Shown: positions 1 through 39,570 of the stretch, piece after piece
Position numbering within the stretch: the stretch's first letter is position 1
How the letters are laid out: the number at the start of each line of letters is the position of its first letter
Assembly: GCA_035648795.1 (NCBI GenBank)
Contig: DASRKV010000032.1
Location: 1-39,570, forward strand
DNA: 39,570 nt
Direction of reading: 5' to 3'
Source of the DNA: Opitutaceae bacterium
GTDB taxonomy: Bacteria > Verrucomicrobiota > Verrucomicrobiia > Opitutales > Opitutaceae
Translations under genes and position numbers: made by a program
The notes under the pieces: model-generated
What the model saw: only the letters and a program-made list of their open reading frames with translations
What the model was told of the DNA's origin: nothing
The model's database searches: none

Positions 1-429
1 GTGGGAATGCCCCGTCACGAAATCGTACTCGGCCAGGTATGGGTACACAAAGTCGAACGAACCCAGCACGATGGTATCGACATCGATATAGATGAATCGC
101 TCGAATTCGCCGTACCATGCCGCGGCTTTCCGATATTGTCCCACCACGCGCCCATGCAGCGCGCGGCTCAGGTCGTCGCACTCCCGGAGAATGTCGCGGT
201 TGTCAAAAAGGCTGAAGCCATACCGCTGACGAAGTCCGGCGATCAGGCGGATGTCGTCGTCGAAGGGGATCAGGCAGAGCAGCCGCGTCGGATTCTTGGC
301 CCGGAAGCTGTTGAGGAAGGCAACGACGAGGTCCAATACCCGATCATTCGCCAGGAAATAGACCCCGTCCGTGGCGATGCCTTGCGGTTTCTCGGGTTCT
401 TCGTGGAATCTGCCGGTAACAGGGTGCAT
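1..429 (-). CDS. Partial CDS (first 143 codons; continues beyond the left edge): GT-A / glycosyltransferase-family-8-like nucleotide-sugar transferase fold protein
   Basis: Not in the ORF track because it has no stop in the window. A reverse-strand ATG at 429 opens an uninterrupted frame down to position 1: MHPVTGRFHEEPEKPQGIATDGVYFLANDRVLDLVVAFLNSFRAKNPTRLLCLIPFDDD...GEFERFIYIDVDTIVLGSFDFVYPYLAEYDFVTGHSH. Third codon positions are G/C-rich. It has a DxD-type motif (IYIDVDTIVL) as in GT-A transferases. The listed + ORF 1..450 is its antisense shadow. Confidence 0.6.
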   Translation of the reverse strand, partial: MHPVTGRFHEEPEKPQGIATDGVYFLANDRVLDLVVAFLNSFRAKNPTRLLCLIPFDDDIRLIAGLRQRYGFSLFDNRDILRECDDLSRALHGRVVGQYRKAAAWYGEFERFIYIDVDTIVLGSFDFVYPYLAEYDFVTGHSH

Positions 430-1280
430 CACATCAGGTGCATTGGTTGACGTCGTCGGAAGTAGTCCGCTGCGTGCATATTTCAAGCTTCCGTGCGATA
501 CGGTCACGGTGGAAACGCTGCCGAATACCGGGTTTCCGGTATGACCCATGGACTCGCACGATTGACTCCACCGGAGATTAGACAACACACGAGCCGGTTA
601 TAGAAGACCAGTTCACGCTCGGAATCAGCGACGGTCGTTGGGTGCCCGAAAAGGCACCCGGGTCATTGACGAGCGACTCAACGGTCGCGAGGTCGGCGAC
701 CACGGACGTTGCGCCGACGATTTATGCGGCTCATCGTTGCCGACCAAAACAGCACTCGAGGTTGTGTCGATTTACTACGCCAAACAGCCACATTGAAGTG
801 GCCGCACGGTGAGGTGGCTCGCCTTGCAGGAAGTGGCGTAGCCGTCGGGTGCGTGGACCGGATTGAGACATTGACGGCGGAGATATTTCCCTGGGCCCCG
901 CCACAGAGAATGTCGGGCGACGACGTTCGTTCTCCCTGACAGCGCAACTTGTTCGGACACGTTCGCGATACCGGAACTCCGGTAAACGGGGCGATTGCGA
1001 CTCAATCGAACATCCATCGAATGAGACGCAGCACCACCACTCGCGCTCAGGTGCCGCTCACGCCACGTTCGAAGAATTTTGGTGGCGGACTCCGGGCCTG
1101 AGTGACCCCTGGATCCATCCTTTCTCCTCCAGAAATCTCAAACGGCCAATGGCCACTCTTGCACCCGACCCTCCACGCGATCTGCGTCTCACTGCGATGA
1201 GTTCCGCCAATTCATCCGGAGATAACGCCGCTGATCCATTGGCGGTCCAGCCAAGCGAGCCCTCAGTGACCGCCCATTGC

Positions 1281-1766
1281 ATGACGCGTCTTTTGATCGC
1301 TCTCAATCCGTTTTCCGCAAACCCCCCGAAGCCATTTCTGCCGTGGATGACCGTAAGGTACCTCGTCGTCATTTTGGCAGCTAACGCGCTTTTGTCACGC
1401 CTCGGTGGTCATGGCCGGCCCGATCTGGCCGGCATGACGCCGGCCAACCTGATTGTCTTGGCGGTTTTTCTCGGGCCGATCACCGAAACCTTCCTCTTTC
1501 AGGCCTTGTTCTGCGGACTGGCCAGGCGCTTGCGGTTGCGGTTCTGGTGGCAGGTGGCGGTGACGATGCTGCCGTTCGCGACCGCGCACTTCCACTATGG
1601 GCTCCGCACCGGTTTGCAGGCGGGGGTCGTGCTCGGGTATTTCTTAAGTTATGTATATGTGATCCAGCGACGCACTTCGTTCATCCGTGCTATCTCCTGG
1701 ACCTCTTTATTCCATATGCTGAACAATGGAGTAATTATATTTATCATTTTGCTCCTGCGGCATTAA
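1281..1766 (+). CDS. CPBP family intramembrane protease (CAAX protease / bacteriocin-processing, Abi-like); possible immunity function
   Basis: The ORF ends at 1766. Three CPBP signature blocks lie in hydrophobic helices: GPITETFLFQALF (EExxFR-like), LPFATAHFHYG (FxxxH), SLFHMLNNG (HxxxN). About 5 predicted TM helices. The start is ambiguous (ATG at 1149, 1281 or 1347); the conserved core begins at 1347 (MTVRYLVVIL...). Confidence 0.7.
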   Translation: MTRLLIALNPFSANPPKPFLPWMTVRYLVVILAANALLSRLGGHGRPDLAGMTPANLIVLAVFLGPITETFLFQALFCGLARRLRLRFWWQVAVTMLPFATAHFHYGLRTGLQAGVVLGYFLSYVYVIQRRTSFIRAISWTSLFHMLNNGVIIFIILLLRH

Positions 1767-1933
1767 ACGGGCAGCCGCGAAAGGCATTCGCTTTGTGGCC
1801 GCTTCCCTTTCACGGATCAGCATCACGACTCTCCCAGTGGCCGCCGAAGCAAGACGTAATTGTCCGAAGCGACGCAAGATACATTTCGTCTATCCAGACG
1901 AAGCTAGGAAAACATAAATAACCCAATACGCAG

Positions 1934-2140
1934 ATGCAATCAACCAACATAGTACACCTGACTGACCAAGAACTGGAAGGAATCGCCGGAGGGCTGGAAT
2001 GGGGAGTCGGCTTTCTTGGCTATCTCAACCCCGTGGCAGTGCTGGGCTTCGTTGGCTATGCCACCTATAGCCTGATCAGCAACTATAGCTCATATACGGC
2101 TGGCGTGAGCCAGGGTTATGACTATGCGGCGCGTCAATAA
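1934..2140 (+). CDS. Double-glycine-leader peptide precursor 1 (class II bacteriocin / microcin-like), 68 aa
   Basis: The leader MQSTNIVHLTDQELEGIAGG matches the GG-leader consensus (L-12, E-8, L-7, I-4, GG-2/-1). The 48-aa Cys-free core is Gly/Tyr/Ser-rich and hydrophobic: LEWGVGFLGYLNPVAVLGFVGYATYSLISNYSSYTAGVSQGYDYAARQ. Confidence 0.8.
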   Translation: MQSTNIVHLTDQELEGIAGGLEWGVGFLGYLNPVAVLGFVGYATYSLISNYSSYTAGVSQGYDYAARQ

Positions 2141-2156
2141 GTCAATCCTCCCTACA

Positions 2157-2357
2157 ATGAATACCATCGAACTGAACGAAGCAGAGTTGGCAGCGGTTAA
2201 CGGAGGCGATGATGCCTCCTTCTGGCAGACCGCGGGAGTGGTCGTCGGCTACGTGACCTACCAGGTTCAACAGATCGTGAACGCCGCCGCGAACTCGTTT
2301 GTCAGCGGCGCGAATTCCACTGCCTTCATGGCCGCCAACGGGCAGATTCTGTATTGA
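2157..2357 (+). CDS. Double-glycine-leader peptide precursor 2 (class II bacteriocin / microcin-like), 66 aa
   Basis: Uses an internal ATG of ORF 2118..2357. The leader MNTIELNEAELAAVNGG has L-12, E-8, L-7, V-4 and GG. The 49-aa Cys-free core is DDASFWQTAGVVVGYVTYQVQQIVNAAANSFVSGANSTAFMAANGQILY. It starts 17 nt after peptide 1. Confidence 0.75.
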   Translation: MNTIELNEAELAAVNGGDDASFWQTAGVVVGYVTYQVQQIVNAAANSFVSGANSTAFMAANGQILY

Positions 2358-2394
2358 GCTGGCGATCTCGATCCAAGCCCATTCGCTGCAGCCG

Positions 2395-2427
2395 GACGGC
2401 TCCTGTGTGGAACAGGAGCCGTCTTTG
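2395..2427 (+). terminator. Rho-independent terminator closing the peptide genes
   Basis: Perfect 11-bp stem GACGGCTCCTG / CAGGAGCCGTC with loop TGTGGAA, followed by TTTG. It lies between the peptide 2 stop (2357) and the convergent regulator stop (2456). Confidence 0.6.
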
Positions 2428-2455
2428 CGAGACTGGTTTGGGCCTGGTCTGACAA

Positions 2456-3235
2456 TCAAGTGTAGTGGGAATTGCCGGAGACCAATGGGGAACCGAGACG
2501 AATGCCGGCTTTCCGGCACCGTTTTGTTCGATGAGGAAGCCCAGGGGATGTTGAATCATCGCGCCAGGCGAACTCCCGTGACCGGGGGCCCTCGCGGATC
2601 TGCTCCGCGTCGAGCGCAATCCCGTGGGTCCGCGCGAAACGCACGAGCTCGGCGGTCGTCTTGAGCTCCAGCTTCCGCAGGATATTGAACCGATGCTTTT
2701 CCACCGTCTCCGCCGAGATCCTGAGCTCGGCGCCGATTTCGCGGTCGCTAAAGGGGACGGCGATCAGCGCCAAGACCGAGAGTTCACGATCGCTTAAGAT
2801 CTTATCGAAGGAGGTCGAGTCCCTCACCCGCGCCGAGCGGAGCCTGAGAAAACTTGGGGAGAAGTAGACGCCGTCGGCCGCAACCTTCGCGATGGCCTCA
2901 CTGAGGTCGGAAATCCCGACGGCGCGGTTGTCGACAAAGCCTCTGACGCGGCGCTTCTCCGCCCGGTAAACGGTGAACTGGTCGCAATGGGACGTGACGA
3001 CAATGATGCGAATGTCGGGCGCAATTTCCTGCGCGGCATCAGCGACGGCGAAGCCATCGACGTCGGGCAGGGGGAGGTCGAGCACGAGAAGCATGAAGGG
3101 CTGCAACTGCAGCTGTCGGATCGCAGAAGCTCCGTCGGCGACGCACACGACTTGGGCGGGCCCAAAAAGCGTCGAGCAGACCCGTTTGAGGACGCCTTGG
3201 AGGATGACGTGATCTTCCACGATCAAGGTATTCAT
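2456..3235 (-). CDS. Two-component response regulator, NarL/FixJ (LuxR-type HTH) family
   Basis: From internal ATG 3235: MNTLIVEDHVILQG...LLVLDLPLPDVDG (receiver domain with acceptor Asp). C-terminal LuxR HTH: LSDRELSVLALIAVPFSDREIGAELRISAETVEKHRFNILRKL. There is an unusual tail of about 50 aa after the HTH. No histidine kinase is adjacent. Confidence 0.9.
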   Translation of the reverse strand: MNTLIVEDHVILQGVLKRVCSTLFGPAQVVCVADGASAIRQLQLQPFMLLVLDLPLPDVDGFAVADAAQEIAPDIRIIVVTSHCDQFTVYRAEKRRVRGFVDNRAVGISDLSEAIAKVAADGVYFSPSFLRLRSARVRDSTSFDKILSDRELSVLALIAVPFSDREIGAELRISAETVEKHRFNILRKLELKTTAELVRFARTHGIALDAEQIREGPRSREFAWRDDSTSPGLPHRTKRCRKAGIRLGSPLVSGNSHYT

Positions 3236-3824
3236 CGGCAAAATGGATAAGCGAGCGATTGGAACAACCCCCACGGGCATTTTCTCTGCGGCCACCGGGA
3301 ACCGAAAAAGCAGAAAAGTTTTTATCGCCGCGAAATCACCATTGAATCAAGTGCAATTTTCACTTCAAAAGAATTTTCAGGCAGAGCTGGCCGGCGATGA
3401 GTTTGCGGCGGCAGGGCTCCAGAATCATCCGCGAAATCGACACGACTGATCGATGTGTGGTCCGGGCAGGTCAAGAGTCCCGATGCCATTGGTGTTGGCG
3501 GACGGAGAGGCAACAGCCAAGGTGGCGCCCTCCAGTCCACTGGATCATCCCTTCGAGACGACCGGGCGGGTGGCAACCGGGTAATTTGCGGGGCAAAGCG
3601 GAGAGAACTTTGCGGAGTGCATGACCTGGCCGCACGCCGCCGAACGGAATAGCAGGGGAGGGGGATTTTTAAGTCGTTGGCGGCGAAGCGGCAGATGTTC
3701 CCGCAAACGTCATGGCACGGTGTGGGCTGAAGGAGAATCGGCCAGCCTGTGCGCTCTTTCGCCAGAGTCCGGCAGGCGGCCAACCCTCAATCGATAGATA
3801 AATTCGAGAAATGCGCACTCAACC

Positions 3825-4625
3825 ATGAAGGCGAAAAACTACCTCCGTCTTCTAAGCATATTGTGGGGAACCGGATGGATCGTGCTGACGAGCATCAGTC
3901 CGCTCCGTGCCGACGAGCGGGATGACCGCGTCGAACAGGCATTCAGAGACAGTTACATCTATCACACGCAGTTGAAGGACGCCGACGTCTCGATTTCGTC
4001 GAAAGCCGGAGCGGTCACCTTAACCGGCCGCGTGGCGACGGACCAGGAGAAGCAACTCGCCCAAGATACCGACGTGGCGTTGCTTGGCGTCGGCACGGTC
4101 GACAATCAGTTGATTGTGCCGATGCAACCGGCGGAAGCGTCCGACGATTGGGTCGCGCTCAAAGTCCGCGGGACACTTCTGTTCGACCGCAATGTCAGCC
4201 TGACCGGCAAACAGGTGACCGTGAAAGATGGCATCGTGACCCTGACCGGCACGGCGGACAACGATGCCGAGAAAGCGTTGGCTGGCGAATACGCCGTCGA
4301 CGTGAAAGGAGTGAAAAGCGTAGTCAACAAGCTTGCGGTCGGCGGCCAGATGCAGACCTCCGAGATTCAGCCGCGTTCGCAGGAGTCGCGCACCATCGGT
4401 GAGAAGATCGACGACGCCTCGATCACGGCGCAGGCCAAATATGCCTTGGCGGTGCACCAGTCGACCAGCGCCTTGCGGACCCAGGTGGCGACCCAAGATG
4501 GCGTCGTGACCATTCGGGGAACCGCCAAGAACGCCGCCGAAAAAGCCTTGGTGACCAAGCTGACCGAGGACATCCAGGGCGTGAAAGACGTCCGCAACGA
4601 GAGGCAGGTTCAGGTCCAGGGCTAG
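3825..4625 (+). CDS. Periplasmic BON-domain protein (OsmY-like), three BON repeats
   Basis: N-terminal signal-like segment (LRLLSILWGTGWIVLTSISPLRA). Three repeats of the BON pattern, e.g. VTVKDGIVTLTGTADNDAEKALAGEYAVDVKGVKSVVNKL and VATQDGVVTIRGTAKNAAEKALVTKLTEDIQGVKDVRNE. Confidence 0.9.
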   Translation: MKAKNYLRLLSILWGTGWIVLTSISPLRADERDDRVEQAFRDSYIYHTQLKDADVSISSKAGAVTLTGRVATDQEKQLAQDTDVALLGVGTVDNQLIVPMQPAEASDDWVALKVRGTLLFDRNVSLTGKQVTVKDGIVTLTGTADNDAEKALAGEYAVDVKGVKSVVNKLAVGGQMQTSEIQPRSQESRTIGEKIDDASITAQAKYALAVHQSTSALRTQVATQDGVVTIRGTAKNAAEKALVTKLTEDIQGVKDVRNERQVQVQG

Positions 4626-4645
4626 GGAACTTCTGCTGCTGGGCG

Positions 4646-4667
4646 GGTGCGCGAACGCACCTTGTTG
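4646..4667 (+). terminator. Candidate intrinsic terminator after the BON gene
   Basis: Stem GGTGCG / CGCACC with loop CGAA, followed by TTGTTG. It starts 21 nt after the stop codon. Confidence 0.4.
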
Positions 4668-4670
4668 ATG

Positions 4671-4698
4671 GGCAGACCTGGTGTTTTCCAGGTCTGCC
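4671..4698. terminator. Strong hairpin between convergent genes (possible bidirectional terminator; no clear U-tract)
   Basis: Perfect 11-bp stem GGCAGACCTGG / CCAGGTCTGCC with loop TGTTTT. Its 3' edge abuts the stop codon of the minus-strand ORF 4698..4952. Confidence 0.4.
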
Positions 4699-4952
4699 TA
4701 CATCTCGCCGTGGCGTTGTCCGGAGATGCGAGGCGGTGGTTGTGTGAGCAGCTCCCAATCGAGTTGGGCAAGGAACATCTGATGCCCGGGTTCAGGCCGG
4801 GAATAGCGGGTGAAGATCCACTCGCGGCCGCCGGTAGTCGGGAAGTGTACATCGAGCACCAGAAGAGCGCCGAGCTCCGGCACCCATTCTGCCCAAAGAA
4901 CTCGGCTGCGAAAGAGGGCGGATCTTCCCCCAGGCGCCTCCCGAAAATCCAT
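4698..4952 (-). CDS. Hypothetical small protein (84 aa)
   Basis: ORF MDFREAPGGRSALFRSRVLWAEWVPELGALLVLDVHFPTTGGREWIFTRYSRPEPGHQMFLAQLDWELL... has non-repetitive, protein-like composition. It ends at a strong hairpin shared with the convergent BON gene. I recognise no family. Confidence 0.35.
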   Translation of the reverse strand: MDFREAPGGRSALFRSRVLWAEWVPELGALLVLDVHFPTTGGREWIFTRYSRPEPGHQMFLAQLDWELLTQPPPRISGQRHGEM

Positions 4953-5028
4953 CTCCTAACCAGCAACGACTCGCGCCGTCCGACCACCAGAAAAAATCCG
5001 CTTTTGGCTCCCAGTAGCGCAGGTCAGG

Positions 5029-5569
5029 CTAACGCGTCGACCGGGGGCAGGCACCGCGCGCGGCCTGATCGATCGCCAGATCCTGCAGCAGGCTCTGGTA
5101 AGCGGGCGATTCGCGCAGGAGCCGTTCTCCGCCCCGGATCAACCGGTCCGGTCCGTTTCCCCGGGCCGGTGGAGACTCGTCGGCACGGCATTGAAGAAGG
5201 CGGGCTCGGCGGGATCCTGACTCGCCTGGAAATCCACGCGAATGAAGTGGATCTTCGGCTGGTCCCGGGTGCCGATCCGCCGCGCCGTCCGCTGCGTCTG
5301 CCAAAGGGGCAGACTGGATTCGACGAGCGCGACCGTTTCCCTGGTCGTGCGGTCGATCGACGTGTTGCCGAGTGCGGTCTGAAACCGGTACCCCGCCGCA
5401 GGGTCACTCCGGGCGAGCGGCACGTTGCGGGAGCATGGGCGCAACCGACGACCAGAATTGCCAGGAGCGCAAGGCCGGGCAGCCGGGCGGAAAACCGATC
5501 ACGGGTGGAGGGCAGGCAGGGGGACCGGAAAGCATCGGAGAGGAAGATGGCACGGATCTGTATCGGCAC
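5029..5569 (-). pseudogene. Probable lipoprotein gene broken by two frameshifts (or sequencing errors)
   Basis: Frame A (GTG at 5569) encodes a signal peptide plus lipobox: ...RFSARLPGLALLAILVVGC. The coding-looking sequence with G/C-rich third positions then continues in a second frame (5139..5444: ...PLARSDPAAGYRFQTALGNTSIDRTTRETVALVESSLPLWQTQ...IHFIRVDFQASQDPAEPAFFNAV...). It continues again in a third frame (5029..~5160: ...RLIRGGERLLRESPAYQSLLQDLAIDQAARG). The second shift coincides with a GGACCGGACCGG slip-prone repeat. Confidence 0.4.
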
Positions 5570-5701
5570 TCACCGACCGGCAATTCCTCGATTGACCGGA
5601 ATGCCGTCAAGGCACCTAGCGGCCGGTGGCGTCCGAATCGAGAGAAATAGTGGCACAAGAAAACTGGCCAGCGGGGCAGAATCGTTTTCAATGGACGGCA
5701 G

Positions 5702-7552
5702 ATGTCTGCTCCGGCACTCGATTTCCGCAACACGAACAGTCTCTGGTGCAGCGTCGTCGTGGAAACGCTGGCGCGGCTGGGACTGCGCCATGCGGTCGTC
5801 TGCCCCGGCTCGCGTTCGGCACCGCTGACCTTTGCGTTCGCGCGGCATCCGCAGATCGAGGCGATTTCGGTGCTCGACGAGCGCTCGGCGGCGTTTTTCG
5901 GCCTGGGGCTGGCCCGTCGGTATCGCCGGCCGACCGCTCTGGTCTGCACGTCCGGGACGGCGGCGGCCGGTTTTCTGCCCGCGATCATCGAGGCGCACGA
6001 GAGCGGGGTGCCGTTGCTGGTGTTCACGGCCGACCGGCCGCCCGAGATGCGCGAATGCGGATCGGGGCAGACGATCGACCAACAGAAACTCTATGGCGGC
6101 TACGTGAATTACTACCACGAACTGGCTGTGCCCGAGGCGAAGATCGAGCTGCTGGAGTACGCGCGCCAGAACACCGCGCACGCCTTCGAACGCACCCAGT
6201 ATCCGTTCGCCGGCCCGGTCCACCTGAACGCGCCATTCCGGGATCCGCTGCCGCCGGTGGAAGATGGACTGACGGAGAAGCTGCGGCCAAGACTCGATCC
6301 GGAAACGTTTTTTGCCCATGTGGAGCCGGGTCCGGGTAGCGCTGGTCTGGGACGCAACGATGAATTCCTATGTGGGGCGGGATCGCCGGATCCCGCCGTT
6401 TTGCCGGAGGAGGCGGGGTACGGCGACCCCGCCCTACAACGCCTTGGGCGGTACTCGCGCGGCGTGATCGTTGCCGGTCCGGCGCAACCGGCCGACCCGG
6501 GGGCGTACTGCGCAGCGGTGGCCCGGATCGCCGGGGCATTGGGCTGGCCGGTTCTGGCGGACGGCCTCAATCCGTTGCGCAATCACGCGGCGGAGAATCC
6601 GCTGCTGGTAATCGACTACAACGCCGTGTTGCGCTCGGCCGCCCTGGCGGCGCGATTGAAGCCCGATGCAGTCCTGGGGCTGGGCGACTGGCCCACGAGC
6701 AAGCAACTGCGCCAGTGGCTGCACGGCGCGGATGCTGAAACATGGATGATCGCGGCCGACAACCGGAACCATGATCCGCTCCACGGCCGGACGCGGCACC
6801 TGCGATGCGGGGTCGAGGCGCTGGCGGCGGACTTTCCCCGGGAGGGGCGCGCAGCAACTGTCTACGCGGCCGAATGGCGGCGCGCGGACCAGGCGGCGCG
6901 CGAGTTACTCGACCGTCGGCTCGACGAAGCGGCGGGTCCGCCCGGTGCGAACTCCGGCCCGTTTTTCGAAGGGTGTGTGAGCTGGCTGCTCTCCCGACAT
7001 CTGCCGCCGGACACGCCGATCTTCGTGGCCAGCAGCATGCCGGTGCGGGATGTGGAGTTTTTTTGGAGGCTCAACGATCGTGGCTGCCGGCCCTATTTCA
7101 ACCGCGGCGCCAACGGCATCGACGGCACGCTGTCGACCGCGCTCGGCGTGGCGCATGGCAACCAGCCGGCGGTGTTGTTGACCGGCGATCTGGCGCTGCT
7201 GCACGACACGAACGGATTCCTGCTGCGGCCGAAGTTGCGGGGGAGCCTGACGATTGTGCTGATCAACAACCATGGCGGCGGGATTTTCGAGATGCTGTCC
7301 GTGGCAAAATTTGATCCGCCCTTCGAGGAATTCTTCGCCACGCCGCAGGAGGTGGATTTCGGGCGGCTCTGCCCGGCGTACGGAGCCGAGCACGTGCTTG
7401 TCCGCGACCGGGCGCATTTGACCGCGCTGATCTCGGTGTTGCCGAAGGCCGGCCTCCGCGTGCTGGAAGTGCGGACGGAACGCAAGCGTGACGCGGCATT
7501 GCGCCGGGAGCTGTTCGGTGCGGCCGCGCAGGCGGCGGAAGCGGCGGTTTAA
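5702..7552 (+). CDS. menD: 2-succinyl-5-enolpyruvyl-6-hydroxy-3-cyclohexene-1-carboxylate (SEPHCHC) synthase
   Basis: 616 aa. The N-terminus NSLWCSVVVETLARLGLRHAVVCPGSRSAPLT...VCTSGTAAAGFLPAIIEAHESGVPLLVFTADRPPE is typical MenD. ThDP-binding block: LLTGDLALLHDTNG...VLINNHGGGIF. Confidence 0.93.
   Translation: MSAPALDFRNTNSLWCSVVVETLARLGLRHAVVCPGSRSAPLTFAFARHPQIEAISVLDERSAAFFGLGLARRYRRPTALVCTSGTAAAGFLPAIIEAHESGVPLLVFTADRPPEMRECGSGQTIDQQKLYGGYVNYYHELAVPEAKIELLEYARQNTAHAFERTQYPFAGPVHLNAPFRDPLPPVEDGLTEKLRPRLDPETFFAHVEPGPGSAGLGRNDEFLCGAGSPDPAVLPEEAGYGDPALQRLGRYSRGVIVAGPAQPADPGAYCAAVARIAGALGWPVLADGLNPLRNHAAENPLLVIDYNAVLRSAALAARLKPDAVLGLGDWPTSKQLRQWLHGADAETWMIAADNRNHDPLHGRTRHLRCGVEALAADFPREGRAATVYAAEWRRADQAARELLDRRLDEAAGPPGANSGPFFEGCVSWLLSRHLPPDTPIFVASSMPVRDVEFFWRLNDRGCRPYFNRGANGIDGTLSTALGVAHGNQPAVLLTGDLALLHDTNGFLLRPKLRGSLTIVLINNHGGGIFEMLSVAKFDPPFEEFFATPQEVDFGRLCPAYGAEHVLVRDRAHLTALISVLPKAGLRVLEVRTERKRDAALRRELFGAAAQAAEAAV
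6371..6438. repeat. Family-1 palindromic (REP/MITE-like) element copy, located inside the menD reading frame
   Basis: TGTGGGGCGGGATCGCCGGATCCCGCC...GGCGGGGTACGGCGACCCCGCCCTACA. The termini are inverted repeats and match the copies at 10017..10096 and 27777..27842. It is translated within MenD as CGAGSPDPAVLPEEAGYGDPALQ. Confidence 0.7.
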
Positions 7553-7707
7553 CAGCGCCATCTCCTGACTGTCAGTGGATTGCGAGGCAGTTCGAAAGTG
7601 GCACGGGCAGCCTGTCCGCCGTAGGCTTGGCGAAGGCTGGATCTCGCGCGTGGTCTTGGAGAACCCCGGGCATGGGCCAGAGGCGGCCCTGCCACCCTGC
7701 CCAATCG

Positions 7708-9693
7708 CTACGCGTCCAGCGCGACGGGCGCGGCGCTGGAGTGGCGGCACCGCGCCTTCACCCGACCGTAAATGTCCTCGAAGGACAGACCACAGGAGGC
7801 GCGGAGATCATCCACGCTGCTGCCATGTTCGACGAATCGATCAGGCCAGCCGATGCGCTCGACTGCCACCGGGCAGTCCGCTTCCTGAAGCGCCTCGAGC
7901 ACGGCGCTGCCAAAGCCGCCGGCGAGCACATGGTCTTCCATCGTGACCAGCAGGGGAATGCAGGCTGCCTGGCTGAGGAGGAGCGTGCGGTCGAGCGGTT
8001 TGACGAAACGCGCATTGACGACGCCGCACGACAACCCCTCTTCCCGGGCAAGCTTCTCGGCGATCTTGAGCGCTTCCCGCACCATGGGGCCGAGCGCCCA
8101 GATCATCAGATTCGAGCCGGGCCGCAGGATTTCCGCCTGACCGATGGGCACGGCGGATGGCTCCGTCTTCACCGGAACGCCGCAGGCCGCCCCGCGCGGG
8201 TAGCGGATGAACGCGGGTCCGTGGTGCTGCAGGCTGGTGTGCAACAAATCGACGAGTTCGTCCTCGTCCTTCGGTTGCATGACGACCGCGTTGGGCACGC
8301 AGCGGAGGTAGGCGAAATCGAACAGGCCGTGATGCGTGGGCCCGTCGTTCGGGGAAAGCCCGGCGCGATCGAGGCAGAATACCACCGGCAGGTTTTGCAG
8401 GCAGACGTCGTGGATGATGGGATCGTACGCGCGCTGGAGAAAGGTCGAATAGATGGCGCACACCGGCTTGAGACCCTTGACGGCCATGCCCGCGGCGAAA
8501 AGCACGGCGTGTTCTTCCGCGATCCCGACGTCGAAAAACTGCCGCGGACATTCAGCGGCGAGAGCGGAGAGGCCGGTGCCACTCGGCATGGCGGCGGTGA
8601 TGCCGACGATCCGCAGGTCGGCCTTGGCGAAGCGCACGAGCGCCTGGCCGAAGATATCCTGATAATTGGGCGGCGTGCCGGCGGCGGGCTTCCGGCTTTC
8701 GCCCGTCACCGGATCGAACGATCCCAGGCCGTGGAATCTTTCGGGGGCCTTTAGCGCCGCCTCGAGTCCGAGTCCTTTTTTGGTCAGGACGTGCAGCAGG
8801 ATCGGTTCATCGCTGTTTTTTGCGAACTCGAGGTTCTTGATCAGCTCGTCGATGTTGTGGCCGTCAATGGGCCCGAGGTAGCGCAGACCGAATTTCTCGA
8901 ACAGGCTGGACTCGACAAAAAAGTCCTTCGTTTCGCGTTTCCATTTCACCCACAGGTGGTGCATTTCCGGCCCATGCGGCAGTCCGGTGAAGAACTTCTC
9001 CAGGTCGTGGTGGATCTTGTTGTAGGCGGGACTGGTGCTGAGGCGATTGAGATACTTTGCCATCGCCCCGACGTTCCGGGCGATCGACCACTCGTTGTCG
9101 TTAAGGATGACGATCAGGCGCCGGGTGCAGGCGACGACGTTGTTCAGCGCCTCCAGCGTGATGCCGCAGGTGAACGCGGCGTCGCCGCAAATGGCGATCA
9201 CGTGCTCGTGCGAGCCGCGGAGGTCCCGCGCCGTGGCCATCCCCAACGCGGCGGACAGGGCGGTCCCGGCATGGCCGGCGCCATAGCTGTCGTGCGGACT
9301 CTCCGCGCGGCTAAGGAAACCGCTCGCGCCGCCGGAGCGCCGCAACTGGCGGAAGGTCTCGCCCTTGCGGCCGGTCAGAAGCTTGTGCGCGTAGCCTTGA
9401 TGCGAGACATCGAACACGAACTGGTCCTCGGGCGTGGTGAAAACCCGATGCAGCGCGATCGTGAGCTCCACGACGCCCAGGTTGGGCGCGACATGGCCGC
9501 CGTTGAGGGACGTCACGGCGACGATCTCATCGCGCAGCTCCGCGGCCAGACGCGGCAACTGATCCGCCGGGAGGACCTTCACGTCGGTCGGCCCGCGAAT
9601 TTGATCCAGCAGCCGCGAGACCGGCGGCAAGGCGGCGGATGGCGAAGAAGAGGAGGAATTCATCCCAGATTCGGAAAACATGTCGCGGGGCAT
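7708..9693 (-). CDS. dxs: 1-deoxy-D-xylulose-5-phosphate synthase
   Basis: 661 aa. Diagnostic blocks: GGHVAPNLGVVELTIALHRVF, FDVSHQGYAHKLLTGR, ICGDAAFTCGITLEALNN (ThDP site), and a transketolase-like C-terminus. Alternative in-frame starts at 9681 and 9663. Confidence 0.95.
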   Translation of the reverse strand: MPRDMFSESGMNSSSSSPSAALPPVSRLLDQIRGPTDVKVLPADQLPRLAAELRDEIVAVTSLNGGHVAPNLGVVELTIALHRVFTTPEDQFVFDVSHQGYAHKLLTGRKGETFRQLRRSGGASGFLSRAESPHDSYGAGHAGTALSAALGMATARDLRGSHEHVIAICGDAAFTCGITLEALNNVVACTRRLIVILNDNEWSIARNVGAMAKYLNRLSTSPAYNKIHHDLEKFFTGLPHGPEMHHLWVKWKRETKDFFVESSLFEKFGLRYLGPIDGHNIDELIKNLEFAKNSDEPILLHVLTKKGLGLEAALKAPERFHGLGSFDPVTGESRKPAAGTPPNYQDIFGQALVRFAKADLRIVGITAAMPSGTGLSALAAECPRQFFDVGIAEEHAVLFAAGMAVKGLKPVCAIYSTFLQRAYDPIIHDVCLQNLPVVFCLDRAGLSPNDGPTHHGLFDFAYLRCVPNAVVMQPKDEDELVDLLHTSLQHHGPAFIRYPRGAACGVPVKTEPSAVPIGQAEILRPGSNLMIWALGPMVREALKIAEKLAREEGLSCGVVNARFVKPLDRTLLLSQAACIPLLVTMEDHVLAGGFGSAVLEALQEADCPVAVERIGWPDRFVEHGSSVDDLRASCGLSFEDIYGRVKARCRHSSAAPVALDA

Positions 9694-9698
9694 TCCGG

Positions 9699-9947
9699 TC
9701 AGCCACCGCGTTCCGCTTCAAACGGGACGACGGCCACGCCATCTTTCTGCTTTTTGAGTTGCTCAATCTTGATCTCGGCGTCCTTCAACCGGGATTCGCA
9801 TAACTTGAGCAACTTGTTGCCTTCTTCAAACTTGGCGAGCAACTCGGCCAACGGCACATCCCCGGATTCCATCGACTCAACGATGGATTCGAGTTTGGCG
9901 AGCGCCGCTTCGAAAGTGAGCTTGGCGGTCTTGTCGTCGGCTTCCAC
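9699..9947 (-). CDS. xseB: Exodeoxyribonuclease VII small subunit
   Basis: 82 aa. TFEAALAKLESIVESMESGDVPLAELLAKFEEGNKLLKLCESRLKDAEIKIEQL is the canonical XseB helical hairpin. Its stop lies 5 nt upstream of the dxs start (operon). Confidence 0.9.
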   Translation of the reverse strand: MEADDKTAKLTFEAALAKLESIVESMESGDVPLAELLAKFEEGNKLLKLCESRLKDAEIKIEQLKKQKDGVAVVPFEAERGG

Positions 9948-10016
9948 GCTGCGACATCATGCGTTCCAACGCCGGGATTTCAATTCTTTCCCTTCGACGC
10001 AATTGATGCAGTCGGT

Positions 10017-10096
10017 TGTAGGGCGGGGTCGCCGTACCCCGCCGGGGAATTCGAAATGCGCGGGACGACGGCGCGGTTCGGCGACCGCGCCCTACA
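10017..10096. repeat. Family-1 palindromic (REP/MITE-like) element, intergenic copy
   Basis: TGTAGGGCGGGGTCGCCGTACCCCGCC-(26 nt)-GGCGCGGTTCGGCGACCGCGCCCTACA. The 18-nt terminal inverted repeats have one mismatch. It lies in the divergent xseB / M48-protease intergenic region. Confidence 0.75.
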
Positions 10097-10192
10097 ACTA
10101 CCGAGATTGCAGCCATGCAGGACGGCCTCGCCGCTGCCGGCAGGGTGAAATTTTGGCTTCGCCCGAGGCGGGAAAGCCGCTGAAGTAAAGCC

Positions 10193-11431
10193 ATGGTGCT
10201 TACGATCGTGGCGCTTCTGATCGGCGCGCGGCTGGCCGCCCAGCTCGGGCTCAACGCGCTGAATGCCTCCGCCGTGCGCCGCGGCTCACGCGAACCGCCC
10301 CCCGCGGTCGCCGCCGTCATGGATGGTCCGACCTACGCCAGGGCCGTGGCCTACACCCGGGCGAAGCTCCGGCTCGGTTCGATCGAGGAGGTCGGGGAGG
10401 CGGCGGTGCTCGCCGCCGTGATCTTCAGCGGCGCCCTGCCGGGACTGTATGCGCTCTTCCACGAGTGGATGCCGCAGGCGGCGTGGAGCGGCGCCTGCTA
10501 TTTGCTCGCGACCGGTGCGCTGCTCAGCGTGCCCAGCCTTCCGTTTGATTGGTGGAGCCAGTTCCACCTGGAGGCCAGGTTCGGCTTCAACCAGGGCGGG
10601 TTCCGGCTCTGGCTGATGGACAAGGCCAAGGGACTGGTGCTCATGCTGGGGATCGGATTTCCCGTCTTGTGGGGCCTGCTCGGGCTGGTGCGCCGGACCG
10701 GCGGGACGTGGTGGCTCTGGGGCTTCGCGCTCCTCTTCGGATTCCAGCTAGTGATGATGGTGCTCTACCCGAAGCTTATCCTGCCGTGGTTCAACAAACT
10801 CACGCCGCTGGCCGATGGAGACCTGCGCACGCAGTTGCTCGCGCTGGCCGACCGCACCGGTTTCCGCGCGCGGACCATTCAAATCATGGACGGCAGCAAA
10901 CGCTCGGCCCACTCCAATGCCTTCTTCACCGGATTCGGGCGGTTCCGCCGCATCGTGCTCTACGATACGCTCGTGGCCCAGCTCACGCCCGGGGAGCTGG
11001 CGGCGGTGCTGGCCCATGAGATCGGGCATTACAAGCGCGGCCATGTCCCGCAGATGCTCGCCCTGGCAGCCGGGCTCCAATTCGGCGGCTTTGCGCTGGT
11101 GGCCTGGCTCGCGCGCAGCGCCTGGTTCAACGCCGCCTTCGGCTTTCCGGCGGGCGACCTGGCGCCGACGTTCCTGCTGTTCGGGCTGCTCGGCGGCCTG
11201 GTGATCTTCTGGTTCTCGCCGCTGCTGAACCTCGTGTCGCGAAGACATGAATACGAAGCGGATGCCTTCGCCCGGCAGGCGGTGGGGGAGGCCGCGCCGG
11301 TCGTCAACGCCCTCCGCAAACTGGCGCAGAAGAACCTCAGCAATCTCACGCCGCATCCGCTCTACAGCGGTTTCTACTATTCCCATCCGACGGTGGCGGA
11401 GCGGGAACAGGCGCTGGCCGGGGTGGACTGA
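10193..11431 (+). CDS. M48 family zinc metalloprotease (Ste24/HtpX-like, polytopic membrane)
   Basis: 412 aa with several TM helices. HEXXH site: AAVLAHEIGHYKRGH. Downstream Ste24-type block: LVSRRHEYEADAF. C-terminal HPTVAER. Confidence 0.9.
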   Translation: MVLTIVALLIGARLAAQLGLNALNASAVRRGSREPPPAVAAVMDGPTYARAVAYTRAKLRLGSIEEVGEAAVLAAVIFSGALPGLYALFHEWMPQAAWSGACYLLATGALLSVPSLPFDWWSQFHLEARFGFNQGGFRLWLMDKAKGLVLMLGIGFPVLWGLLGLVRRTGGTWWLWGFALLFGFQLVMMVLYPKLILPWFNKLTPLADGDLRTQLLALADRTGFRARTIQIMDGSKRSAHSNAFFTGFGRFRRIVLYDTLVAQLTPGELAAVLAHEIGHYKRGHVPQMLALAAGLQFGGFALVAWLARSAWFNAAFGFPAGDLAPTFLLFGLLGGLVIFWFSPLLNLVSRRHEYEADAFARQAVGEAAPVVNALRKLAQKNLSNLTPHPLYSGFYYSHPTVAEREQALAGVD

Positions 11432-11454
11432 GCCGGCGGGCGGAAGGCGCGGCG

Positions 11455-12396
11455 ATGAGTGGGCGCGGGCAGGCATCAGTCCACCGGCTGCTGGGTGCCC
11501 TGCTGGTGGAGGCGATGGTCGCGGGGGGCGCCAGCGCCGGGTCCGTCACGGTGGCCACGTACAATGTGGAAAACTACGTCGCCGCCGATCGCCGGGTCGA
11601 CGAGGTCTACCGGCCGGCGTACCCCAAGCCGGAGGCAGCCAAGACCGCCTTGCGCGCCGTCATCCGGGCGCTCGATGCGGACGTGCTGGCCCTGCAGGAG
11701 ATGGGGCCCGACGGTTACCTTGAGGAATTGCGGCGCGATCTGCGGGCGGAGGGTCTGGACTACCCCCACGTGGCCATGGCGGAGGCCGTCGACGCCGACC
11801 GGCATGTGGCGGTGCTGTCGCGGATCCCCTTTGGTCGCGTGCAAACGCATGCCGATCTGGATTTCCGCTATTTCGGCGGCCGGGCGAAGGTCAAGCGCGG
11901 CCTGCTCGAAGTCGCCGTGACCGTCGACGGGACGGAGCTGACGTTATTCGTGGTCCATCTGCGCAGCCGTTTCACCGAACGCCCCGACGACCCCGGCGCG
12001 GCCCTCTTTCGCGCCGGCGAGGCAGCGGCGGTCCGTGACCTCGTGCTGCGTCGTTTCCCGGATCCGGCGGCCGCGCGTTTCGTGGTCTTGGGCGACTGCA
12101 ACGACACCCGGAACAGCAAACCGCTGCGGCTGCTCACCCGGCGGGGGGGCACGATGATCGCGACATTGGCGAAGGCGGCCGACCCGAACGGTGAGACCTG
12201 GACCTACTACTATCACCGGGACGACACCTACTCGCGGGTCGACTATGTCCTCGTGTCGCCGGGGCTCGCGTCCGCGGTGGCCGCGGGGGGGGCCCGGGTC
12301 TACGACGGACCGGGGGTGCGCGAAGCCAGCGACCACCGGCCGGTGGTCGTCAGGCTGGAATTGCCTAGCGGGCCGAGACGGTCACCGGAACGGTGA
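11455..12396 (+). CDS. Endonuclease/exonuclease/phosphatase (EEP) family protein, probably secreted
   Basis: Signal-like N-terminus. EEP catalytic blocks: VATYNVEN, VLALQE, VVLGDCND, SDHRPVVV. Confidence 0.85.
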   Translation: MSGRGQASVHRLLGALLVEAMVAGGASAGSVTVATYNVENYVAADRRVDEVYRPAYPKPEAAKTALRAVIRALDADVLALQEMGPDGYLEELRRDLRAEGLDYPHVAMAEAVDADRHVAVLSRIPFGRVQTHADLDFRYFGGRAKVKRGLLEVAVTVDGTELTLFVVHLRSRFTERPDDPGAALFRAGEAAAVRDLVLRRFPDPAAARFVVLGDCNDTRNSKPLRLLTRRGGTMIATLAKAADPNGETWTYYYHRDDTYSRVDYVLVSPGLASAVAAGGARVYDGPGVREASDHRPVVVRLELPSGPRRSPER

Positions 12397-13279
12397 TTTC
12401 GCCCTGGCCAAAACCCTTCAAGTACAGGGCGCCTGCGCCCGGCTTGCCGCCCTGGACGTTCACCACGACGTTGGTCGCGCCTTCGGGGACGACGACTTCC
12501 GGCATGATCACGCTCTCGGGAATATCCGTGGTGACGTCCAGCAGGAGTCCACCTTGCGGCGCGGCCGTGGGAATGGTGAACGCCACGGTCTGGCTTTCGC
12601 CGCTGCGGAGCATCAGCGAGGTGGGCGAAACGCTCGCGCCGGTCGCGTCGGCGCGGAACGTTCCGACCGACAGGGTGCTGCCGCCGCCGCTGAGGGCCAC
12701 ATTGTAGATGCGATCGGGCTCGACGGCGGGAACGAAAAAGCTGAGCGAGCTGGGAGATTCGTAAACCGTCCGCGCCGGGGCCGTGTCGAGATAGACGACA
12801 TCCTGCGGAGTGAAGCCGCGGCCGACCACGCTCACCCGCGCGCCGACCGGGCCGCGGTTGGCCTCGAGCGGCAGGGCATAGCGTCGCTCGACCTTGAAAT
12901 GATGGACCTCCGTGTACATCTCGTCTGATTTCGCCGGGGTATCCGAATTGAAACGATAGCGAACCAGGAAATAATACGCCGCGTCATCGCGCCCCGGAGG
13001 AAGCGGATAGTCGTATTCGTACACGTCGTTCGTCAGCGCGCTCTTCTTCATCGGCTGGTCCTGCCCGTCGATGATGGCCCTGACCTGCAGGCTCGAGCGG
13101 TCCAGAGTGCGCGAGGTCGGCGTCACCCGCGCCGTGATCGTGTACAGTTGCGAAGGATTCTCGCGCAACACGTCGGGCGTGAGATTGGTGATCGTGAGAT
13201 TGCAGCCCGCGAGCAGGAGCAGGGCGGTGGCGGCGGCGAAGCCGGGGAATATTCTTCTCGCTTGAGAGAGACGTGTCAT
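12365..13279 (-). CDS. Lipoprotein with IPT/TIG-like Ig-fold domain(s)
   Basis: From internal ATG 13279: MTRLSQARRIFPGFAAATALLLLAGC (signal peptide plus lipobox). IPT/TIG-like segment: RGPVGARVSVVGRGFTPQDVVYLDTAPARTVYESPSSLSFFVPAVEP. The upstream 48 codons of the listed ORF overlap hemW and were trimmed. Confidence 0.75.
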   Translation of the reverse strand: MTRLSQARRIFPGFAAATALLLLAGCNLTITNLTPDVLRENPSQLYTITARVTPTSRTLDRSSLQVRAIIDGQDQPMKKSALTNDVYEYDYPLPPGRDDAAYYFLVRYRFNSDTPAKSDEMYTEVHHFKVERRYALPLEANRGPVGARVSVVGRGFTPQDVVYLDTAPARTVYESPSSLSFFVPAVEPDRIYNVALSGGGSTLSVGTFRADATGASVSPTSLMLRSGESQTVAFTIPTAAPQGGLLLDVTTDIPESVIMPEVVVPEGATNVVVNVQGGKPGAGALYLKGFGQGEITVPVTVSAR

Positions 13280-13341
13280 GTGAGTTGGATTTCGAAAGGG
13301 AAGTCGGCAGTTGCTACGGCAGCCCAACAGCGGCTCTTGTA

Positions 13342-14511
13342 ATGCTCGAACTCGCTCCAGCGCAAGCAAAAGCTCAGGGCCCACCGCCACTGGGCCTCTA
13401 TGTCCATGTGCCTTTCTGTGCAACCACCTGTGATTATTGCGCGTTTTACCAGACCCAGCCGACAGCGGAAACCGTGCGTGGGTTCCTTGCCGGGGTTGCG
13501 CGCGAGGCCGATCTGGTGGTGTGGAACCGCCCGGCGGACACCGTCTTCTGGGGCGGCGGCACTCCCGGAATGCTGGCGCCGCGCGCCCTGACGGAGCTGG
13601 GTGAAGTCGTCTTGCGCCAGGGTGGCGGCCGTCCGGGGGAGTGGAGTGTCGAGATGGCGCCTGCCTCGGTCACGCCGCAACGATTGGCGGCGTTGAAAGA
13701 CCTGGGGGTGACCCGTATTTCGATGGGCGTGCAGAGCTTCCAACCGGCATTGCTGGAGGCCTTGGGCCGCCAGCACACCCGGCAGCAGGCGTTGCGGGCC
13801 TATGCGTGGGTGCGCGCCGCGGGTTTTGCCAGCGTCAACTTCGACCTGATCTTCGCGATTCCGGGCCAGACCCTTGAGGCCTGGCGCGCGGACCTGGATG
13901 CGGCGATGGAATTCCAGCCCGACCACATCTCGACCTATTGCCTGACCTTTGAGGAGGACACCGCGCTCTTCGTGAAGCTCTCGCAGGGTCGCGTGCGCCT
14001 CGACGTGGAAAAGGAGGCGGCGTTCTACACCGAGGCCTGGGAGCGGCTCGAAGCGGCGGGTTATGCGCAGTATGAAATCTCGAATTTCGCGCGCGCCGGC
14101 CACCAATGCCGCCACAATCTGAACACCTGGCGCATGGCGGAATGGGTCGGGCTCGGGCCGTCGGCGGCTTCGCAATACGCCGGCTGGCGGAGTTCCAACG
14201 TGGCCGACCTGGCGCAGTGGCGGACGGACCTCGCGGCGGGCCGCCGGGCGCTGACAGAACCGGTGGCATTGACGCCGCGAATCCTGGCCGAGGACAGCCT
14301 GATCTTCGGCCTGCGCATGAACGAAGGCGTGGCGCTGCCGGCGCTGCGGACGCGGTTTCCCGAGGCGCCCTGGGAGAAAGTCGACGCCCTGGCGGAACGG
14401 TTGGTGCAAGAAGGATTTGCGGTAATCGAGGGCGGCGGGCTGCGGCTCACGTTGCGGGGACGCCTCGTGGCGGACGCGGTGGGCGGCCAGATCATGGACG
14501 CGTTCGATTAG
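13342..14511 (+). CDS. hemW: Radical SAM haem chaperone HemW (HemN-like, oxygen-independent coproporphyrinogen oxidase family)
   Basis: LGLYVHVPFCATTCDYCAFY (CxxxCxxC radical SAM cluster), GGGTPGML, and the HemN C-terminal domain. Start taken at ATG 13342 (MLELAPAQ...) rather than 13273. Confidence 0.9.
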   Translation: MLELAPAQAKAQGPPPLGLYVHVPFCATTCDYCAFYQTQPTAETVRGFLAGVAREADLVVWNRPADTVFWGGGTPGMLAPRALTELGEVVLRQGGGRPGEWSVEMAPASVTPQRLAALKDLGVTRISMGVQSFQPALLEALGRQHTRQQALRAYAWVRAAGFASVNFDLIFAIPGQTLEAWRADLDAAMEFQPDHISTYCLTFEEDTALFVKLSQGRVRLDVEKEAAFYTEAWERLEAAGYAQYEISNFARAGHQCRHNLNTWRMAEWVGLGPSAASQYAGWRSSNVADLAQWRTDLAAGRRALTEPVALTPRILAEDSLIFGLRMNEGVALPALRTRFPEAPWEKVDALAERLVQEGFAVIEGGGLRLTLRGRLVADAVGGQIMDAFD

Positions 14512-14534
14512 CGGCGAAGGCGCCTCGGGTGCTC

Positions 14535-14598
14535 GTAGCCGCGAGCGCCAGCGAGCGGATTTGGGATTGGCTGTTCACTCGCTGGCGCTCGCGGCTAC
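14535..14598. repeat. Family-2 palindromic element (perfect 21-bp arms)
   Basis: GTAGCCGCGAGCGCCAGCGAG CGGATTTGGGATTGGCTGTTCA CTCGCTGGCGCTCGCGGCTAC. It shares a 33-nt unit (ATCCCAAATCCGCTCGCTGGCGCTCGC[C/G]GCTAC) with 17992..18045. Conceptual translations contain SASERIWD. Confidence 0.7.
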
Positions 14599-14667
14599 TC
14601 CCCAAGACTTCTTGCGGTCGATCGCAGAACGCCTTCTGCGGTTTGAACTACATCTTCACGCTTGAGC

Positions 14668-14777
14668 CGGAACGATTCAGTTGACCAAGGTGGAACCCGC
14701 CGTCCCGGCGGGTTTTTCGATAGCGAAGTTCAAAGCCCGCCAGGGACGGCGGGCTCCACCGTTTGGCGCCACGGCTT
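14668..14777 (+). repeat. Family-3 110-nt repeat, copy 1 (carries two opposed terminator-like hairpins)
   Basis: CGGAACGATTCAGTTGACCAAGGTGGAACCCGCCGTCCCGGCGGGTTTTTCGAT...CAAAGCCCGCCAGGGACGGCGGGCTCCACCGTTTGGCGCCACGGCTTC. About 6 mismatches versus copy 2 by eye. Confidence 0.8.
14696..14717 (+). terminator. Intrinsic terminator inside repeat copy 1
   Basis: Stem CCCGCCG / CGGCGGG with loop TCC, followed by TTTTT. It lies downstream of hemW. Confidence 0.5.
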
Positions 14778-14943
14778 CTCTGGCTTGAACATGGTCCGAC
14801 TATATCGTCCCGGTCGACAGCTTGGCCTGATCGCGACAGGCTTCCCAGTTCAAGGAAACAAAAGGCCCGGAGCCTCAACCCCCGGTCACGCGAATCGGTT
14901 TGAACATCACGGCGGCTTTCTGTCACTGACGTAGGTCAAACCC

Positions 14944-15960
14944 GTGCGCTGCATTCTCATCTTCATGCTTGCCTTGGTGGCCGCCATCGCCGCGGCGGCC
15001 CACGACCGTCTCGAAATCCTCTGGCCCACGCCGAACAAGGCCTGGGAGGAGGGACAGCCAATCAGCGCATTCATCCAACCCACCGGGTCGGGAGAGCCGC
15101 TTTCGGGTTGTTTCGGTGGTGTGCGGAGCAACGGCACCCAGTTCCACGAGGGGATTGACATCAAAGCGATGGGGCGCGATCGACACGGAGAACCGACGGA
15201 CCAGGTGTTCGCGGTGCTACCCGGCGTCGTGCGGTACGTGAGCAACCATCCTGGGAATAGCAATTACGGCCGCTACATCGTCCTCGAGCACCCCGAGGCC
15301 ACGCCCGCGGTTTACACGCTCTACGCCCATCTCGCCAGGGTGCTGCCGGGCGTCAGGGAGGGCGCCCGCGTGGAGCGCGGCCAGGCGATCGCGATCATGG
15401 GGCACACCACGAACGGCACCCCGATCCCGCGCGATCGCGCCCATCTGCATTTCGAAATCGGCGTGATGGTCACCCGCGATTTTCAGAGCTGGTACAACGG
15501 GCGGAGATTCGGGAGCCCCAATGAGCACGGCTTGTGGAACGGCTTCAATCTGATGGGATTCGATCCCCTCGATTTCTTCAATAAATGGCGCGGGCACGAG
15601 GTGGACAATTTTCAGGACTATTTCGAGCAGATGAAGGCCCAGGTGACGTTGCGCATCGTGACGCGCAAGGTGCCGGATTTCATTCTCCGCTATCCCAGCC
15701 TGCTTCGTGCGCCGCTGCCGGCGGGTCCCATCGGCGGGTGGGAGATCCAATGCGATTGGACTGGTCTGCCGTTCTCCTGGCGTCCCCTCACTCCGATGGA
15801 AGTCCTGGGTCAACCGATCAATCAGGTGACGATCCTGCGCGTGGACCAGGTCTCGGTGGCGCAGCACCGCGCCAAGGCCCTCGTGCAACGGCGCGGTTCG
15901 GAGCATATCCCCGTCCGCGACCTCGAGACCGTCCTGCAGCAGATTTTCGGGGTGCTCTGA
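14944..15960 (+). CDS. M23 family metallopeptidase (peptidoglycan DD-endopeptidase-like), secreted
   Basis: GTG start. Signal-like MRCILIFMLALVAAIAAAA. M23 zinc ligand motifs HEGIDI (HxxxD) and RAHLHFEI (HxH). GQAIAIMG block. Confidence 0.9.
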   Translation: MRCILIFMLALVAAIAAAAHDRLEILWPTPNKAWEEGQPISAFIQPTGSGEPLSGCFGGVRSNGTQFHEGIDIKAMGRDRHGEPTDQVFAVLPGVVRYVSNHPGNSNYGRYIVLEHPEATPAVYTLYAHLARVLPGVREGARVERGQAIAIMGHTTNGTPIPRDRAHLHFEIGVMVTRDFQSWYNGRRFGSPNEHGLWNGFNLMGFDPLDFFNKWRGHEVDNFQDYFEQMKAQVTLRIVTRKVPDFILRYPSLLRAPLPAGPIGGWEIQCDWTGLPFSWRPLTPMEVLGQPINQVTILRVDQVSVAQHRAKALVQRRGSEHIPVRDLETVLQQIFGVL

Positions 15961-15994
15961 ACGGGGACGGTCAATTCCCGCCGGCCGCCTCAGG

Positions 15995-16104
15995 CGGAAC
16001 GATTCAGTTGACCAAGGTGGAACTCGCCGTCCCGGCGGGTTTTTCGATGACGAAATTCAAAGCCCGCCAGGGACGGCGGGCTCCACCGTCTGGCGCCGCG
16101 GCTT
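15995..16104 (+). repeat. Family-3 110-nt repeat, copy 2
   Basis: Same orientation and near-identical to 14668..14777. It sits between the convergent M23 peptidase and lipA genes. Confidence 0.8.
16023..16044 (+). terminator. Intrinsic terminator inside repeat copy 2
   Basis: Stem C(T)CGCCG / CGGCGGG followed by TTTTT. The second hairpin of the repeat (GCCCGCC AGGGAC GGCGGGC, preceded by TTCAAA) could act for the minus-strand lipA. Confidence 0.5.
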
Positions 16105-16141
16105 CATCAAGAAAACCGTAGTCCGGCTGCATGAGTCCCGC

Positions 16142-17038
16142 TCAGGCCGAGGCCAGCGCGTTCTGCGTATTCAGGTGCTCGAAGCCGGTGTACTTCTGCG
16201 ACTGTTCGTCGGCGTGATAGCTCGACCGCACGAGCGGACCGCTCTCCACGACGCCGAAGCCGACCGACAGGCCGAATTGCTTCCATTGCTGGAACTCCTC
16301 CGGCGTCACCCAGCGATCCACCGGCAGATGTTGCGCCGTGGGTTGCAGGTACTGCCCGATGGTGAGGATCTCCACCCGGTCGCTGACCAGGTCGCGCAGC
16401 GTTTGCTCGATCTCCTCGCGCCGTTCCCCCAAGCCCAGCATGATTCCGGTCTTGATGGTGAAACCGCGCGCCTTGGCGTGGCGCAGCACCGTGCGGCTGC
16501 GGTCGTAGCGCGCCTGAACCCGCACCGGCTTCTGGAGCCGTTCCACGGTCTCGACATTGTGGTTGAAAATGTCCGGTCGCGCCTCGAGCACCGTGTCGAC
16601 GTCCGGCAGGTGGCCCTTGAAGTCGGGCACCAGGACTTCGATGGCGGTCTGCGGATTGCGGTGGCGCACGGCGCGAATCGTGGCGGCCCAGACGCCCGCT
16701 CCGCCGTCCGCGAGTTCATCGCGGGCGACGCTGGTGATCACGACGTGGCGGAGATTCATGCGGGCCACGGCCTCGGCCACGCGCGCCGGCTCGCCAAAAT
16801 CCAGTTCCGTCGGGCGGCCGGTCTGGATGGCGCAGAAGTTGCACGACCGGGTGCAGATGTTGCCGAGGATCATCACCGTGGCGGTGCCGCGCGACCAGCA
16901 TTCGCCGAGGTTCGGACATTGGGCGCTCTGGCAGACGGTATGCAGGCCCTCGCTATCGATGAGTTGGCGGACGGCGGCGTAGCCCGGGCCGTTCGGAAGC
17001 CTGGCCCGGAGCCAGGATGGTTTGTGCGACACCTGCAT
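16142..17038 (-). CDS. lipA: Lipoyl synthase
   Basis: From internal ATG 17038: MQVSHKPSWLRARLP...TVCQSAQCPNLGECW (auxiliary cluster), CTRSCNFCAI (radical SAM CxxxCxxC), GIMLGLGE. The 197-codon N-terminal extension of the listed ORF overlaps lipB and is Arg-rich nonsense. Confidence 0.95.
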   Translation of the reverse strand: MQVSHKPSWLRARLPNGPGYAAVRQLIDSEGLHTVCQSAQCPNLGECWSRGTATVMILGNICTRSCNFCAIQTGRPTELDFGEPARVAEAVARMNLRHVVITSVARDELADGGAGVWAATIRAVRHRNPQTAIEVLVPDFKGHLPDVDTVLEARPDIFNHNVETVERLQKPVRVQARYDRSRTVLRHAKARGFTIKTGIMLGLGERREEIEQTLRDLVSDRVEILTIGQYLQPTAQHLPVDRWVTPEEFQQWKQFGLSVGFGVVESGPLVRSSYHADEQSQKYTGFEHLNTQNALASA

Positions 17039-17115
17039 TTTTACGGAAGGAAACGGAGGAAACGAGGTTTGGCGAGCATGATTCCAGTCCGGAGAACCAA
17101 GGATCGGACTTTCGG

Positions 17116-17862
17116 CTACGAAGGGGAGGCAGCCGCAGTGCCGGCGTTTTCTTTTTTGCCCTCTGCCAGAAAAATCTTGAATTGCGTCCAGAACTCGGCG
17201 GCAAGCACCTGTTTCACCTCCGCGAGGTCGAACGCGCGGCCCAGTTCCTGCCGGATCGAGGTGACGGTGCCGTCGGTGATACCGCACGGCACGATGCCGG
17301 CGAACGGCCCTAGGTCGTTGTTCACGTTGAGCGCGAAGCCGTGGAAGGTCACCCAGCGTTTCACCGCCACGCCGATCGCGGCGATCTTCCGGGAACCAAG
17401 CCAGATGCCGGTCTTGCCCGGCCGCCGGGCCGCGGCGAGACCGAGGCTGCCCAGCGAGTGGATGAGCACCTGTTCGAGAAAACGCAGGTAGGCGTGAAGA
17501 TCCTGGTGCAGGTTCAGACTGACGATCGGATAGCCGACGATCTGCCCGGGACCGTGATAGGTGATGTCGCCGCCGCGGTTCGTCTCCACCAACTCGATGC
17601 CGCGGCGGGCGAGTTCGGCGGTATCCCACACGAGATTGCGCGCGGCGCCGGGCCGGACGCCGAGGGTGTACACCGGCTCGTGCTCGGTGAAAACGAGGGT
17701 GTCGCCGACTTCGCCGGCGAGCCGCTGCGCCACCAACGCCTCCTGTTGGCGCCAGGCCGCGGAATAGCGCGTGCGTCCCCAGTCAATGGTGACCGGCGCA
17801 GTCCGCTCCGGGCGGCTGGAGACGGGCCAGGGGAGCACAGGAGCGGCAGTTGCGGCAGCCAT
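17116..17862 (-). CDS. lipB: Octanoyltransferase (lipoyl(octanoyl) transferase)
   Basis: LVFTEHEPVYTLG, RGGDITYHGPGQIVGYPI, KIAAIGV...HGFALNV, IVPCGI (catalytic Cys). It lies immediately upstream of lipA. Confidence 0.9.
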   Translation of the reverse strand: MAAATAAPVLPWPVSSRPERTAPVTIDWGRTRYSAAWRQQEALVAQRLAGEVGDTLVFTEHEPVYTLGVRPGAARNLVWDTAELARRGIELVETNRGGDITYHGPGQIVGYPIVSLNLHQDLHAYLRFLEQVLIHSLGSLGLAAARRPGKTGIWLGSRKIAAIGVAVKRWVTFHGFALNVNNDLGPFAGIVPCGITDGTVTSIRQELGRAFDLAEVKQVLAAEFWTQFKIFLAEGKKENAGTAAASPS

Positions 17863-17991
17863 GGTGAAGACGATTATTGCCAGGAGTCAGGATCTCGCAA
17901 CTCCCGGCCCGGATGTTTCACCACGCGGCGATGCCTGCAGCGCAAGTCGCCGTGCCGGCTCGGGCGGCTCCAAGGAAACACCGCTTGATTG

Positions 17992-18045
17992 GTAGCCGCG
18001 AGCGGATGGTCGATCCCAAATCCGCTCGCTGGCGCTCGCCGCTAC
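17992..18045. repeat. Family-2 palindromic element, second copy
   Basis: GTAGCCGCGAGCGGATGGTCGATCCCAAATCCGCTCGCTGGCGCTCGCCGCTAC. It is followed by a tail of about 60 nt resembling the tail after copy 14535..14598. Confidence 0.65.
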
Positions 18046-18206
18046 ACCCCAGCCGAGGTTTCTTTCCGTCCGGCGCAAAGCGCGTTTTGCGGTTTGGGAC
18101 TGCATCGTTACGGCCAAGACCGGCGCCACGGCCTGGGCCGCTGCCTCCGCCGCGGTGGAAAACATCCGGCCTGGTGCCGCGCGGGACTTCGTCCGCCGCG
18201 TGGCTT

Positions 18207-19511
18207 TTACCCCACCAGCCATAAACTGGCGGCGCCGACGGCGATCGTGAGTCCGAGCACGAGCGCCACCTGCCGGCGTAAACGGGGCGAGCCGAGCGAG
18301 AGCGCAAAACAACCTTTCAGGACGGAATTGCCAATCACGGCCAGGATGACCGACCGCGTGGCGAGCAAGGGCGCGACGCTGGAGTCATTCCGACTGTTCG
18401 CCATGAGCAGGGAGATCGCATCCGTGTCGGTGAGGCCGGAGATGAAACTGAGGGACAGCAGGCCACCATGCAGTTTGAAATGCGTGGCGGCCTTCACCAG
18501 GAAGGAGACCGCGGCGTAGATGACTCCGAACTTGATGGCAATGGCGAGGCTCAACGGATTGTGCAGGTGGGGCGTCGCGACGTCGTTTTTCGTCGGACGG
18601 TTGAACAGCCAGACCCACAGCCCGAAGGCGATCCCGGGCACCGCCATGAGCGCAAACGGCACGATCAGCGAAATCGCCAGCTCGCGATTGATGACGCCGA
18701 TCACCACGAGAATGCGCGCCAGCATGACGGTGCAGGCCACGATCACGGCCAGGGCGTAGCTGGCGGACAGCGTCGGGTCGTCCTTGCTGCGGCGGCTGAA
18801 AGCGAGCGTGGTGGCCGTGCTCGACGCGACCCCGCCCACCAGGCCGGTGATGGAAATGCCCGCTTTGGCGCCGAGCAGCCGCATCATGATGTAGCCGGCG
18901 AATCCCATGCCGGAGATGAGCACGACCATCAGCCACGTCGAATAGGGGTTGAAGGCGTCGAACGGGCCGAAATTCCGGTTCGGCACCAGCGGCAGCACCA
19001 CGCCGGTGGTGGCCACGAACTGCAGCGTCGCGCGGATGTCATCGACGGTGAAAGCGCGCGTCCAGGCGTGGATCGGCTGCTTGAGACCGATCATGACCGC
19101 GGTGGCGGCGGCCACGAGGATGGCGGCCTGGGTGTATTCCCATTGCACGAGGGCTCCGAGCAGACAGGTCAGGAGCGACGCGGCAAACGTGGTGCTGCCC
19201 GGGTGGGAGCCGCCGGTGTTCTTGAGATGCAGGGCGGTGAGGTGAATGCCAACCAAAGCGATCACGATCGGCAGCACGGCGGCGGCATAGTTCTGGCTGA
19301 GGAAAGCGGCGACGCAGCCCAGGATGGCCCAGAACGTATAGGTGCGGACGCCACCGAAATCCGCTTCTCCGCTGGGAGATAATTTCTGGTCGCTCCACTG
19401 GCGGATCAAGCCCACCAGCGCGCCGAGGCAGGCGCTCACCACGATTGACGGAACGAGATTCGACACGGGGGACGTGGCAGGCAGGATGATCGAATGGTCG
19501 CGCCCGCGCAA
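18207..19511 (-). CDS. MgtC/SapB family membrane protein with DUF4010-type C-terminal domain
   Basis: 434 aa and polytopic. The N-terminal block SACLGALVGLIRQW is MgtC-like. The C-terminal half (GLVGGVASSTATTLAFS...ISGLTDTDAISL) is typical of the DUF4010 extension. Confidence 0.85.
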   Translation of the reverse strand: MRGRDHSIILPATSPVSNLVPSIVVSACLGALVGLIRQWSDQKLSPSGEADFGGVRTYTFWAILGCVAAFLSQNYAAAVLPIVIALVGIHLTALHLKNTGGSHPGSTTFAASLLTCLLGALVQWEYTQAAILVAAATAVMIGLKQPIHAWTRAFTVDDIRATLQFVATTGVVLPLVPNRNFGPFDAFNPYSTWLMVVLISGMGFAGYIMMRLLGAKAGISITGLVGGVASSTATTLAFSRRSKDDPTLSASYALAVIVACTVMLARILVVIGVINRELAISLIVPFALMAVPGIAFGLWVWLFNRPTKNDVATPHLHNPLSLAIAIKFGVIYAAVSFLVKAATHFKLHGGLLSLSFISGLTDTDAISLLMANSRNDSSVAPLLATRSVILAVIGNSVLKGCFALSLGSPRLRRQVALVLGLTIAVGAASLWLVG

Positions 19512-19849
19512 GCGTGGAGGCGCCGGCTGGCGTGCCGCGATGAAACCAGAATCTGGTGGCTACGAAGAGGCGCCATCAACCACGAAAGGAGACGGCATGC
19601 TCTTTGCGCGTTCTCGGGTCTTTTTGGGGCGGCTCAAAAAACCCGTGGCGCCGTCTCGTCCGTCAACAATTCGGGCGCCGATTTCACCAGCTAAAATCCA
19701 CTCGACTTTAGCCTGTGGACGACAGAATCCTTCGGAGATTGCTTCAAGGATGAATGTCGCCCGCTGTTTCGCAATGCCTCGGGGCTTGCCCCGAGGAACT
19801 TTACCTCTATCCGGCCACAATCCATTGCCTCAGACCCCAATTAAAGATC

Positions 19850-20290
19850 ATGGCAATCTATCGAGATACTCCCTACGGCAACGCGCAGTTCCTGGTGGAA
19901 ATCGATAACATCAACAAGCCCGGCTTCCTCGTCGCCCAGCTGCCGGACTTGATCCTCGATCAAACCGAGTACCGCGAAGGCGGTGATGTTTTGCTCCAGA
20001 GCACTCCGGTCGCCAAACGTCCGCATTTTGGGACGCTGGTCCTCAAACGCGGTTTTCATGGCGGCTTGGATCTCTACAATTGGTGGAAGGATGCCGCCAC
20101 CGGGCAGCCGAATGCGAAGCGCAATGGGACGATCACGCTGCAGACTGAAGACCGGACTGCCAATGTTGCAGCGTGGCACATTACCGGCGCCCTGCCCGTG
20201 CGGTACGGGTTTTCTCCGCTCGACGGCCAGGACGGCGGAACTCTGATCGAAATGATTGAGATCGCCTGCCAGAATGTGGCGATGGAATAG
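19850..20290 (+). CDS. Phage tail-tube-like protein (T4 gp19 / contractile-injection-system tube family), orphan copy
   Basis: From internal ATG 19850: MAIYRDTPYGNAQFLVEIDNINKPGFLVAQLPDLILDQTEYREGGDV...FGTLVLKRGFHGGLDLYNWW...ITLQTEDRTANVAAWHITGALPVRYGFSPLDGQDGGTLIEMIEIACQNVAME. It matches the conserved pattern of the 'conserved hypothetical phage tail region protein' family (FxVEIDG..., EYREGG, LxLKRG, WxxxNAxPVKY, AIExLEL). Confidence 0.85.
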   Translation: MAIYRDTPYGNAQFLVEIDNINKPGFLVAQLPDLILDQTEYREGGDVLLQSTPVAKRPHFGTLVLKRGFHGGLDLYNWWKDAATGQPNAKRNGTITLQTEDRTANVAAWHITGALPVRYGFSPLDGQDGGTLIEMIEIACQNVAME

Positions 20291-20942
20291 CGACGGACGA
20301 CCGGCGTTGCCGCGACCACCGGTGCCGACGGGCGCGTTCCGCGCACCGCCGCCAGTCCCGGTCGCGCCCGCGGGCTCTCTCCTAAACGCCAGCGACATCC
20401 AGCGGCGGCGGGAAGAGCGTTATGCGCTGGCCCGCAGTCTGCTTGGGCGTTGCGACCGCCGGCGGGCTTCGATCGGGTTGCAGGCCGCGGGCTTGGTCGC
20501 GGCCAACGTTGGGCTGCTTGTGGCGCTGGTCATTTTGCTCTACGTGGTGGTCGGCAGCGAATCGATCGGCGGCCTCGTAGGGGTTGTGGTGCGTTTTTGG
20601 CTGGCCGGGAACGGATTGTTTATCCTCGCATCGGTGGTGGCCGCGATCTGGGCGATGCGCGACTTCGCACGGGCACGACCCGCGGTCTCCGGTCAGGCAT
20701 CCGAGGCGCTCTTCTTTGATCTCGATGAGACCGCCGAGAACTTTGAATCGGCTGCGCAGTTTGACGCCGCATTCCGATCGGCGCTGAACGAGGAGATGAT
20801 CCGCCGTGCCTCCGCCGCGTTGTGGCGGGCGACGCGAGGCGTGCACCGCCAGCGCCGCGCATTGCGCTGGGCGTCACAGATCCTCCTCCTGGCGCTTGCC
20901 GTGACCATCGGCTCGGTCGTTCTGGTGCTGCTGTGTGCGTAG
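20256..20942 (+). CDS. Hypothetical multi-TM membrane protein (3-4 helices, C-terminal anchor)
   Basis: Protein-like codon usage. Hydrophobic helices: IGLQAAGLVAANVGLLVALVILLYVVV, LVGVVVRFWLAGNGLFILASVVAAIWAM, SQILLLALAVTIGSVVLVLL, with a charged helical segment between them. The start is uncertain: ATG 20256 or 20274 (overlapping the tube gene) or GTG 20322. Confidence 0.6.
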   Translation: MRSPARMWRWNSDGRPALPRPPVPTGAFRAPPPVPVAPAGSLLNASDIQRRREERYALARSLLGRCDRRRASIGLQAAGLVAANVGLLVALVILLYVVVGSESIGGLVGVVVRFWLAGNGLFILASVVAAIWAMRDFARARPAVSGQASEALFFDLDETAENFESAAQFDAAFRSALNEEMIRRASAALWRATRGVHRQRRALRWASQILLLALAVTIGSVVLVLLCA

Positions 20943-21203
20943 GGAAATGGTAGTGGCGCGGGCGTCCCGGCCGTGGTTGGAATTTGCCACGTTCCGATCC
21001 TTGCCGGGTAGTTCTCCGTGGCCTCCTTCCGTGCCTCCGTGCGCTCTGGGACCGGTTTGGATACAAGAATCTGGATCCTGCTTTCCTGATTTCCACATGG
21101 GTTCTGGCCGCGTAACTTCGCCAGAGAATGGTCGGGCCAGTGCCGCGGCTCCCACAGTTTCCCATTGCCCACGCGGCCCCCGCATGGCACCGTGCGCGGT
21201 TCC

Positions 21204-22673
21204 ATGAGTGAGATTCCGAGCGAAATCACCCACGACCAGTATGCCGTGCGCCTGAAGAAGCTGCAGGACCTGCGCGCGGCGGGAATCGATCCCTTCCGCG
21301 CGGCTTTTTCGCCGACGCATTTCTCCGGGGAGGCGCTCAAACTTTATGTCGAGGGACAGGAAAACGTCGTGCCGGTGAAGATCGCGGGCCGTCTGCTGGT
21401 CATGCGCGACATGGGCAAGAGCCAGTTCGTCAAGATCCTGGACCAGCAGGGCCTGCTCCAGCTCTACGTGAAGAAAGACGTGCTGGGCGACGAGGCCTAC
21501 GCCGCCTTCCGGAAGCTCGACCTGGGCGACATCATCGGCGCCGAAGGCACGCTCTTCAAGACGAGGGCCGGCGAAATCACCGTGCGGGTCGAGCGCTACG
21601 TGCTCCTGGCGAAGGCGCTGCGGCCGCTGCCGGAAAAGTGGCACGGTCTCACCGATCCGGAGCAGGTCTACCGCCAGCGCTACCTCGATGTCATCGTCAA
21701 CGACGAGTCGCGCCGGCGGCTGTTGCAGCGCAGCCGGATCGTGACCGCGATCCGCCGTTTTCTCGAGGACCGCCAGTTCATCGAGCTGGAAACGCCGATC
21801 CTGCAGTCCGTGGCCGGCGGCGCGGCGGCCAAGCCCTTCACCACCCACCATAATGCCCTCGGCTGCGATTTCTACCTGCGGATCTCGCTCGAACTCTACC
21901 TGAAGCGCATGCTCGTGGGCGGCTGGGACCGCGTGTTCGAGATCGGCCGCAACTTTCGCAACGAGGGGATCTCGCGGAAGCACAACCCGGAGTTCACGAT
22001 GCTCGAGGTCTACCAGGCCTACTCCGACCATCGCGGCATGATGCTCCTGATCCGGGACCTGCTGACGACCCTCTGCCGCGACGTGCTCGGCACGTGCGAG
22101 ATCAAACACGCTCCGAGCGGGCAGGTGATCAACTTTGGCGGCGACTGGCGCGAGGTGAAATACAAGGATCTCATCATCGCGGAGACGGGCGATGCGGAAT
22201 GGTTTGGCCGGAGCAAGACGGAGAAGGTGGCCGCGGCCGAAAAACTCGGACTGAAGATCGAACCGCACTGGGAGGAGTTCGAAATCACCAACGAGATCTT
22301 TGCCAAGCGGATCGAGCCGACCCTCATCCAGCCGACGTTCGTCCTCAACCTGCCGAAGGAACTCTGTCCGCTGGCCAAGATCAATCGCGAAGATCCCACG
22401 ACCCTCGACGTGTTCGAACTCACGATCGGGGGGATGGAGATCGCGCCGGCCTATTCGGAGCAGAACGATCCTTTCGTCCAGCGCGAGATGTTCGAGGCCC
22501 AGGCCGGGGAGGAGAAACAGAACATCGATCGGGATTTCCTGCTCGCCCTCGAATACGGGATGCCCCCAGCCGGAGGCATGGGCGTGGGCATCGACCGCCT
22601 CTGCATCCTGCTCACCGGCGCGGACAGCATCCGCGACGTGATTCTCTTCCCGCAGTTGCGCCCGGGCGGCTGA
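21204..22673 (+). CDS. lysS: Lysine--tRNA ligase (class II)
   Basis: From ATG 21204: MSEIPSEITHDQYAVRLKKLQDLR... OB-fold anticodon-binding domain. Class II motifs: FIELETPIL, FRNEGISRKHNPEFTMLE, GMGVGIDRLCILL. Confidence 0.95.
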   Translation: MSEIPSEITHDQYAVRLKKLQDLRAAGIDPFRAAFSPTHFSGEALKLYVEGQENVVPVKIAGRLLVMRDMGKSQFVKILDQQGLLQLYVKKDVLGDEAYAAFRKLDLGDIIGAEGTLFKTRAGEITVRVERYVLLAKALRPLPEKWHGLTDPEQVYRQRYLDVIVNDESRRRLLQRSRIVTAIRRFLEDRQFIELETPILQSVAGGAAAKPFTTHHNALGCDFYLRISLELYLKRMLVGGWDRVFEIGRNFRNEGISRKHNPEFTMLEVYQAYSDHRGMMLLIRDLLTTLCRDVLGTCEIKHAPSGQVINFGGDWREVKYKDLIIAETGDAEWFGRSKTEKVAAAEKLGLKIEPHWEEFEITNEIFAKRIEPTLIQPTFVLNLPKELCPLAKINREDPTTLDVFELTIGGMEIAPAYSEQNDPFVQREMFEAQAGEEKQNIDRDFLLALEYGMPPAGGMGVGIDRLCILLTGADSIRDVILFPQLRPGG

Positions 22674-22760
22674 ATCGGTTGTTTCATACCGCGGCTGACG
22701 CCGCCACCAAAGGCAGGGACCGATTCTACAGGTTCAGGCTTTGGAGTTCTTGAGCAGATG

Positions 22761-22865
22761 CGCGTGAATGGTGCGGCCCAAGTCCGCGGCGCTGCCACCG
22801 TACACCCTGTGGGCGACGATTTCCGCGATGAGTTCGGACGCGCCGGTGGCCGATGATCTGCGCGT
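22761..22865 (-). pseudogene. Relic copy of the lpdA 3' end (about 105 nt)
   Basis: By-eye alignment with 24913..25015 of the intact lpdA shows about 85% nucleotide identity plus one indel. It translates to [29 protein letters not shown], versus Lpd[30 protein letters not shown]. Homology stops before the essential PTLSE block. Confidence 0.75.
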
Positions 22866-23015
22866 CGAATTGGAGAGTGGTTTGTGTTGCCGGAGAATCT
22901 CAGCAAGGTGCAGGAGAAGTTTCCACGAGAGGCGGGAGCATCTTCGCCCGATGACGCCTGAGATTGACCAGTTTAAGCGGCTGCCCATCGTAGTCATCCT
23001 GTCTGGGACCAATCA

Positions 23016-24824
23016 ATGGATTTGCCTATGAATGAGACGTCGGCCTCGTTCCTGCGTCGGATTTGCCTTTCCGCGCTTCGTCTCGGTTTAATCTCCGGCG
23101 CTTTGGGCGCGGTGAGCCGGGCGGCGGGTCCGGATCAATCCTTGGGCGACTCCGTCCGGGGCCGGACCCTGTTCCAGCAGAGCTGCGCGCTTTGCCACGC
23201 CACCGCCCTGGAAAAGCAGGTCGCCGCCGGACAGGGGCCCCTCCTTGCTGGTATCGTGGGGCGCCACGCCGCTTCTCTCGCGAACTTCAGCTACACGAAG
23301 GCGCTGCAGGCGTCCGATCTCACGTGGGATGCCGGCACGTTGGACCGGTTTCTCGCGGGCCCGCAGATTTTGGTTCCCGGAACCGCGATGGCGGCGGCGG
23401 TTTCGGACTCAACCGATCGCCGGGATCTCATTGCGTTCCTCGGGACTTTGCCCCGCGTAGAGGCGGTTGTGGGAGCGGCGGGCGCTGCGCCGGTCGTTTT
23501 CCCCGCCGTTGGCAGATCCGATCGCGGCGATTGGCGCAATGACGGACCCGGCATTCGGCATTCCATCTCGCTCGAAATGCTGCCCGCGCCTTACGCTACG
23601 ACCTCGGCCGGGAACTCGCCCACCGTTGTCGACCGACCATCGGGCGCCGCCTTGTCGGTTCCTTCGGGCTTCGCCGTTCAGTTGTTCGCCTCCGGTTTGT
23701 CTGGGCCCCGGCTGATGCGCGTCGCGCCCAACGGGGACATTTTCATCGCGGAGACCGGCAGAGACCGTGTCCGGGTGCTTCGGGCCACGGATGGCGCAAA
23801 CCATCCCTCCCAGATGGCGGTCTTTGCGGATGGCCTTCGCGGGCCGTTTGGCATCGCGTTCTATCCTCTCGGCCCGGATCCGCGGTGGATCTATGTGGCC
23901 AACCTTAATTCCGTGGTCCGTTTTTCCTACCGCAACGGCGACCTCACCGCGCGTGGTCCCGCCGAGGTTGTCGTGCCCAGCCTCGCCGAGTCCACGGGCG
24001 GGCATACGACGCGCGACGTCGCGTTTTCCCTGGACGGCCGGCGCATGTTCATCTCGGTCGGTTCCGGATCGAACGTCGCGGAAACCATGCCGGCGAAATC
24101 TCCGGCCGAGATCCGGCCTTGGGTGGCTGCACACGGGTTGGGCGCGGCCTGGGGCTTCGAGGCAAGACGGGCCGACATCCTGGCGACTGATCCCGAAGGC
24201 CGCCAGCCCGCGCGGATGTTTGCGACCGGAATCCGCAATGCGGTGGGACTGGCCGTGAACCCGGCCACCGGAGAGCTGTGGGCGTCGACCAACGAGCGCG
24301 ACGCCCTGGGCGACGACTTGGTGCCGGATTACATCACTCATGTGCGCGAGGGCGGATTTTACGGCTGGCCGTGGTATTACCTGGGAAGCCATGAAGACCC
24401 ACGCCACGCTGGTGAAAGGCCCGATCTTGCCGGCCACGTCATCGTTCCCGACGTCCTGTTGCAGCCCCATTCGGCGTCATTGCAAATGGTGTTCTATGCG
24501 GCCACGGCGGGAGTGGCGGTGTTTCCCGCCGAGTACCGCGGGGACATATTTGCGGCTTTTCACGGATCCTGGAATCGCAGCATCCGCACCGGCAGCAAGG
24601 TCGTTCGCGTGCGATTCAGGAATGGTGTTCCGACGGGTGACTACGAAGATTTCGTCACGGGTTTCGTGATCGACGACCGCCATGTCTGGGGCCGGCCGGT
24701 GGGTGTAGCCGTGGCCCGCGACGGCGCGCTGCTGGTGACGGACGACGCCAACGGCACCGTATGGCGCATCGCCTATCTGGGCCGCGGCAGCAGTGGAACA
24801 GCGGCGGAAGCGGGATCGCATTAA
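23016..24824 (+). CDS. Cytochrome c domain fused to PQQ-dependent sugar (glucose/sorbosone) dehydrogenase beta-propeller
   Basis: Signal-like N-terminus. Haem-c motif CALCH, with a downstream Met region (PGTAM). Propeller blocks typical of soluble sorbosone/glucose dehydrogenases: GPRLMRVAPNGDIFIAE, GPFGIAFYP, GIRNAVGLAVNPATGELWASTNERD, EGGFYGWPWYY. Confidence 0.85.
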   Translation: MDLPMNETSASFLRRICLSALRLGLISGALGAVSRAAGPDQSLGDSVRGRTLFQQSCALCHATALEKQVAAGQGPLLAGIVGRHAASLANFSYTKALQASDLTWDAGTLDRFLAGPQILVPGTAMAAAVSDSTDRRDLIAFLGTLPRVEAVVGAAGAAPVVFPAVGRSDRGDWRNDGPGIRHSISLEMLPAPYATTSAGNSPTVVDRPSGAALSVPSGFAVQLFASGLSGPRLMRVAPNGDIFIAETGRDRVRVLRATDGANHPSQMAVFADGLRGPFGIAFYPLGPDPRWIYVANLNSVVRFSYRNGDLTARGPAEVVVPSLAESTGGHTTRDVAFSLDGRRMFISVGSGSNVAETMPAKSPAEIRPWVAAHGLGAAWGFEARRADILATDPEGRQPARMFATGIRNAVGLAVNPATGELWASTNERDALGDDLVPDYITHVREGGFYGWPWYYLGSHEDPRHAGERPDLAGHVIVPDVLLQPHSASLQMVFYAATAGVAVFPAEYRGDIFAAFHGSWNRSIRTGSKVVRVRFRNGVPTGDYEDFVTGFVIDDRHVWGRPVGVAVARDGALLVTDDANGTVWRIAYLGRGSSGTAAEAGSH

Positions 24825-24840
24825 GAGCCGATCCAACAGA

Positions 24841-26271
24841 TCACAGTGCGTGAAGAGCTGACTTGCTCACGGCCAAACCGGCTTCCTTGACCGCCTCGCT
24901 GAGGGTGGGATGGGCGTGAATGGTGCGGCCCAGGTCTTCGGCGCTGCCACCGTATTCCATATGGGCGACGACTTCCGCGATGAGTTCGGAGGCGCCACGA
25001 CCGATGATCTGCGCGCCGAGAATGCGGTCGCTCTTCGCATCGGCGACGATCTTCACGAAACCATCGATGGCGTCGGCGGCGAGGGCCCGCCCGTTGGCGG
25101 CAAAGAAGAACTTCCCGAGGCGCACGTCGATGCCTTTCGCCTTGGCGCCGTCCTCGCCGAGGCCGACCGCCGCGACCTCGGGATCGGTGTAGATGATCGC
25201 CGGCACCAGGTTCCAGTCGACATGACCGGATTTGCCGGCGATCCACTCGGCGACCGCGATGCCGTCTTCCTCGGCCTTGTGCGCCAGCATCGGCCCGGCG
25301 ACCACGTCACCGATCGCCCAAACCCCGGGGACGGACGTGCGCAAGTGGTCGTCGACCCGGATGCGTTTCTTTTCGTCGAGCTCGATGCCGACCTTTTCGA
25401 GCCCGAGATTCTCCGTGACGGGGTGGCGGCCGACGGAAACAAGGATCTTGTCCGCCGGGAACTCCATCGGCTTGCCCTCTCGTTCCGCGAGCAACACCGC
25501 CGGCCTGGCTCCCCGGGATGAAGGATTCGGCGCCGGTTCCTTCAACCCGGTGATCCGGGCGTTGACCTCGATCTTCAGGCCCTCCTTGGCGAGCAGACGC
25601 GTCAGCAGGCGCACGACATCGTCATCGTAACTGGCGGCGATCTTGGGGAGAAATTCGACCACCGTTACGTCAGAGCCGAGCCGGGACCACACGGAGCCGA
25701 GTTCGAGCCCGATGGCGCCGCCGCCCACCACGACGAGACGCTGCGGGACGGAATCGAACGCGATCGCCTCGTCGGAAGACACGACGGTCTGCCGGTCGAA
25801 GGGCAGGAAAGAGAGTTCGGCGGGGACGGACCCGGAGGCGACGACGATATTTCGCGCCGCGATTTCTGTCGTGGCACTACCGGGGCCTGAAGCGGTCACC
25901 ATGACCCTGCCATTGCCGGCCAGCGCGGCTTGACCGCTGAACACGGCGACCTTGCGCGCCTTCGCGAGTTGGGCGGCGCCGCCGACGAGCCTTTGGACCA
26001 CGCCGTCCTTTTTCTTCATCAACGTCGGCAGGTCGAGTCCGACCCCGGACAACAGGATGCCGCTGGCGGCGGCCTGGTTTTTAGCCCAGGCGAAATGCTC
26101 GCTCAGTTGCAGCAGCGCCTTGCTGGGAATGCAGCCGACGTTGAGGCAGGTGCCCCCGAGGGTCGGGCGTTTTTCGAGGAGAGCGACCTTGAGGCCGAGT
26201 TGCGCGGCGCGGAATGCGCACACGTAACCGCCGGGCCCGGCGCCGATGATGGCAACGTCAAATGAATCCAT
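24841..26271 (-). CDS. lpdA: Dihydrolipoyl dehydrogenase (E3)
   Basis: FDVAIIGAGPGGY (FAD), GGTCLNVGCIPSK (redox disulfide), NAD-binding VVVGGGAIGLE, C-terminal HAHPTLSE. Confidence 0.95.
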   Translation of the reverse strand: MDSFDVAIIGAGPGGYVCAFRAAQLGLKVALLEKRPTLGGTCLNVGCIPSKALLQLSEHFAWAKNQAAASGILLSGVGLDLPTLMKKKDGVVQRLVGGAAQLAKARKVAVFSGQAALAGNGRVMVTASGPGSATTEIAARNIVVASGSVPAELSFLPFDRQTVVSSDEAIAFDSVPQRLVVVGGGAIGLELGSVWSRLGSDVTVVEFLPKIAASYDDDVVRLLTRLLAKEGLKIEVNARITGLKEPAPNPSSRGARPAVLLAEREGKPMEFPADKILVSVGRHPVTENLGLEKVGIELDEKKRIRVDDHLRTSVPGVWAIGDVVAGPMLAHKAEEDGIAVAEWIAGKSGHVDWNLVPAIIYTDPEVAAVGLGEDGAKAKGIDVRLGKFFFAANGRALAADAIDGFVKIVADAKSDRILGAQIIGRGASELIAEVVAHMEYGGSAEDLGRTIHAHPTLSEAVKEAGLAVSKSALHAL

Positions 26272-26313
26272 AAGAAGAATCAGATGGTTTTGGTGGCCGC
26301 GCGCCGGTGGTTA

Positions 26314-26357
26314 GTGGCGGAGCCGGGGAGGCGCCGCTCGCTGGCGCTCGCAGCCAC
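26314..26357. repeat. Degenerate family-2 element
   Basis: GTGGCGGAGCCGGGGAGGCGCCGCTCGCTGGCGCTCGCAGCCAC contains the CGCTCGCTGGCGCTCGC core of family 2. It lies in the lpdA-sucB intergenic spacer. Confidence 0.4.
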
Positions 26358-26419
26358 CGGCCTCTGGCCACGAAAAGGCACGAGAAGTCACAAGAAAATG
26401 GGGCGATCCGTGGGAACAA

Positions 26420-27661
26420 TCACACGCTGAGCAGGAGCCGCGCGGGATCCTCGATGGCCTGCTTCAGACGCACGAGGAACGTCACCGCGTCGCGACCGTC
26501 AACGATCCGGTGGTCGTAGCTCAGCGCGACATACATCATCGGCCGGATGACCACCTGGCCACTCACCGCGACCGGGCGGTCCTGGATGGCGTGCATGCCG
26601 AGAATGGCGCATTGCGGCGCGTTGAGGATGGGCGTCGAGAGGAGGGATCCGAAGACGCCGCCATTGGTGATCGTGAAGACGCCGCCGTCGAGGTCGGCCA
26701 GCGTGATCTTGCCCTCGCGGGCTTTCTGGGCGGCGCCGGCGAGTTGCCTCTCGATCTCGGCGAATCCCACCCGTTCGCAGTCGCGCAAGACGGGAACCAT
26801 AAGGCCGCGGTCGGTGGAGACGGCGACGCCGATGTCGTAGAAATGGTTTTCGACCAGGGTGTCGCCCTCGATCTGGGCGTTGACGGTTGGGACCTCCTGC
26901 AAGGCGTGCACCACCGCTTTGACGAAGAATGACATGAAGCCGAGCTTCACGCCGTGTTTCCGGGTGAATTCCTCCTGGTGCCTCGCGCGGAGCTCGCGCA
27001 CCGCAGACATGTCGACCTCGTTAAAGGTGGTGAGCATCGCCGCGTCGTGCTGGGCCTGCACGAGGCGCTGGGCGAGCCGCAGGCGAAGGGGCGAGAGCTT
27101 CCGGCGGGTCGTTCGATTTGGGAAAGTGGAAACCGGAGACCGGATAGGTTCTGCCGGAGACTGGATAGGTTCTGGCTGAGGGCGGACAGGCTCGGTGGAT
27201 GCCTTTCCGGTATCCGGTAGCTGGTGTCCGGTTTCCGCCGCCGCCAGCATGTCGCTCTTGGTGACGCGGCCTCCCTTGCCCGTGCCGGCCACCGCGGCGG
27301 GATCGACCCCGCTTTCGGCGGCAAGACGGCGGACCGACGGAGGAACCGGGACATCGGACGCGGGCGCCCGGACCGGTCCGGTTGGAACCGCGGCGCCGGA
27401 TGCTCCCGTGTCCTGCGTGTGCTCCCCTGTTTCGATCACGGCGACCAACTGGCCGATCTTGACTTCGGCGCCAGCGGCCACCTTGAGCGCGACGCGCCCG
27501 GCGGCTTCGGCCGTGCCTTCCGTGGTGATCTTGTCCGTCTCCAATTCGAAGAGCGGCTGATCCTTCTTCACGAAGTCACCCTCTTTCACGTGCCATTTGG
27601 CGAGCACGCCGCCGGTGATCGATTCGCCCAGGGAGGGGATCTTGACGTCGAGGGTGGGCAT
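26420..27661 (-). CDS. sucB: Dihydrolipoyllysine-residue succinyltransferase (E2 of 2-oxoglutarate dehydrogenase)
   Basis: Lipoyl domain with the ELETDKIT lysine, a Pro/Ala/Ser-rich linker, an E3-binding segment, and a catalytic domain ending [17 protein letters not shown]. Confidence 0.93.
27133..27174. repeat. 21-bp tandem duplication inside the sucB linker
   Basis: CCGGAGAC[C/T]GGATAGGTTCTG occurs twice. It encodes [14 protein letters not shown] in the flexible linker. Confidence 0.6.
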
Positions 27662-27776
27662 GAGCGGAAGAACGAAATCCGGAAGTCGCCGGGCAGAAAT
27701 CGAGGGAGACGGGATTGGAGATTCGCCCGTTGCCCCTGTTTTTCAAGATTATCTCAGACGGGAATCTGCAATTGGA

Positions 27777-27842
27777 TGGAGGGCGGGACCGCCGGATGCC
27801 GCCGCCTCCCGACCCGGCGGGGTGCGGCGACCCCGCCCTACA
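27777..27842. repeat. Family-1 palindromic element, third copy (sucA-sucB spacer)
   Basis: TGGAGGGCGGGACCGCCGGATGCCGCC...GGCGGGGTGCGGCGACCCCGCCCTACA. Confidence 0.65.
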
Positions 27843-27905
27843 ATGCCGCGCGGGACAGTTAGCAGAAATACGTATAAGAATTGTCCCGACTGCATGAGGT
27901 TGATC

Positions 27906-30683
<2,778 letters not shown>

Positions 30684-30900
30684 GGGAGTGTTCCGGCTAT
30701 GAGCATTAGGCCAACGATAGGCAATTTGGCCGCGGGCTCAGGGCCAAACGACGGATCGAAGCCTGGCTAATCACGCTGCACAGTGCCATCACTAAGGCTG
30801 ATGCCACGGGACTGGTGCTCCGACTGGATAAAGGCCCCCAGCCGGCCCCATGCTGTTGTCGGAGCAAGCTGGTTCGCGATTACCGAGGGAAGATCGCTTG

Positions 30901-31035
30901 TCCCTCGACGGTTTCGACAAGCTCACCGCGAGCATGCTCGGGACCCTGACCCGTTCGACGGTGCTCAGGGTCATCCTGAGCGACTCGACTGAGCTCGTCG
31001 AAGTCCTGTCGAAGGATGAGCCTGTCGAACGGGCA
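30901..31035. repeat. Complex palindromic element in the sucA upstream region
   Basis: Imperfect 23-25-nt inverted arms (CCCTCGACGGTTTCGACAAGCTC ... GAGCTCGTCGAAGTCCTGTCGAAGG) enclose nested hairpins (GACCCTGA/TCAGGGTC, CTCAGG/CCTGAG). Conceptual translation gives FDKL... and ...LSKDE strings, as in widely dispersed bacterial REP-type repeats. Confidence 0.45.
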
Positions 31036-31092
31036 AGCAGGCTCCTACACCGGTCATTAAATGAGGGAGACCATGGTTCTTTTACTTGCTGG

Positions 31093-32253
31093 CTACGGCT
31101 CCACGATGACCGGCAGTCCCACCCAGGCCAGACCCAGGAGTGTCCGCGCGTCCCAGTTGGCGAGCCGGAAGCAGCCGTGGGATTCGGTGCGGCCCACGAG
31201 TTCCGGGGTAGGGGTGCCATGGATACCGTAGCCGGGGCGGTCGAGCCCGATCCACGCCACGCCGACCGGGTTGTTGGGACCCGGCGGAAGGACCAGTTTG
31301 CGCCCCAGTTCCCGGGCCTCCGCGGACTCGGAAAACACGTCGGGATCAAACGTGTAATCAGGATTGGGAATCACTACGGTCACATGCAGTTCGCCCGCCG
31401 GCCGCTTGGCGACCTCGCGCGCGATGCTGACCGGAAAGTGCGCGAGCAGGTTGCCGGCGTCATCCCGGACTTCCAGAATGTGATCCTCCAGACTGATGTG
31501 GAGCAGGGCCGCCTTGCCCGGCAGCGCAACGGGCCCCACCGCGGGGGCCAGCACGGTCGTCGCGGGCGTGATGGCGGTCCAGTCGAGCGCCGGGTTGAGT
31601 TGCTGGAGGAGCGCGGGATGGGCATGCGTCCGCTCCGCCGCCATCTCGAGGGCATTTTCATAAGCGAGGGCGGTCTGCTGGGATTTGCCGAGCCAGGTCG
31701 GGCTGAGCGGCTGCAGACCGGCCAGATCCCCGGTCGTGAGCGATATCCGGGCCAGGGGCGGAGCGGAGAGAACCAGGCGGCCGCGAGTCTCCGCGTCAAG
31801 CTGACCGGTCGGCGGAAGTCCGGCGCTCTCCTGAAAGGCCCGCAGGGCGGCGATCGATTGGGAGCCGGCGACCCCGTCGATCGGTCCGCAGGAGAATGCC
31901 CGGCGCGCGAGCTCAATCTGCGCCTCCAGCCATGTCGCGACTGGACGCGGATACGCCTCGACCGGGATCGCAACGGCCGGGTCTTCGCGCGGAAGCTGAG
32001 CGGGCTTCGAGGAAGGTGGGGCCGGGGCGGGGGAAGGCGGCTTTGGGCGCGCCGCGGTCCCTGTCACCGGCACCGCTTCAACGATCTTGACGGCTGTGTC
32101 GGGGCTGGATCGCGCGGAGTGGCGGGAGACGAACTGGTACTTCAGCTCGCCGCCGATCGCGAGAAAGAGGACGAACAAAATGATCAGCCCTTTGTGGTCG
32201 GATTTGCCGGCGGCGCTCATGGGCGGAGTTGGTTGCGGCATCTGGGCTAACAT
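31093..32253 (-). CDS. L,D-transpeptidase (YkuD domain) with peptidoglycan-binding domain
   Basis: N-terminal TM anchor and a Pro-rich spacer. PG-binding-1-like segment: GPIDGVAGSQSIAALRAFQESAGLPPTGQLD. Catalytic block: GYGIHGTP...SHGCFRLANWD. Confidence 0.9.
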   Translation of the reverse strand: MLAQMPQPTPPMSAAGKSDHKGLIILFVLFLAIGGELKYQFVSRHSARSSPDTAVKIVEAVPVTGTAARPKPPSPAPAPPSSKPAQLPREDPAVAIPVEAYPRPVATWLEAQIELARRAFSCGPIDGVAGSQSIAALRAFQESAGLPPTGQLDAETRGRLVLSAPPLARISLTTGDLAGLQPLSPTWLGKSQQTALAYENALEMAAERTHAHPALLQQLNPALDWTAITPATTVLAPAVGPVALPGKAALLHISLEDHILEVRDDAGNLLAHFPVSIAREVAKRPAGELHVTVVIPNPDYTFDPDVFSESAEARELGRKLVLPPGPNNPVGVAWIGLDRPGYGIHGTPTPELVGRTESHGCFRLANWDARTLLGLAWVGLPVIVEP

Positions 32254-32499
32254 GCCGCCGATGTTTTAGCCCGCAAATTTCATGGAGTCGCGACGCCCCC
32301 GTCGCGTTGCGCTCGCAGACCATCGGCGATGACGCCGGGGCATCAGTTTGAGGTGAGGCGCCTGCCCTGGCCTCGGTCAGCCGCCGGCCCGCGGCTCATC
32401 CCGCAAATCCGGCTATGTTCTGCGGCGGCGCCTCCGGTTTTCATATCGCCCGCAAAATATTATTCGACTAACGCTAAACAATGCCTAAAAGATAGTCTT

Positions 32500-35079
32500 A
32501 TGCCATGGTGTAAGTACTCTTATGTCAACTTTGCGGGCGGGGTGGCAGGGCTCTGCCTTGTTGGGACGGCGGTCGGTTTTGCCAGACCCATCGTGGACGA
32601 GGCGAAAGCCCTGGGGAAAACGCCGGCCGATTTTCCCGCCGCCAGCTACGACTATTTCCATGACATGGATATGGTCGCGGACGGTCACGGCGGCTTGCGC
32701 CCGCTGGACCTGACGGAAGACGAGATCAAGGGTCGCAACACCTGGTTGATGTGGTGCGGCGGCAACGAGGTCTTCTGGGATTGGCTCGCCGGCAACAGCT
32801 ATGGGTTCATGGACCTCTTGAAGCTGGTCGATTTCTCCCCGCGCGACCCGTGGGGAGGGAAGCGTTTCGGTCCGGCGGGCCTGATCATCGAGCCGGGCAC
32901 CAAGGCGCCGGACCAGCCGGATCAATTCGGTCTGTACATTCGCGTGGCCGAAAATCCCACCGCGCCGCAGCCGCGCCCGGACGTCTATGGTTATTCATCC
33001 GGGATGGTCGGTCTGCGGCTTTTCCCCAATCCCCAGTTCGACGAACCGGCGCGGAAGAAGTGGGATCCCGAAAGGTACCGCGCGGATGAAGCCTATTTTA
33101 CCAACCCGCAACTGATCCGCCCGTATCGCGTGGGGATGACGTGCGCGTTTTGTCATGCGGCGCCGCATCCGCTCAACCCCCCGGCGAATGTCGAGGCGCC
33201 CCAGTGGGCCAACCTGTCGTCGAACATTGGCGCCCAGTATTTCCGGACGCGGGCGGTTTTCGGCAATCTGCTGACGCCGGATAGCTTCGTGTACCATCTG
33301 CTGGACAGCCAGCCGCCCGGCACGATCGACACCTCGCTCGTCGCCTCCGACAATATCAACAACCCGAATACGATGAACGGGATTTGGGACGTGGCGGCCC
33401 GGCTGGATCGCTCGGGCCTGACGGTGCATCGCGATCCGGCGTATGCGGCGGCCTACCAGGCCCGCTACGGCCACAATACGTTCGAGCAGGTTTCCACCGC
33501 CTCCGCATATCTCCCCATCGTGCTGGCGGGGGCCCCCGACGCGCACGCCAATCCGCGGCCGGTGCCGCACGTGCTGCTGGAGGGCGCCGACTCGGTGGGT
33601 ATCTGGGGGGCGCTGGCCCGCGTCTATCTGAACATCGGCACGTTTTCGGAACGATGGATCACGCTGCACAATCCCCTCGTAGGTTTTCGGAAGCAGCAGC
33701 CGTTCAGGATCGCGGATAGCGAGGAGAACTCCGTCTACTGGCAGGTCAACCGGCTGCGCGTGGAGTACCTGGCGAAGTTCTTCCTCAAAGCGACGGCGCC
33801 GATGCACCTGAAGGACGCTCCCGGCGGAAGCGTCTACGTGAAAGGCGAGGGGGTTTCCTGGGCGCCGGAACTCGCACCCGGGCGGAAGGTCTTCGCGGAA
33901 CACTGCATCATCTGCCATTCCAGCAAGCAGCCCAACGGCCGCGACGGCATGCCAAAGGGCCCCGAGGCGATTCCCGGCGATCAGTTGCTCAACCAATTGA
34001 AAGACCCGGGCTACCGCCAGTGGGCGCTGGCCGAGGTCGAAAAGCGGGATTTCTGGGAGGATAATTTCCTCTCCAGCGAGGTCCGCGTGCCGGTGACGGT
34101 GATCAAGACGGAGGCGGGCCGTTCCATGGCCAGCAATGCCGTCGCCGGCCACATCTGGGAGGACTATTCCTCTGACACGTACAAAGAGCTCCCCTCCGTG
34201 GGGCAGATCACCTACTGGAATCCTTTCACGCAAAAAGACGAGCCGTGGACGGCGCCGGCCGGGGGCCGCGGCTATTACCGGCCGCCAAGTCTGGTGAGCG
34301 TCTGGGCCACCGCGCCGTACCTGCACACCAACACCGTGGGCTTGTTTAACAACGACCCGTCGGTCAAGGGACGCATGGAGGCATTCGCAGACGGGATTCA
34401 CCGGCTGCTGACGCCGGGCAAGACGGACGAGGAGGCGGCGGCCCGGCGGTGGAACATGGGGCCGCCCCGCGATTTCGATCATCTCATCAACCAGGCCACG
34501 GCGGAGCGTTATCTGCAGGATCATGGCCTGATCTGGCGCACGCCGACCGCCACGCGCCTGCACATTCCGGCGCGCAGCGTGCGCGGACTCCTCGCGGGCG
34601 TGACCATGGGCCCGCTGCGATTCGTGGTGGATCACCCCTGGATCCCGCCGGCAGTGCTGCTGCTGATCGCGCTGCTCGTTTTGCTGACGAGCGACGGGAT
34701 CACATGGCGGCGGAACGCCGGCTACTTGATTATTCTCGTGGCAGTCGTCGCGGGCTTTGGGGCGAACTTCATTGCGGGCCGATTCGGGGATTTGAATGTC
34801 GGGCCGATTCCGGCCGGCACTCCCGTCAATCTGTTGGCCAATGTTAATCCCGAAGACGCCCGGATGCCGGGCAACGTTCGGGCGGTGATCAAACGTCTGG
34901 CGGCGTTGAAGGAATCCGCGACGCCGGAAGAGCGGCAGCAGGCCCTGAACGACGTCGCCAATCAACTGCTCGCGATCAGCAACTCGCCGGATCTGGTGAT
35001 GGATCGCGGCCACTACTTTGGCCGGGACCTCACCGATCAGGAACGGAACGATTTGATCGAATTGCTGAAGACGTTTTGA
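32500..35079 (+). CDS. Membrane-anchored di-haem c-type cytochrome protein (cytochrome-c-peroxidase/MauG-like features), function unknown
   Basis: Start taken at ATG 32500 (MPWCKYSYVNFAGGVAGLCLVGTAVGFA, signal anchor), preceded by an A/T-rich patch. Two CxxCH motifs: CAFCH at 33142..33156 and CIICH at 33904..33918. Two hydrophobic helices lie near the C-terminus. The C-terminal DRGHYFGRDLTDQERNDLIELLKTF resembles the end of the di-haem peroxidase family. Confidence 0.8.
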   Translation: MPWCKYSYVNFAGGVAGLCLVGTAVGFARPIVDEAKALGKTPADFPAASYDYFHDMDMVADGHGGLRPLDLTEDEIKGRNTWLMWCGGNEVFWDWLAGNSYGFMDLLKLVDFSPRDPWGGKRFGPAGLIIEPGTKAPDQPDQFGLYIRVAENPTAPQPRPDVYGYSSGMVGLRLFPNPQFDEPARKKWDPERYRADEAYFTNPQLIRPYRVGMTCAFCHAAPHPLNPPANVEAPQWANLSSNIGAQYFRTRAVFGNLLTPDSFVYHLLDSQPPGTIDTSLVASDNINNPNTMNGIWDVAARLDRSGLTVHRDPAYAAAYQARYGHNTFEQVSTASAYLPIVLAGAPDAHANPRPVPHVLLEGADSVGIWGALARVYLNIGTFSERWITLHNPLVGFRKQQPFRIADSEENSVYWQVNRLRVEYLAKFFLKATAPMHLKDAPGGSVYVKGEGVSWAPELAPGRKVFAEHCIICHSSKQPNGRDGMPKGPEAIPGDQLLNQLKDPGYRQWALAEVEKRDFWEDNFLSSEVRVPVTVIKTEAGRSMASNAVAGHIWEDYSSDTYKELPSVGQITYWNPFTQKDEPWTAPAGGRGYYRPPSLVSVWATAPYLHTNTVGLFNNDPSVKGRMEAFADGIHRLLTPGKTDEEAAARRWNMGPPRDFDHLINQATAERYLQDHGLIWRTPTATRLHIPARSVRGLLAGVTMGPLRFVVDHPWIPPAVLLLIALLVLLTSDGITWRRNAGYLIILVAVVAGFGANFIAGRFGDLNVGPIPAGTPVNLLANVNPEDARMPGNVRAVIKRLAALKESATPEERQQALNDVANQLLAISNSPDLVMDRGHYFGRDLTDQERNDLIELLKTF

Positions 35080-35149
35080 CGGTTTTGGAGGGCGCGGCGC
35101 CGGTGGACCGGGAATCGCGCCGGCCCCCGTCATCCAGCCTCCCTGCGCC

Positions 35150-37078
35150 ATGCCTGTTTTACCGCCGACCTCGCGCCCACCCGATGCGGAATGCGATTTC
35201 ATCATTGTGGGCTCGGGCGCCGGCGGCGGACCGCTCGCCGGCAATCTGGCGCGGCGGGGCTTCCGGGTGTTGGTGCTCGAGGCGGGCGGTTGGGACGAAC
35301 CGGAAGTCTGCCAGGTTCCCGCGTTTCACGCGCACGCCTCCGAGCACGCGGAAATCAGCTGGGAGTTCTTCGTCAAACACTACGCCCATCCGCGCCAGCC
35401 GGATTCGAAATGGGATGCGGCCCGCGACGGCGTGTTCTATCCGCGCACCGCCACCGTGGGCGGATGCACGATGCACAACGCGATGATCACGCTCTGCGGG
35501 CCGGGCGGGGACTGGGACGAGATCGCCGGGCTGACGGGCGATGATTCCTGGAACAGCTTCCGCATGCGCGAATACTTTGAGCGGCTCGAACGCTGTGGTT
35601 ATTCGCCCCGGCCGAAGGAGTCCCGCCGGTCAATTCTCAACTGGATCGGCCGGCTCCTTGGGCTGCCGCCCGACGGCAATCCCGGACGCCATGGGTTTGA
35701 CGGCTGGCTGACGACGACGATGGCCGATCCCCGCATCGCCATCAGAGATCCGGAGTTGCTCGCCCAGATCCTCGCGGCATTCGCCGTGGCCGAGGCCGCT
35801 GATTTGGTCGATGGCCGGAGAATCGTCGCCGCCGCCCTCGCGAATCGGCTGGTCGCCCCGGTCGATCCGAATGACTGGCAGACCATGCAACGGAACGCGG
35901 AGGGCCTGGCACTGATCCCGATCGCGGTGCGCGACGGGCGGCGCAATGGTCCCCGCGACTTTCTGCGACAGGTGCAGCAGGAGTTTCCTGACCGGCTGAC
36001 GATCCAGACCCACACCCTGGTCACTCAAATCCTCTTCGATCGCGAACCCGGCGCCCCCGGCGTGCCAACGGCGGTGGGCGTGCGCTACCTGAAAGGGAGG
36101 CATCTCTACCGAGCCCACCCGGAGCCGAGTGCCAGCGCCGGCGAGGACGGCGAGGTCCGCTGCCGACGCGAGGTGGTTTTGTGCGGCGGGGCCTATAATA
36201 CGCCGCAGTTGCTCAAATTGTCCGGAATCGGCCCGGCCGACGAGTTACGGAGGTTTTCCATTCCCGTGCGCGTTCATTTGCCGGGCGTCGGCACCAATCT
36301 GCAGGACCGGTACGAACTCGGCATCATTTCGGAAGCGCAACGCGATTTTCCCCTGTTGCAGGGATTGAGCATGGGGGAGCCCGGCCCCGGCCGCGCGCCC
36401 GACCCCGCGTTGGAAGAGTGGCGGGCGAAAGGGACCGGCCTTTACGCGACCAATGCGGCCATCCTGGGATTAATGAAGAAATCGCGTCCCGATCTGCCGG
36501 CGCCGGATCTCTTCATTTTTGCCCTGCCGGGCTATTTCAAAGGCTACTACCGGGGCTATTCCCGGGACATCGCGAAGGCGCATAACGTTCTGACCTGGGC
36601 GATTCTGACCGCCCGCACCCTCAACCGTGGGGGCTGCGTCCGGCTGCGTTCGACGGATCCGCGAGACCCGCCGGAAATCAATTTTCACTATTTCCACGAA
36701 GGCACGGACGTCCAACAGGAGGACATGGACGCCATGGTCGAGGGCGTGAAGTTTGTTCGTGAGATCAACCGCCGGGCCACGGCGTTGGGCGCGCTCAAGC
36801 GGGAGGTCTGGCCGTCGCCGGACGTGGCGGACGACCAGGCGATTCGCGCGTTCATCGCGCGGGAAGCCTGGGGGCATCATGCCTCCTGCTCGTGTCCGAT
36901 CGGCGCCCACGGCGATCCCATGGCCGTCCTCGACAGCCGGTTTCGCGTGCGGGGCGTGAGGAGCCTCCGCGTGGTCGACGCGTCGGTCTTCCCGCGGATT
37001 CCCGGCGTCTTCATCGTGACGAACATCTACATGGTGTCCGAAAAGGCGAGCGACGTGATCGCCTACGACAACGGTTAG
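35150..37078 (+). CDS. GMC (glucose-methanol-choline) family FAD-dependent oxidoreductase
   Basis: DFIIVGSGAGGGPLAGNLA...VLVLEAG (FAD ADP-binding). GMC signature regions: VGGCTMHNAM, EVVLCGGAYNTPQLLKLSGIG. C-terminal active-site region: GHHASCSCPIG...VLDSRFRVRGVRSLRVVDASVFP. No signal peptide. Confidence 0.92.
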   Translation: MPVLPPTSRPPDAECDFIIVGSGAGGGPLAGNLARRGFRVLVLEAGGWDEPEVCQVPAFHAHASEHAEISWEFFVKHYAHPRQPDSKWDAARDGVFYPRTATVGGCTMHNAMITLCGPGGDWDEIAGLTGDDSWNSFRMREYFERLERCGYSPRPKESRRSILNWIGRLLGLPPDGNPGRHGFDGWLTTTMADPRIAIRDPELLAQILAAFAVAEAADLVDGRRIVAAALANRLVAPVDPNDWQTMQRNAEGLALIPIAVRDGRRNGPRDFLRQVQQEFPDRLTIQTHTLVTQILFDREPGAPGVPTAVGVRYLKGRHLYRAHPEPSASAGEDGEVRCRREVVLCGGAYNTPQLLKLSGIGPADELRRFSIPVRVHLPGVGTNLQDRYELGIISEAQRDFPLLQGLSMGEPGPGRAPDPALEEWRAKGTGLYATNAAILGLMKKSRPDLPAPDLFIFALPGYFKGYYRGYSRDIAKAHNVLTWAILTARTLNRGGCVRLRSTDPRDPPEINFHYFHEGTDVQQEDMDAMVEGVKFVREINRRATALGALKREVWPSPDVADDQAIRAFIAREAWGHHASCSCPIGAHGDPMAVLDSRFRVRGVRSLRVVDASVFPRIPGVFIVTNIYMVSEKASDVIAYDNG

Positions 37079-37092
37079 TTAGGGATCCACCG

Positions 37093-39570
37093 ATGCGAAC
37101 CGACGCTAACGTTCCTCCTCTCACGCGGGCGCCTCCGGCCACCTTCGCCCCGCAATTGCAGACGATTGAAACCGCCGCCATCGCGGCGCGACGGTGCTTG
37201 ATCGCGGAGGATGCGCCCGAGGTGAAATTCGCGGATGGGGCGGTCGGCCTGGCGCTGTCGGGCGGAGGTATCCGGAGCGCGACGTTCAATCTCGGACTGC
37301 TCCAGGGCCTGGCACGTTGGCGGTTCCTGCGGCTCGTCGATTACCTGTCGACGGTTTCGGGCGGCGGCTACATCGGCGGATTTCTCGGCCGGTTTTATAC
37401 TCGGTTTGTGAACCGGCCGCAGGGGGCCGCCGATCTGGTGGAAGCGCGTCTCGCCGATCCGGCGTCGCCGGAGATCCGCTGGCTCCGGCAAAACGGCAAT
37501 TACCTCGCCCCGGGCGGCGTCGGCGACACGTGTTACAACGCGGCGTCTTTCCTCCGCAACTTCCTCACGGTGCATGCGGTGTTGGGGGTCGGCCTGTTCG
37601 CCGTTCTCGGCATGGCCAACCTGCTGCGCTTCGAATTCTTTCCCTGGCTGACCGAGGCGTGGTGCCGGATGATTCCGATGGACCCGGGCGGCGGCATGAG
37701 TCTGGCCATGGCGGATGAATTGCCGATCAACTACCTGTTACGCGCGGGGTGGGGATTGCTCTGGAGTCCGTGGTTCATCCTCGTGGAAGCCGTCATTCTG
37801 GTGGGCGGCCTGCCGCTGGCGCTGGCTTATTGGCTCGTGTCGCCGGATCAGCCGCAGGCCTTTCAACCCGCGGCGCTCAAGGCCACGCTGGTGCTCTGTG
37901 CCGCGCTGTTCGCCGTGGGGGCGGCGCCGGCCGACGCGCTGCGCTGGGCGCCGATGGTGGTCGCCGTTTCGATGCTGCTGAGCTTCGTTTATGTGGAAGC
38001 AGCGTGGCGGCGGGTGCGCCGCCGGTGTCCCGGCGGACTTCTGCAACCGGTCACGCGCCGCCAGGTGCGGGGCCTGCTCACCGCCTGGCTGGGTGCGGCA
38101 TTTTTCTGGGGGGTGATCGCGGTGGGCTTTGCTGCGCTCGATGCGGCCGGGTACGCATTGTACGGATGGGTCGACCGGCGGGAGGATTTTGCCCGCGTAT
38201 TGGGCCTGATCGGATCGGGACTCGCCGCGCTCTACCCCGTTCTGCGCTGGGGCACGGGCCGGCTGGCGCAAGCAGCCAGAACCCAGGGCAAGGGAAAAGG
38301 GGGCGGATGGTTCAATCTCCTGGTTCATCCTGCGGTGTTGCCATTGGCCGTCGCGGTACCGCCGTTGCTGCTGGTGAGCCTGGCCAGCCACGTGTTGTTT
38401 GCCCGCGGCGAGCACGGGGCGGCTGCGGTGGCGACGACGGGTGTTGCGCTCCTCCTCTCGGTCCTGCTCGGTCGGCAGGACGCGCGGCCGTTCGTCAACC
38501 GCTCGTCGTTCCAAAGCATTTATGCCGCCAGAATCTCCCGGGCCTACCTCGGAGCCTCGAACCATTTTCGCCTGGGCGGCGTCGAAGGACGGGATGTGAC
38601 GACCTCCGATCCGAACGACGACATCTGGCTGAATGGCTACCAGCCCGAAAACGCGGGCGGTCCGGTGCATCTGATCAATGTCTGCGTGGATGAGACGATC
38701 GAGTATTCCTCGCAGCGGTCGTTTCGGGACCGGCACGGCGAGAACATGGCGGTCGGACCCGCGGGCGTCAGCATCGGTGCGACATGGCATGCCACCTGGA
38801 GGCGCGCCCAGGGCCCGCGAGGCCCGGGCGGTGAGGCGGTGGCCGCGGACCCGGAAGATCTCCCGCATCCCCTGCGCGGGCCGCAACCGGGTCCGGTCAA
38901 AACAGAGCCGCTCTACCTGAGCGACTGGCTCGCGATCTCCGGGGTGGCGGCCAACCCGGGGCGCGGTCAGGGGGTGAAACCCGGATCAAGTCTGTTGTTT
39001 GGGATCGGCAACTTGCGTGCCGGCTATTGGTGGAACAGCGGTCTCGACGAATACGAACGGCCGGGCTTGGGGCGACCGACGCTGGGCTCGGCGCTGCGGA
39101 AACTTCCCGAACGGCTCTTTCGGACCCAGTTCTTTTTTCTGCGGGAGTTCACCGCGTCGTTCACCGGACCGTGGAGGCGCTATTGGCATCTGTCGGATGG
39201 AGGCAACTTCGAAAACCTGGGCGTCTACGAACTGATCCGGCGCCGGGTGCCATACATCATCGCGTCGGATGCCACTTACGACCCGAAAGGTCAGCAGGCC
39301 GATCTGGCCAACCTGTTGCGCAAGGTGCGGATCGATTTCGACGCGGAGGTGCAGTTCCTTTCCGCCGACGAAATCGCGGCGCTCCCGGTGCCTGACCAGG
39401 TCAAAACACGGCTGGGAACACCAACGGACCTGCGCGCGGCCGCCGATGGGAACGGCCGGTCCCGGAAACACGCGTCCCTTGCCCGCATCTTCTATGATGG
39501 CCGGAGCGAACCGGGCGGTGTGCTCCTGTATCTGCGCTCGGGACTGACCGGCGACGAGCCGGAAGACGTG
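37093..39570 (+). CDS. Partial CDS (826 codons; continues past the right edge): patatin/cPLA2-type phospholipase with a polytopic membrane insertion
   Basis: Not in the ORF track (no stop in the window); no other + ORF is listed in this frame. ATG 37093 lies 14 nt after the GMC stop. Oxyanion-hole motif LSGGGIRS (37261..37275). Nucleophile elbow STVSGGGY (Ser codon 37357..37359). SxxxP block ISGVAANPG. Catalytic Asp motif HLSDGGNFENLG (Asp codon 39196..39198). About 8 hydrophobic helices lie between the Ser and the Asp. Confidence 0.85.
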   Translation, partial: MRTDANVPPLTRAPPATFAPQLQTIETAAIAARRCLIAEDAPEVKFADGAVGLALSGGGIRSATFNLGLLQGLARWRFLRLVDYLSTVSGGGYIGGFLGRFYTRFVNRPQGAADLVEARLADPASPEIRWLRQNGNYLAPGGVGDTCYNAASFLRNFLTVHAVLGVGLFAVLGMANLLRFEFFPWLTEAWCRMIPMDPGGGMSLAMADELPINYLLRAGWGLLWSPWFILVEAVILVGGLPLALAYWLVSPDQPQAFQPAALKATLVLCAALFAVGAAPADALRWAPMVVAVSMLLSFVYVEAAWRRVRRRCPGGLLQPVTRRQVRGLLTAWLGAAFFWGVIAVGFAALDAAGYALYGWVDRREDFARVLGLIGSGLAALYPVLRWGTGRLAQAARTQGKGKGGGWFNLLVHPAVLPLAVAVPPLLLVSLASHVLFARGEHGAAAVATTGVALLLSVLLGRQDARPFVNRSSFQSIYAARISRAYLGASNHFRLGGVEGRDVTTSDPNDDIWLNGYQPENAGGPVHLINVCVDETIEYSSQRSFRDRHGENMAVGPAGVSIGATWHATWRRAQGPRGPGGEAVAADPEDLPHPLRGPQPGPVKTEPLYLSDWLAISGVAANPGRGQGVKPGSSLLFGIGNLRAGYWWNSGLDEYERPGLGRPTLGSALRKLPERLFRTQFFFLREFTASFTGPWRRYWHLSDGGNFENLGVYELIRRRVPYIIASDATYDPKGQQADLANLLRKVRIDFDAEVQFLSADEIAALPVPDQVKTRLGTPTDLRAAADGNGRSRKHASLARIFYDGRSEPGGVLLYLRSGLTGDEPEDV

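Follow-up and report, generated by a model that had tools for sequence, protein, structure and literature searches.

A candidate two-peptide bacteriocin locus with double-glycine leaders, linked to glycosyltransferase and LanC-like genes, in soil Verrucomicrobiota

Two adjacent genes for double-glycine (GG) leader peptides, pep1 and pep2, together with the gene for a CPBP/Abi-type membrane protein, probably form the part of a two-peptide bacteriocin system that supplies the peptides and the immunity, in a soil Opitutia (Verrucomicrobiota) host. They lie close to one end of a 39.6-kb stretch of DNA, hereafter the window, which apart from the features described below consists of housekeeping genes. 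The system is best read as resembling a class II microcin or a class IIb bacteriocin, with CPBP as the candidate immunity protein and with glycosylation of the peptides as a possibility. The original prediction, which proposed a locus of bacteriocin or microcin type from the sequence alone, is supported in that the GG-leader genes are real, conserved and paired with a CPBP protein. Its view of the exporter requires revision.

Results

Two conserved genes for double-glycine leader peptides

The pep1 gene (1934..2140, plus strand) encodes a 68-aa precursor with a 20-aa leader (MQSTNIVHLTDQELEGIAGG) and a 48-aa core rich in Gly, Tyr and Ser. It is followed after 16 nt by pep2 (2157..2357, plus strand), whose 66-aa precursor comprises a 17-aa leader (MNTIELNEAELAAVNGG) and a 49-aa core with a conserved GVVVG motif; the CPBP gene lies on the same strand. 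The coordinates and sequences given in the original prediction are correct, and the cysteine-free cores of 48 and 49 aa that it described are confirmed. Cysteine is also lacking in the homologues of pep1 and pep2.

Both N-termini match the complete leader consensus that had been claimed for them, with L at -12, E at -8, L at -7, I/V at -4 and GG at -2/-1. Across all six frames of the 39.6-kb window, the pattern LxxxELxx[IV]xGG occurs exactly twice, at the N-termini of pep1 and pep2, compared with a mean of 0.007 matches in 300 windows simulated with a first-order Markov model. The two leaders are complete and non-random. When scored against the NCBIfam profile TIGR01847 (bacteriocin_sig), the pep2 leader alone reaches 17.7 bits (cut-off 15.7) and the whole of pep2 falls slightly under the cut-off at 14.6 bits; pep1 is absent among the listed matches.

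Relatives of either peptide are scarce. Word-indexed protein searches returned only two matches each, and among 1.84 billion representative proteins pep2 has only two relatives, P0004 and P0125. An identical pep1 protein is encoded on 14 metagenome contigs, and its homologues are P0002 (71%) and the pepA product of contig L102 (56%). The leader motif is kept in all four of these homologues (P0002, P0004, P0125 and L102 pepA), and the other reading frames are full of stops. The GxxxG-like spacing first noted from the sequence is present as GVVVG in pep2 (G27, G31) and as GVSQG in pep1 (G57, G61), with the glycines invariant among homologues. Comparison with contig L012 indicates purifying selection (dN/dS of 0.19 for pep1 and 0.135 for pep2), and the order pep1-pep2 is conserved in the window, L011, L012 and L102. 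Between strains the peptide genes are a hot spot of divergence, as is typical of bacteriocin alleles.

Membership of a curated bacteriocin family was assessed with profile searches. The best sub-threshold NCBIfam matches were to lactococcin G, with pep2 resembling the alpha and pep1 the beta peptide, and about half of the pep2 score comes from the leader. Membership of the lactococcin G/enterocin 1071 families (NF038035, NF038034) was rejected, with scores of 28.9 for pep2 and 18.8 for pep1 against a cut-off of 37, as was membership of Pfam Bacteriocin_IIc (PF10439; 19.6 against 27.1). Scored alone, the cores reached at most 13.4 bits and gave no match above cut-off to the curated bacteriocin families.

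A CPBP protein and a response regulator flank the peptide genes

A CPBP/Abi gene had been reported upstream of the peptides on the same strand, and this identification holds: the predicted protein (1149..1766, plus strand; 205 aa, about four predicted transmembrane segments) matches Pfam PF02517 (Rce1-like) with 32.1 bits, against a gathering cut-off of 22.4. An alternative start at 1281 would give a protein of 161 aa. Motifs 2 (FATAH) and 3 (HMLNN) of this intramembrane protease homologue are intact. Motif 1 reads ETFLFQ, a degenerate form of EExxxR that retains one Glu and has other residues in place of the second Glu and the Arg. The 47% identical homologue in L102 conserves all three motif forms, including ETFxFQ. 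Abi/CPBP proteins confer immunity in plantaricin and sakacin loci, and the protein is a putative immunity or accessory protein here; an immunity function in particular seems to us about evenly balanced between yes and no. The module does not always include CPBP, since the membrane proteins adjacent to the peptides in the related clusters L093 and L105 are of other types.

Downstream of pep2, in convergent orientation, lies a gene for a NarL/LuxR-type response regulator (2456..3235, minus strand) with a receiver and a GerE helix-turn-helix domain (Pfam Response_reg, 2.9e-13; GerE, 1.1e-13). Its start at 3235 was taken from 259-aa gene calls on other contigs. A homologous regulator is found at the edge of cluster L093. 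The protein may regulate the locus; no gene for a histidine kinase was seen beside it.

These two neighbours bear on the question of whether pep1 and pep2 might instead be exported pheromones of the quorum-sensing or competence type, sensed through the response regulator, with CPBP as a maturation protease. The NarL-type regulator is indeed conserved beside the peptides in both the window and L093. The best NCBIfam match of CPBP is MroQ, which acts on AgrD, although this is a weak match (19.8 bits; cut-off 270). GG leaders also serve pheromones of the CSP/BlpC type (PMC7595303). However, the cores are hydrophobic, contain GxxxG, are conserved as a pair and, at 48-49 aa, are much longer than known GG-leader pheromones. 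There is no adjacent histidine kinase, and in the related clusters every peptide comes with a small multi-transmembrane protein, which is the layout of a bacteriocin with its immunity protein. We therefore regard a pheromone function as improbable, and an antagonistic function as the likely one.

The exporter operon begins at the edge of the window

GG leaders are cleaved by C39-peptidase ABC exporters, and no exporter had been seen in the original prediction. This is literally true of the 39.6-kb window but misleading, since the relevant operon continues past its edge. The exporter seemed to be missing because the window's left edge falls within the opening gene of its operon. Over 7,098 bp the metagenome contig L001 matches the window with 99.2% identity, and it extends 7.5 kb further left. 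On it, the operon runs divergently from the CPBP-peptide operon in the order GT8-like glycosyltransferase, LanC-like protein (664 aa), HlyD adaptor, C39-ABC exporter fused to a GH26-like domain, and GT1 glycosyltransferase. The HlyD and exporter genes start some 2.7 kb beyond the window's left end. The leftward continuation is also present on L002, and L003, L005 and L006 reach at least through the GT8-like gene.

The exporter gene (L001 277..3558, minus strand), which is known from this near-identical contig and not from the window's own sequence, maps about 4 to 7.3 kb beyond the left end of the window and encodes C39, ABC_membrane and ABC_tran domains. When aligned with the lacticin 3147 exporter LtnT, the C39 domain retains an intact Gln/Cys/His/Asp set within the motifs QHDxTDCGAACL, HYVVV and MDPA. 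The best NCBIfam match is 'peptide cleavage/export ABC transporter' (1.4e-125), which remains below its cut-off (420.5 against 523.85 bits). The exporter has a standard C39/HlyD architecture except for the additional C-terminal GH26-like domain, which lacks the catalytic acid/base Glu. It is very likely that pep1 and pep2 are exported by this protein. An orphan two-peptide locus, with its exporter elsewhere in the genome or of a new type as had been proposed, would account for the window itself being without an ABC exporter. Given that the window begins within the first gene of the exporter operon, that L001 and L002 carry the continuation and that the exporter is conventional apart from its extra domain, this alternative has almost no probability left. 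A TolC-type outer-membrane channel was found neither in the window nor on L001.

Modification-type genes conserved with the exporter

The GT8-like gene is the first of the divergent operon. Its 5' part (1..549, minus strand; codons 1-183 of 370 aa) is cut by the window edge, and on L001 the gene occupies 6974..8086 (minus strand), matching window position 549 and leftwards. The true start may be an ATG at 429. The protein matches the NCBIfam Npun_R2821/R2822 family at 3e-34, below the cut-off, and a literature search on Npun_R2821/2 found nothing. Searches of PDB sequences with the GT8-like protein, the LanC-like protein and a LanC-like profile also found nothing, so the GT-A fold of the GT8-like protein was taken from an AlphaFold model (pLDDT 86; below 50 for residues 1-37). 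Foldseek matched this model to the GT8 enzymes GlyE, LgtC and glycogenin with E of about 1e-6. Glycogenin, a structural relative of the protein, glucosylates Tyr. The D156xD158 motif is invariant across 40 homologues. The second glycosyltransferase, GT1, has only generic MGT-family matches in NCBIfam.

The LanC-like protein matches Pfam LANC_like (3.7e-13) and, below cut-off, the NCBIfam LanM C-domain (6e-20), and it carries a conserved C-terminal domain of about 240 aa that had no match in a Pfam search. Scanning genome contigs with this protein gave no relatives, and scanning metagenome contigs with a LanC-like alignment gave only two near-identical fragments. Alignment with LtnM1 and LtnM2 shows that the LanC-like proteins of L001, L093, L102 and a Flammeovirga plasmid are without the catalytic His and the Cys/Cys/His zinc ligands, only the last zinc-ligand His being retained in L102; L105 was examined at the catalytic His position only, and it is replaced there too. 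The AHG motif becomes LNG, LQG or LKG, WCxG becomes WGSG, WGNG, WANG or WI-G, and CHG becomes ENG, QNG, LHG or KNG.

From the two LanC-related profile matches, one could take pep1 and pep2 for precursors of lanthipeptides, with the neighbouring LanC-like protein as their cyclase. This identity is effectively refuted: Cys is missing from both cores, L001, L093/L094, L102 and L105 encode no dehydratase (LanB, LanM N-domain or kinase/lyase), and the LanC-like proteins have lost the catalytic His and, in the four aligned in full, all zinc ligands except the last His of L102. Substrates without Cys rule out thioether chemistry here.

Related clusters keep the module beside GG-leader peptides

The module recurs beside Gly-rich GG-leader peptides in three diverged clusters (L102, L093/L094 and L105); the peptides are all Cys-free except for a 78-aa L093 peptide with one Cys. 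In L102, the LanC-like protein, HlyD, the C39-ABC-GH26 exporter (65% identical), GT1 and homologues of pep1, pep2 (47%) and CPBP are encoded on one strand, and no GT8-like gene is adjacent. A search of related DNA for homologous peptide pairs beside a CPBP gene thus succeeded, with examples in L011 and L102. In L093/L094 and L105, each GG-leader peptide is followed by a small multi-transmembrane protein, and those of L093 and L105 had no match in a Pfam search. The module is therefore seen in at least four diverged clusters of Verrucomicrobia type, and a reduced form (LanC-like, GT1, C39-ABC and GG peptide) occurs on a Bacteroidota plasmid.

The co-conservation of the glycosyltransferases, the LanC-like protein and the GH26-fused exporter suggests that pep1 and pep2 may not be unmodified class II peptides. 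We rate the chance that they are glycosylated or otherwise modified as neither better nor worse than the chance that they are not.

The same enzymes raise a further alternative, namely that the peptides are secreted, non-antagonistic glycopeptides (for example, components of the surface, the matrix or adhesion) and that the module is mainly a glycoconjugate export system. Carbohydrate-related domains are many (GT1, GT8-like, GH26-like and the alpha/alpha-toroid of the LanC-like protein), and relatives of the GT8-like protein also occur in glycan clusters of ordinary type, beside a plain ABC exporter. Many unclassified LanC-like proteins, moreover, resemble endoglucanases (Walker et al. 2020, PMC7268733). 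Nevertheless, the C39 peptidase active site of the exporter is complete, the module is always adjoined by GG-leader peptides, and each peptide is accompanied by a small membrane protein or CPBP. The locus is also strain-variable and its peptide genes hypervariable. Taken together, we consider this alternative slightly less probable even than a pheromone function, and retain the bacteriocin reading.

Genomic context of the locus

Between the modification/export operon and the CPBP-peptide operon lies a divergent intergenic region (550..1148). It contains, within 638..796, the 3' remnant of an 86-aa open reading frame that is intact in the variant contig L011, where 279 extra nt lie between window positions 757 and 760; the 86-aa frame had no match in a Pfam search. 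From 450 to 2460, no meaningful direct or inverted repeats were found as candidate regulator sites, apart from a GC-rich hairpin (2394..2427, plus strand) between the convergent pep2 and response-regulator genes. This hairpin has a stem of 12-13 bp, perfect over 12 bp (2395-2406/2412-2423), a 5-nt loop and a fold z of -3.0. A strong terminator had been claimed at the end of the unit. The perfect hairpin agrees with that claim, but only TTT follows the stem and a consensus terminator scan did not call it; we regard the hairpin as a probable terminator.

The stretch of about 450 to 2450 had also been described as A/T-rich, with rare codons suggesting horizontal acquisition. Positions 1600 to 2100 or so are clearly low in GC (0.46-0.53), but the rest of that stretch is not; at a larger scale, GC is 0.589 for window positions 1..5150 and 0.651 for the rest of the window. 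The usage of AGA, TTA and ATA codons does not bear out the claim, as the counts are tiny (three in CPBP, one in pep1 and none in pep2), and the upstream module has a genome-like GC of 0.649. Composition and codons thus make a weak case for horizontal transfer. The locus is accessory: L013, the closest genome found (80% MenD identity), does not have it at the syntenic site beside menD. Scanning genome contigs with MenD yielded this synteny and no genome with the cluster, and the nearest MenD relatives place the host in Opitutia (Verrucomicrobiota).

Comparison with known bacteriocin systems

Class IIb bacteriocins such as lactococcin G, enterocin 1071 and plantaricin EF/JK share with this locus an operon with two adjacent genes for GG-leader peptides of comparable size, GxxxG motifs that are conserved, a single adjacent CPBP/Abi membrane protein and a C39 ABC exporter with an accessory protein. 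We rate synergy between the two peptides here as about as likely as not. In contrast to the class IIb systems of Firmicutes, the host here is a diderm Verrucomicrobium, the cores are longer, rich in Tyr and Gly and not cationic, and class IIb loci have no counterpart of the glycosyltransferases, the LanC-like protein and the GH26-fused exporter. Class IIb peptides are not modified beyond leader removal, and the conservation of GT1, the GT8-like protein and the LanC-like protein together with the peptides argues against that trait here.

Class II microcins of Enterobacteria (microcin V/colicin V with CvaAB-TolC; the siderophore-microcins E492/H47/M with the GT1 enzyme MceC) resemble the system in their Gram-negative hosts, in Gly-rich, Cys-poor GG-leader peptides of less than 10 kDa, in export through a C39 ABC protein, a HlyD-type adaptor and an outer-membrane channel encoded at an unlinked site (proposed for the present system), and in a small membrane protein for immunity (a candidate role here). 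Among microcins, those of class IIb have a cluster-encoded GT1-family glycosyltransferase that takes part in post-translational modification. Sequence similarity to class II microcins was not detected, however, nor were a Ser-rich C-terminus, MceI/J-like genes or enterobactin genes seen here, and microcin loci are without the LanC-like, GT8-like and GH26-like components. A siderophore-microcin identity, with GT1 as the equivalent of IroB/MceC, was not adopted, given the generic MGT matches and the lack of a Ser-rich C-terminus.

Glycocins (sublancin, glycocin F, pallidocin and enterocin F4-9) are glycosylated in the cytoplasm and then exported by a C39-ABC protein (PMC6405829, PMC8620827, PMC12457901). 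They too are ribosomal GG-leader bacteriocins with a cluster-encoded glycosyltransferase; for pep1 and pep2, glycosylation is a proposal. Unlike their SunS-type GT2 enzymes and Cys-rich, disulfide-bonded helix-loop-helix cores, the present locus has GT1 and GT8-like enzymes and Cys-free cores. A classical glycocin was rejected on these grounds: no GT2 was seen among the glycosyltransferases, which are GT1/MGT-like and GT8-like, and there is no Cys for disulfides.

The cyclase domain of class III LanKC and the unclassified LanC-like proteins also form an alpha/alpha-toroid without zinc ligands. Unlike LanKC, the protein described here has no kinase/lyase domain, and it has the added C-terminal domain. 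Unclassified LanC-like proteins beside RiPP-type transporters and without a known dehydratase may represent an uncharacterised RiPP class (PMC7268733), and the present protein is found in just such a setting. A comparable cluster in another phylum is that of the Flammeovirga pectinis plasmid NZ_CP034564, whose annotation (the sole basis for its gene content) lists a redoxin, a C39-ABC protein, a 51-aa GG peptide, a GLPGLI protein, a LanC family protein and a glycosyltransferase. Both systems place a zinc-less LanC-like protein, an MGT-like GT1 and a C39 ABC exporter beside a GG-leader peptide, and the two GT1 proteins share the N-terminal motif ILF[KR][IV]FPQxSHxNATF. However, identity between the two LanC-like proteins is only about 21%, the Flammeovirga peptide contains two Cys and is partnered by a redoxin, and the GH26 fusion, HlyD, the GT8-like protein and CPBP are missing. 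Searches of the literature on LanC-like proteins with glycosyltransferases and GG leaders, and on Gram-negative glycocins, found no description of this module.

Discussion

In the mechanism we propose for this bacteriocin system, pep1 and pep2 would be translated as precursors bearing leaders of 20 and 17 residues, under the control of the NarL-type response regulator. Before export, the cores would probably be modified by the cytoplasmic GT1 and GT8-like enzymes, aided by the zinc-less LanC-like protein. The C39 cysteine-peptidase domain of the exporter would then cut after GG, and the 48- and 49-residue cores would leave the cell through the ABC exporter, its HlyD-type partner and an outer-membrane channel encoded at an unlinked site. 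Binding of the glycosylated peptide may fall to the GH26-like domain, which is catalytically degenerate, and the CPBP membrane protein would shield the producer or aid maturation. What we observe are the genes present, their motifs, and how these are conserved and linked; cleavage, export, antimicrobial activity, synergy, immunity and glycosylation are inferred.

A bolder version is that the locus makes an undescribed class of ribosomal product, in which Cys-free, Gly/Tyr/Ser-rich GG-leader peptides are glycosylated in the cytoplasm by GT1 and the GT8-like enzyme, the zinc-less LanC-like protein serves as a peptide-binding scaffold that presents them, and a dead GH26 'pseudo-mannanase' domain fused to the C39 ABC exporter checks the sugar before release. 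We offer this tentatively and consider it less likely than not.

To our knowledge, the bacteriocins of Verrucomicrobia are essentially unstudied, and the peptide family described here is nearly without relatives in public data. Its GG-leader peptides are tied to a conserved enzyme set (LanC-like, GT1, GT8-like and GH26-fused exporter) that fits no current RiPP class. If the peptides are unmodified, the locus would be a new but ordinary two-peptide microcin-like system. If they are modified by this enzyme set, it would represent a new glycopeptide bacteriocin chemistry and a new mode of coupling modification with export, and it would provide a function for some of the many 'unclassified' LanC-like proteins revealed by genome mining (PMC7268733).

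Two tandem peptide genes with double-glycine leaders

Two plus-strand ORFs lie in tandem, pep1 (1934..2140, 68 aa; leader MQSTNIVHLTDQELEGIAGG, core LEWGVGFLGYLNPVAVLGFVGYATYSLISNYSSYTAGVSQGYDYAARQ) and pep2 (2157..2357, 66 aa; leader MNTIELNEAELAAVNGG, core DDASFWQTAGVVVGYVTYQVQQIVNAAANSFVSGANSTAFMAANGQILY). As originally predicted, both leaders are complete, with L at -12, E at -8, L at -7, I or V at -4 and GG at -2/-1. The pattern LxxxELxx[IV]xGG matches the six frames of the 39.6-kb window only twice, at these N-termini, and the mean chance expectation from 300 first-order Markov simulated windows is 0.007 matches. The pep2 leader, scored alone, passes the NCBIfam bacteriocin_sig cut-off, and the peptides fall short of the curated thresholds for the lactococcin G families and Bacteriocin_IIc. 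A two-peptide, microcin-like bacteriocin is the reading proposed here, and a signalling role for the peptides is unlikely.

Gene calls on 14 independent metagenome contigs give an identical pep1 protein, and both ORFs are retained on a 70% identical contig (L012), with dN/dS of 0.19 for pep1 and 0.135 for pep2 and the remaining frames full of stops. Judged from sequence, pep1 and pep2 are evidently real genes. Their family is very small: word-indexed protein searches returned two matches for each peptide, and a full HMMER profile search with pep2, run against 1.84 billion representative proteins, recovered P0004 and the 59-aa P0125 and no others. Conserved core positions include GxxxG pairs (G57/G61 in pep1, G27/G31 in pep2) and, in pep1, several Ser and Tyr residues.

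Mismatches between the window and a 95.5% identical contig (L011) cluster at 1800..2600, across the peptide genes and their flanks, where they reach 22 per 100 nt compared with 0-5 elsewhere; in the same comparison dS is 0.35 for pep2 and 0.03 for the CPBP gene. This concentration and the high pep2 dS suggest that the peptide genes have undergone allele replacement through recombination. On a 99% identical contig (L098, JGI 3300006795), a 71-nt insertion with an internal inverted repeat (L098 2871-2941) follows pep1 codon 6, at window 1951/1952, and creates a premature stop; the contig carries either a naturally occurring knockout of pep1 or an artefact of assembly.

The expected CPBP/Rce1-like gene is found upstream on the same strand (1149..1766; Pfam 32.1 bits, cut-off 22.4), with approximately four predicted transmembrane segments. 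Downstream, the hairpin described as a strong terminator (2395-2423) does form a stem of 12 perfect base pairs, but is followed by just three T, and a consensus terminator scan of the window did not call it. The A/T-rich, rare-codon stretch proposed for ~450..2450 was likewise upheld only in part, since GC is truly low only at ~1600-2100 and rare-codon counts are too small for meaning.

An accessory island in a housekeeping region

Judging by MenD relatives, the window belongs to Verrucomicrobiota, Opitutia/Opitutaceae, with the best match (80% identical) in a Verrucomicrobiae MAG (L013). This MAG is syntenic with the window from ~5150 rightwards, and none of the cluster genes were found in the 10 kb upstream of its menD. 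Because they are missing at this syntenic site, the locus is taken to be an accessory island on the basis of synteny, not composition. Housekeeping genes (Dxs, MenD, LysS, SucAB, Lpd, LipA, HemW) make up the remainder of the window. The lipoyl synthase ORF (16142..17629, minus strand, 495 aa) matches LipA only over residues 199-478, reflecting either a 200-aa N-terminal extension or a mis-set start of the mechanical ORF.

Between the divergent operons, L011 carries 279 extra nt (L011 220-498; window 757/760) and thereby has a complete ORF of 86 aa, for which Pfam gave no match; the window keeps just the 3' end of this ORF (638..796). The gene for a secreted protein with BON domains (3825..4625, plus strand; three matched stretches) separates the regulator from the conserved menD block. 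This gene belongs to the variable region: L011 lacks most of it (window 3754-4514), and it is absent from L013.

The exporter lies beyond the window edge

The original prediction saw no exporter and placed it elsewhere or made it a new type. A contig 99.2% identical to window 1..7098 (L001, ENA ERZ27294426) extends 7.5 kb further left and shows the incomplete minus-strand ORF at the window's left end to be the 5' part of a gene encoding 370 aa. Behind it on the minus strand come genes for a LanC-like protein (664 aa), a HlyD-type adaptor (414 aa) and an exporter (1093 aa), and after them the beginning of a gene for a GT1 (MGT-like) glycosyltransferase. The exporter combines Peptidase_C39, ABC_membrane, ABC_tran and Glyco_hydro_26 domains. 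Alignment with the lacticin 3147 exporter LtnT shows the C39 oxyanion Gln, catalytic Cys (QHDVTDCGAACL), His (HYVVV) and Asp (MDPA) all present. This gene content and these motifs indicate an exporter of standard type adjacent to the peptide locus, and its apparent absence comes from the position of the window's left edge; an exporter encoded elsewhere is highly improbable.

The GH26 mannanase-like domain (L001 277..1398, minus strand) is fused to the cytoplasmic C-terminus, after the ATPase domain with no transmembrane segment in between, and strongly resembles Cellvibrio Man26A (4e-54). The fusion is found in four diverged clusters (L001, L093, L102, L105). None of the four keeps the catalytic acid/base Glu, which is Asp in L001 and L093, Gln in L102 and Gly in L105. 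The nucleophile Glu, located in three of them, is Ala in L001 and L093 and kept in L102 (it was not located in L105). We infer a probable binding module, not a hydrolase. The C39 ABC exporter with GH26 architecture appears undescribed.

A conserved module around GG-leader peptides

The 370-aa protein has a confident structure model (pLDDT 86) matching the GT8 retaining glycosyltransferases GlyE, LgtC, glycogenin and LARGE1, and its DxD is invariant. Members of its wider family also occur in ordinary glycan clusters. The locus lacks the defining features of glycocins. That the peptides are non-antagonistic secreted glycopeptides is slightly less probable still than signalling. When the LanC-like proteins are aligned with the cyclase domains of LtnM1 and LtnM2, neither the catalytic His nor the zinc ligands are retained, except one His in L102 (for L105, only the catalytic-His position was compared). 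Lanthipeptide chemistry is effectively excluded by the Cys-free cores and the absence of a dehydratase from every cluster, and the defining features of lanthipeptides are lacking. A conserved ~240-aa C-terminal domain of the LanC-like proteins (L001 4840..5574, minus strand; motifs SFRHHLFRE, FDPSD, VTQRQLA and AGYLFP), without Pfam or PDB sequence matches, could be a leader-recognition domain.

A homologous peptide pair beside a CPBP gene, proposed as something to look for in relatives, is present in L102, where P0125 is located. On one strand this cluster encodes LanC-like, HlyD, C39-ABC-GH26 (65% identical) and GT1 proteins, a pep1 homologue (56%), P0125 (47% to pep2) and a CPBP homologue (47%). 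In L093/L094, a homologous NarL-type regulator accompanies two distinct GG-leader peptides, of which one lacks Cys and the other has one Cys; a small multi-TM protein comes after each peptide. GT8-like (51%), LanC-like, HlyD, C39-ABC-GH26, GT1 and M16 peptidase genes are next in the cluster. L105 combines a 99-aa Gly-rich, Cys-free GG peptide and a 156-aa TM protein with LanC-like, HlyD, C39-ABC-GH26, GT1, GT8-like and esterase genes. On a Flammeovirga pectinis (Bacteroidota) plasmid (NZ_CP034564, 44594-51369), a GG-leader peptide of 51 aa with two Cys is encoded together with a redoxin, a C39-ABC, a GLPGLI protein, a LanC-like protein of the zinc-less type and a GT1 whose N-terminal motif matches that of the Verrucomicrobia GT1s. 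The C39-ABC, GG peptide, LanC-like and GT1 genes there form a reduced version of the module, a distant cousin. Across these sequences, the module is conserved and linked to GG-leader peptides.

From the observed gene content, motifs and linkage, we infer how modification, cleavage, export, immunity and regulation would work in a two-peptide, microcin-like bacteriocin locus. The precursors would probably be modified in the cytoplasm, cleaved after GG by the C39 domain, and exported by the ABC/HlyD pair together with an unlinked outer-membrane channel. The CPBP protein may confer immunity or help in maturation, and the NarL-type regulator would control expression. In this proposed mode of working, the locus resembles class IIb bacteriocins and class II microcins.

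The module is not described in any of the papers that our literature searches found. Approximately 1,400 unclassified LanC-like proteins, some near ABC transporters and proteases, have been reported as a possible uncharacterised RiPP class (Walker et al. 2020; PMC7268733). The locus is real and in part ordinary, encoding a probable GG-leader bacteriocin with an adjacent exporter, but it sits inside an undescribed conserved module.

What the first reader, a model, noticed from the sequence alone, without database searches (positions are those of the whole stretch)
19850..20942. Orphan contractile-tail tube gene paired with a small multi-TM protein, inserted between mgtC-like and lysS
Seen in sequence:
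- A 146-aa protein shows the conserved pattern of the T4 gp19 / extracellular-contractile-injection-system tube family (FLVEID, EYREGG, LVLKRG, WHITGALPVRYGFSPLDGQ, LIEMIEIA).
- It stands alone. No sheath, baseplate, spike, ATPase or any other phage gene occurs within 15 kb on either side.
- An ORF encoding a 3-4-TM protein overlaps or abuts it. That protein has a charged helical middle segment and a C-terminal anchor (...ALRWASQILLLALAVTIGSVVLVLLCA).
- Both genes look less GC-rich than their housekeeping neighbours.

Inference: the layout of the second protein (N-terminal helix, TM pair, short cytosolic helices, terminal TM) recalls small membrane-disrupting effectors of abortive-infection systems such as Pycsar PycTM-like or SLATT-like proteins. 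I have not aligned it to any of them. A domesticated phage-tube fold coupled to a membrane effector could be a two-gene phage-sensing or decoy module, or merely the last remnant of a degraded prophage or eCIS.
Basis: partly seen in the sequence, partly recalled or inferred. Interest (0 to 1): 0.7.

Follow-up and report, generated by a model that had tools for sequence, protein, structure and literature searches.

The report
Lone tail-tube gene with membrane-pore partner
A gene for a phage-tail-like tube protein, with no other tail genes nearby, is always followed by a gene for a small three-helix membrane protein related to a known anti-phage pore-forming effector; the pair is conserved in at least four bacterial phyla and appears undescribed, so it is probably a new two-protein membrane-killing or gating device, not a dead prophage.

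Summary
Window 19850-20290 encodes a full-length 146-aa tube protein of the contractile-injection-system type (PF06841, E=2e-20; fold matches Afp5, Pvc1 and Anabaena All3324). It overlaps a gene (20274-20942) for a three-transmembrane (3TM), all-helical protein. No other tail gene lies in the 39.6-kb window.

The membrane protein belongs to the PycTM family (PF18967), the effector of Pycsar: PADLOC E=9e-5, orthologues carry PF18967, and hhalign gives 97.7%.

The pair is not a remnant.
- It keeps the same position (mgtC | tube-3TM-lysS) across diverged Verrucomicrobiota, probably Opitutaceae.
- Both genes are under purifying selection.
- It recurs in Thermodesulfobacteriota, NC10 and Chloroflexia MAGs among unrelated housekeeping genes.
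- All 29 close tube relatives with enough downstream sequence have a 3TM partner.
- Tube and 3TM divergence are tightly correlated (r=0.93).

No cyclase is consistently linked, so it is not Pycsar. The loci are not defence islands.

Best reading (about 0.4, inferred): a tube ring gates or triggers a hexameric 3TM pore, probably in abortive infection.

Rivals: an accessory to an injection system encoded elsewhere, or a non-immune membrane channel.

No paper in the held library describes it. Interest 0.7.

The parts
19512..19849 (.). Intergenic region of 338 nt between divergent mgtC/DUF4010 (-) and the tube gene (+). It is presumed to hold the promoter of the pair. GC is 56.8%.
   Evidence: ORF map and GC. 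No convincing sigma-70-like site was found there. The equivalent spacer is about 120-440 nt in orthologous loci, so it holds no conserved ORF.
19850..20290 (+). Tube gene: a 146-aa tube protein of the contractile-injection-system type (PF06841 / TIGR02241), full length, lying outside any tail or CIS cluster.
   Evidence: family hits. (best solved relative is Anabaena tCIS tube All3324, E=4e-17). (fold). (orthologues all 146 aa, 52-80% identical). (dN/dS 0.09-0.39).
20274..20942 (+). 3TM gene: a 222-aa PycTM-family (PF18967-like) membrane protein. The start is uncertain: ATG 20274 overlaps the tube gene by 17 nt, and the alternatives are TTG 20256, TTG ~20307 and GTG ~20322. The conserved core begins at 20382 (LNASDIQ...).
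   Evidence: PADLOC PycTM, E=9e-5. (homologues; the N-terminal 36 aa are not conserved). (hhalign 97.7%). (AF2 pLDDT 90.5, all helical). (dN/dS 0.39-0.60).
20388..20465 (+). Conserved cytoplasmic N-terminal helix of the 3TM protein (motif R-[FY]-x-L-A-R-x-L-L-x-R-x-D-R-L/R).
   Evidence: AF2 helix 3-58 of the core. Conservation over 24 tube-linked partners and over the wider family (D25 nearly invariant).
20466..20555 (+). TM helix 1 (about residues 65-94 of the 222-aa protein).
   Evidence: Hydropathy and the AF2 continuous helix.
20574..20657 (+). TM helix 2 (about residues 101-128). In the related EcPucTM hexamer, TM2 lines the central channel.
   Evidence: Literature: bioRxiv 10.64898/2026.08.12.744502. 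Equivalence of the two helices is inferred from topology, not from an alignment.
20658..20867 (+). Conserved cytoplasmic helical region with the family motifs LFFD...T/A...F, F-R-S-A-L-x-E-E-M and A-L-W-R-A. It contains no beta-sheet or cNMP-binding domain.
   Evidence: conservation. (secondary structure, helices only).
20868..20939 (+). C-terminal TM helix 3 (about residues 199-222).

Best explanation
The two genes form one co-inherited operon whose products work together at the inner membrane.

Shown:
- One product is a full-length CIS-type tube protein.
- The other is a 3TM, all-helical protein of the PycTM (PF18967; 'pJV1-spdB3 3TM') effector family.
- The two are always adjacent, on the same strand and often overlapping.
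- They diverge in step.
- Both are under purifying selection.
- They occur without sheath, baseplate, spike, cyclase or cNMP-binding genes.

Established elsewhere:
- Tube proteins of this family assemble into six-fold rings.
- PycTM/PucTM effectors are membrane-disrupting abortive-infection effectors.
- EcPucTM is a six-fold cylinder with a central channel lined by TM2.

Inferred mechanism:
- The tube protein forms a C6 ring that docks coaxially on the conserved cytoplasmic face of a hexamer of the 3TM protein.
- There it takes the place that the cyclase/cNMP signal has in Pycsar.
- It holds the pore shut (antitoxin-like cap, encoded first in the operon), and/or it opens the pore when the ring is engaged or titrated by tail-assembly components of an infecting contractile-tailed phage (tube initiator, sheath, terminator).
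- The result is membrane depolarisation and abortive infection.
For: (1) Identity of the parts.
- Tube.
- 3TM protein: PADLOC PycTM E=9e-5; orthologues carry PF18967; hhalign 97.7% and E=2e-12; three TM helices and only helices.

(2) Obligate pairing.
- Of 29 genome or metagenome loci with a tube in the top band of scores against the subfamily HMM (at least 149 bits; about 40-99% identity to the window tube) and at least 340 nt downstream, 27 have a family HMM hit immediately downstream on the same strand.
- The other two (L056, L026) have an ORF of the same architecture there. For L056, hhalign gives E=3e-5.

(3) Spread and context.
- The pair is found in Verrucomicrobiota, Thermodesulfobacteriota, NC10 and Chloroflexia, each time with different neighbours and no other CIS gene.

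(4) Co-divergence.
- r=0.93 over 24 unique pairs; Mantel test 0 of 2000 permutations reached it.

(5) Purifying selection.
- Tube dN/dS is 0.09-0.39 and 3TM dN/dS is 0.39-0.60.
- In the 3TM protein, conservation is concentrated in the cytoplasmic helices, not the TM helices.
- In the tube, it is concentrated in the N-terminus and the SPLD..DG loop.

(6) Modularity of the effector.
- More distant PF18967 relatives sit beside other partners: GAPS4 genes, DUF5343 + pP_pnuc_1, and an unknown 307+163-aa pair.

(7) Matching six-fold symmetry.
- The EcPucTM hexamer and its abortive-infection phenotype are described in bioRxiv 10.64898/2026.08.12.744502.
- The PycTM pore model is summarised in PMC11224242.

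(8) The window protein has no beta appendage or CNBD, and no cyclase is consistently linked. Some other activator is therefore needed.
Against: - No experiment and no complex model: the tube-3TM contact, its stoichiometry and any phage trigger are all inferred.
- The loci are not defence islands. In the window's lineage, the pair has stayed at one housekeeping locus through divergence of about 82-92% lysS identity. That stability is atypical for defence genes and would also fit a physiological role.
- No relatives were found on phages or plasmids, and none in IMG/VR, so there is no sign of mobility.
- The window protein itself misses the Pfam PF18967 model. Membership rests on the PADLOC model, on orthologues and on profile-profile comparison.
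- The family-wide cytoplasmic motifs are kept. A small-molecule ligand made by an unlinked enzyme therefore cannot be excluded.
- Whole genomes could not be inspected for a CIS encoded elsewhere.
Confidence: 0.4

Rival explanations
1. The pair is an accessory module of a contractile injection system encoded elsewhere in the genome. It would be analogous to orphan hcp-effector islands of T6SS or to membrane adaptors of cytoplasmic CIS. The orphan tube paralogue would be incorporated into, or would prime, that system. The 3TM protein would be either its membrane anchor or firing adaptor, or a pore-forming cargo carried by the tube.
For: - The tube is of the CIS type, not the phage type: the best solved relatives are the Anabaena tCIS, AlgoCIS, PVC and AFP tubes, and there are no phage hits.
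- It is full length, with the hairpin region and termini retained.
- A sister clade carries a 790-aa secreted protein with two tube domains next to the same locus, which shows that the lineage uses tube domains in other ways.
- From my own knowledge of the T6SS literature, not tested here: orphan Hcp genes with a downstream cognate effector are well known.
Against: - No other CIS gene lies within 10-20 kb of any pair in any of at least four phyla.
- The paired tubes form their own branch: about 40% identity or more to the window tube among themselves, against 36% or less for tubes inside tandem, eCIS-like arrays.
- The partner belongs to a family known as a self-membrane effector.
- No immunity-like gene accompanies the pair.
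- The N-terminal extension that might act as a loading signal is not conserved.
Confidence: 0.2
2. The pair is a non-immune, physiological membrane device. A tube ring plus a 3TM hexamer would form a regulated channel or conduit, used for stress-triggered permeabilisation or programmed cell death, for release of cell contents or vesicles, or for macromolecule passage (the name-giving pJV1 SpdB3 proteins act in intramycelial plasmid DNA spread).
For: - The pair holds a stable, vertically inherited position between housekeeping genes across a diverged clade.
- Neighbours are housekeeping genes in other phyla too.
- The tube's dN/dS is close to that of mgtC and lysS.
- There are no mobile-element or defence-island signatures.
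- The Spd proteins belong to a DNA-translocation complex (PMC4447253, title and abstract listed).
Against: - The 3TM partner evolves fast: 43-61% identity where lysS is 85-92%, with dN/dS 0.4-0.6. That pattern is more typical of conflict genes.
- The only experimentally characterised relatives are anti-phage effectors.
- The patchy distribution over distant phyla, at about 50% tube identity, implies horizontal transfer of the pair.
Confidence: 0.25
3. The pair is the decaying last remnant of a prophage or eCIS cluster, with a chance neighbouring membrane ORF.
For: - The tube gene has lower GC (58% against about 65%) and lower GC3 than its neighbours.
- Two short imperfect direct repeats bracket the pair.
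Against: - The tube keeps an exact 146-aa length in all orthologues.
- dN/dS is well below 1 for both genes.
- Synteny is identical in diverged relatives.
- The same pair recurs in four phyla.
- 29 of 29 informative loci are paired.
- The bracketing repeats are short, imperfect and not collinear.
Confidence: 0.02

Closest known systems
Pycsar / Pucsar transmembrane effectors (PycTM, PucTM; Pfam PF18967; 'pJV1-spdB3 family 3TM')
   Same: - Profile-level homology: PADLOC PycTM E=9e-5; PF18967 on orthologues; hhalign 97.7%.
- Same size class, about 180-220 aa.
- Same layout: an N-terminal cytoplasmic helix, a TM hairpin, a cytoplasmic helical region and a C-terminal TM helix.
   Different: - There is no adjacent nucleotide cyclase (PycC/PucC). 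The invariant partner is a CIS tube protein instead.
- AF2 predicts helices only, whereas EcPucTM is described as having a beta-sheet appendage and a CNBD.
- The window protein itself does not reach the Pfam model.
- Activation by a cyclic nucleotide is untested and seems unlikely, given that no cyclase is linked.
Inner tube proteins of extracellular/cytoplasmic contractile injection systems (Afp1/Afp5, Pvc1/Pvc5, AlgoCIS Alg1, Anabaena tCIS All3324, Streptomyces Cis1)
   Same: - Same Pfam/TIGRFAM family.
- Same length: 146 aa against 142-149 aa.
- Same fold: Foldseek E down to 5e-7 and TM-score about 0.55-0.62.
   Different: - It is not part of any sheath/baseplate/spike/ATPase cluster.
- It forms a separate sequence branch, at 36% identity or less to tubes in tandem eCIS-type loci.
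- It is always followed by a PycTM-like gene.
Orphan hcp-effector islands of type VI secretion systems
   Same: A lone tube-family gene immediately followed by a gene for a potentially membrane-active protein, away from the main apparatus genes. This is an analogy in layout only, drawn from my own knowledge.
   Different: - The tube is PF06841, not Hcp (PF05638).
- No T6SS or CIS apparatus is seen nearby.
- No immunity gene is present.
- The downstream protein is an integral 3TM protein of a self-acting effector family.
Defence systems triggered by phage tail-tube proteins (e.g. DSR2)
   Same: Conceptual only, from my own knowledge: a tail tube protein is the molecule that switches an abortive-infection effector.
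   Different: - In DSR2 the tube protein is the phage's own protein, and the sensor/effector is a SIR2 NADase.
- Here the host itself encodes the tube homologue, and the effector is a membrane protein.
- There is no sequence relationship.

Membership tests
CIS/phage tail tube proteins (PF06841, TIGR02241) | Sequence match to the family model above the curated cut-off | tested here: met
   PF06841 scores 73.2 bits against a cut-off of 28.2 (E=2.4e-20). TIGR02241 scores 71.9 bits against a cut-off of 62.4.
CIS/phage tail tube proteins (PF06841, TIGR02241) | Tube fold (beta-sandwich with a helix and an extended hairpin) | tested here: met
   The AF2 model (pLDDT 73.6; the hairpin at residues 31-60 has low confidence) matches Afp5, Pvc1, AlgoCIS, All3324 and Afp1 at Foldseek E=5e-7 to 2e-5.
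CIS/phage tail tube proteins (PF06841, TIGR02241) | Assembly into six-fold rings or a stacked tube | not testable with these tools
   No multimer prediction was available. Only indirect evidence exists: full length, and conserved EYREG hairpin motif and termini.
Complete contractile injection system / myophage tail module | Sheath, baseplate, spike, tape measure and AAA+ ATPase genes clustered with the tube | tested here: not met
   None was found in the 39.6-kb window, nor within 10 kb of the pair in other lineages. A few flanking ORFs have no Pfam hit. The rest of the genome could not be examined.
PycTM family (PF18967 / PADLOC PycTM) | Sequence match to the family model | tested here: inconclusive
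   The window protein has no Pfam hit at E<=1 but hits PADLOC PDLC02363 at E=9.2e-5, covering profile positions 31-153 of 154. Orthologues P0002 and P0005-P0007 carry PF18967. The L014 partner scores 24.2 bits against a cut-off of 27.2. hhalign against a PF18967 group gives 97.7% and E=2e-12. This shows homology, but as a divergent branch.
PycTM family (PF18967 / PADLOC PycTM) | Three transmembrane helices with a helical cytoplasmic region | tested here: met
   AF2 (pLDDT 90.5) gives helices 3-58, 65-92, 114-133 and 136-185 of the core. Hydropathy gives three TM segments.
PycTM family (PF18967 / PADLOC PycTM) | Hexameric cylinder with a central channel (as in EcPucTM) | not testable with these tools
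   No solved relative exists in the PDB copy, and no multimer modelling was available. The EcPucTM structure is known only from the preprint.
Pycsar / Pucsar defence system | Adjacent class III nucleotide cyclase (PycC/PucC) that makes the activating cNMP | tested here: not met
   There is no cyclase in the window or next to the pairs in the Opitutaceae, NC10 or Chloroflexia loci, or in the unclassified metagenome contigs examined (L038, L049, L056). A single CHASE2-cyclase lies beside the Thermodesulfobacteriota pair but nowhere else.
Pycsar / Pucsar defence system | cNMP-dependent activation of the effector and an anti-phage phenotype | not testable with these tools
   This needs biochemistry and phage challenge.
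Toxin-antitoxin-like two-gene module (cap/antitoxin first, membrane toxin second) | Toxicity of the second product, neutralised by the first | not testable with these tools
   Only the gene order and the overlap (17 nt here, 4 nt in L008) are consistent with this.

The most novel reading that the evidence does not exclude
This would be a minimal immune machine in which a host-domesticated injection-system tube ring (C6) sits on a hexameric PycTM-type pore (C6). The ring would serve as a structural mimic that senses assembling phage tails, by co-assembling with or being titrated by phage tube-initiator, sheath or terminator proteins, and this would open the pore. It would be the first case of a virion-like structural protein used as the sensor or gate of a membrane effector, and a cyclase-free branch of the Pycsar effector family.
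Probability: 0.3. Interest if true: 0.85.

Novelty: new variant of a known kind. Interest (0 to 1): 0.7.

Why it matters
- If the two proteins do form a six-on-six complex, this would be a new way to control a pore-forming defence effector: with a protein ring borrowed from phage-tail-like machines instead of a second-messenger cyclase.
- It would give a simple, two-gene, experimentally tractable system for asking how PycTM-type pores are gated.
- It also shows that 'phage tail protein' annotations outside prophages are not always debris. Here they mark a conserved cellular module present in at least four phyla.
- Even the less exciting outcomes would assign a role to a recurrent, unannotated gene pair.

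Tried and rejected
- A scan of GTDB genomes with the 3TM alignment found nothing, because the degenerate pattern was too weak. The tube alignment had to be used instead.
- IMG/VR, INPHARED phages and PLSDB plasmids hold no close relative of either gene.
- Foldseek and HMM searches of the PDB with the 3TM protein gave only chance helical matches.
- I looked for a cNMP link. The CNBD gene next to the pair in L049 is lineage synteny, because the same gene lies 9 kb from the pair in L015. The cyclase is unique to L013. The link is rejected as a consistent feature.
- I looked for tube-3TM fusion proteins among the longer family members. None exists: the extra domains are HAD hydrolase or a transposase HTH.
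- The 163-aa partner of distant PycTM-like genes is not tube-like by hhalign.
- Promoter/terminator and repeat scans of the locus gave nothing above chance. There are no Rfam or tRNA hits in the window.
- Literature searches for PycTM + tail tube, PF06841, DUF5706 and orphan tube found no description of the pair. The Tal et al. 2021 Pycsar paper is not held.
- The 'decaying remnant' and 'defence island' readings were considered and rejected on the conservation and neighbourhood data.
Full report
**1. What is in the sequence**

Window 19850-20290 (+) is an ATG-started ORF of 146 codons.
- Its product matches Pfam PF06841 (Phage_T4_gp19) nearly end to end at E=2.4e-20.
- It matches TIGR02241 above its cut-off, and matches the NCBIfam CIS1/CIS5 tube models weakly.
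- It matches a PHROG tail-tube family.
- Among solved structures, the best sequence relatives are the inner tubes of the Anabaena thylakoid-anchored CIS (All3324, E=4e-17), AlgoCIS, PVC and AFP.
- An AlphaFold2 model (pLDDT 73.6) matches the same proteins by Foldseek at E=5e-7 to 2e-5. The usual low confidence falls in the long hairpin, which is ordered only in assembled tubes.
- There is no match in 50,697 phage genomes. Plasmids hold only matches of 32% identity or less, annotated as phage tail proteins. The protein is therefore of the injection-system type rather than the phage type.

The second ORF runs to 20942.
- The longest form starts at TTG 20256.
- The most likely start is ATG 20274, which overlaps the tube stop by 17 nt. 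A 100%-identical database protein (P0001, 222 aa) uses this start.
- The conserved core begins only at 20382, and the N-terminal Pro/Arg-rich 36 residues are not conserved.
- An AlphaFold2 model of the core is confident (pLDDT 90.5) and entirely helical. It shows a cytoplasmic N-terminal helix running into TM1, then TM2, two short helices, and a long helix ending in TM3. The protein therefore has three TM helices, not four.

Pfam scans of the large ORFs across the whole 39.6-kb window return only housekeeping families: dxs, BON, M48 protease, HemN, M23, lipA, lipB, MgtC/DUF4010, lysS, a GSDH-cytochrome c protein, lpdA-sucB-sucA and a GMC oxidoreductase. A BLASTP of all ORFs from five ordinary eCIS loci against the window finds only the tube, apart from an unrelated dxs match. 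The 'stands alone' claim holds.

The GC claim is half right. The tube gene is 58.0% GC and the 3TM gene 66-68%, against 64-67% in neighbours. Both have lower GC3 than most neighbours.

**2. What the membrane protein is**

The window protein misses Pfam at E<=1. It hits the PADLOC PycTM model at E=9.2e-5 over almost the whole profile. Its homologues at 40-57% identity carry PF18967, the Pycsar effector protein.

An exhaustive HMMER search with the orthologue alignment finds a modest family. There are 122 clusters at 50% identity with E<1e-3, mostly of 175-200 aa. Of the 118 members scanned, 22 reach PF18967. hhalign between the window's orthologue group and a set of PF18967 proteins gives 97.7% probability and E=2e-12 over 160 columns.

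The family-wide motifs are all cytoplasmic: R-x-D-x-L-R in the N-helix, LFF..(D/E)T..F, F..F, E-x-M and AL.ELW.

A recent preprint calls this family 'pJV1-spdB3 3TM'. It reports that E. coli PucTM is a six-fold cylinder with a TM2-lined channel of about 15 Å and gives an abortive-infection-like phenotype (bioRxiv 10.64898/2026.08.12.744502). PMC11224242 summarises the pore model for PycTM. No relative is in the PDB copy.

**3. The pair is conserved, not decaying**

Contigs that encode homologues of either protein show the same arrangement each time: lipA-lipB-mgtC(-) | tube(+)-3TM(+)-lysS(+) (L001, L002, L005, L006, L008-L012). One of them is named Opitutaceae by NCBI, so the window is Verrucomicrobiota, probably Opitutaceae.

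Identities across these loci:

| Gene | Amino-acid identity |
|---|---|
| lysS | 82-92% |
| mgtC | 74-89% |
| tube | 66-84% |
| 3TM protein | 43-64% |

Nei-Gojobori dN/dS values:

| Gene | dN/dS |
|---|---|
| tube | 0.09-0.39 |
| 3TM protein | 0.39-0.60 |
| lysS | 0.10-0.19 |
| mgtC | 0.15-0.25 |

dS is near saturation for the deeper pairs, so these ratios are rough. Every tube orthologue is exactly 146 aa.

**4. The pair recurs in other phyla**

A scan of one genome per GTDB species with the tube subfamily alignment found tubes of about 50% identity in three other phyla: a Thermodesulfobacteriota MAG, an NC10 MAG and a Chloroflexia MAG. Each is followed on the same strand by a 191-221-aa ORF with the same architecture and motifs. 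In GenBank the two are annotated only as 'phage tail protein' and 'hypothetical protein'.

A metagenome scan returned 80 further tube loci. I searched all loci with HMMs built from the tube and 3TM proteins.
- Of 29 loci with a tube score of at least 149 bits and at least 340 nt of downstream sequence, 27 have a 3TM-family hit immediately downstream.
- The other two (L056, L026) have an ORF there with the same N-helix plus TM-pair layout. For L056, hhalign gives E=2.7e-5.
- Below that score the picture changes. Tubes of 150 aa ('class B') stand alone or follow an unrelated conserved ORF.
- Tubes at 36% identity or less come in tandem, as in ordinary eCIS clusters.

Over 24 unique complete pairs, tube identity and 3TM identity correlate at r=0.93, and none of 2000 Mantel permutations reached that value. 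The two genes have therefore travelled together.

Neighbours in the other lineages are again housekeeping genes: purA/purB, serS, URO-D, isoamylase, FemAB-like and glutaminyl cyclase. No other CIS gene is present. These are not defence islands.

**5. What is not linked**

No nucleotide cyclase or cNMP-binding gene accompanies the pair consistently.
- The only cyclase, a CHASE2-class III-TPR protein, lies next to the Thermodesulfobacteriota pair.
- The small CNBD gene next to the pair in L049 also occurs 9 kb from the pair in L015, so it reflects lineage synteny.
- More distant PF18967 proteins (about 25% identity) are not next to tubes. They sit beside GAPS4 genes, DUF5343 + pP_pnuc_1, or an unknown 307+163-aa pair.

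This suggests that the 3TM module is combined with different partners, as defence effectors often are.

**6. Mechanism**

Shown:
- a co-inherited, selected, two-gene operon;
- a full-length CIS tube protein;
- a PycTM-family 3TM protein without a beta or CNBD appendage;
- no cyclase and no tail apparatus.

Established elsewhere:
- tube proteins form hexameric rings;
- PucTM forms a hexameric channel;
- PycTM/PucTM act by membrane damage in abortive infection.

Inferred: the tube ring docks on the conserved cytoplasmic face of the 3TM hexamer. There it replaces the cyclase signal, either as a cap that keeps the pore shut or as a sensor that opens it when phage tail-assembly proteins engage the ring. 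Three observations fit this. The tube gene comes first and overlaps its partner. Conservation in the 3TM protein lies in its cytoplasmic helices. Conservation in the tube lies in its N-terminus and the SPLD..DG loop.

I put this reading at about 0.4. What weighs against it:
- there is no interaction evidence at all;
- the context is housekeeping, and the locus is stable over long divergence in the window's lineage;
- there are no mobility signatures;
- I could not inspect whole genomes for a CIS elsewhere.

**7. Rivals**

- (a) An accessory to a CIS encoded elsewhere, as anchor, adaptor or cargo, by analogy with orphan hcp-effector islands: about 0.2.
- (b) A non-immune regulated channel or conduit: about 0.25.
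- (c) A decaying remnant: about 0.02, effectively refuted.

**8. Known or new**

Searches of the held literature for PycTM with tail tube, PF06841, DUF5706, spdB3 and orphan tube proteins found no description of this pairing. PADLOC has no model for the tube partner.

It is not a Pycsar system, because the cyclase is absent. It is not a CIS, because the apparatus is absent. I file it as a new variant of a known kind: a PycTM-family effector coupled to a tube protein. The function is untested.

Noticed in passing
L010 11677-14046 (-); also L005 10471-12843 and L011 11356-13728: In a sister Opitutaceae clade, a 790-aa protein is encoded just after lysS. It has a signal peptide, two PF06841 tube-like domains (E=3e-14), a long Pro/Thr/Ser-rich linker and repeated C-terminal domains. 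A secreted protein built from tube domains is unusual. It has no homologue in the window.
   Followed up: partly
L040 2296-2757, L053 303-755, L054 2648-3100, L058 4304-4756, L063 10001-10453, L067 2353-2835, L061 533-985: This is a second kind of orphan tube gene. It is 150 aa, 37-43% identical to the window tube, and 47-56% identical to the first tube gene (the lower-coordinate one) of tandem eCIS loci. It stands alone among housekeeping genes (ABC transporter, hbd, rhomboid) with no 3TM partner.
   Followed up: partly
L040 1808-2296, L061 36-488, L067 1835-2269: A conserved ORF of about 150 aa (motif RPDVIVDFxFDDGxFFIxVxNIxDxPA...VSVKFD) lies directly upstream of some of the 150-aa orphan tubes. 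It has no Pfam hit and may be a different tube partner.
   Followed up: partly
L098 4716-7540; L102 2990-5175; L099 4869-7034 (also L100, L101): More distant PF18967 (PycTM-like) genes lie without a cyclase next to other partners: GAPS4 genes (PDDEXK_GAPS4 + GAPS4b_N), DUF5343 + pP_pnuc_1, or a conserved pair of unknown 307-aa and 163-aa proteins. This suggests other cyclase-free uses of this effector family.
   Followed up: partly
L013 5082-7226 (-): A CHASE2 - class III nucleotide cyclase - TPR protein is encoded divergently, about 300 nt upstream of the Thermodesulfobacteriota tube-3TM pair. It is the only cyclase seen next to any pair, so it may be coincidence.
   Followed up: partly
window 19492-19509 / 21126-21143 and 19542-19556 / 21060-21074: Two short imperfect direct repeats (18 nt at 83% identity, 15 nt at 87%) bracket the gene pair. 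They are nested rather than collinear and are probably chance matches.
   Followed up: no
window 19850-20942 compared with L001 7493-8672: Synonymous divergence between the window and its nearest relative is higher in the pair (tube dS 1.24, 3TM dS 0.61) than in the flanking lysS (0.39) and mgtC (0.45). GC3 is also lower. The cause could be weak codon bias or a separate history of the pair, such as recombination. It is not resolved.
   Followed up: no
window 30850-32247 (+), 37741-38886 (-), 4647-5825 (+), 12368-13423 (-): These are large ORFs with no Pfam hit at the thresholds used. None resembles any ORF of the eCIS loci examined. They are otherwise uncharacterised.
   Followed up: no

Follow-up and report, generated by a model that had tools for sequence, protein, structure and literature searches.

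A predicted inner-membrane acyl hydrolase of the patatin/cPLA2 superfamily with eight transmembrane helices inserted between its catalytic serine and aspartate

The open reading frame that runs off the end of the window (the whole stretch of 39,570 nucleotides of Opitutaceae DNA that was analyzed) is predicted to encode what is most likely an acyl hydrolase of the inner membrane that acts on membrane lipids. The evidence presented here makes it probable that this lipase is an integral membrane member of the patatin/cPLA2 superfamily with a Ser89–Asp702 dyad and a GGGxR motif, in which a membrane insert separates two cytoplasmic catalytic pieces and which operates with a partner module. There is good support for an interruption of the catalytic domain about 55 residues past the nucleophile, where eight transmembrane (TM) helices (about residues 143–463) are inserted as a bundle, and for the predicted cytoplasmic location of both the N-terminal piece (residues 1–142) and the C-terminal piece (residues 464–882).

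Translation of positions 37093–39570 provides an open frame on the + strand from the ATG at 37093 to the end of the window, with 826 codons and no stop. The frame is absent from the list of open reading frames because it runs past the window end, and on this point the translation agrees with an earlier reading of the same DNA made from the sequence alone (the sequence-only reading). The full gene contains 882 codons, of which 56 lie beyond the window, as deduced from the full-length homologue P0001 (882 residues, 99% identical). Full-length homologues are found in the thousands; they are 850–900 residues in length and align end to end. The lipase frame is therefore not a chance occurrence, and the continuous frame together with the end-to-end alignments confirms the earlier proposal of a single gene rather than two. 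The distance from the stop codon of the preceding GMC (glucose-methanol-choline) oxidoreductase gene to the ATG of the lipase is 14 nt, and a GMC gene also precedes the lipase gene on contig L001.

The catalytic motifs were located in the translation and their conservation was determined with two sets of sequences: 76 family proteins from 76 species of many phyla, and an alignment of 70 metagenomic homologues (A1). The oxyanion region reads LSGGGIRSATFNLGLLQGL at residues 55–73, the nucleophile region DYLSTVSGGGYIG at residues 83–95, and the Asp motif region HLSDGGNFENLGVYELIRR at residues 699–717; ISGVAANPG appears at residues 615–623. The gene, its catalytic segments and its conserved motifs are as follows.

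37093..39570, + strand: lipase gene, codons 1–826 of 882, cut by the window end (open frame; P0001; same gene order on L001)
37093..37518, + strand: N-terminal, predicted cytoplasmic catalytic segment (residues 1–142), strand–oxyanion loop–helix–strand–Ser–helix (Pfam Patatin, cPLA2 delta, hhalign, AlphaFold2)
37261..37275, + strand: oxyanion-hole motif G57-G58-G59-I-R61 (G57, G58, G59 and R61 100% in the 76 species proteins and invariant in A1)
37357..37359, + strand: codon of the nucleophile Ser89 in the motif T-V-S-G-G (100% conserved in the 76 species and in A1)
37480..37527, + strand: pre-membrane motif W130-L-R132...Y137..P140.G142..D145 (R132 100%, P140 99%, L131 97%, G142 96% in the 76 species)
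38482..39570, + strand: C-terminal, predicted cytoplasmic catalytic segment (residues 464–826, continuing to 882 outside the window), strongly conserved and included in the cPLA2-like match of the full model
38497..38571, + strand: post-membrane motif N469.S471.....Y477..R480..R483..L486...N490..R493 (N469 and Y477 100%, R480 99%, R483 and N490 97% in the 76 species)
38935..38961, + strand: ISGVAANPG block, S616-G617-A-A (S616 100%, G617 97%, A618 and A619 99% in the 76 species; AlphaFold2 helix 609–617)
39196..39216, + strand: Asp702 (codon 39196–39198) in D-G-G-N-F-E-N, a DGGxxxN motif (D702, G703 and G704 100% in the 76 species)

The GGGxR motif, Ser89 and Asp702-Gly-Gly are likewise invariant in the 70 homologues of A1, and the soluble parts of the lipase are far better conserved than the membrane helices in both sets. 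The oxyanion hole, the Ser at codon 37357 and the Asp at codon 39196, which had been placed about 610 residues apart, are all present; the spacing from Ser89 to Asp702 is 613 residues. In the AlphaFold2 model Ser89 is positioned between strand 84–87 and helix 90–103, and the Asp702 motif at the C-terminal end of strand 697–702. In alignments Ser89 coincides with the nucleophile of cPLA2 delta, of VipD and of canonical patatins. The nucleophile elbow T-V-S-G-G lacks the first Gly of the canonical G-x-S-x-G, a substitution also seen in the SVSGG family A4, a canonical patatin profile (RssA-type family). The GGGIR loop can likewise be aligned to Pfam Patatin, cPLA2 delta, VipD and A4. The block previously read as SxxxP is present and well conserved as ISGVAANPG, and its equivalence to the ASxxxP block of patatin is putative.

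The two halves of the catalytic domain were compared with known families by profile searches. Positions 1–51 of the 191 in Pfam Patatin (PF01734) match residues 53–105 with 26.5 bits, which is below the gathering cut-off of 27.7, and a precomputed PF01734 match is present in many homologues of the lipase. When the A1 profile was used against PDB sequences, the best match was cPLA2 delta (E 0.009, N-terminal half only), and VipD was also matched. In hhalign against A4, the N-terminal half was aligned with a probability of 68% and E 4.7e-5. The C-terminal half was aligned with E 6.7e-4 and a probability of only 27% over 26 columns around DGG, an alignment that sets D702 on the invariant DGG Asp of A4. 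This half gave no Pfam, NCBIfam or PDB sequence match, and no Pfam match in 30 family members. The placement of both halves in the superfamily by profiles, which the sequence-only reading had named as a check, thus succeeds for the N-terminal half and only weakly for the C-terminal half. No match of the lipase to PLA2_B (PF01735) was obtained at E <= 0.01. No C2 domain was found in the lipase by Pfam, and residues 1–50 form a single helix in the AlphaFold2 model. Pfam also found no POTRA domain and no 16-stranded beta-barrel of type Vd autotransporters; in the model, the C-terminal end is a soluble alpha/beta region.

The whole 882-residue chain was modeled by AlphaFold2 as a single confident structure with a pLDDT of 89.2 and a pTM of 0.89. 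The first ten Foldseek ranks against the PDB are taken by cPLA2 alpha or delta, with E values from 3e-4 to 0.13 and probabilities of 0.96–1.00 for nine and 0.80 for one, and these are the only fold matches in the PDB with E below 0.3. The structure-prediction check suggested by the sequence-only reading therefore returned cPLA2 alpha and delta as the best matches, with TM-scores that are low in absolute terms (0.2–0.39). Alignments to cPLA2 of 485–944 columns give TMq values of 0.21–0.32 and those of about 150 columns 0.10. Since the N-terminal segment by itself would hardly account for the additional TMq, the C-terminal half appears to be superposed in the same frame. When the C-terminal half was modeled alone, the pLDDT was 69.6 (low confidence) and no significant fold match was obtained. 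CapV, CapE and ExoU are among the weak fold matches from Foldseek, and PlpD matches about 90 N-terminal columns only. For the membrane domain, Foldseek gave no significant structural match, and matches to transporters have probabilities below 0.1.

The hydropathy plot shows eight hydrophobic segments centered at residues 166, 236, 268/272, 292/296, 340, 375, 423 and 451, the averaged profile of the 70 homologues peaks at the same eight places, and the AlphaFold2 model has eight long helices there. These three results agree with the eight or so hydrophobic helices noted earlier between Ser and Asp, and the proposed splitting of the superfamily's Ser–Asp dyad motifs by a polytopic membrane domain is supported. 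The helices are listed below.

37561..37623, + strand: TM helix 1, residues about 157–177 (hydropathy peak 2.2–2.3; AlphaFold2 helix 143–193)
37771..37830, + strand: TM helix 2, about 227–246, ending in the conserved Y246-W247 (hydropathy, AlphaFold2; W247 96% in the 76 species)
37876..37929, + strand: TM helix 3, about 262–279 (hydropathy, AlphaFold2)
37948..38001, + strand: TM helix 4, about 286–303, followed by the Arg-rich, predicted cytoplasmic loop 304–332 (hydropathy, AlphaFold2; mean K+R of loop 4 is 5.3 in the 70 homologues; R326 88% in the 76 species)
38089..38145, + strand: TM helix 5, about 333–351 (hydropathy, AlphaFold2; D350 83% in the 76 species)
38197..38250, + strand: TM helix 6, about 369–386, followed by the basic, predicted cytoplasmic loop 387–412 (hydropathy, AlphaFold2; mean K+R of loop 6 is 3.4)
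38329..38388, + strand: TM helix 7, about 413–432 (hydropathy, AlphaFold2)
38428..38481, + strand: TM helix 8, about 446–463 (hydropathy, AlphaFold2)

The mean K+R values in the 70 homologues are 1.5, 5.3 and 3.4 for the even loops versus 1.9, 0.3, 1.7 and 0.6 for the odd loops. No signal peptide was found ahead of the 156-residue N-terminal domain of the lipase, and relatives in which a GMC protein is fused to the lipase open directly with the FAD-binding motif at residues 16–43, with no Sec or Tat signal. Because of this charge bias and these signal-less N-terminal fusions, both soluble parts are predicted to be cytoplasmic. The expectation that an even number of helices would return the two halves to the same side is thus supported with eight helices, and the side indicated is the cytoplasmic one.

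The insert was also considered in relation to the distance between the catalytic residues, which is 321 residues in cPLA2 alpha. Without residues 143–460, the spacing in the lipase is about 295 residues, including a beta-rich region, so that a long spacing is common to both proteins. Since these two values are close, the TM helices are probably an additional insertion that follows the post-nucleophile helices, not a stand-in for the lid, and the former proposal that the polytopic domain is itself the lid is not upheld.

The lipase resembles cPLA2 alpha (1CJY) and delta (5IZ5/5IZR/5IXC) in its Ser–Asp dyad and Arg-bearing GGGxR oxyanion loop, and in a nucleophile motif of the form x-x-S-G-x (G-I-S-G-S in cPLA2 delta, T-V-S-G-G in the lipase). 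The sequence identity is about 10–12%. The eukaryotic cPLA2 enzymes are soluble and reach the membrane through a Ca2+-dependent C2 domain, whereas the lipase lacks C2 and would be permanently embedded by its eight inserted helices. The canonical bacterial patatins (PF01734; RssA-type A4, PlpD, VipD, ExoU and CapV) have the same order of oxyanion, nucleophile and DGG blocks, and the A4 family shares the SVSGG-type and DGGxxxN(x)G variants with the lipase. Their Ser and Asp are about 140–200 residues apart (194 in A4) in an uninterrupted soluble domain, whereas the domain of the lipase is split. Canonical patatins associate with membranes through N- or C-terminal modules, such as the beta-barrel of PlpD or the C-terminal bundle of ExoU; none is known to do so by helices between the catalytic residues, and the searches conducted here gave no counter-example. 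Eukaryotic PNPLA6/NTE and PNPLA7 and a 959-residue patatin of locus L002 are held in the membrane by TM segments of their own, as is the lipase, but their anchors lie outside an intact catalytic domain. In the L002 protein the N-terminal half is hydrophobic, and positions 4–186 of the Patatin profile match contiguously at residues 570–808.

Two genes upstream of the lipase form a cassette with it.

32329..35079, + strand: first cassette gene, two-heme c-type cytochrome of 916 residues, membrane-anchored (CCP/MauG/RoxA-like), with two CxxCH motifs and a PSL...APY.H motif
35150..37078, + strand: GMC FAD oxidoreductase, predicted cytoplasmic (Pfam GMC_oxred_N and GMC_oxred_C), fused to the N-terminus of the lipase in relatives

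The gaps within the cassette are 70 and 14 nt, and no terminator-like site was found in either gap. The order cytochrome–GMC–lipase is present in the window and in loci L002–L004, L006–L010, L020, L048 and L087, and fused GMC–lipase proteins of 1,500–1,700 residues are common. The GMC protein matches PF00732 (5.4e-15) and PF05199 (2.3e-29), both above the cut-offs, carries the FAD motif GSGAGG at residues 20–25 and has no signal peptide; its best solved relative is a choline dehydrogenase (PDB 9LQ0, 2.5e-44). Like BetA-type choline dehydrogenase, it has the two GMC domains, an N-terminal FAD motif and the His of the active-site segment HH/HP-x-C-x-C. Identification as BetA itself (TIGR01810/PRK02106) was rejected, with scores of 213.5 bits versus 732 and 248.2 versus 605, far below the NCBIfam cut-offs, and BetA is not known to be fused or adjacent to a membrane lipase. 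The family matches of the cytochrome are below threshold; its positional counterparts in L002 and L003 share 53% and 43% identity with it, and its heme domain is assigned to the periplasm because the hemes are of the c type. With the GMC protein in the cytoplasm and the heme domain in the periplasm, a direct exchange of electrons between the two is not self-evident. All ten cassette-linked lipases included in a distance tree of 76 family proteins fall into one clade. The GMC and cytochrome partners are missing in about 65 of the 86 family loci, and their coupling to the lipase is therefore specific to one clade. The operon and the fusion with these redox proteins, which had been missed in the sequence-only reading, are the strongest functional clue.

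The split architecture is not peculiar to the window but defines a huge family across many phyla. The family comprises at least 8,435 clusters at 50% identity (search at E <= 1e-30) and at least 587 species. Members occur in Planctomycetota, Verrucomicrobiota, Acidobacteriota and Burkholderiales, and in Pseudomonas, Rhizobium and Cupriavidus; cultured hosts include Cupriavidus metallidurans CH34, Mesorhizobium onobrychidis OM4, Paraburkholderia nodosa and Rhodopirellula islandica. No relatives were detected among 2.9 million viral contigs. The database labels are "hypothetical", "patatin-like" or, for the fusions, only "GMC oxidoreductase", and neither a Pfam or NCBIfam model of its own nor a publication was found for the family.

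A mechanism may be proposed in which the N- and C-terminal pieces pack into one cPLA2-like domain on the inner membrane face, with a junction probably formed by the conserved flanks R132...P140-G142 before TM helix 1 and N469...R493 after TM helix 8. The helix bundle would guide a membrane lipid to the active site at this junction, where an acyl ester would be cleaved or transferred. In the clade of the window, the lipase would work with the cytoplasmic GMC protein and the periplasmic, membrane-anchored two-heme cytochrome as a three-gene module for membrane-lipid processing, in which the product of one enzyme would be the substrate of another.

Other explanations of the long frame and of its orientation were weighed. 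That the frame is an artefact of assembly or frameshift fusing two separate genes was suggested by the unusual motif-to-motif length and by nothing else, and this reading is already refuted by the recurrence of the same continuous architecture in independently made assemblies and in cultured strains with complete genomes, among them Cupriavidus metallidurans CH34 (941 residues), Oleiharenicola sp. Vm1 and Chitinimonas lacunae, and by the 8,435 representative clusters of the exhaustive search at E <= 1e-30. The same architecture in the opposite orientation would place a periplasmic catalytic domain on outer-leaflet or outer-membrane lipids beside the heme protein, and a compartment shared with a c-type cytochrome that must be periplasmic would make a simple pathway. 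This arrangement is improbable, however, given the clustering of basic residues in the loops on the side of the N- and C-terminal domains, the lack of a signal peptide before the 156-residue N-terminal domain and the fused GMC domains of more than 600 residues that begin at the FAD motif without a Sec or Tat signal.

Alternatives to the predicted hydrolase function differ in their probability. An inert transporter, sensor or channel with vestiges of a patatin domain would account for a C-terminal half that sequence profiles do not recognize and for a membrane domain that makes up a third of the protein without a significant structural match. The 100% conservation of GGGxR, Ser89 and Asp-Gly-Gly in 76 species of many phyla is, however, the pattern of an active enzyme, and with soluble parts much better conserved than the membrane helices an inert protein is quite improbable. 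Patatin-like phospholipases are frequent as defense effectors and toxins, and the weak fold matches include CapV, CapE and ExoU; a toxin of this kind, or a suicide or anti-phage effector, would destroy the membrane when triggered. Such a role is nonetheless very improbable for the lipase: PADLOC gave no match for it or its two neighbors, the genes of the window (sucA-sucB-lpd, lysS, L,D-transpeptidase) are those of an ordinary stretch of chromosome, among which no tRNA, mobile-element or defense genes were seen, relatives are absent from the 2.9 million viral contigs, and the partners are redox enzymes with no sensors or cyclases. The main activity of the enzyme may instead be acyl transfer or transacylation for lipid remodeling, as in some cPLA2 and PNPLA members. 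The Ser–Asp chemistry supports transacylation in PNPLA and in cPLA2 gamma or epsilon enzymes, and water would be kept out of an active site buried at the membrane domain. Conserved genes for acyl carriers or CoA handling are absent from the neighborhood. This function is conceivable but rather unlikely; hydrolysis is the preferred, predicted assignment.

Patatin and cPLA2 are usually described as soluble interfacial lipases that need recruitment to the membrane. The present family would use a different solution, a polytopic membrane domain amid the catalytic domain, between the nucleophile and the acid, and this solution would be in wide use. The conserved association of the lipase with a GMC oxidoreductase and a two-heme cytochrome, by operon and by fusion, provides a concrete route to a new membrane-lipid pathway. 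More speculatively, and with a low likelihood, the insert could be more than an anchor: a new lipid-handling domain that would take a specific membrane lipid, possibly an oxidized or modified one, out of the bilayer, feed it sideways to the cPLA2-like site and, with the fused or neighboring GMC protein and the periplasmic, peroxidase-like cytochrome, form an unrecognized membrane-spanning pathway in bacteria for removing and oxidizing damaged or specialized lipids. If true, this would be a bacterial counterpart of the excision of peroxidized acyl chains by eukaryotic patatin/PLA2 enzymes.

Translation from the ATG at 37093 (+) to the window end at 39570 gave 826 codons with zero stops. The uninterrupted frame claimed by the sequence-only reading was thereby reproduced, and it is missing from the mechanical ORF list solely because it exits the window end. 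The ATG lies 14 nt downstream of the stop codon of the preceding gene. A full-length homologue, P0001, is 99% identical to the lipase and 882 aa long, so that 56 codons of the lipase are lacking in the window. The gene for P0001, located on an independent contig, is preceded there by the same upstream gene. The lipase gene is real, and an assembly artefact as the origin of the long frame is refuted.

Every peptide quoted in the sequence-only reading was found in the translation where it had been placed. The catalytic motifs, all on the + strand, are as follows.

Residues 55-73, translation: LSGGGIRSATFNLGLLQGL
Residues 83-95, translation, with the Ser89 codon at 37357: DYLSTVSGGGYIG
Residues 615-623, translation: ISGVAANPG
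Residues 699-717, translation, with the Asp702 codon at 39196: HLSDGGNFENLGVYELIRR

Ser89 and Asp702 are separated by 613 residues, in agreement with the claimed gap of about 610. The motifs were compared in an alignment (A1) of 70 full-length metagenomic homologues of 35-72% identity. G57, G59, R61, S89, and D702 do not vary in any of these, and Ser and Asp are 570-622 residues apart in all of them. Among 76 proteins taken from the genomes of separate species, conservation is 100% for each of GGGxR, V88-S89-G-G, and D702-G-G, and the distance from the oxyanion motif to the Asp ranges from 487 to 740 residues with a median of 635. At the sequence level this conservation is the pattern of an active enzyme.

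The soluble segment before the first membrane helix (the N half) is recognisable by sequence. It matched positions 1-51 of the Pfam Patatin profile with 26.5 bits, slightly below the cut-off of 27.7. An hhalign comparison with a profile of canonical RssA-type bacterial patatins (A4) gave an E of 4.7e-5 and a probability of 68% from the oxyanion loop to the Ser. The family profile matched cPLA2 delta (E 0.009) and VipD among the PDB sequences. The segment after the last membrane helix (the C half) is barely recognisable by the same means. Its profile, built from 30 species, found nothing relevant in Pfam or the PDB sequences, and hhalign gave no match to one canonical patatin sequence. Against A4, 26 columns were aligned with an E of 6.7e-4 and a probability of only 27%; this weak alignment places 'LSDGGHFENTG' on 'VDGGYYDNYG' and D702 on the invariant Asp of A4. 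A search for cPLA2 homologues with a 78-residue fragment of cPLA2 delta returned short exon fragments only.

AlphaFold2 applied to A1 provided a single confident model with a mean pLDDT of 89.2 and a pTM of 0.89, and one confidently predicted structure for the lipase is well supported at this level. As in patatin folds, Ser89 follows a strand and precedes a helix, and Asp702 terminates a strand; from the model we infer that the two residues lie near each other. The ten best Foldseek matches in the PDB are all to cPLA2 alpha (1CJY) or cPLA2 delta (5IZ5, 5IZR, 5IXC), with E values of 3e-4 to 0.13 and probabilities of 0.96-1.00 in nine cases and 0.80 in one. The TMq is 0.10 for alignments of only ~150 N-terminal columns and rises to 0.21-0.32 for those of 485-944 columns, which implies that the C half of the model must have been superposed on cPLA2 in the same frame as the N half. 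ExoU, VipD, PlpD, CapV, CapE, and patatin were weaker matches, mostly over one short stretch. The membrane part gave no significant match in the PDB, transporters being listed at probabilities of <0.1. When the C half was modelled alone with AlphaFold2, a low-confidence structure was obtained (pLDDT 69.6), for which Foldseek found no significant match, only STING-like structures with E >= 0.27 and probability <= 0.28.

The hydropathy profile (Kyte-Doolittle) of P0001 contains eight peaks, the alignment-averaged profile contains the same eight, and eight long helices occupy matching positions in the AlphaFold2 model, as anticipated from the roughly eight hydrophobic helices noted earlier between the motifs. 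Eight hydrophobic segments were counted in 43 of the 70 metagenomic homologues (7 or 9 in 26) and in 37 of the 76 species proteins (7 or 9 in 28). The inserted residues are ~143-460, and without them the Ser-Asp spacing is ~295 residues. This value is near that of cPLA2 alpha, reportedly 321 residues (Dessen et al. 1999), and far above the 194 of the canonical patatins in A4. In the model, the 240 residues from TM8 to Asp702 form five strands and several helices; the membrane helices are therefore probably an additional insertion, located behind the 2-3 helices next to the nucleophile on its C-terminal side. The Pfam Patatin match of Burkholderiales members reaches profile positions 84-105 of 191 ahead of the insert. 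The membrane domain is therefore probably not a lid in the simple sense, given the ~295 residues left between Ser and Asp without it. The core of the sequence-only interpretation was largely right; its proposal of a polytopic membrane lid needs correction, the insert probably being an extra part of a cPLA2-like domain and not a substitute for its lid.

The mean number of Lys and Arg residues among the 70 homologues is 5.3 in loop 4 and 3.4 in loop 6, compared with 0.3 in loop 3 and 0.6 in loop 7, and basic residues are also concentrated C-terminal to TM8. No signal peptide was found ahead of the 156-residue N-terminal part of the lipase. In natural GMC-lipase fusions, a GMC flavoprotein of >600 residues is N-terminal, its FAD-binding motif starts at residues 16-43, and no export signal precedes that motif. 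The basic loops 4 and 6, the missing signal peptide, and the signal-less fusions together make a cytoplasmic location of both soluble pieces well supported by sequence. A periplasmic catalytic side is unlikely, as both the charge bias and the fusions without a signal speak against it. The membrane helices are weakly conserved except for Y246-W247, R326, and D350. In the 76 species proteins, the stretch before TM1 (W130-L-R132...Y137..P140.G142..D145, R155) and that after TM8 (N469.S471...Y477..R480..R483...N490..R493) are 91-100% conserved. Such conservation suggests that the place where the membrane bundle meets the catalytic domain matters for function.

A word-indexed search returned >7,358 clusters at 90% identity. 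An exhaustive search of 1.84 billion representatives gave 23,289 matches with E <= 1e-3, 15,956 with E <= 1e-10, and 8,435 with E <= 1e-30, and at least 587 relatives were confirmed in a one-genome-per-species scan. Hosts among the matches listed include Verrucomicrobiota, Planctomycetota, Acidobacteriota, many Burkholderiales, Pseudomonas, Novosphingobium, Lysobacter, and Enterobacteriaceae; on plasmids and chromids, members were also found in Rhizobium, Mesorhizobium, and Cupriavidus. Zero relatives were found in 2.9 million viral contigs. The source records use the names 'hypothetical protein', 'PNPLA domain-containing protein', and 'patatin-like phospholipase family protein', and NCBIfam has no model for the family. 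A full-text literature search found no description of the split-lipase architecture, the gene cassette described below, or DUF4331. Proteins with the split architecture form a very large family that is uncharacterised.

One member of 941 aa is encoded on the chromid of Cupriavidus metallidurans CH34, a genetically tractable model bacterium (NC_007974.2:141087-143786; locus L088, 5917-8742). It has all motifs and the hydrophobic insert, and a low-complexity 'TPEATPEA' repeat lies in the segment from its oxyanion loop to its nucleophile. At loci L036, L040, L046, L054, L059, L067, L070, L072, L073, L077, L078, and L081-L086, from Burkholderiales and relatives, the frame runs ~400 residues past the usual C-terminus; this extension gave no Pfam match for L072 and L083.

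In the window the lipase belongs to a cassette of three co-directional genes, separated by gaps of 70 and 14 nt in which no terminator-like site was found.

32329-35079, + strand: two-haem protein of 916 aa with two CxxCH motifs (CAFCH, CIICH) and a CCP/MauG/RoxA-like peroxidase motif
35150-37078, + strand: GMC FAD oxidoreductase with no signal peptide
37093 onward, + strand: lipase, the third cassette gene

The two-haem protein carries an anchor at its N-terminus and two membrane helices at its C-terminal end. Its family matches are sub-threshold only and it has no PDB relative; genes in the equivalent position in distant phyla encode proteins 43-53% identical to it. It represents a separate family, as yet uncharacterised. 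The closest solved relative of the GMC enzyme is choline dehydrogenase, with a score far under the BetA cut-offs. Fatty-acid photodecarboxylase is another of its solved relatives (E ~1e-37), but assignment to that enzyme was rejected, since choline dehydrogenase is closer and a His of the alcohol-oxidising type is kept where the photodecarboxylase has Asn.

Rhodopirellula islandica, Gemmata, Pirellulaceae, Verrucomicrobiota, Burkholderiales, and a Mesorhizobium plasmid share this arrangement of the three genes. Many relatives encode the GMC enzyme and the lipase as one fusion protein of 1,500-1,700 aa, with the GMC part at the N-terminus; the fusions at L087, L007, L008, L020, and L048 are ~1,560-1,680 aa. 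The L087 fusion (5823-10511; WP_258124319.1, plasmid pOM4 of Mesorhizobium onobrychidis) is named merely 'GMC oxidoreductase' in RefSeq, a product name that gives no hint of the lipase and the membrane half. A distance tree built from 76 family proteins places all ten cassette-linked lipases entered, including that of the window, in one clade. Cultured hosts with genes of the cassette type are Mesorhizobium onobrychidis, Paraburkholderia nodosa, and Rhodopirellula islandica (RISK_000566). A DUF4331 protein and then a conserved ~366-aa protein with no Pfam match often follow the lipase. DUF4331 occurs at eight loci, among them L003 (10607-11722), L004 (10656-13120), L007-L010, and L016, and both genes come after the lipase at L003, L004, and L007-L010; the window stops short of this downstream position. 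A second membrane-associated patatin adjoins the cassette at L002 (658-3537) and L004 (15169-17595). Its N-terminal half is hydrophobic, and the patatin domain that comes after is canonical and unbroken; SVSGG and DGGxxxN are unusual motif variants present both in its family and in the split lipase. About 65 of the 86 loci, mostly from other clades, are without GMC, cytochrome, DUF4331, or 366-aa partners, and crude ORF clustering over all 86 loci did not reveal any further neighbour kept throughout the family.

The window is otherwise ordinary chromosome with sucA-sucB-lpd, lysS, L,D-transpeptidase, and radical-SAM genes, and a tRNA scan and Rfam search over it found nothing.

23016-24824, + strand: 602-aa protein with an N-terminal cytochrome c domain and a glucose/sorbosone dehydrogenase (GSDH) beta-propeller
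24841-26271, - strand: lpd, adjoining the preceding gene
26420-27661, - strand: sucB
27906-30683, - strand: sucA, with lpd and sucB the 2-oxoglutarate dehydrogenase genes
30850-32250, + strand: Arg-rich 466-aa ORF with no family match
31093-32253, - strand: L,D-transpeptidase with YkuD and PG_binding_1 domains

The ORF at 30850-32250 was rejected as a cassette member. No homologue of it was found among the cassette-flanking genes. It is antisense to the real L,D-transpeptidase gene and almost certainly spurious; false ORFs of this kind are typical of genomes with 65% G+C.

The lipase is well supported as an inner-membrane protein of the patatin/cPLA2 type with a conserved Ser-Asp-oxyanion triad. 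The N and C pieces would form a cPLA2-like acyl hydrolase or transacylase on the cytoplasmic face; of these two activities, that of a transacylase is the less likely. The conserved membrane-flanking segments may serve as a portal, with the helix bundle presenting a membrane lipid to the active site. An inert scaffold is unlikely given the complete conservation of the catalytic residues. A role as defence effector or toxin is likewise unlikely, as the genomic context is contrary and PADLOC returned no defence-system match.

The fusion of the GMC and lipase genes is strong evidence for a shared pathway. In the clade of the window, the lipase reaction would be linked to the oxidation of an alcohol by the GMC enzyme, with some coupling to the periplasmic two-haem protein. 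Two candidate schemes, both speculative, are that a lysolipid or lipid-alcohol product is oxidised by the GMC enzyme, or that oxidised acyl chains are removed by the lipase. The operon with the GMC and two-haem genes is the key lead to the function of this lipase.
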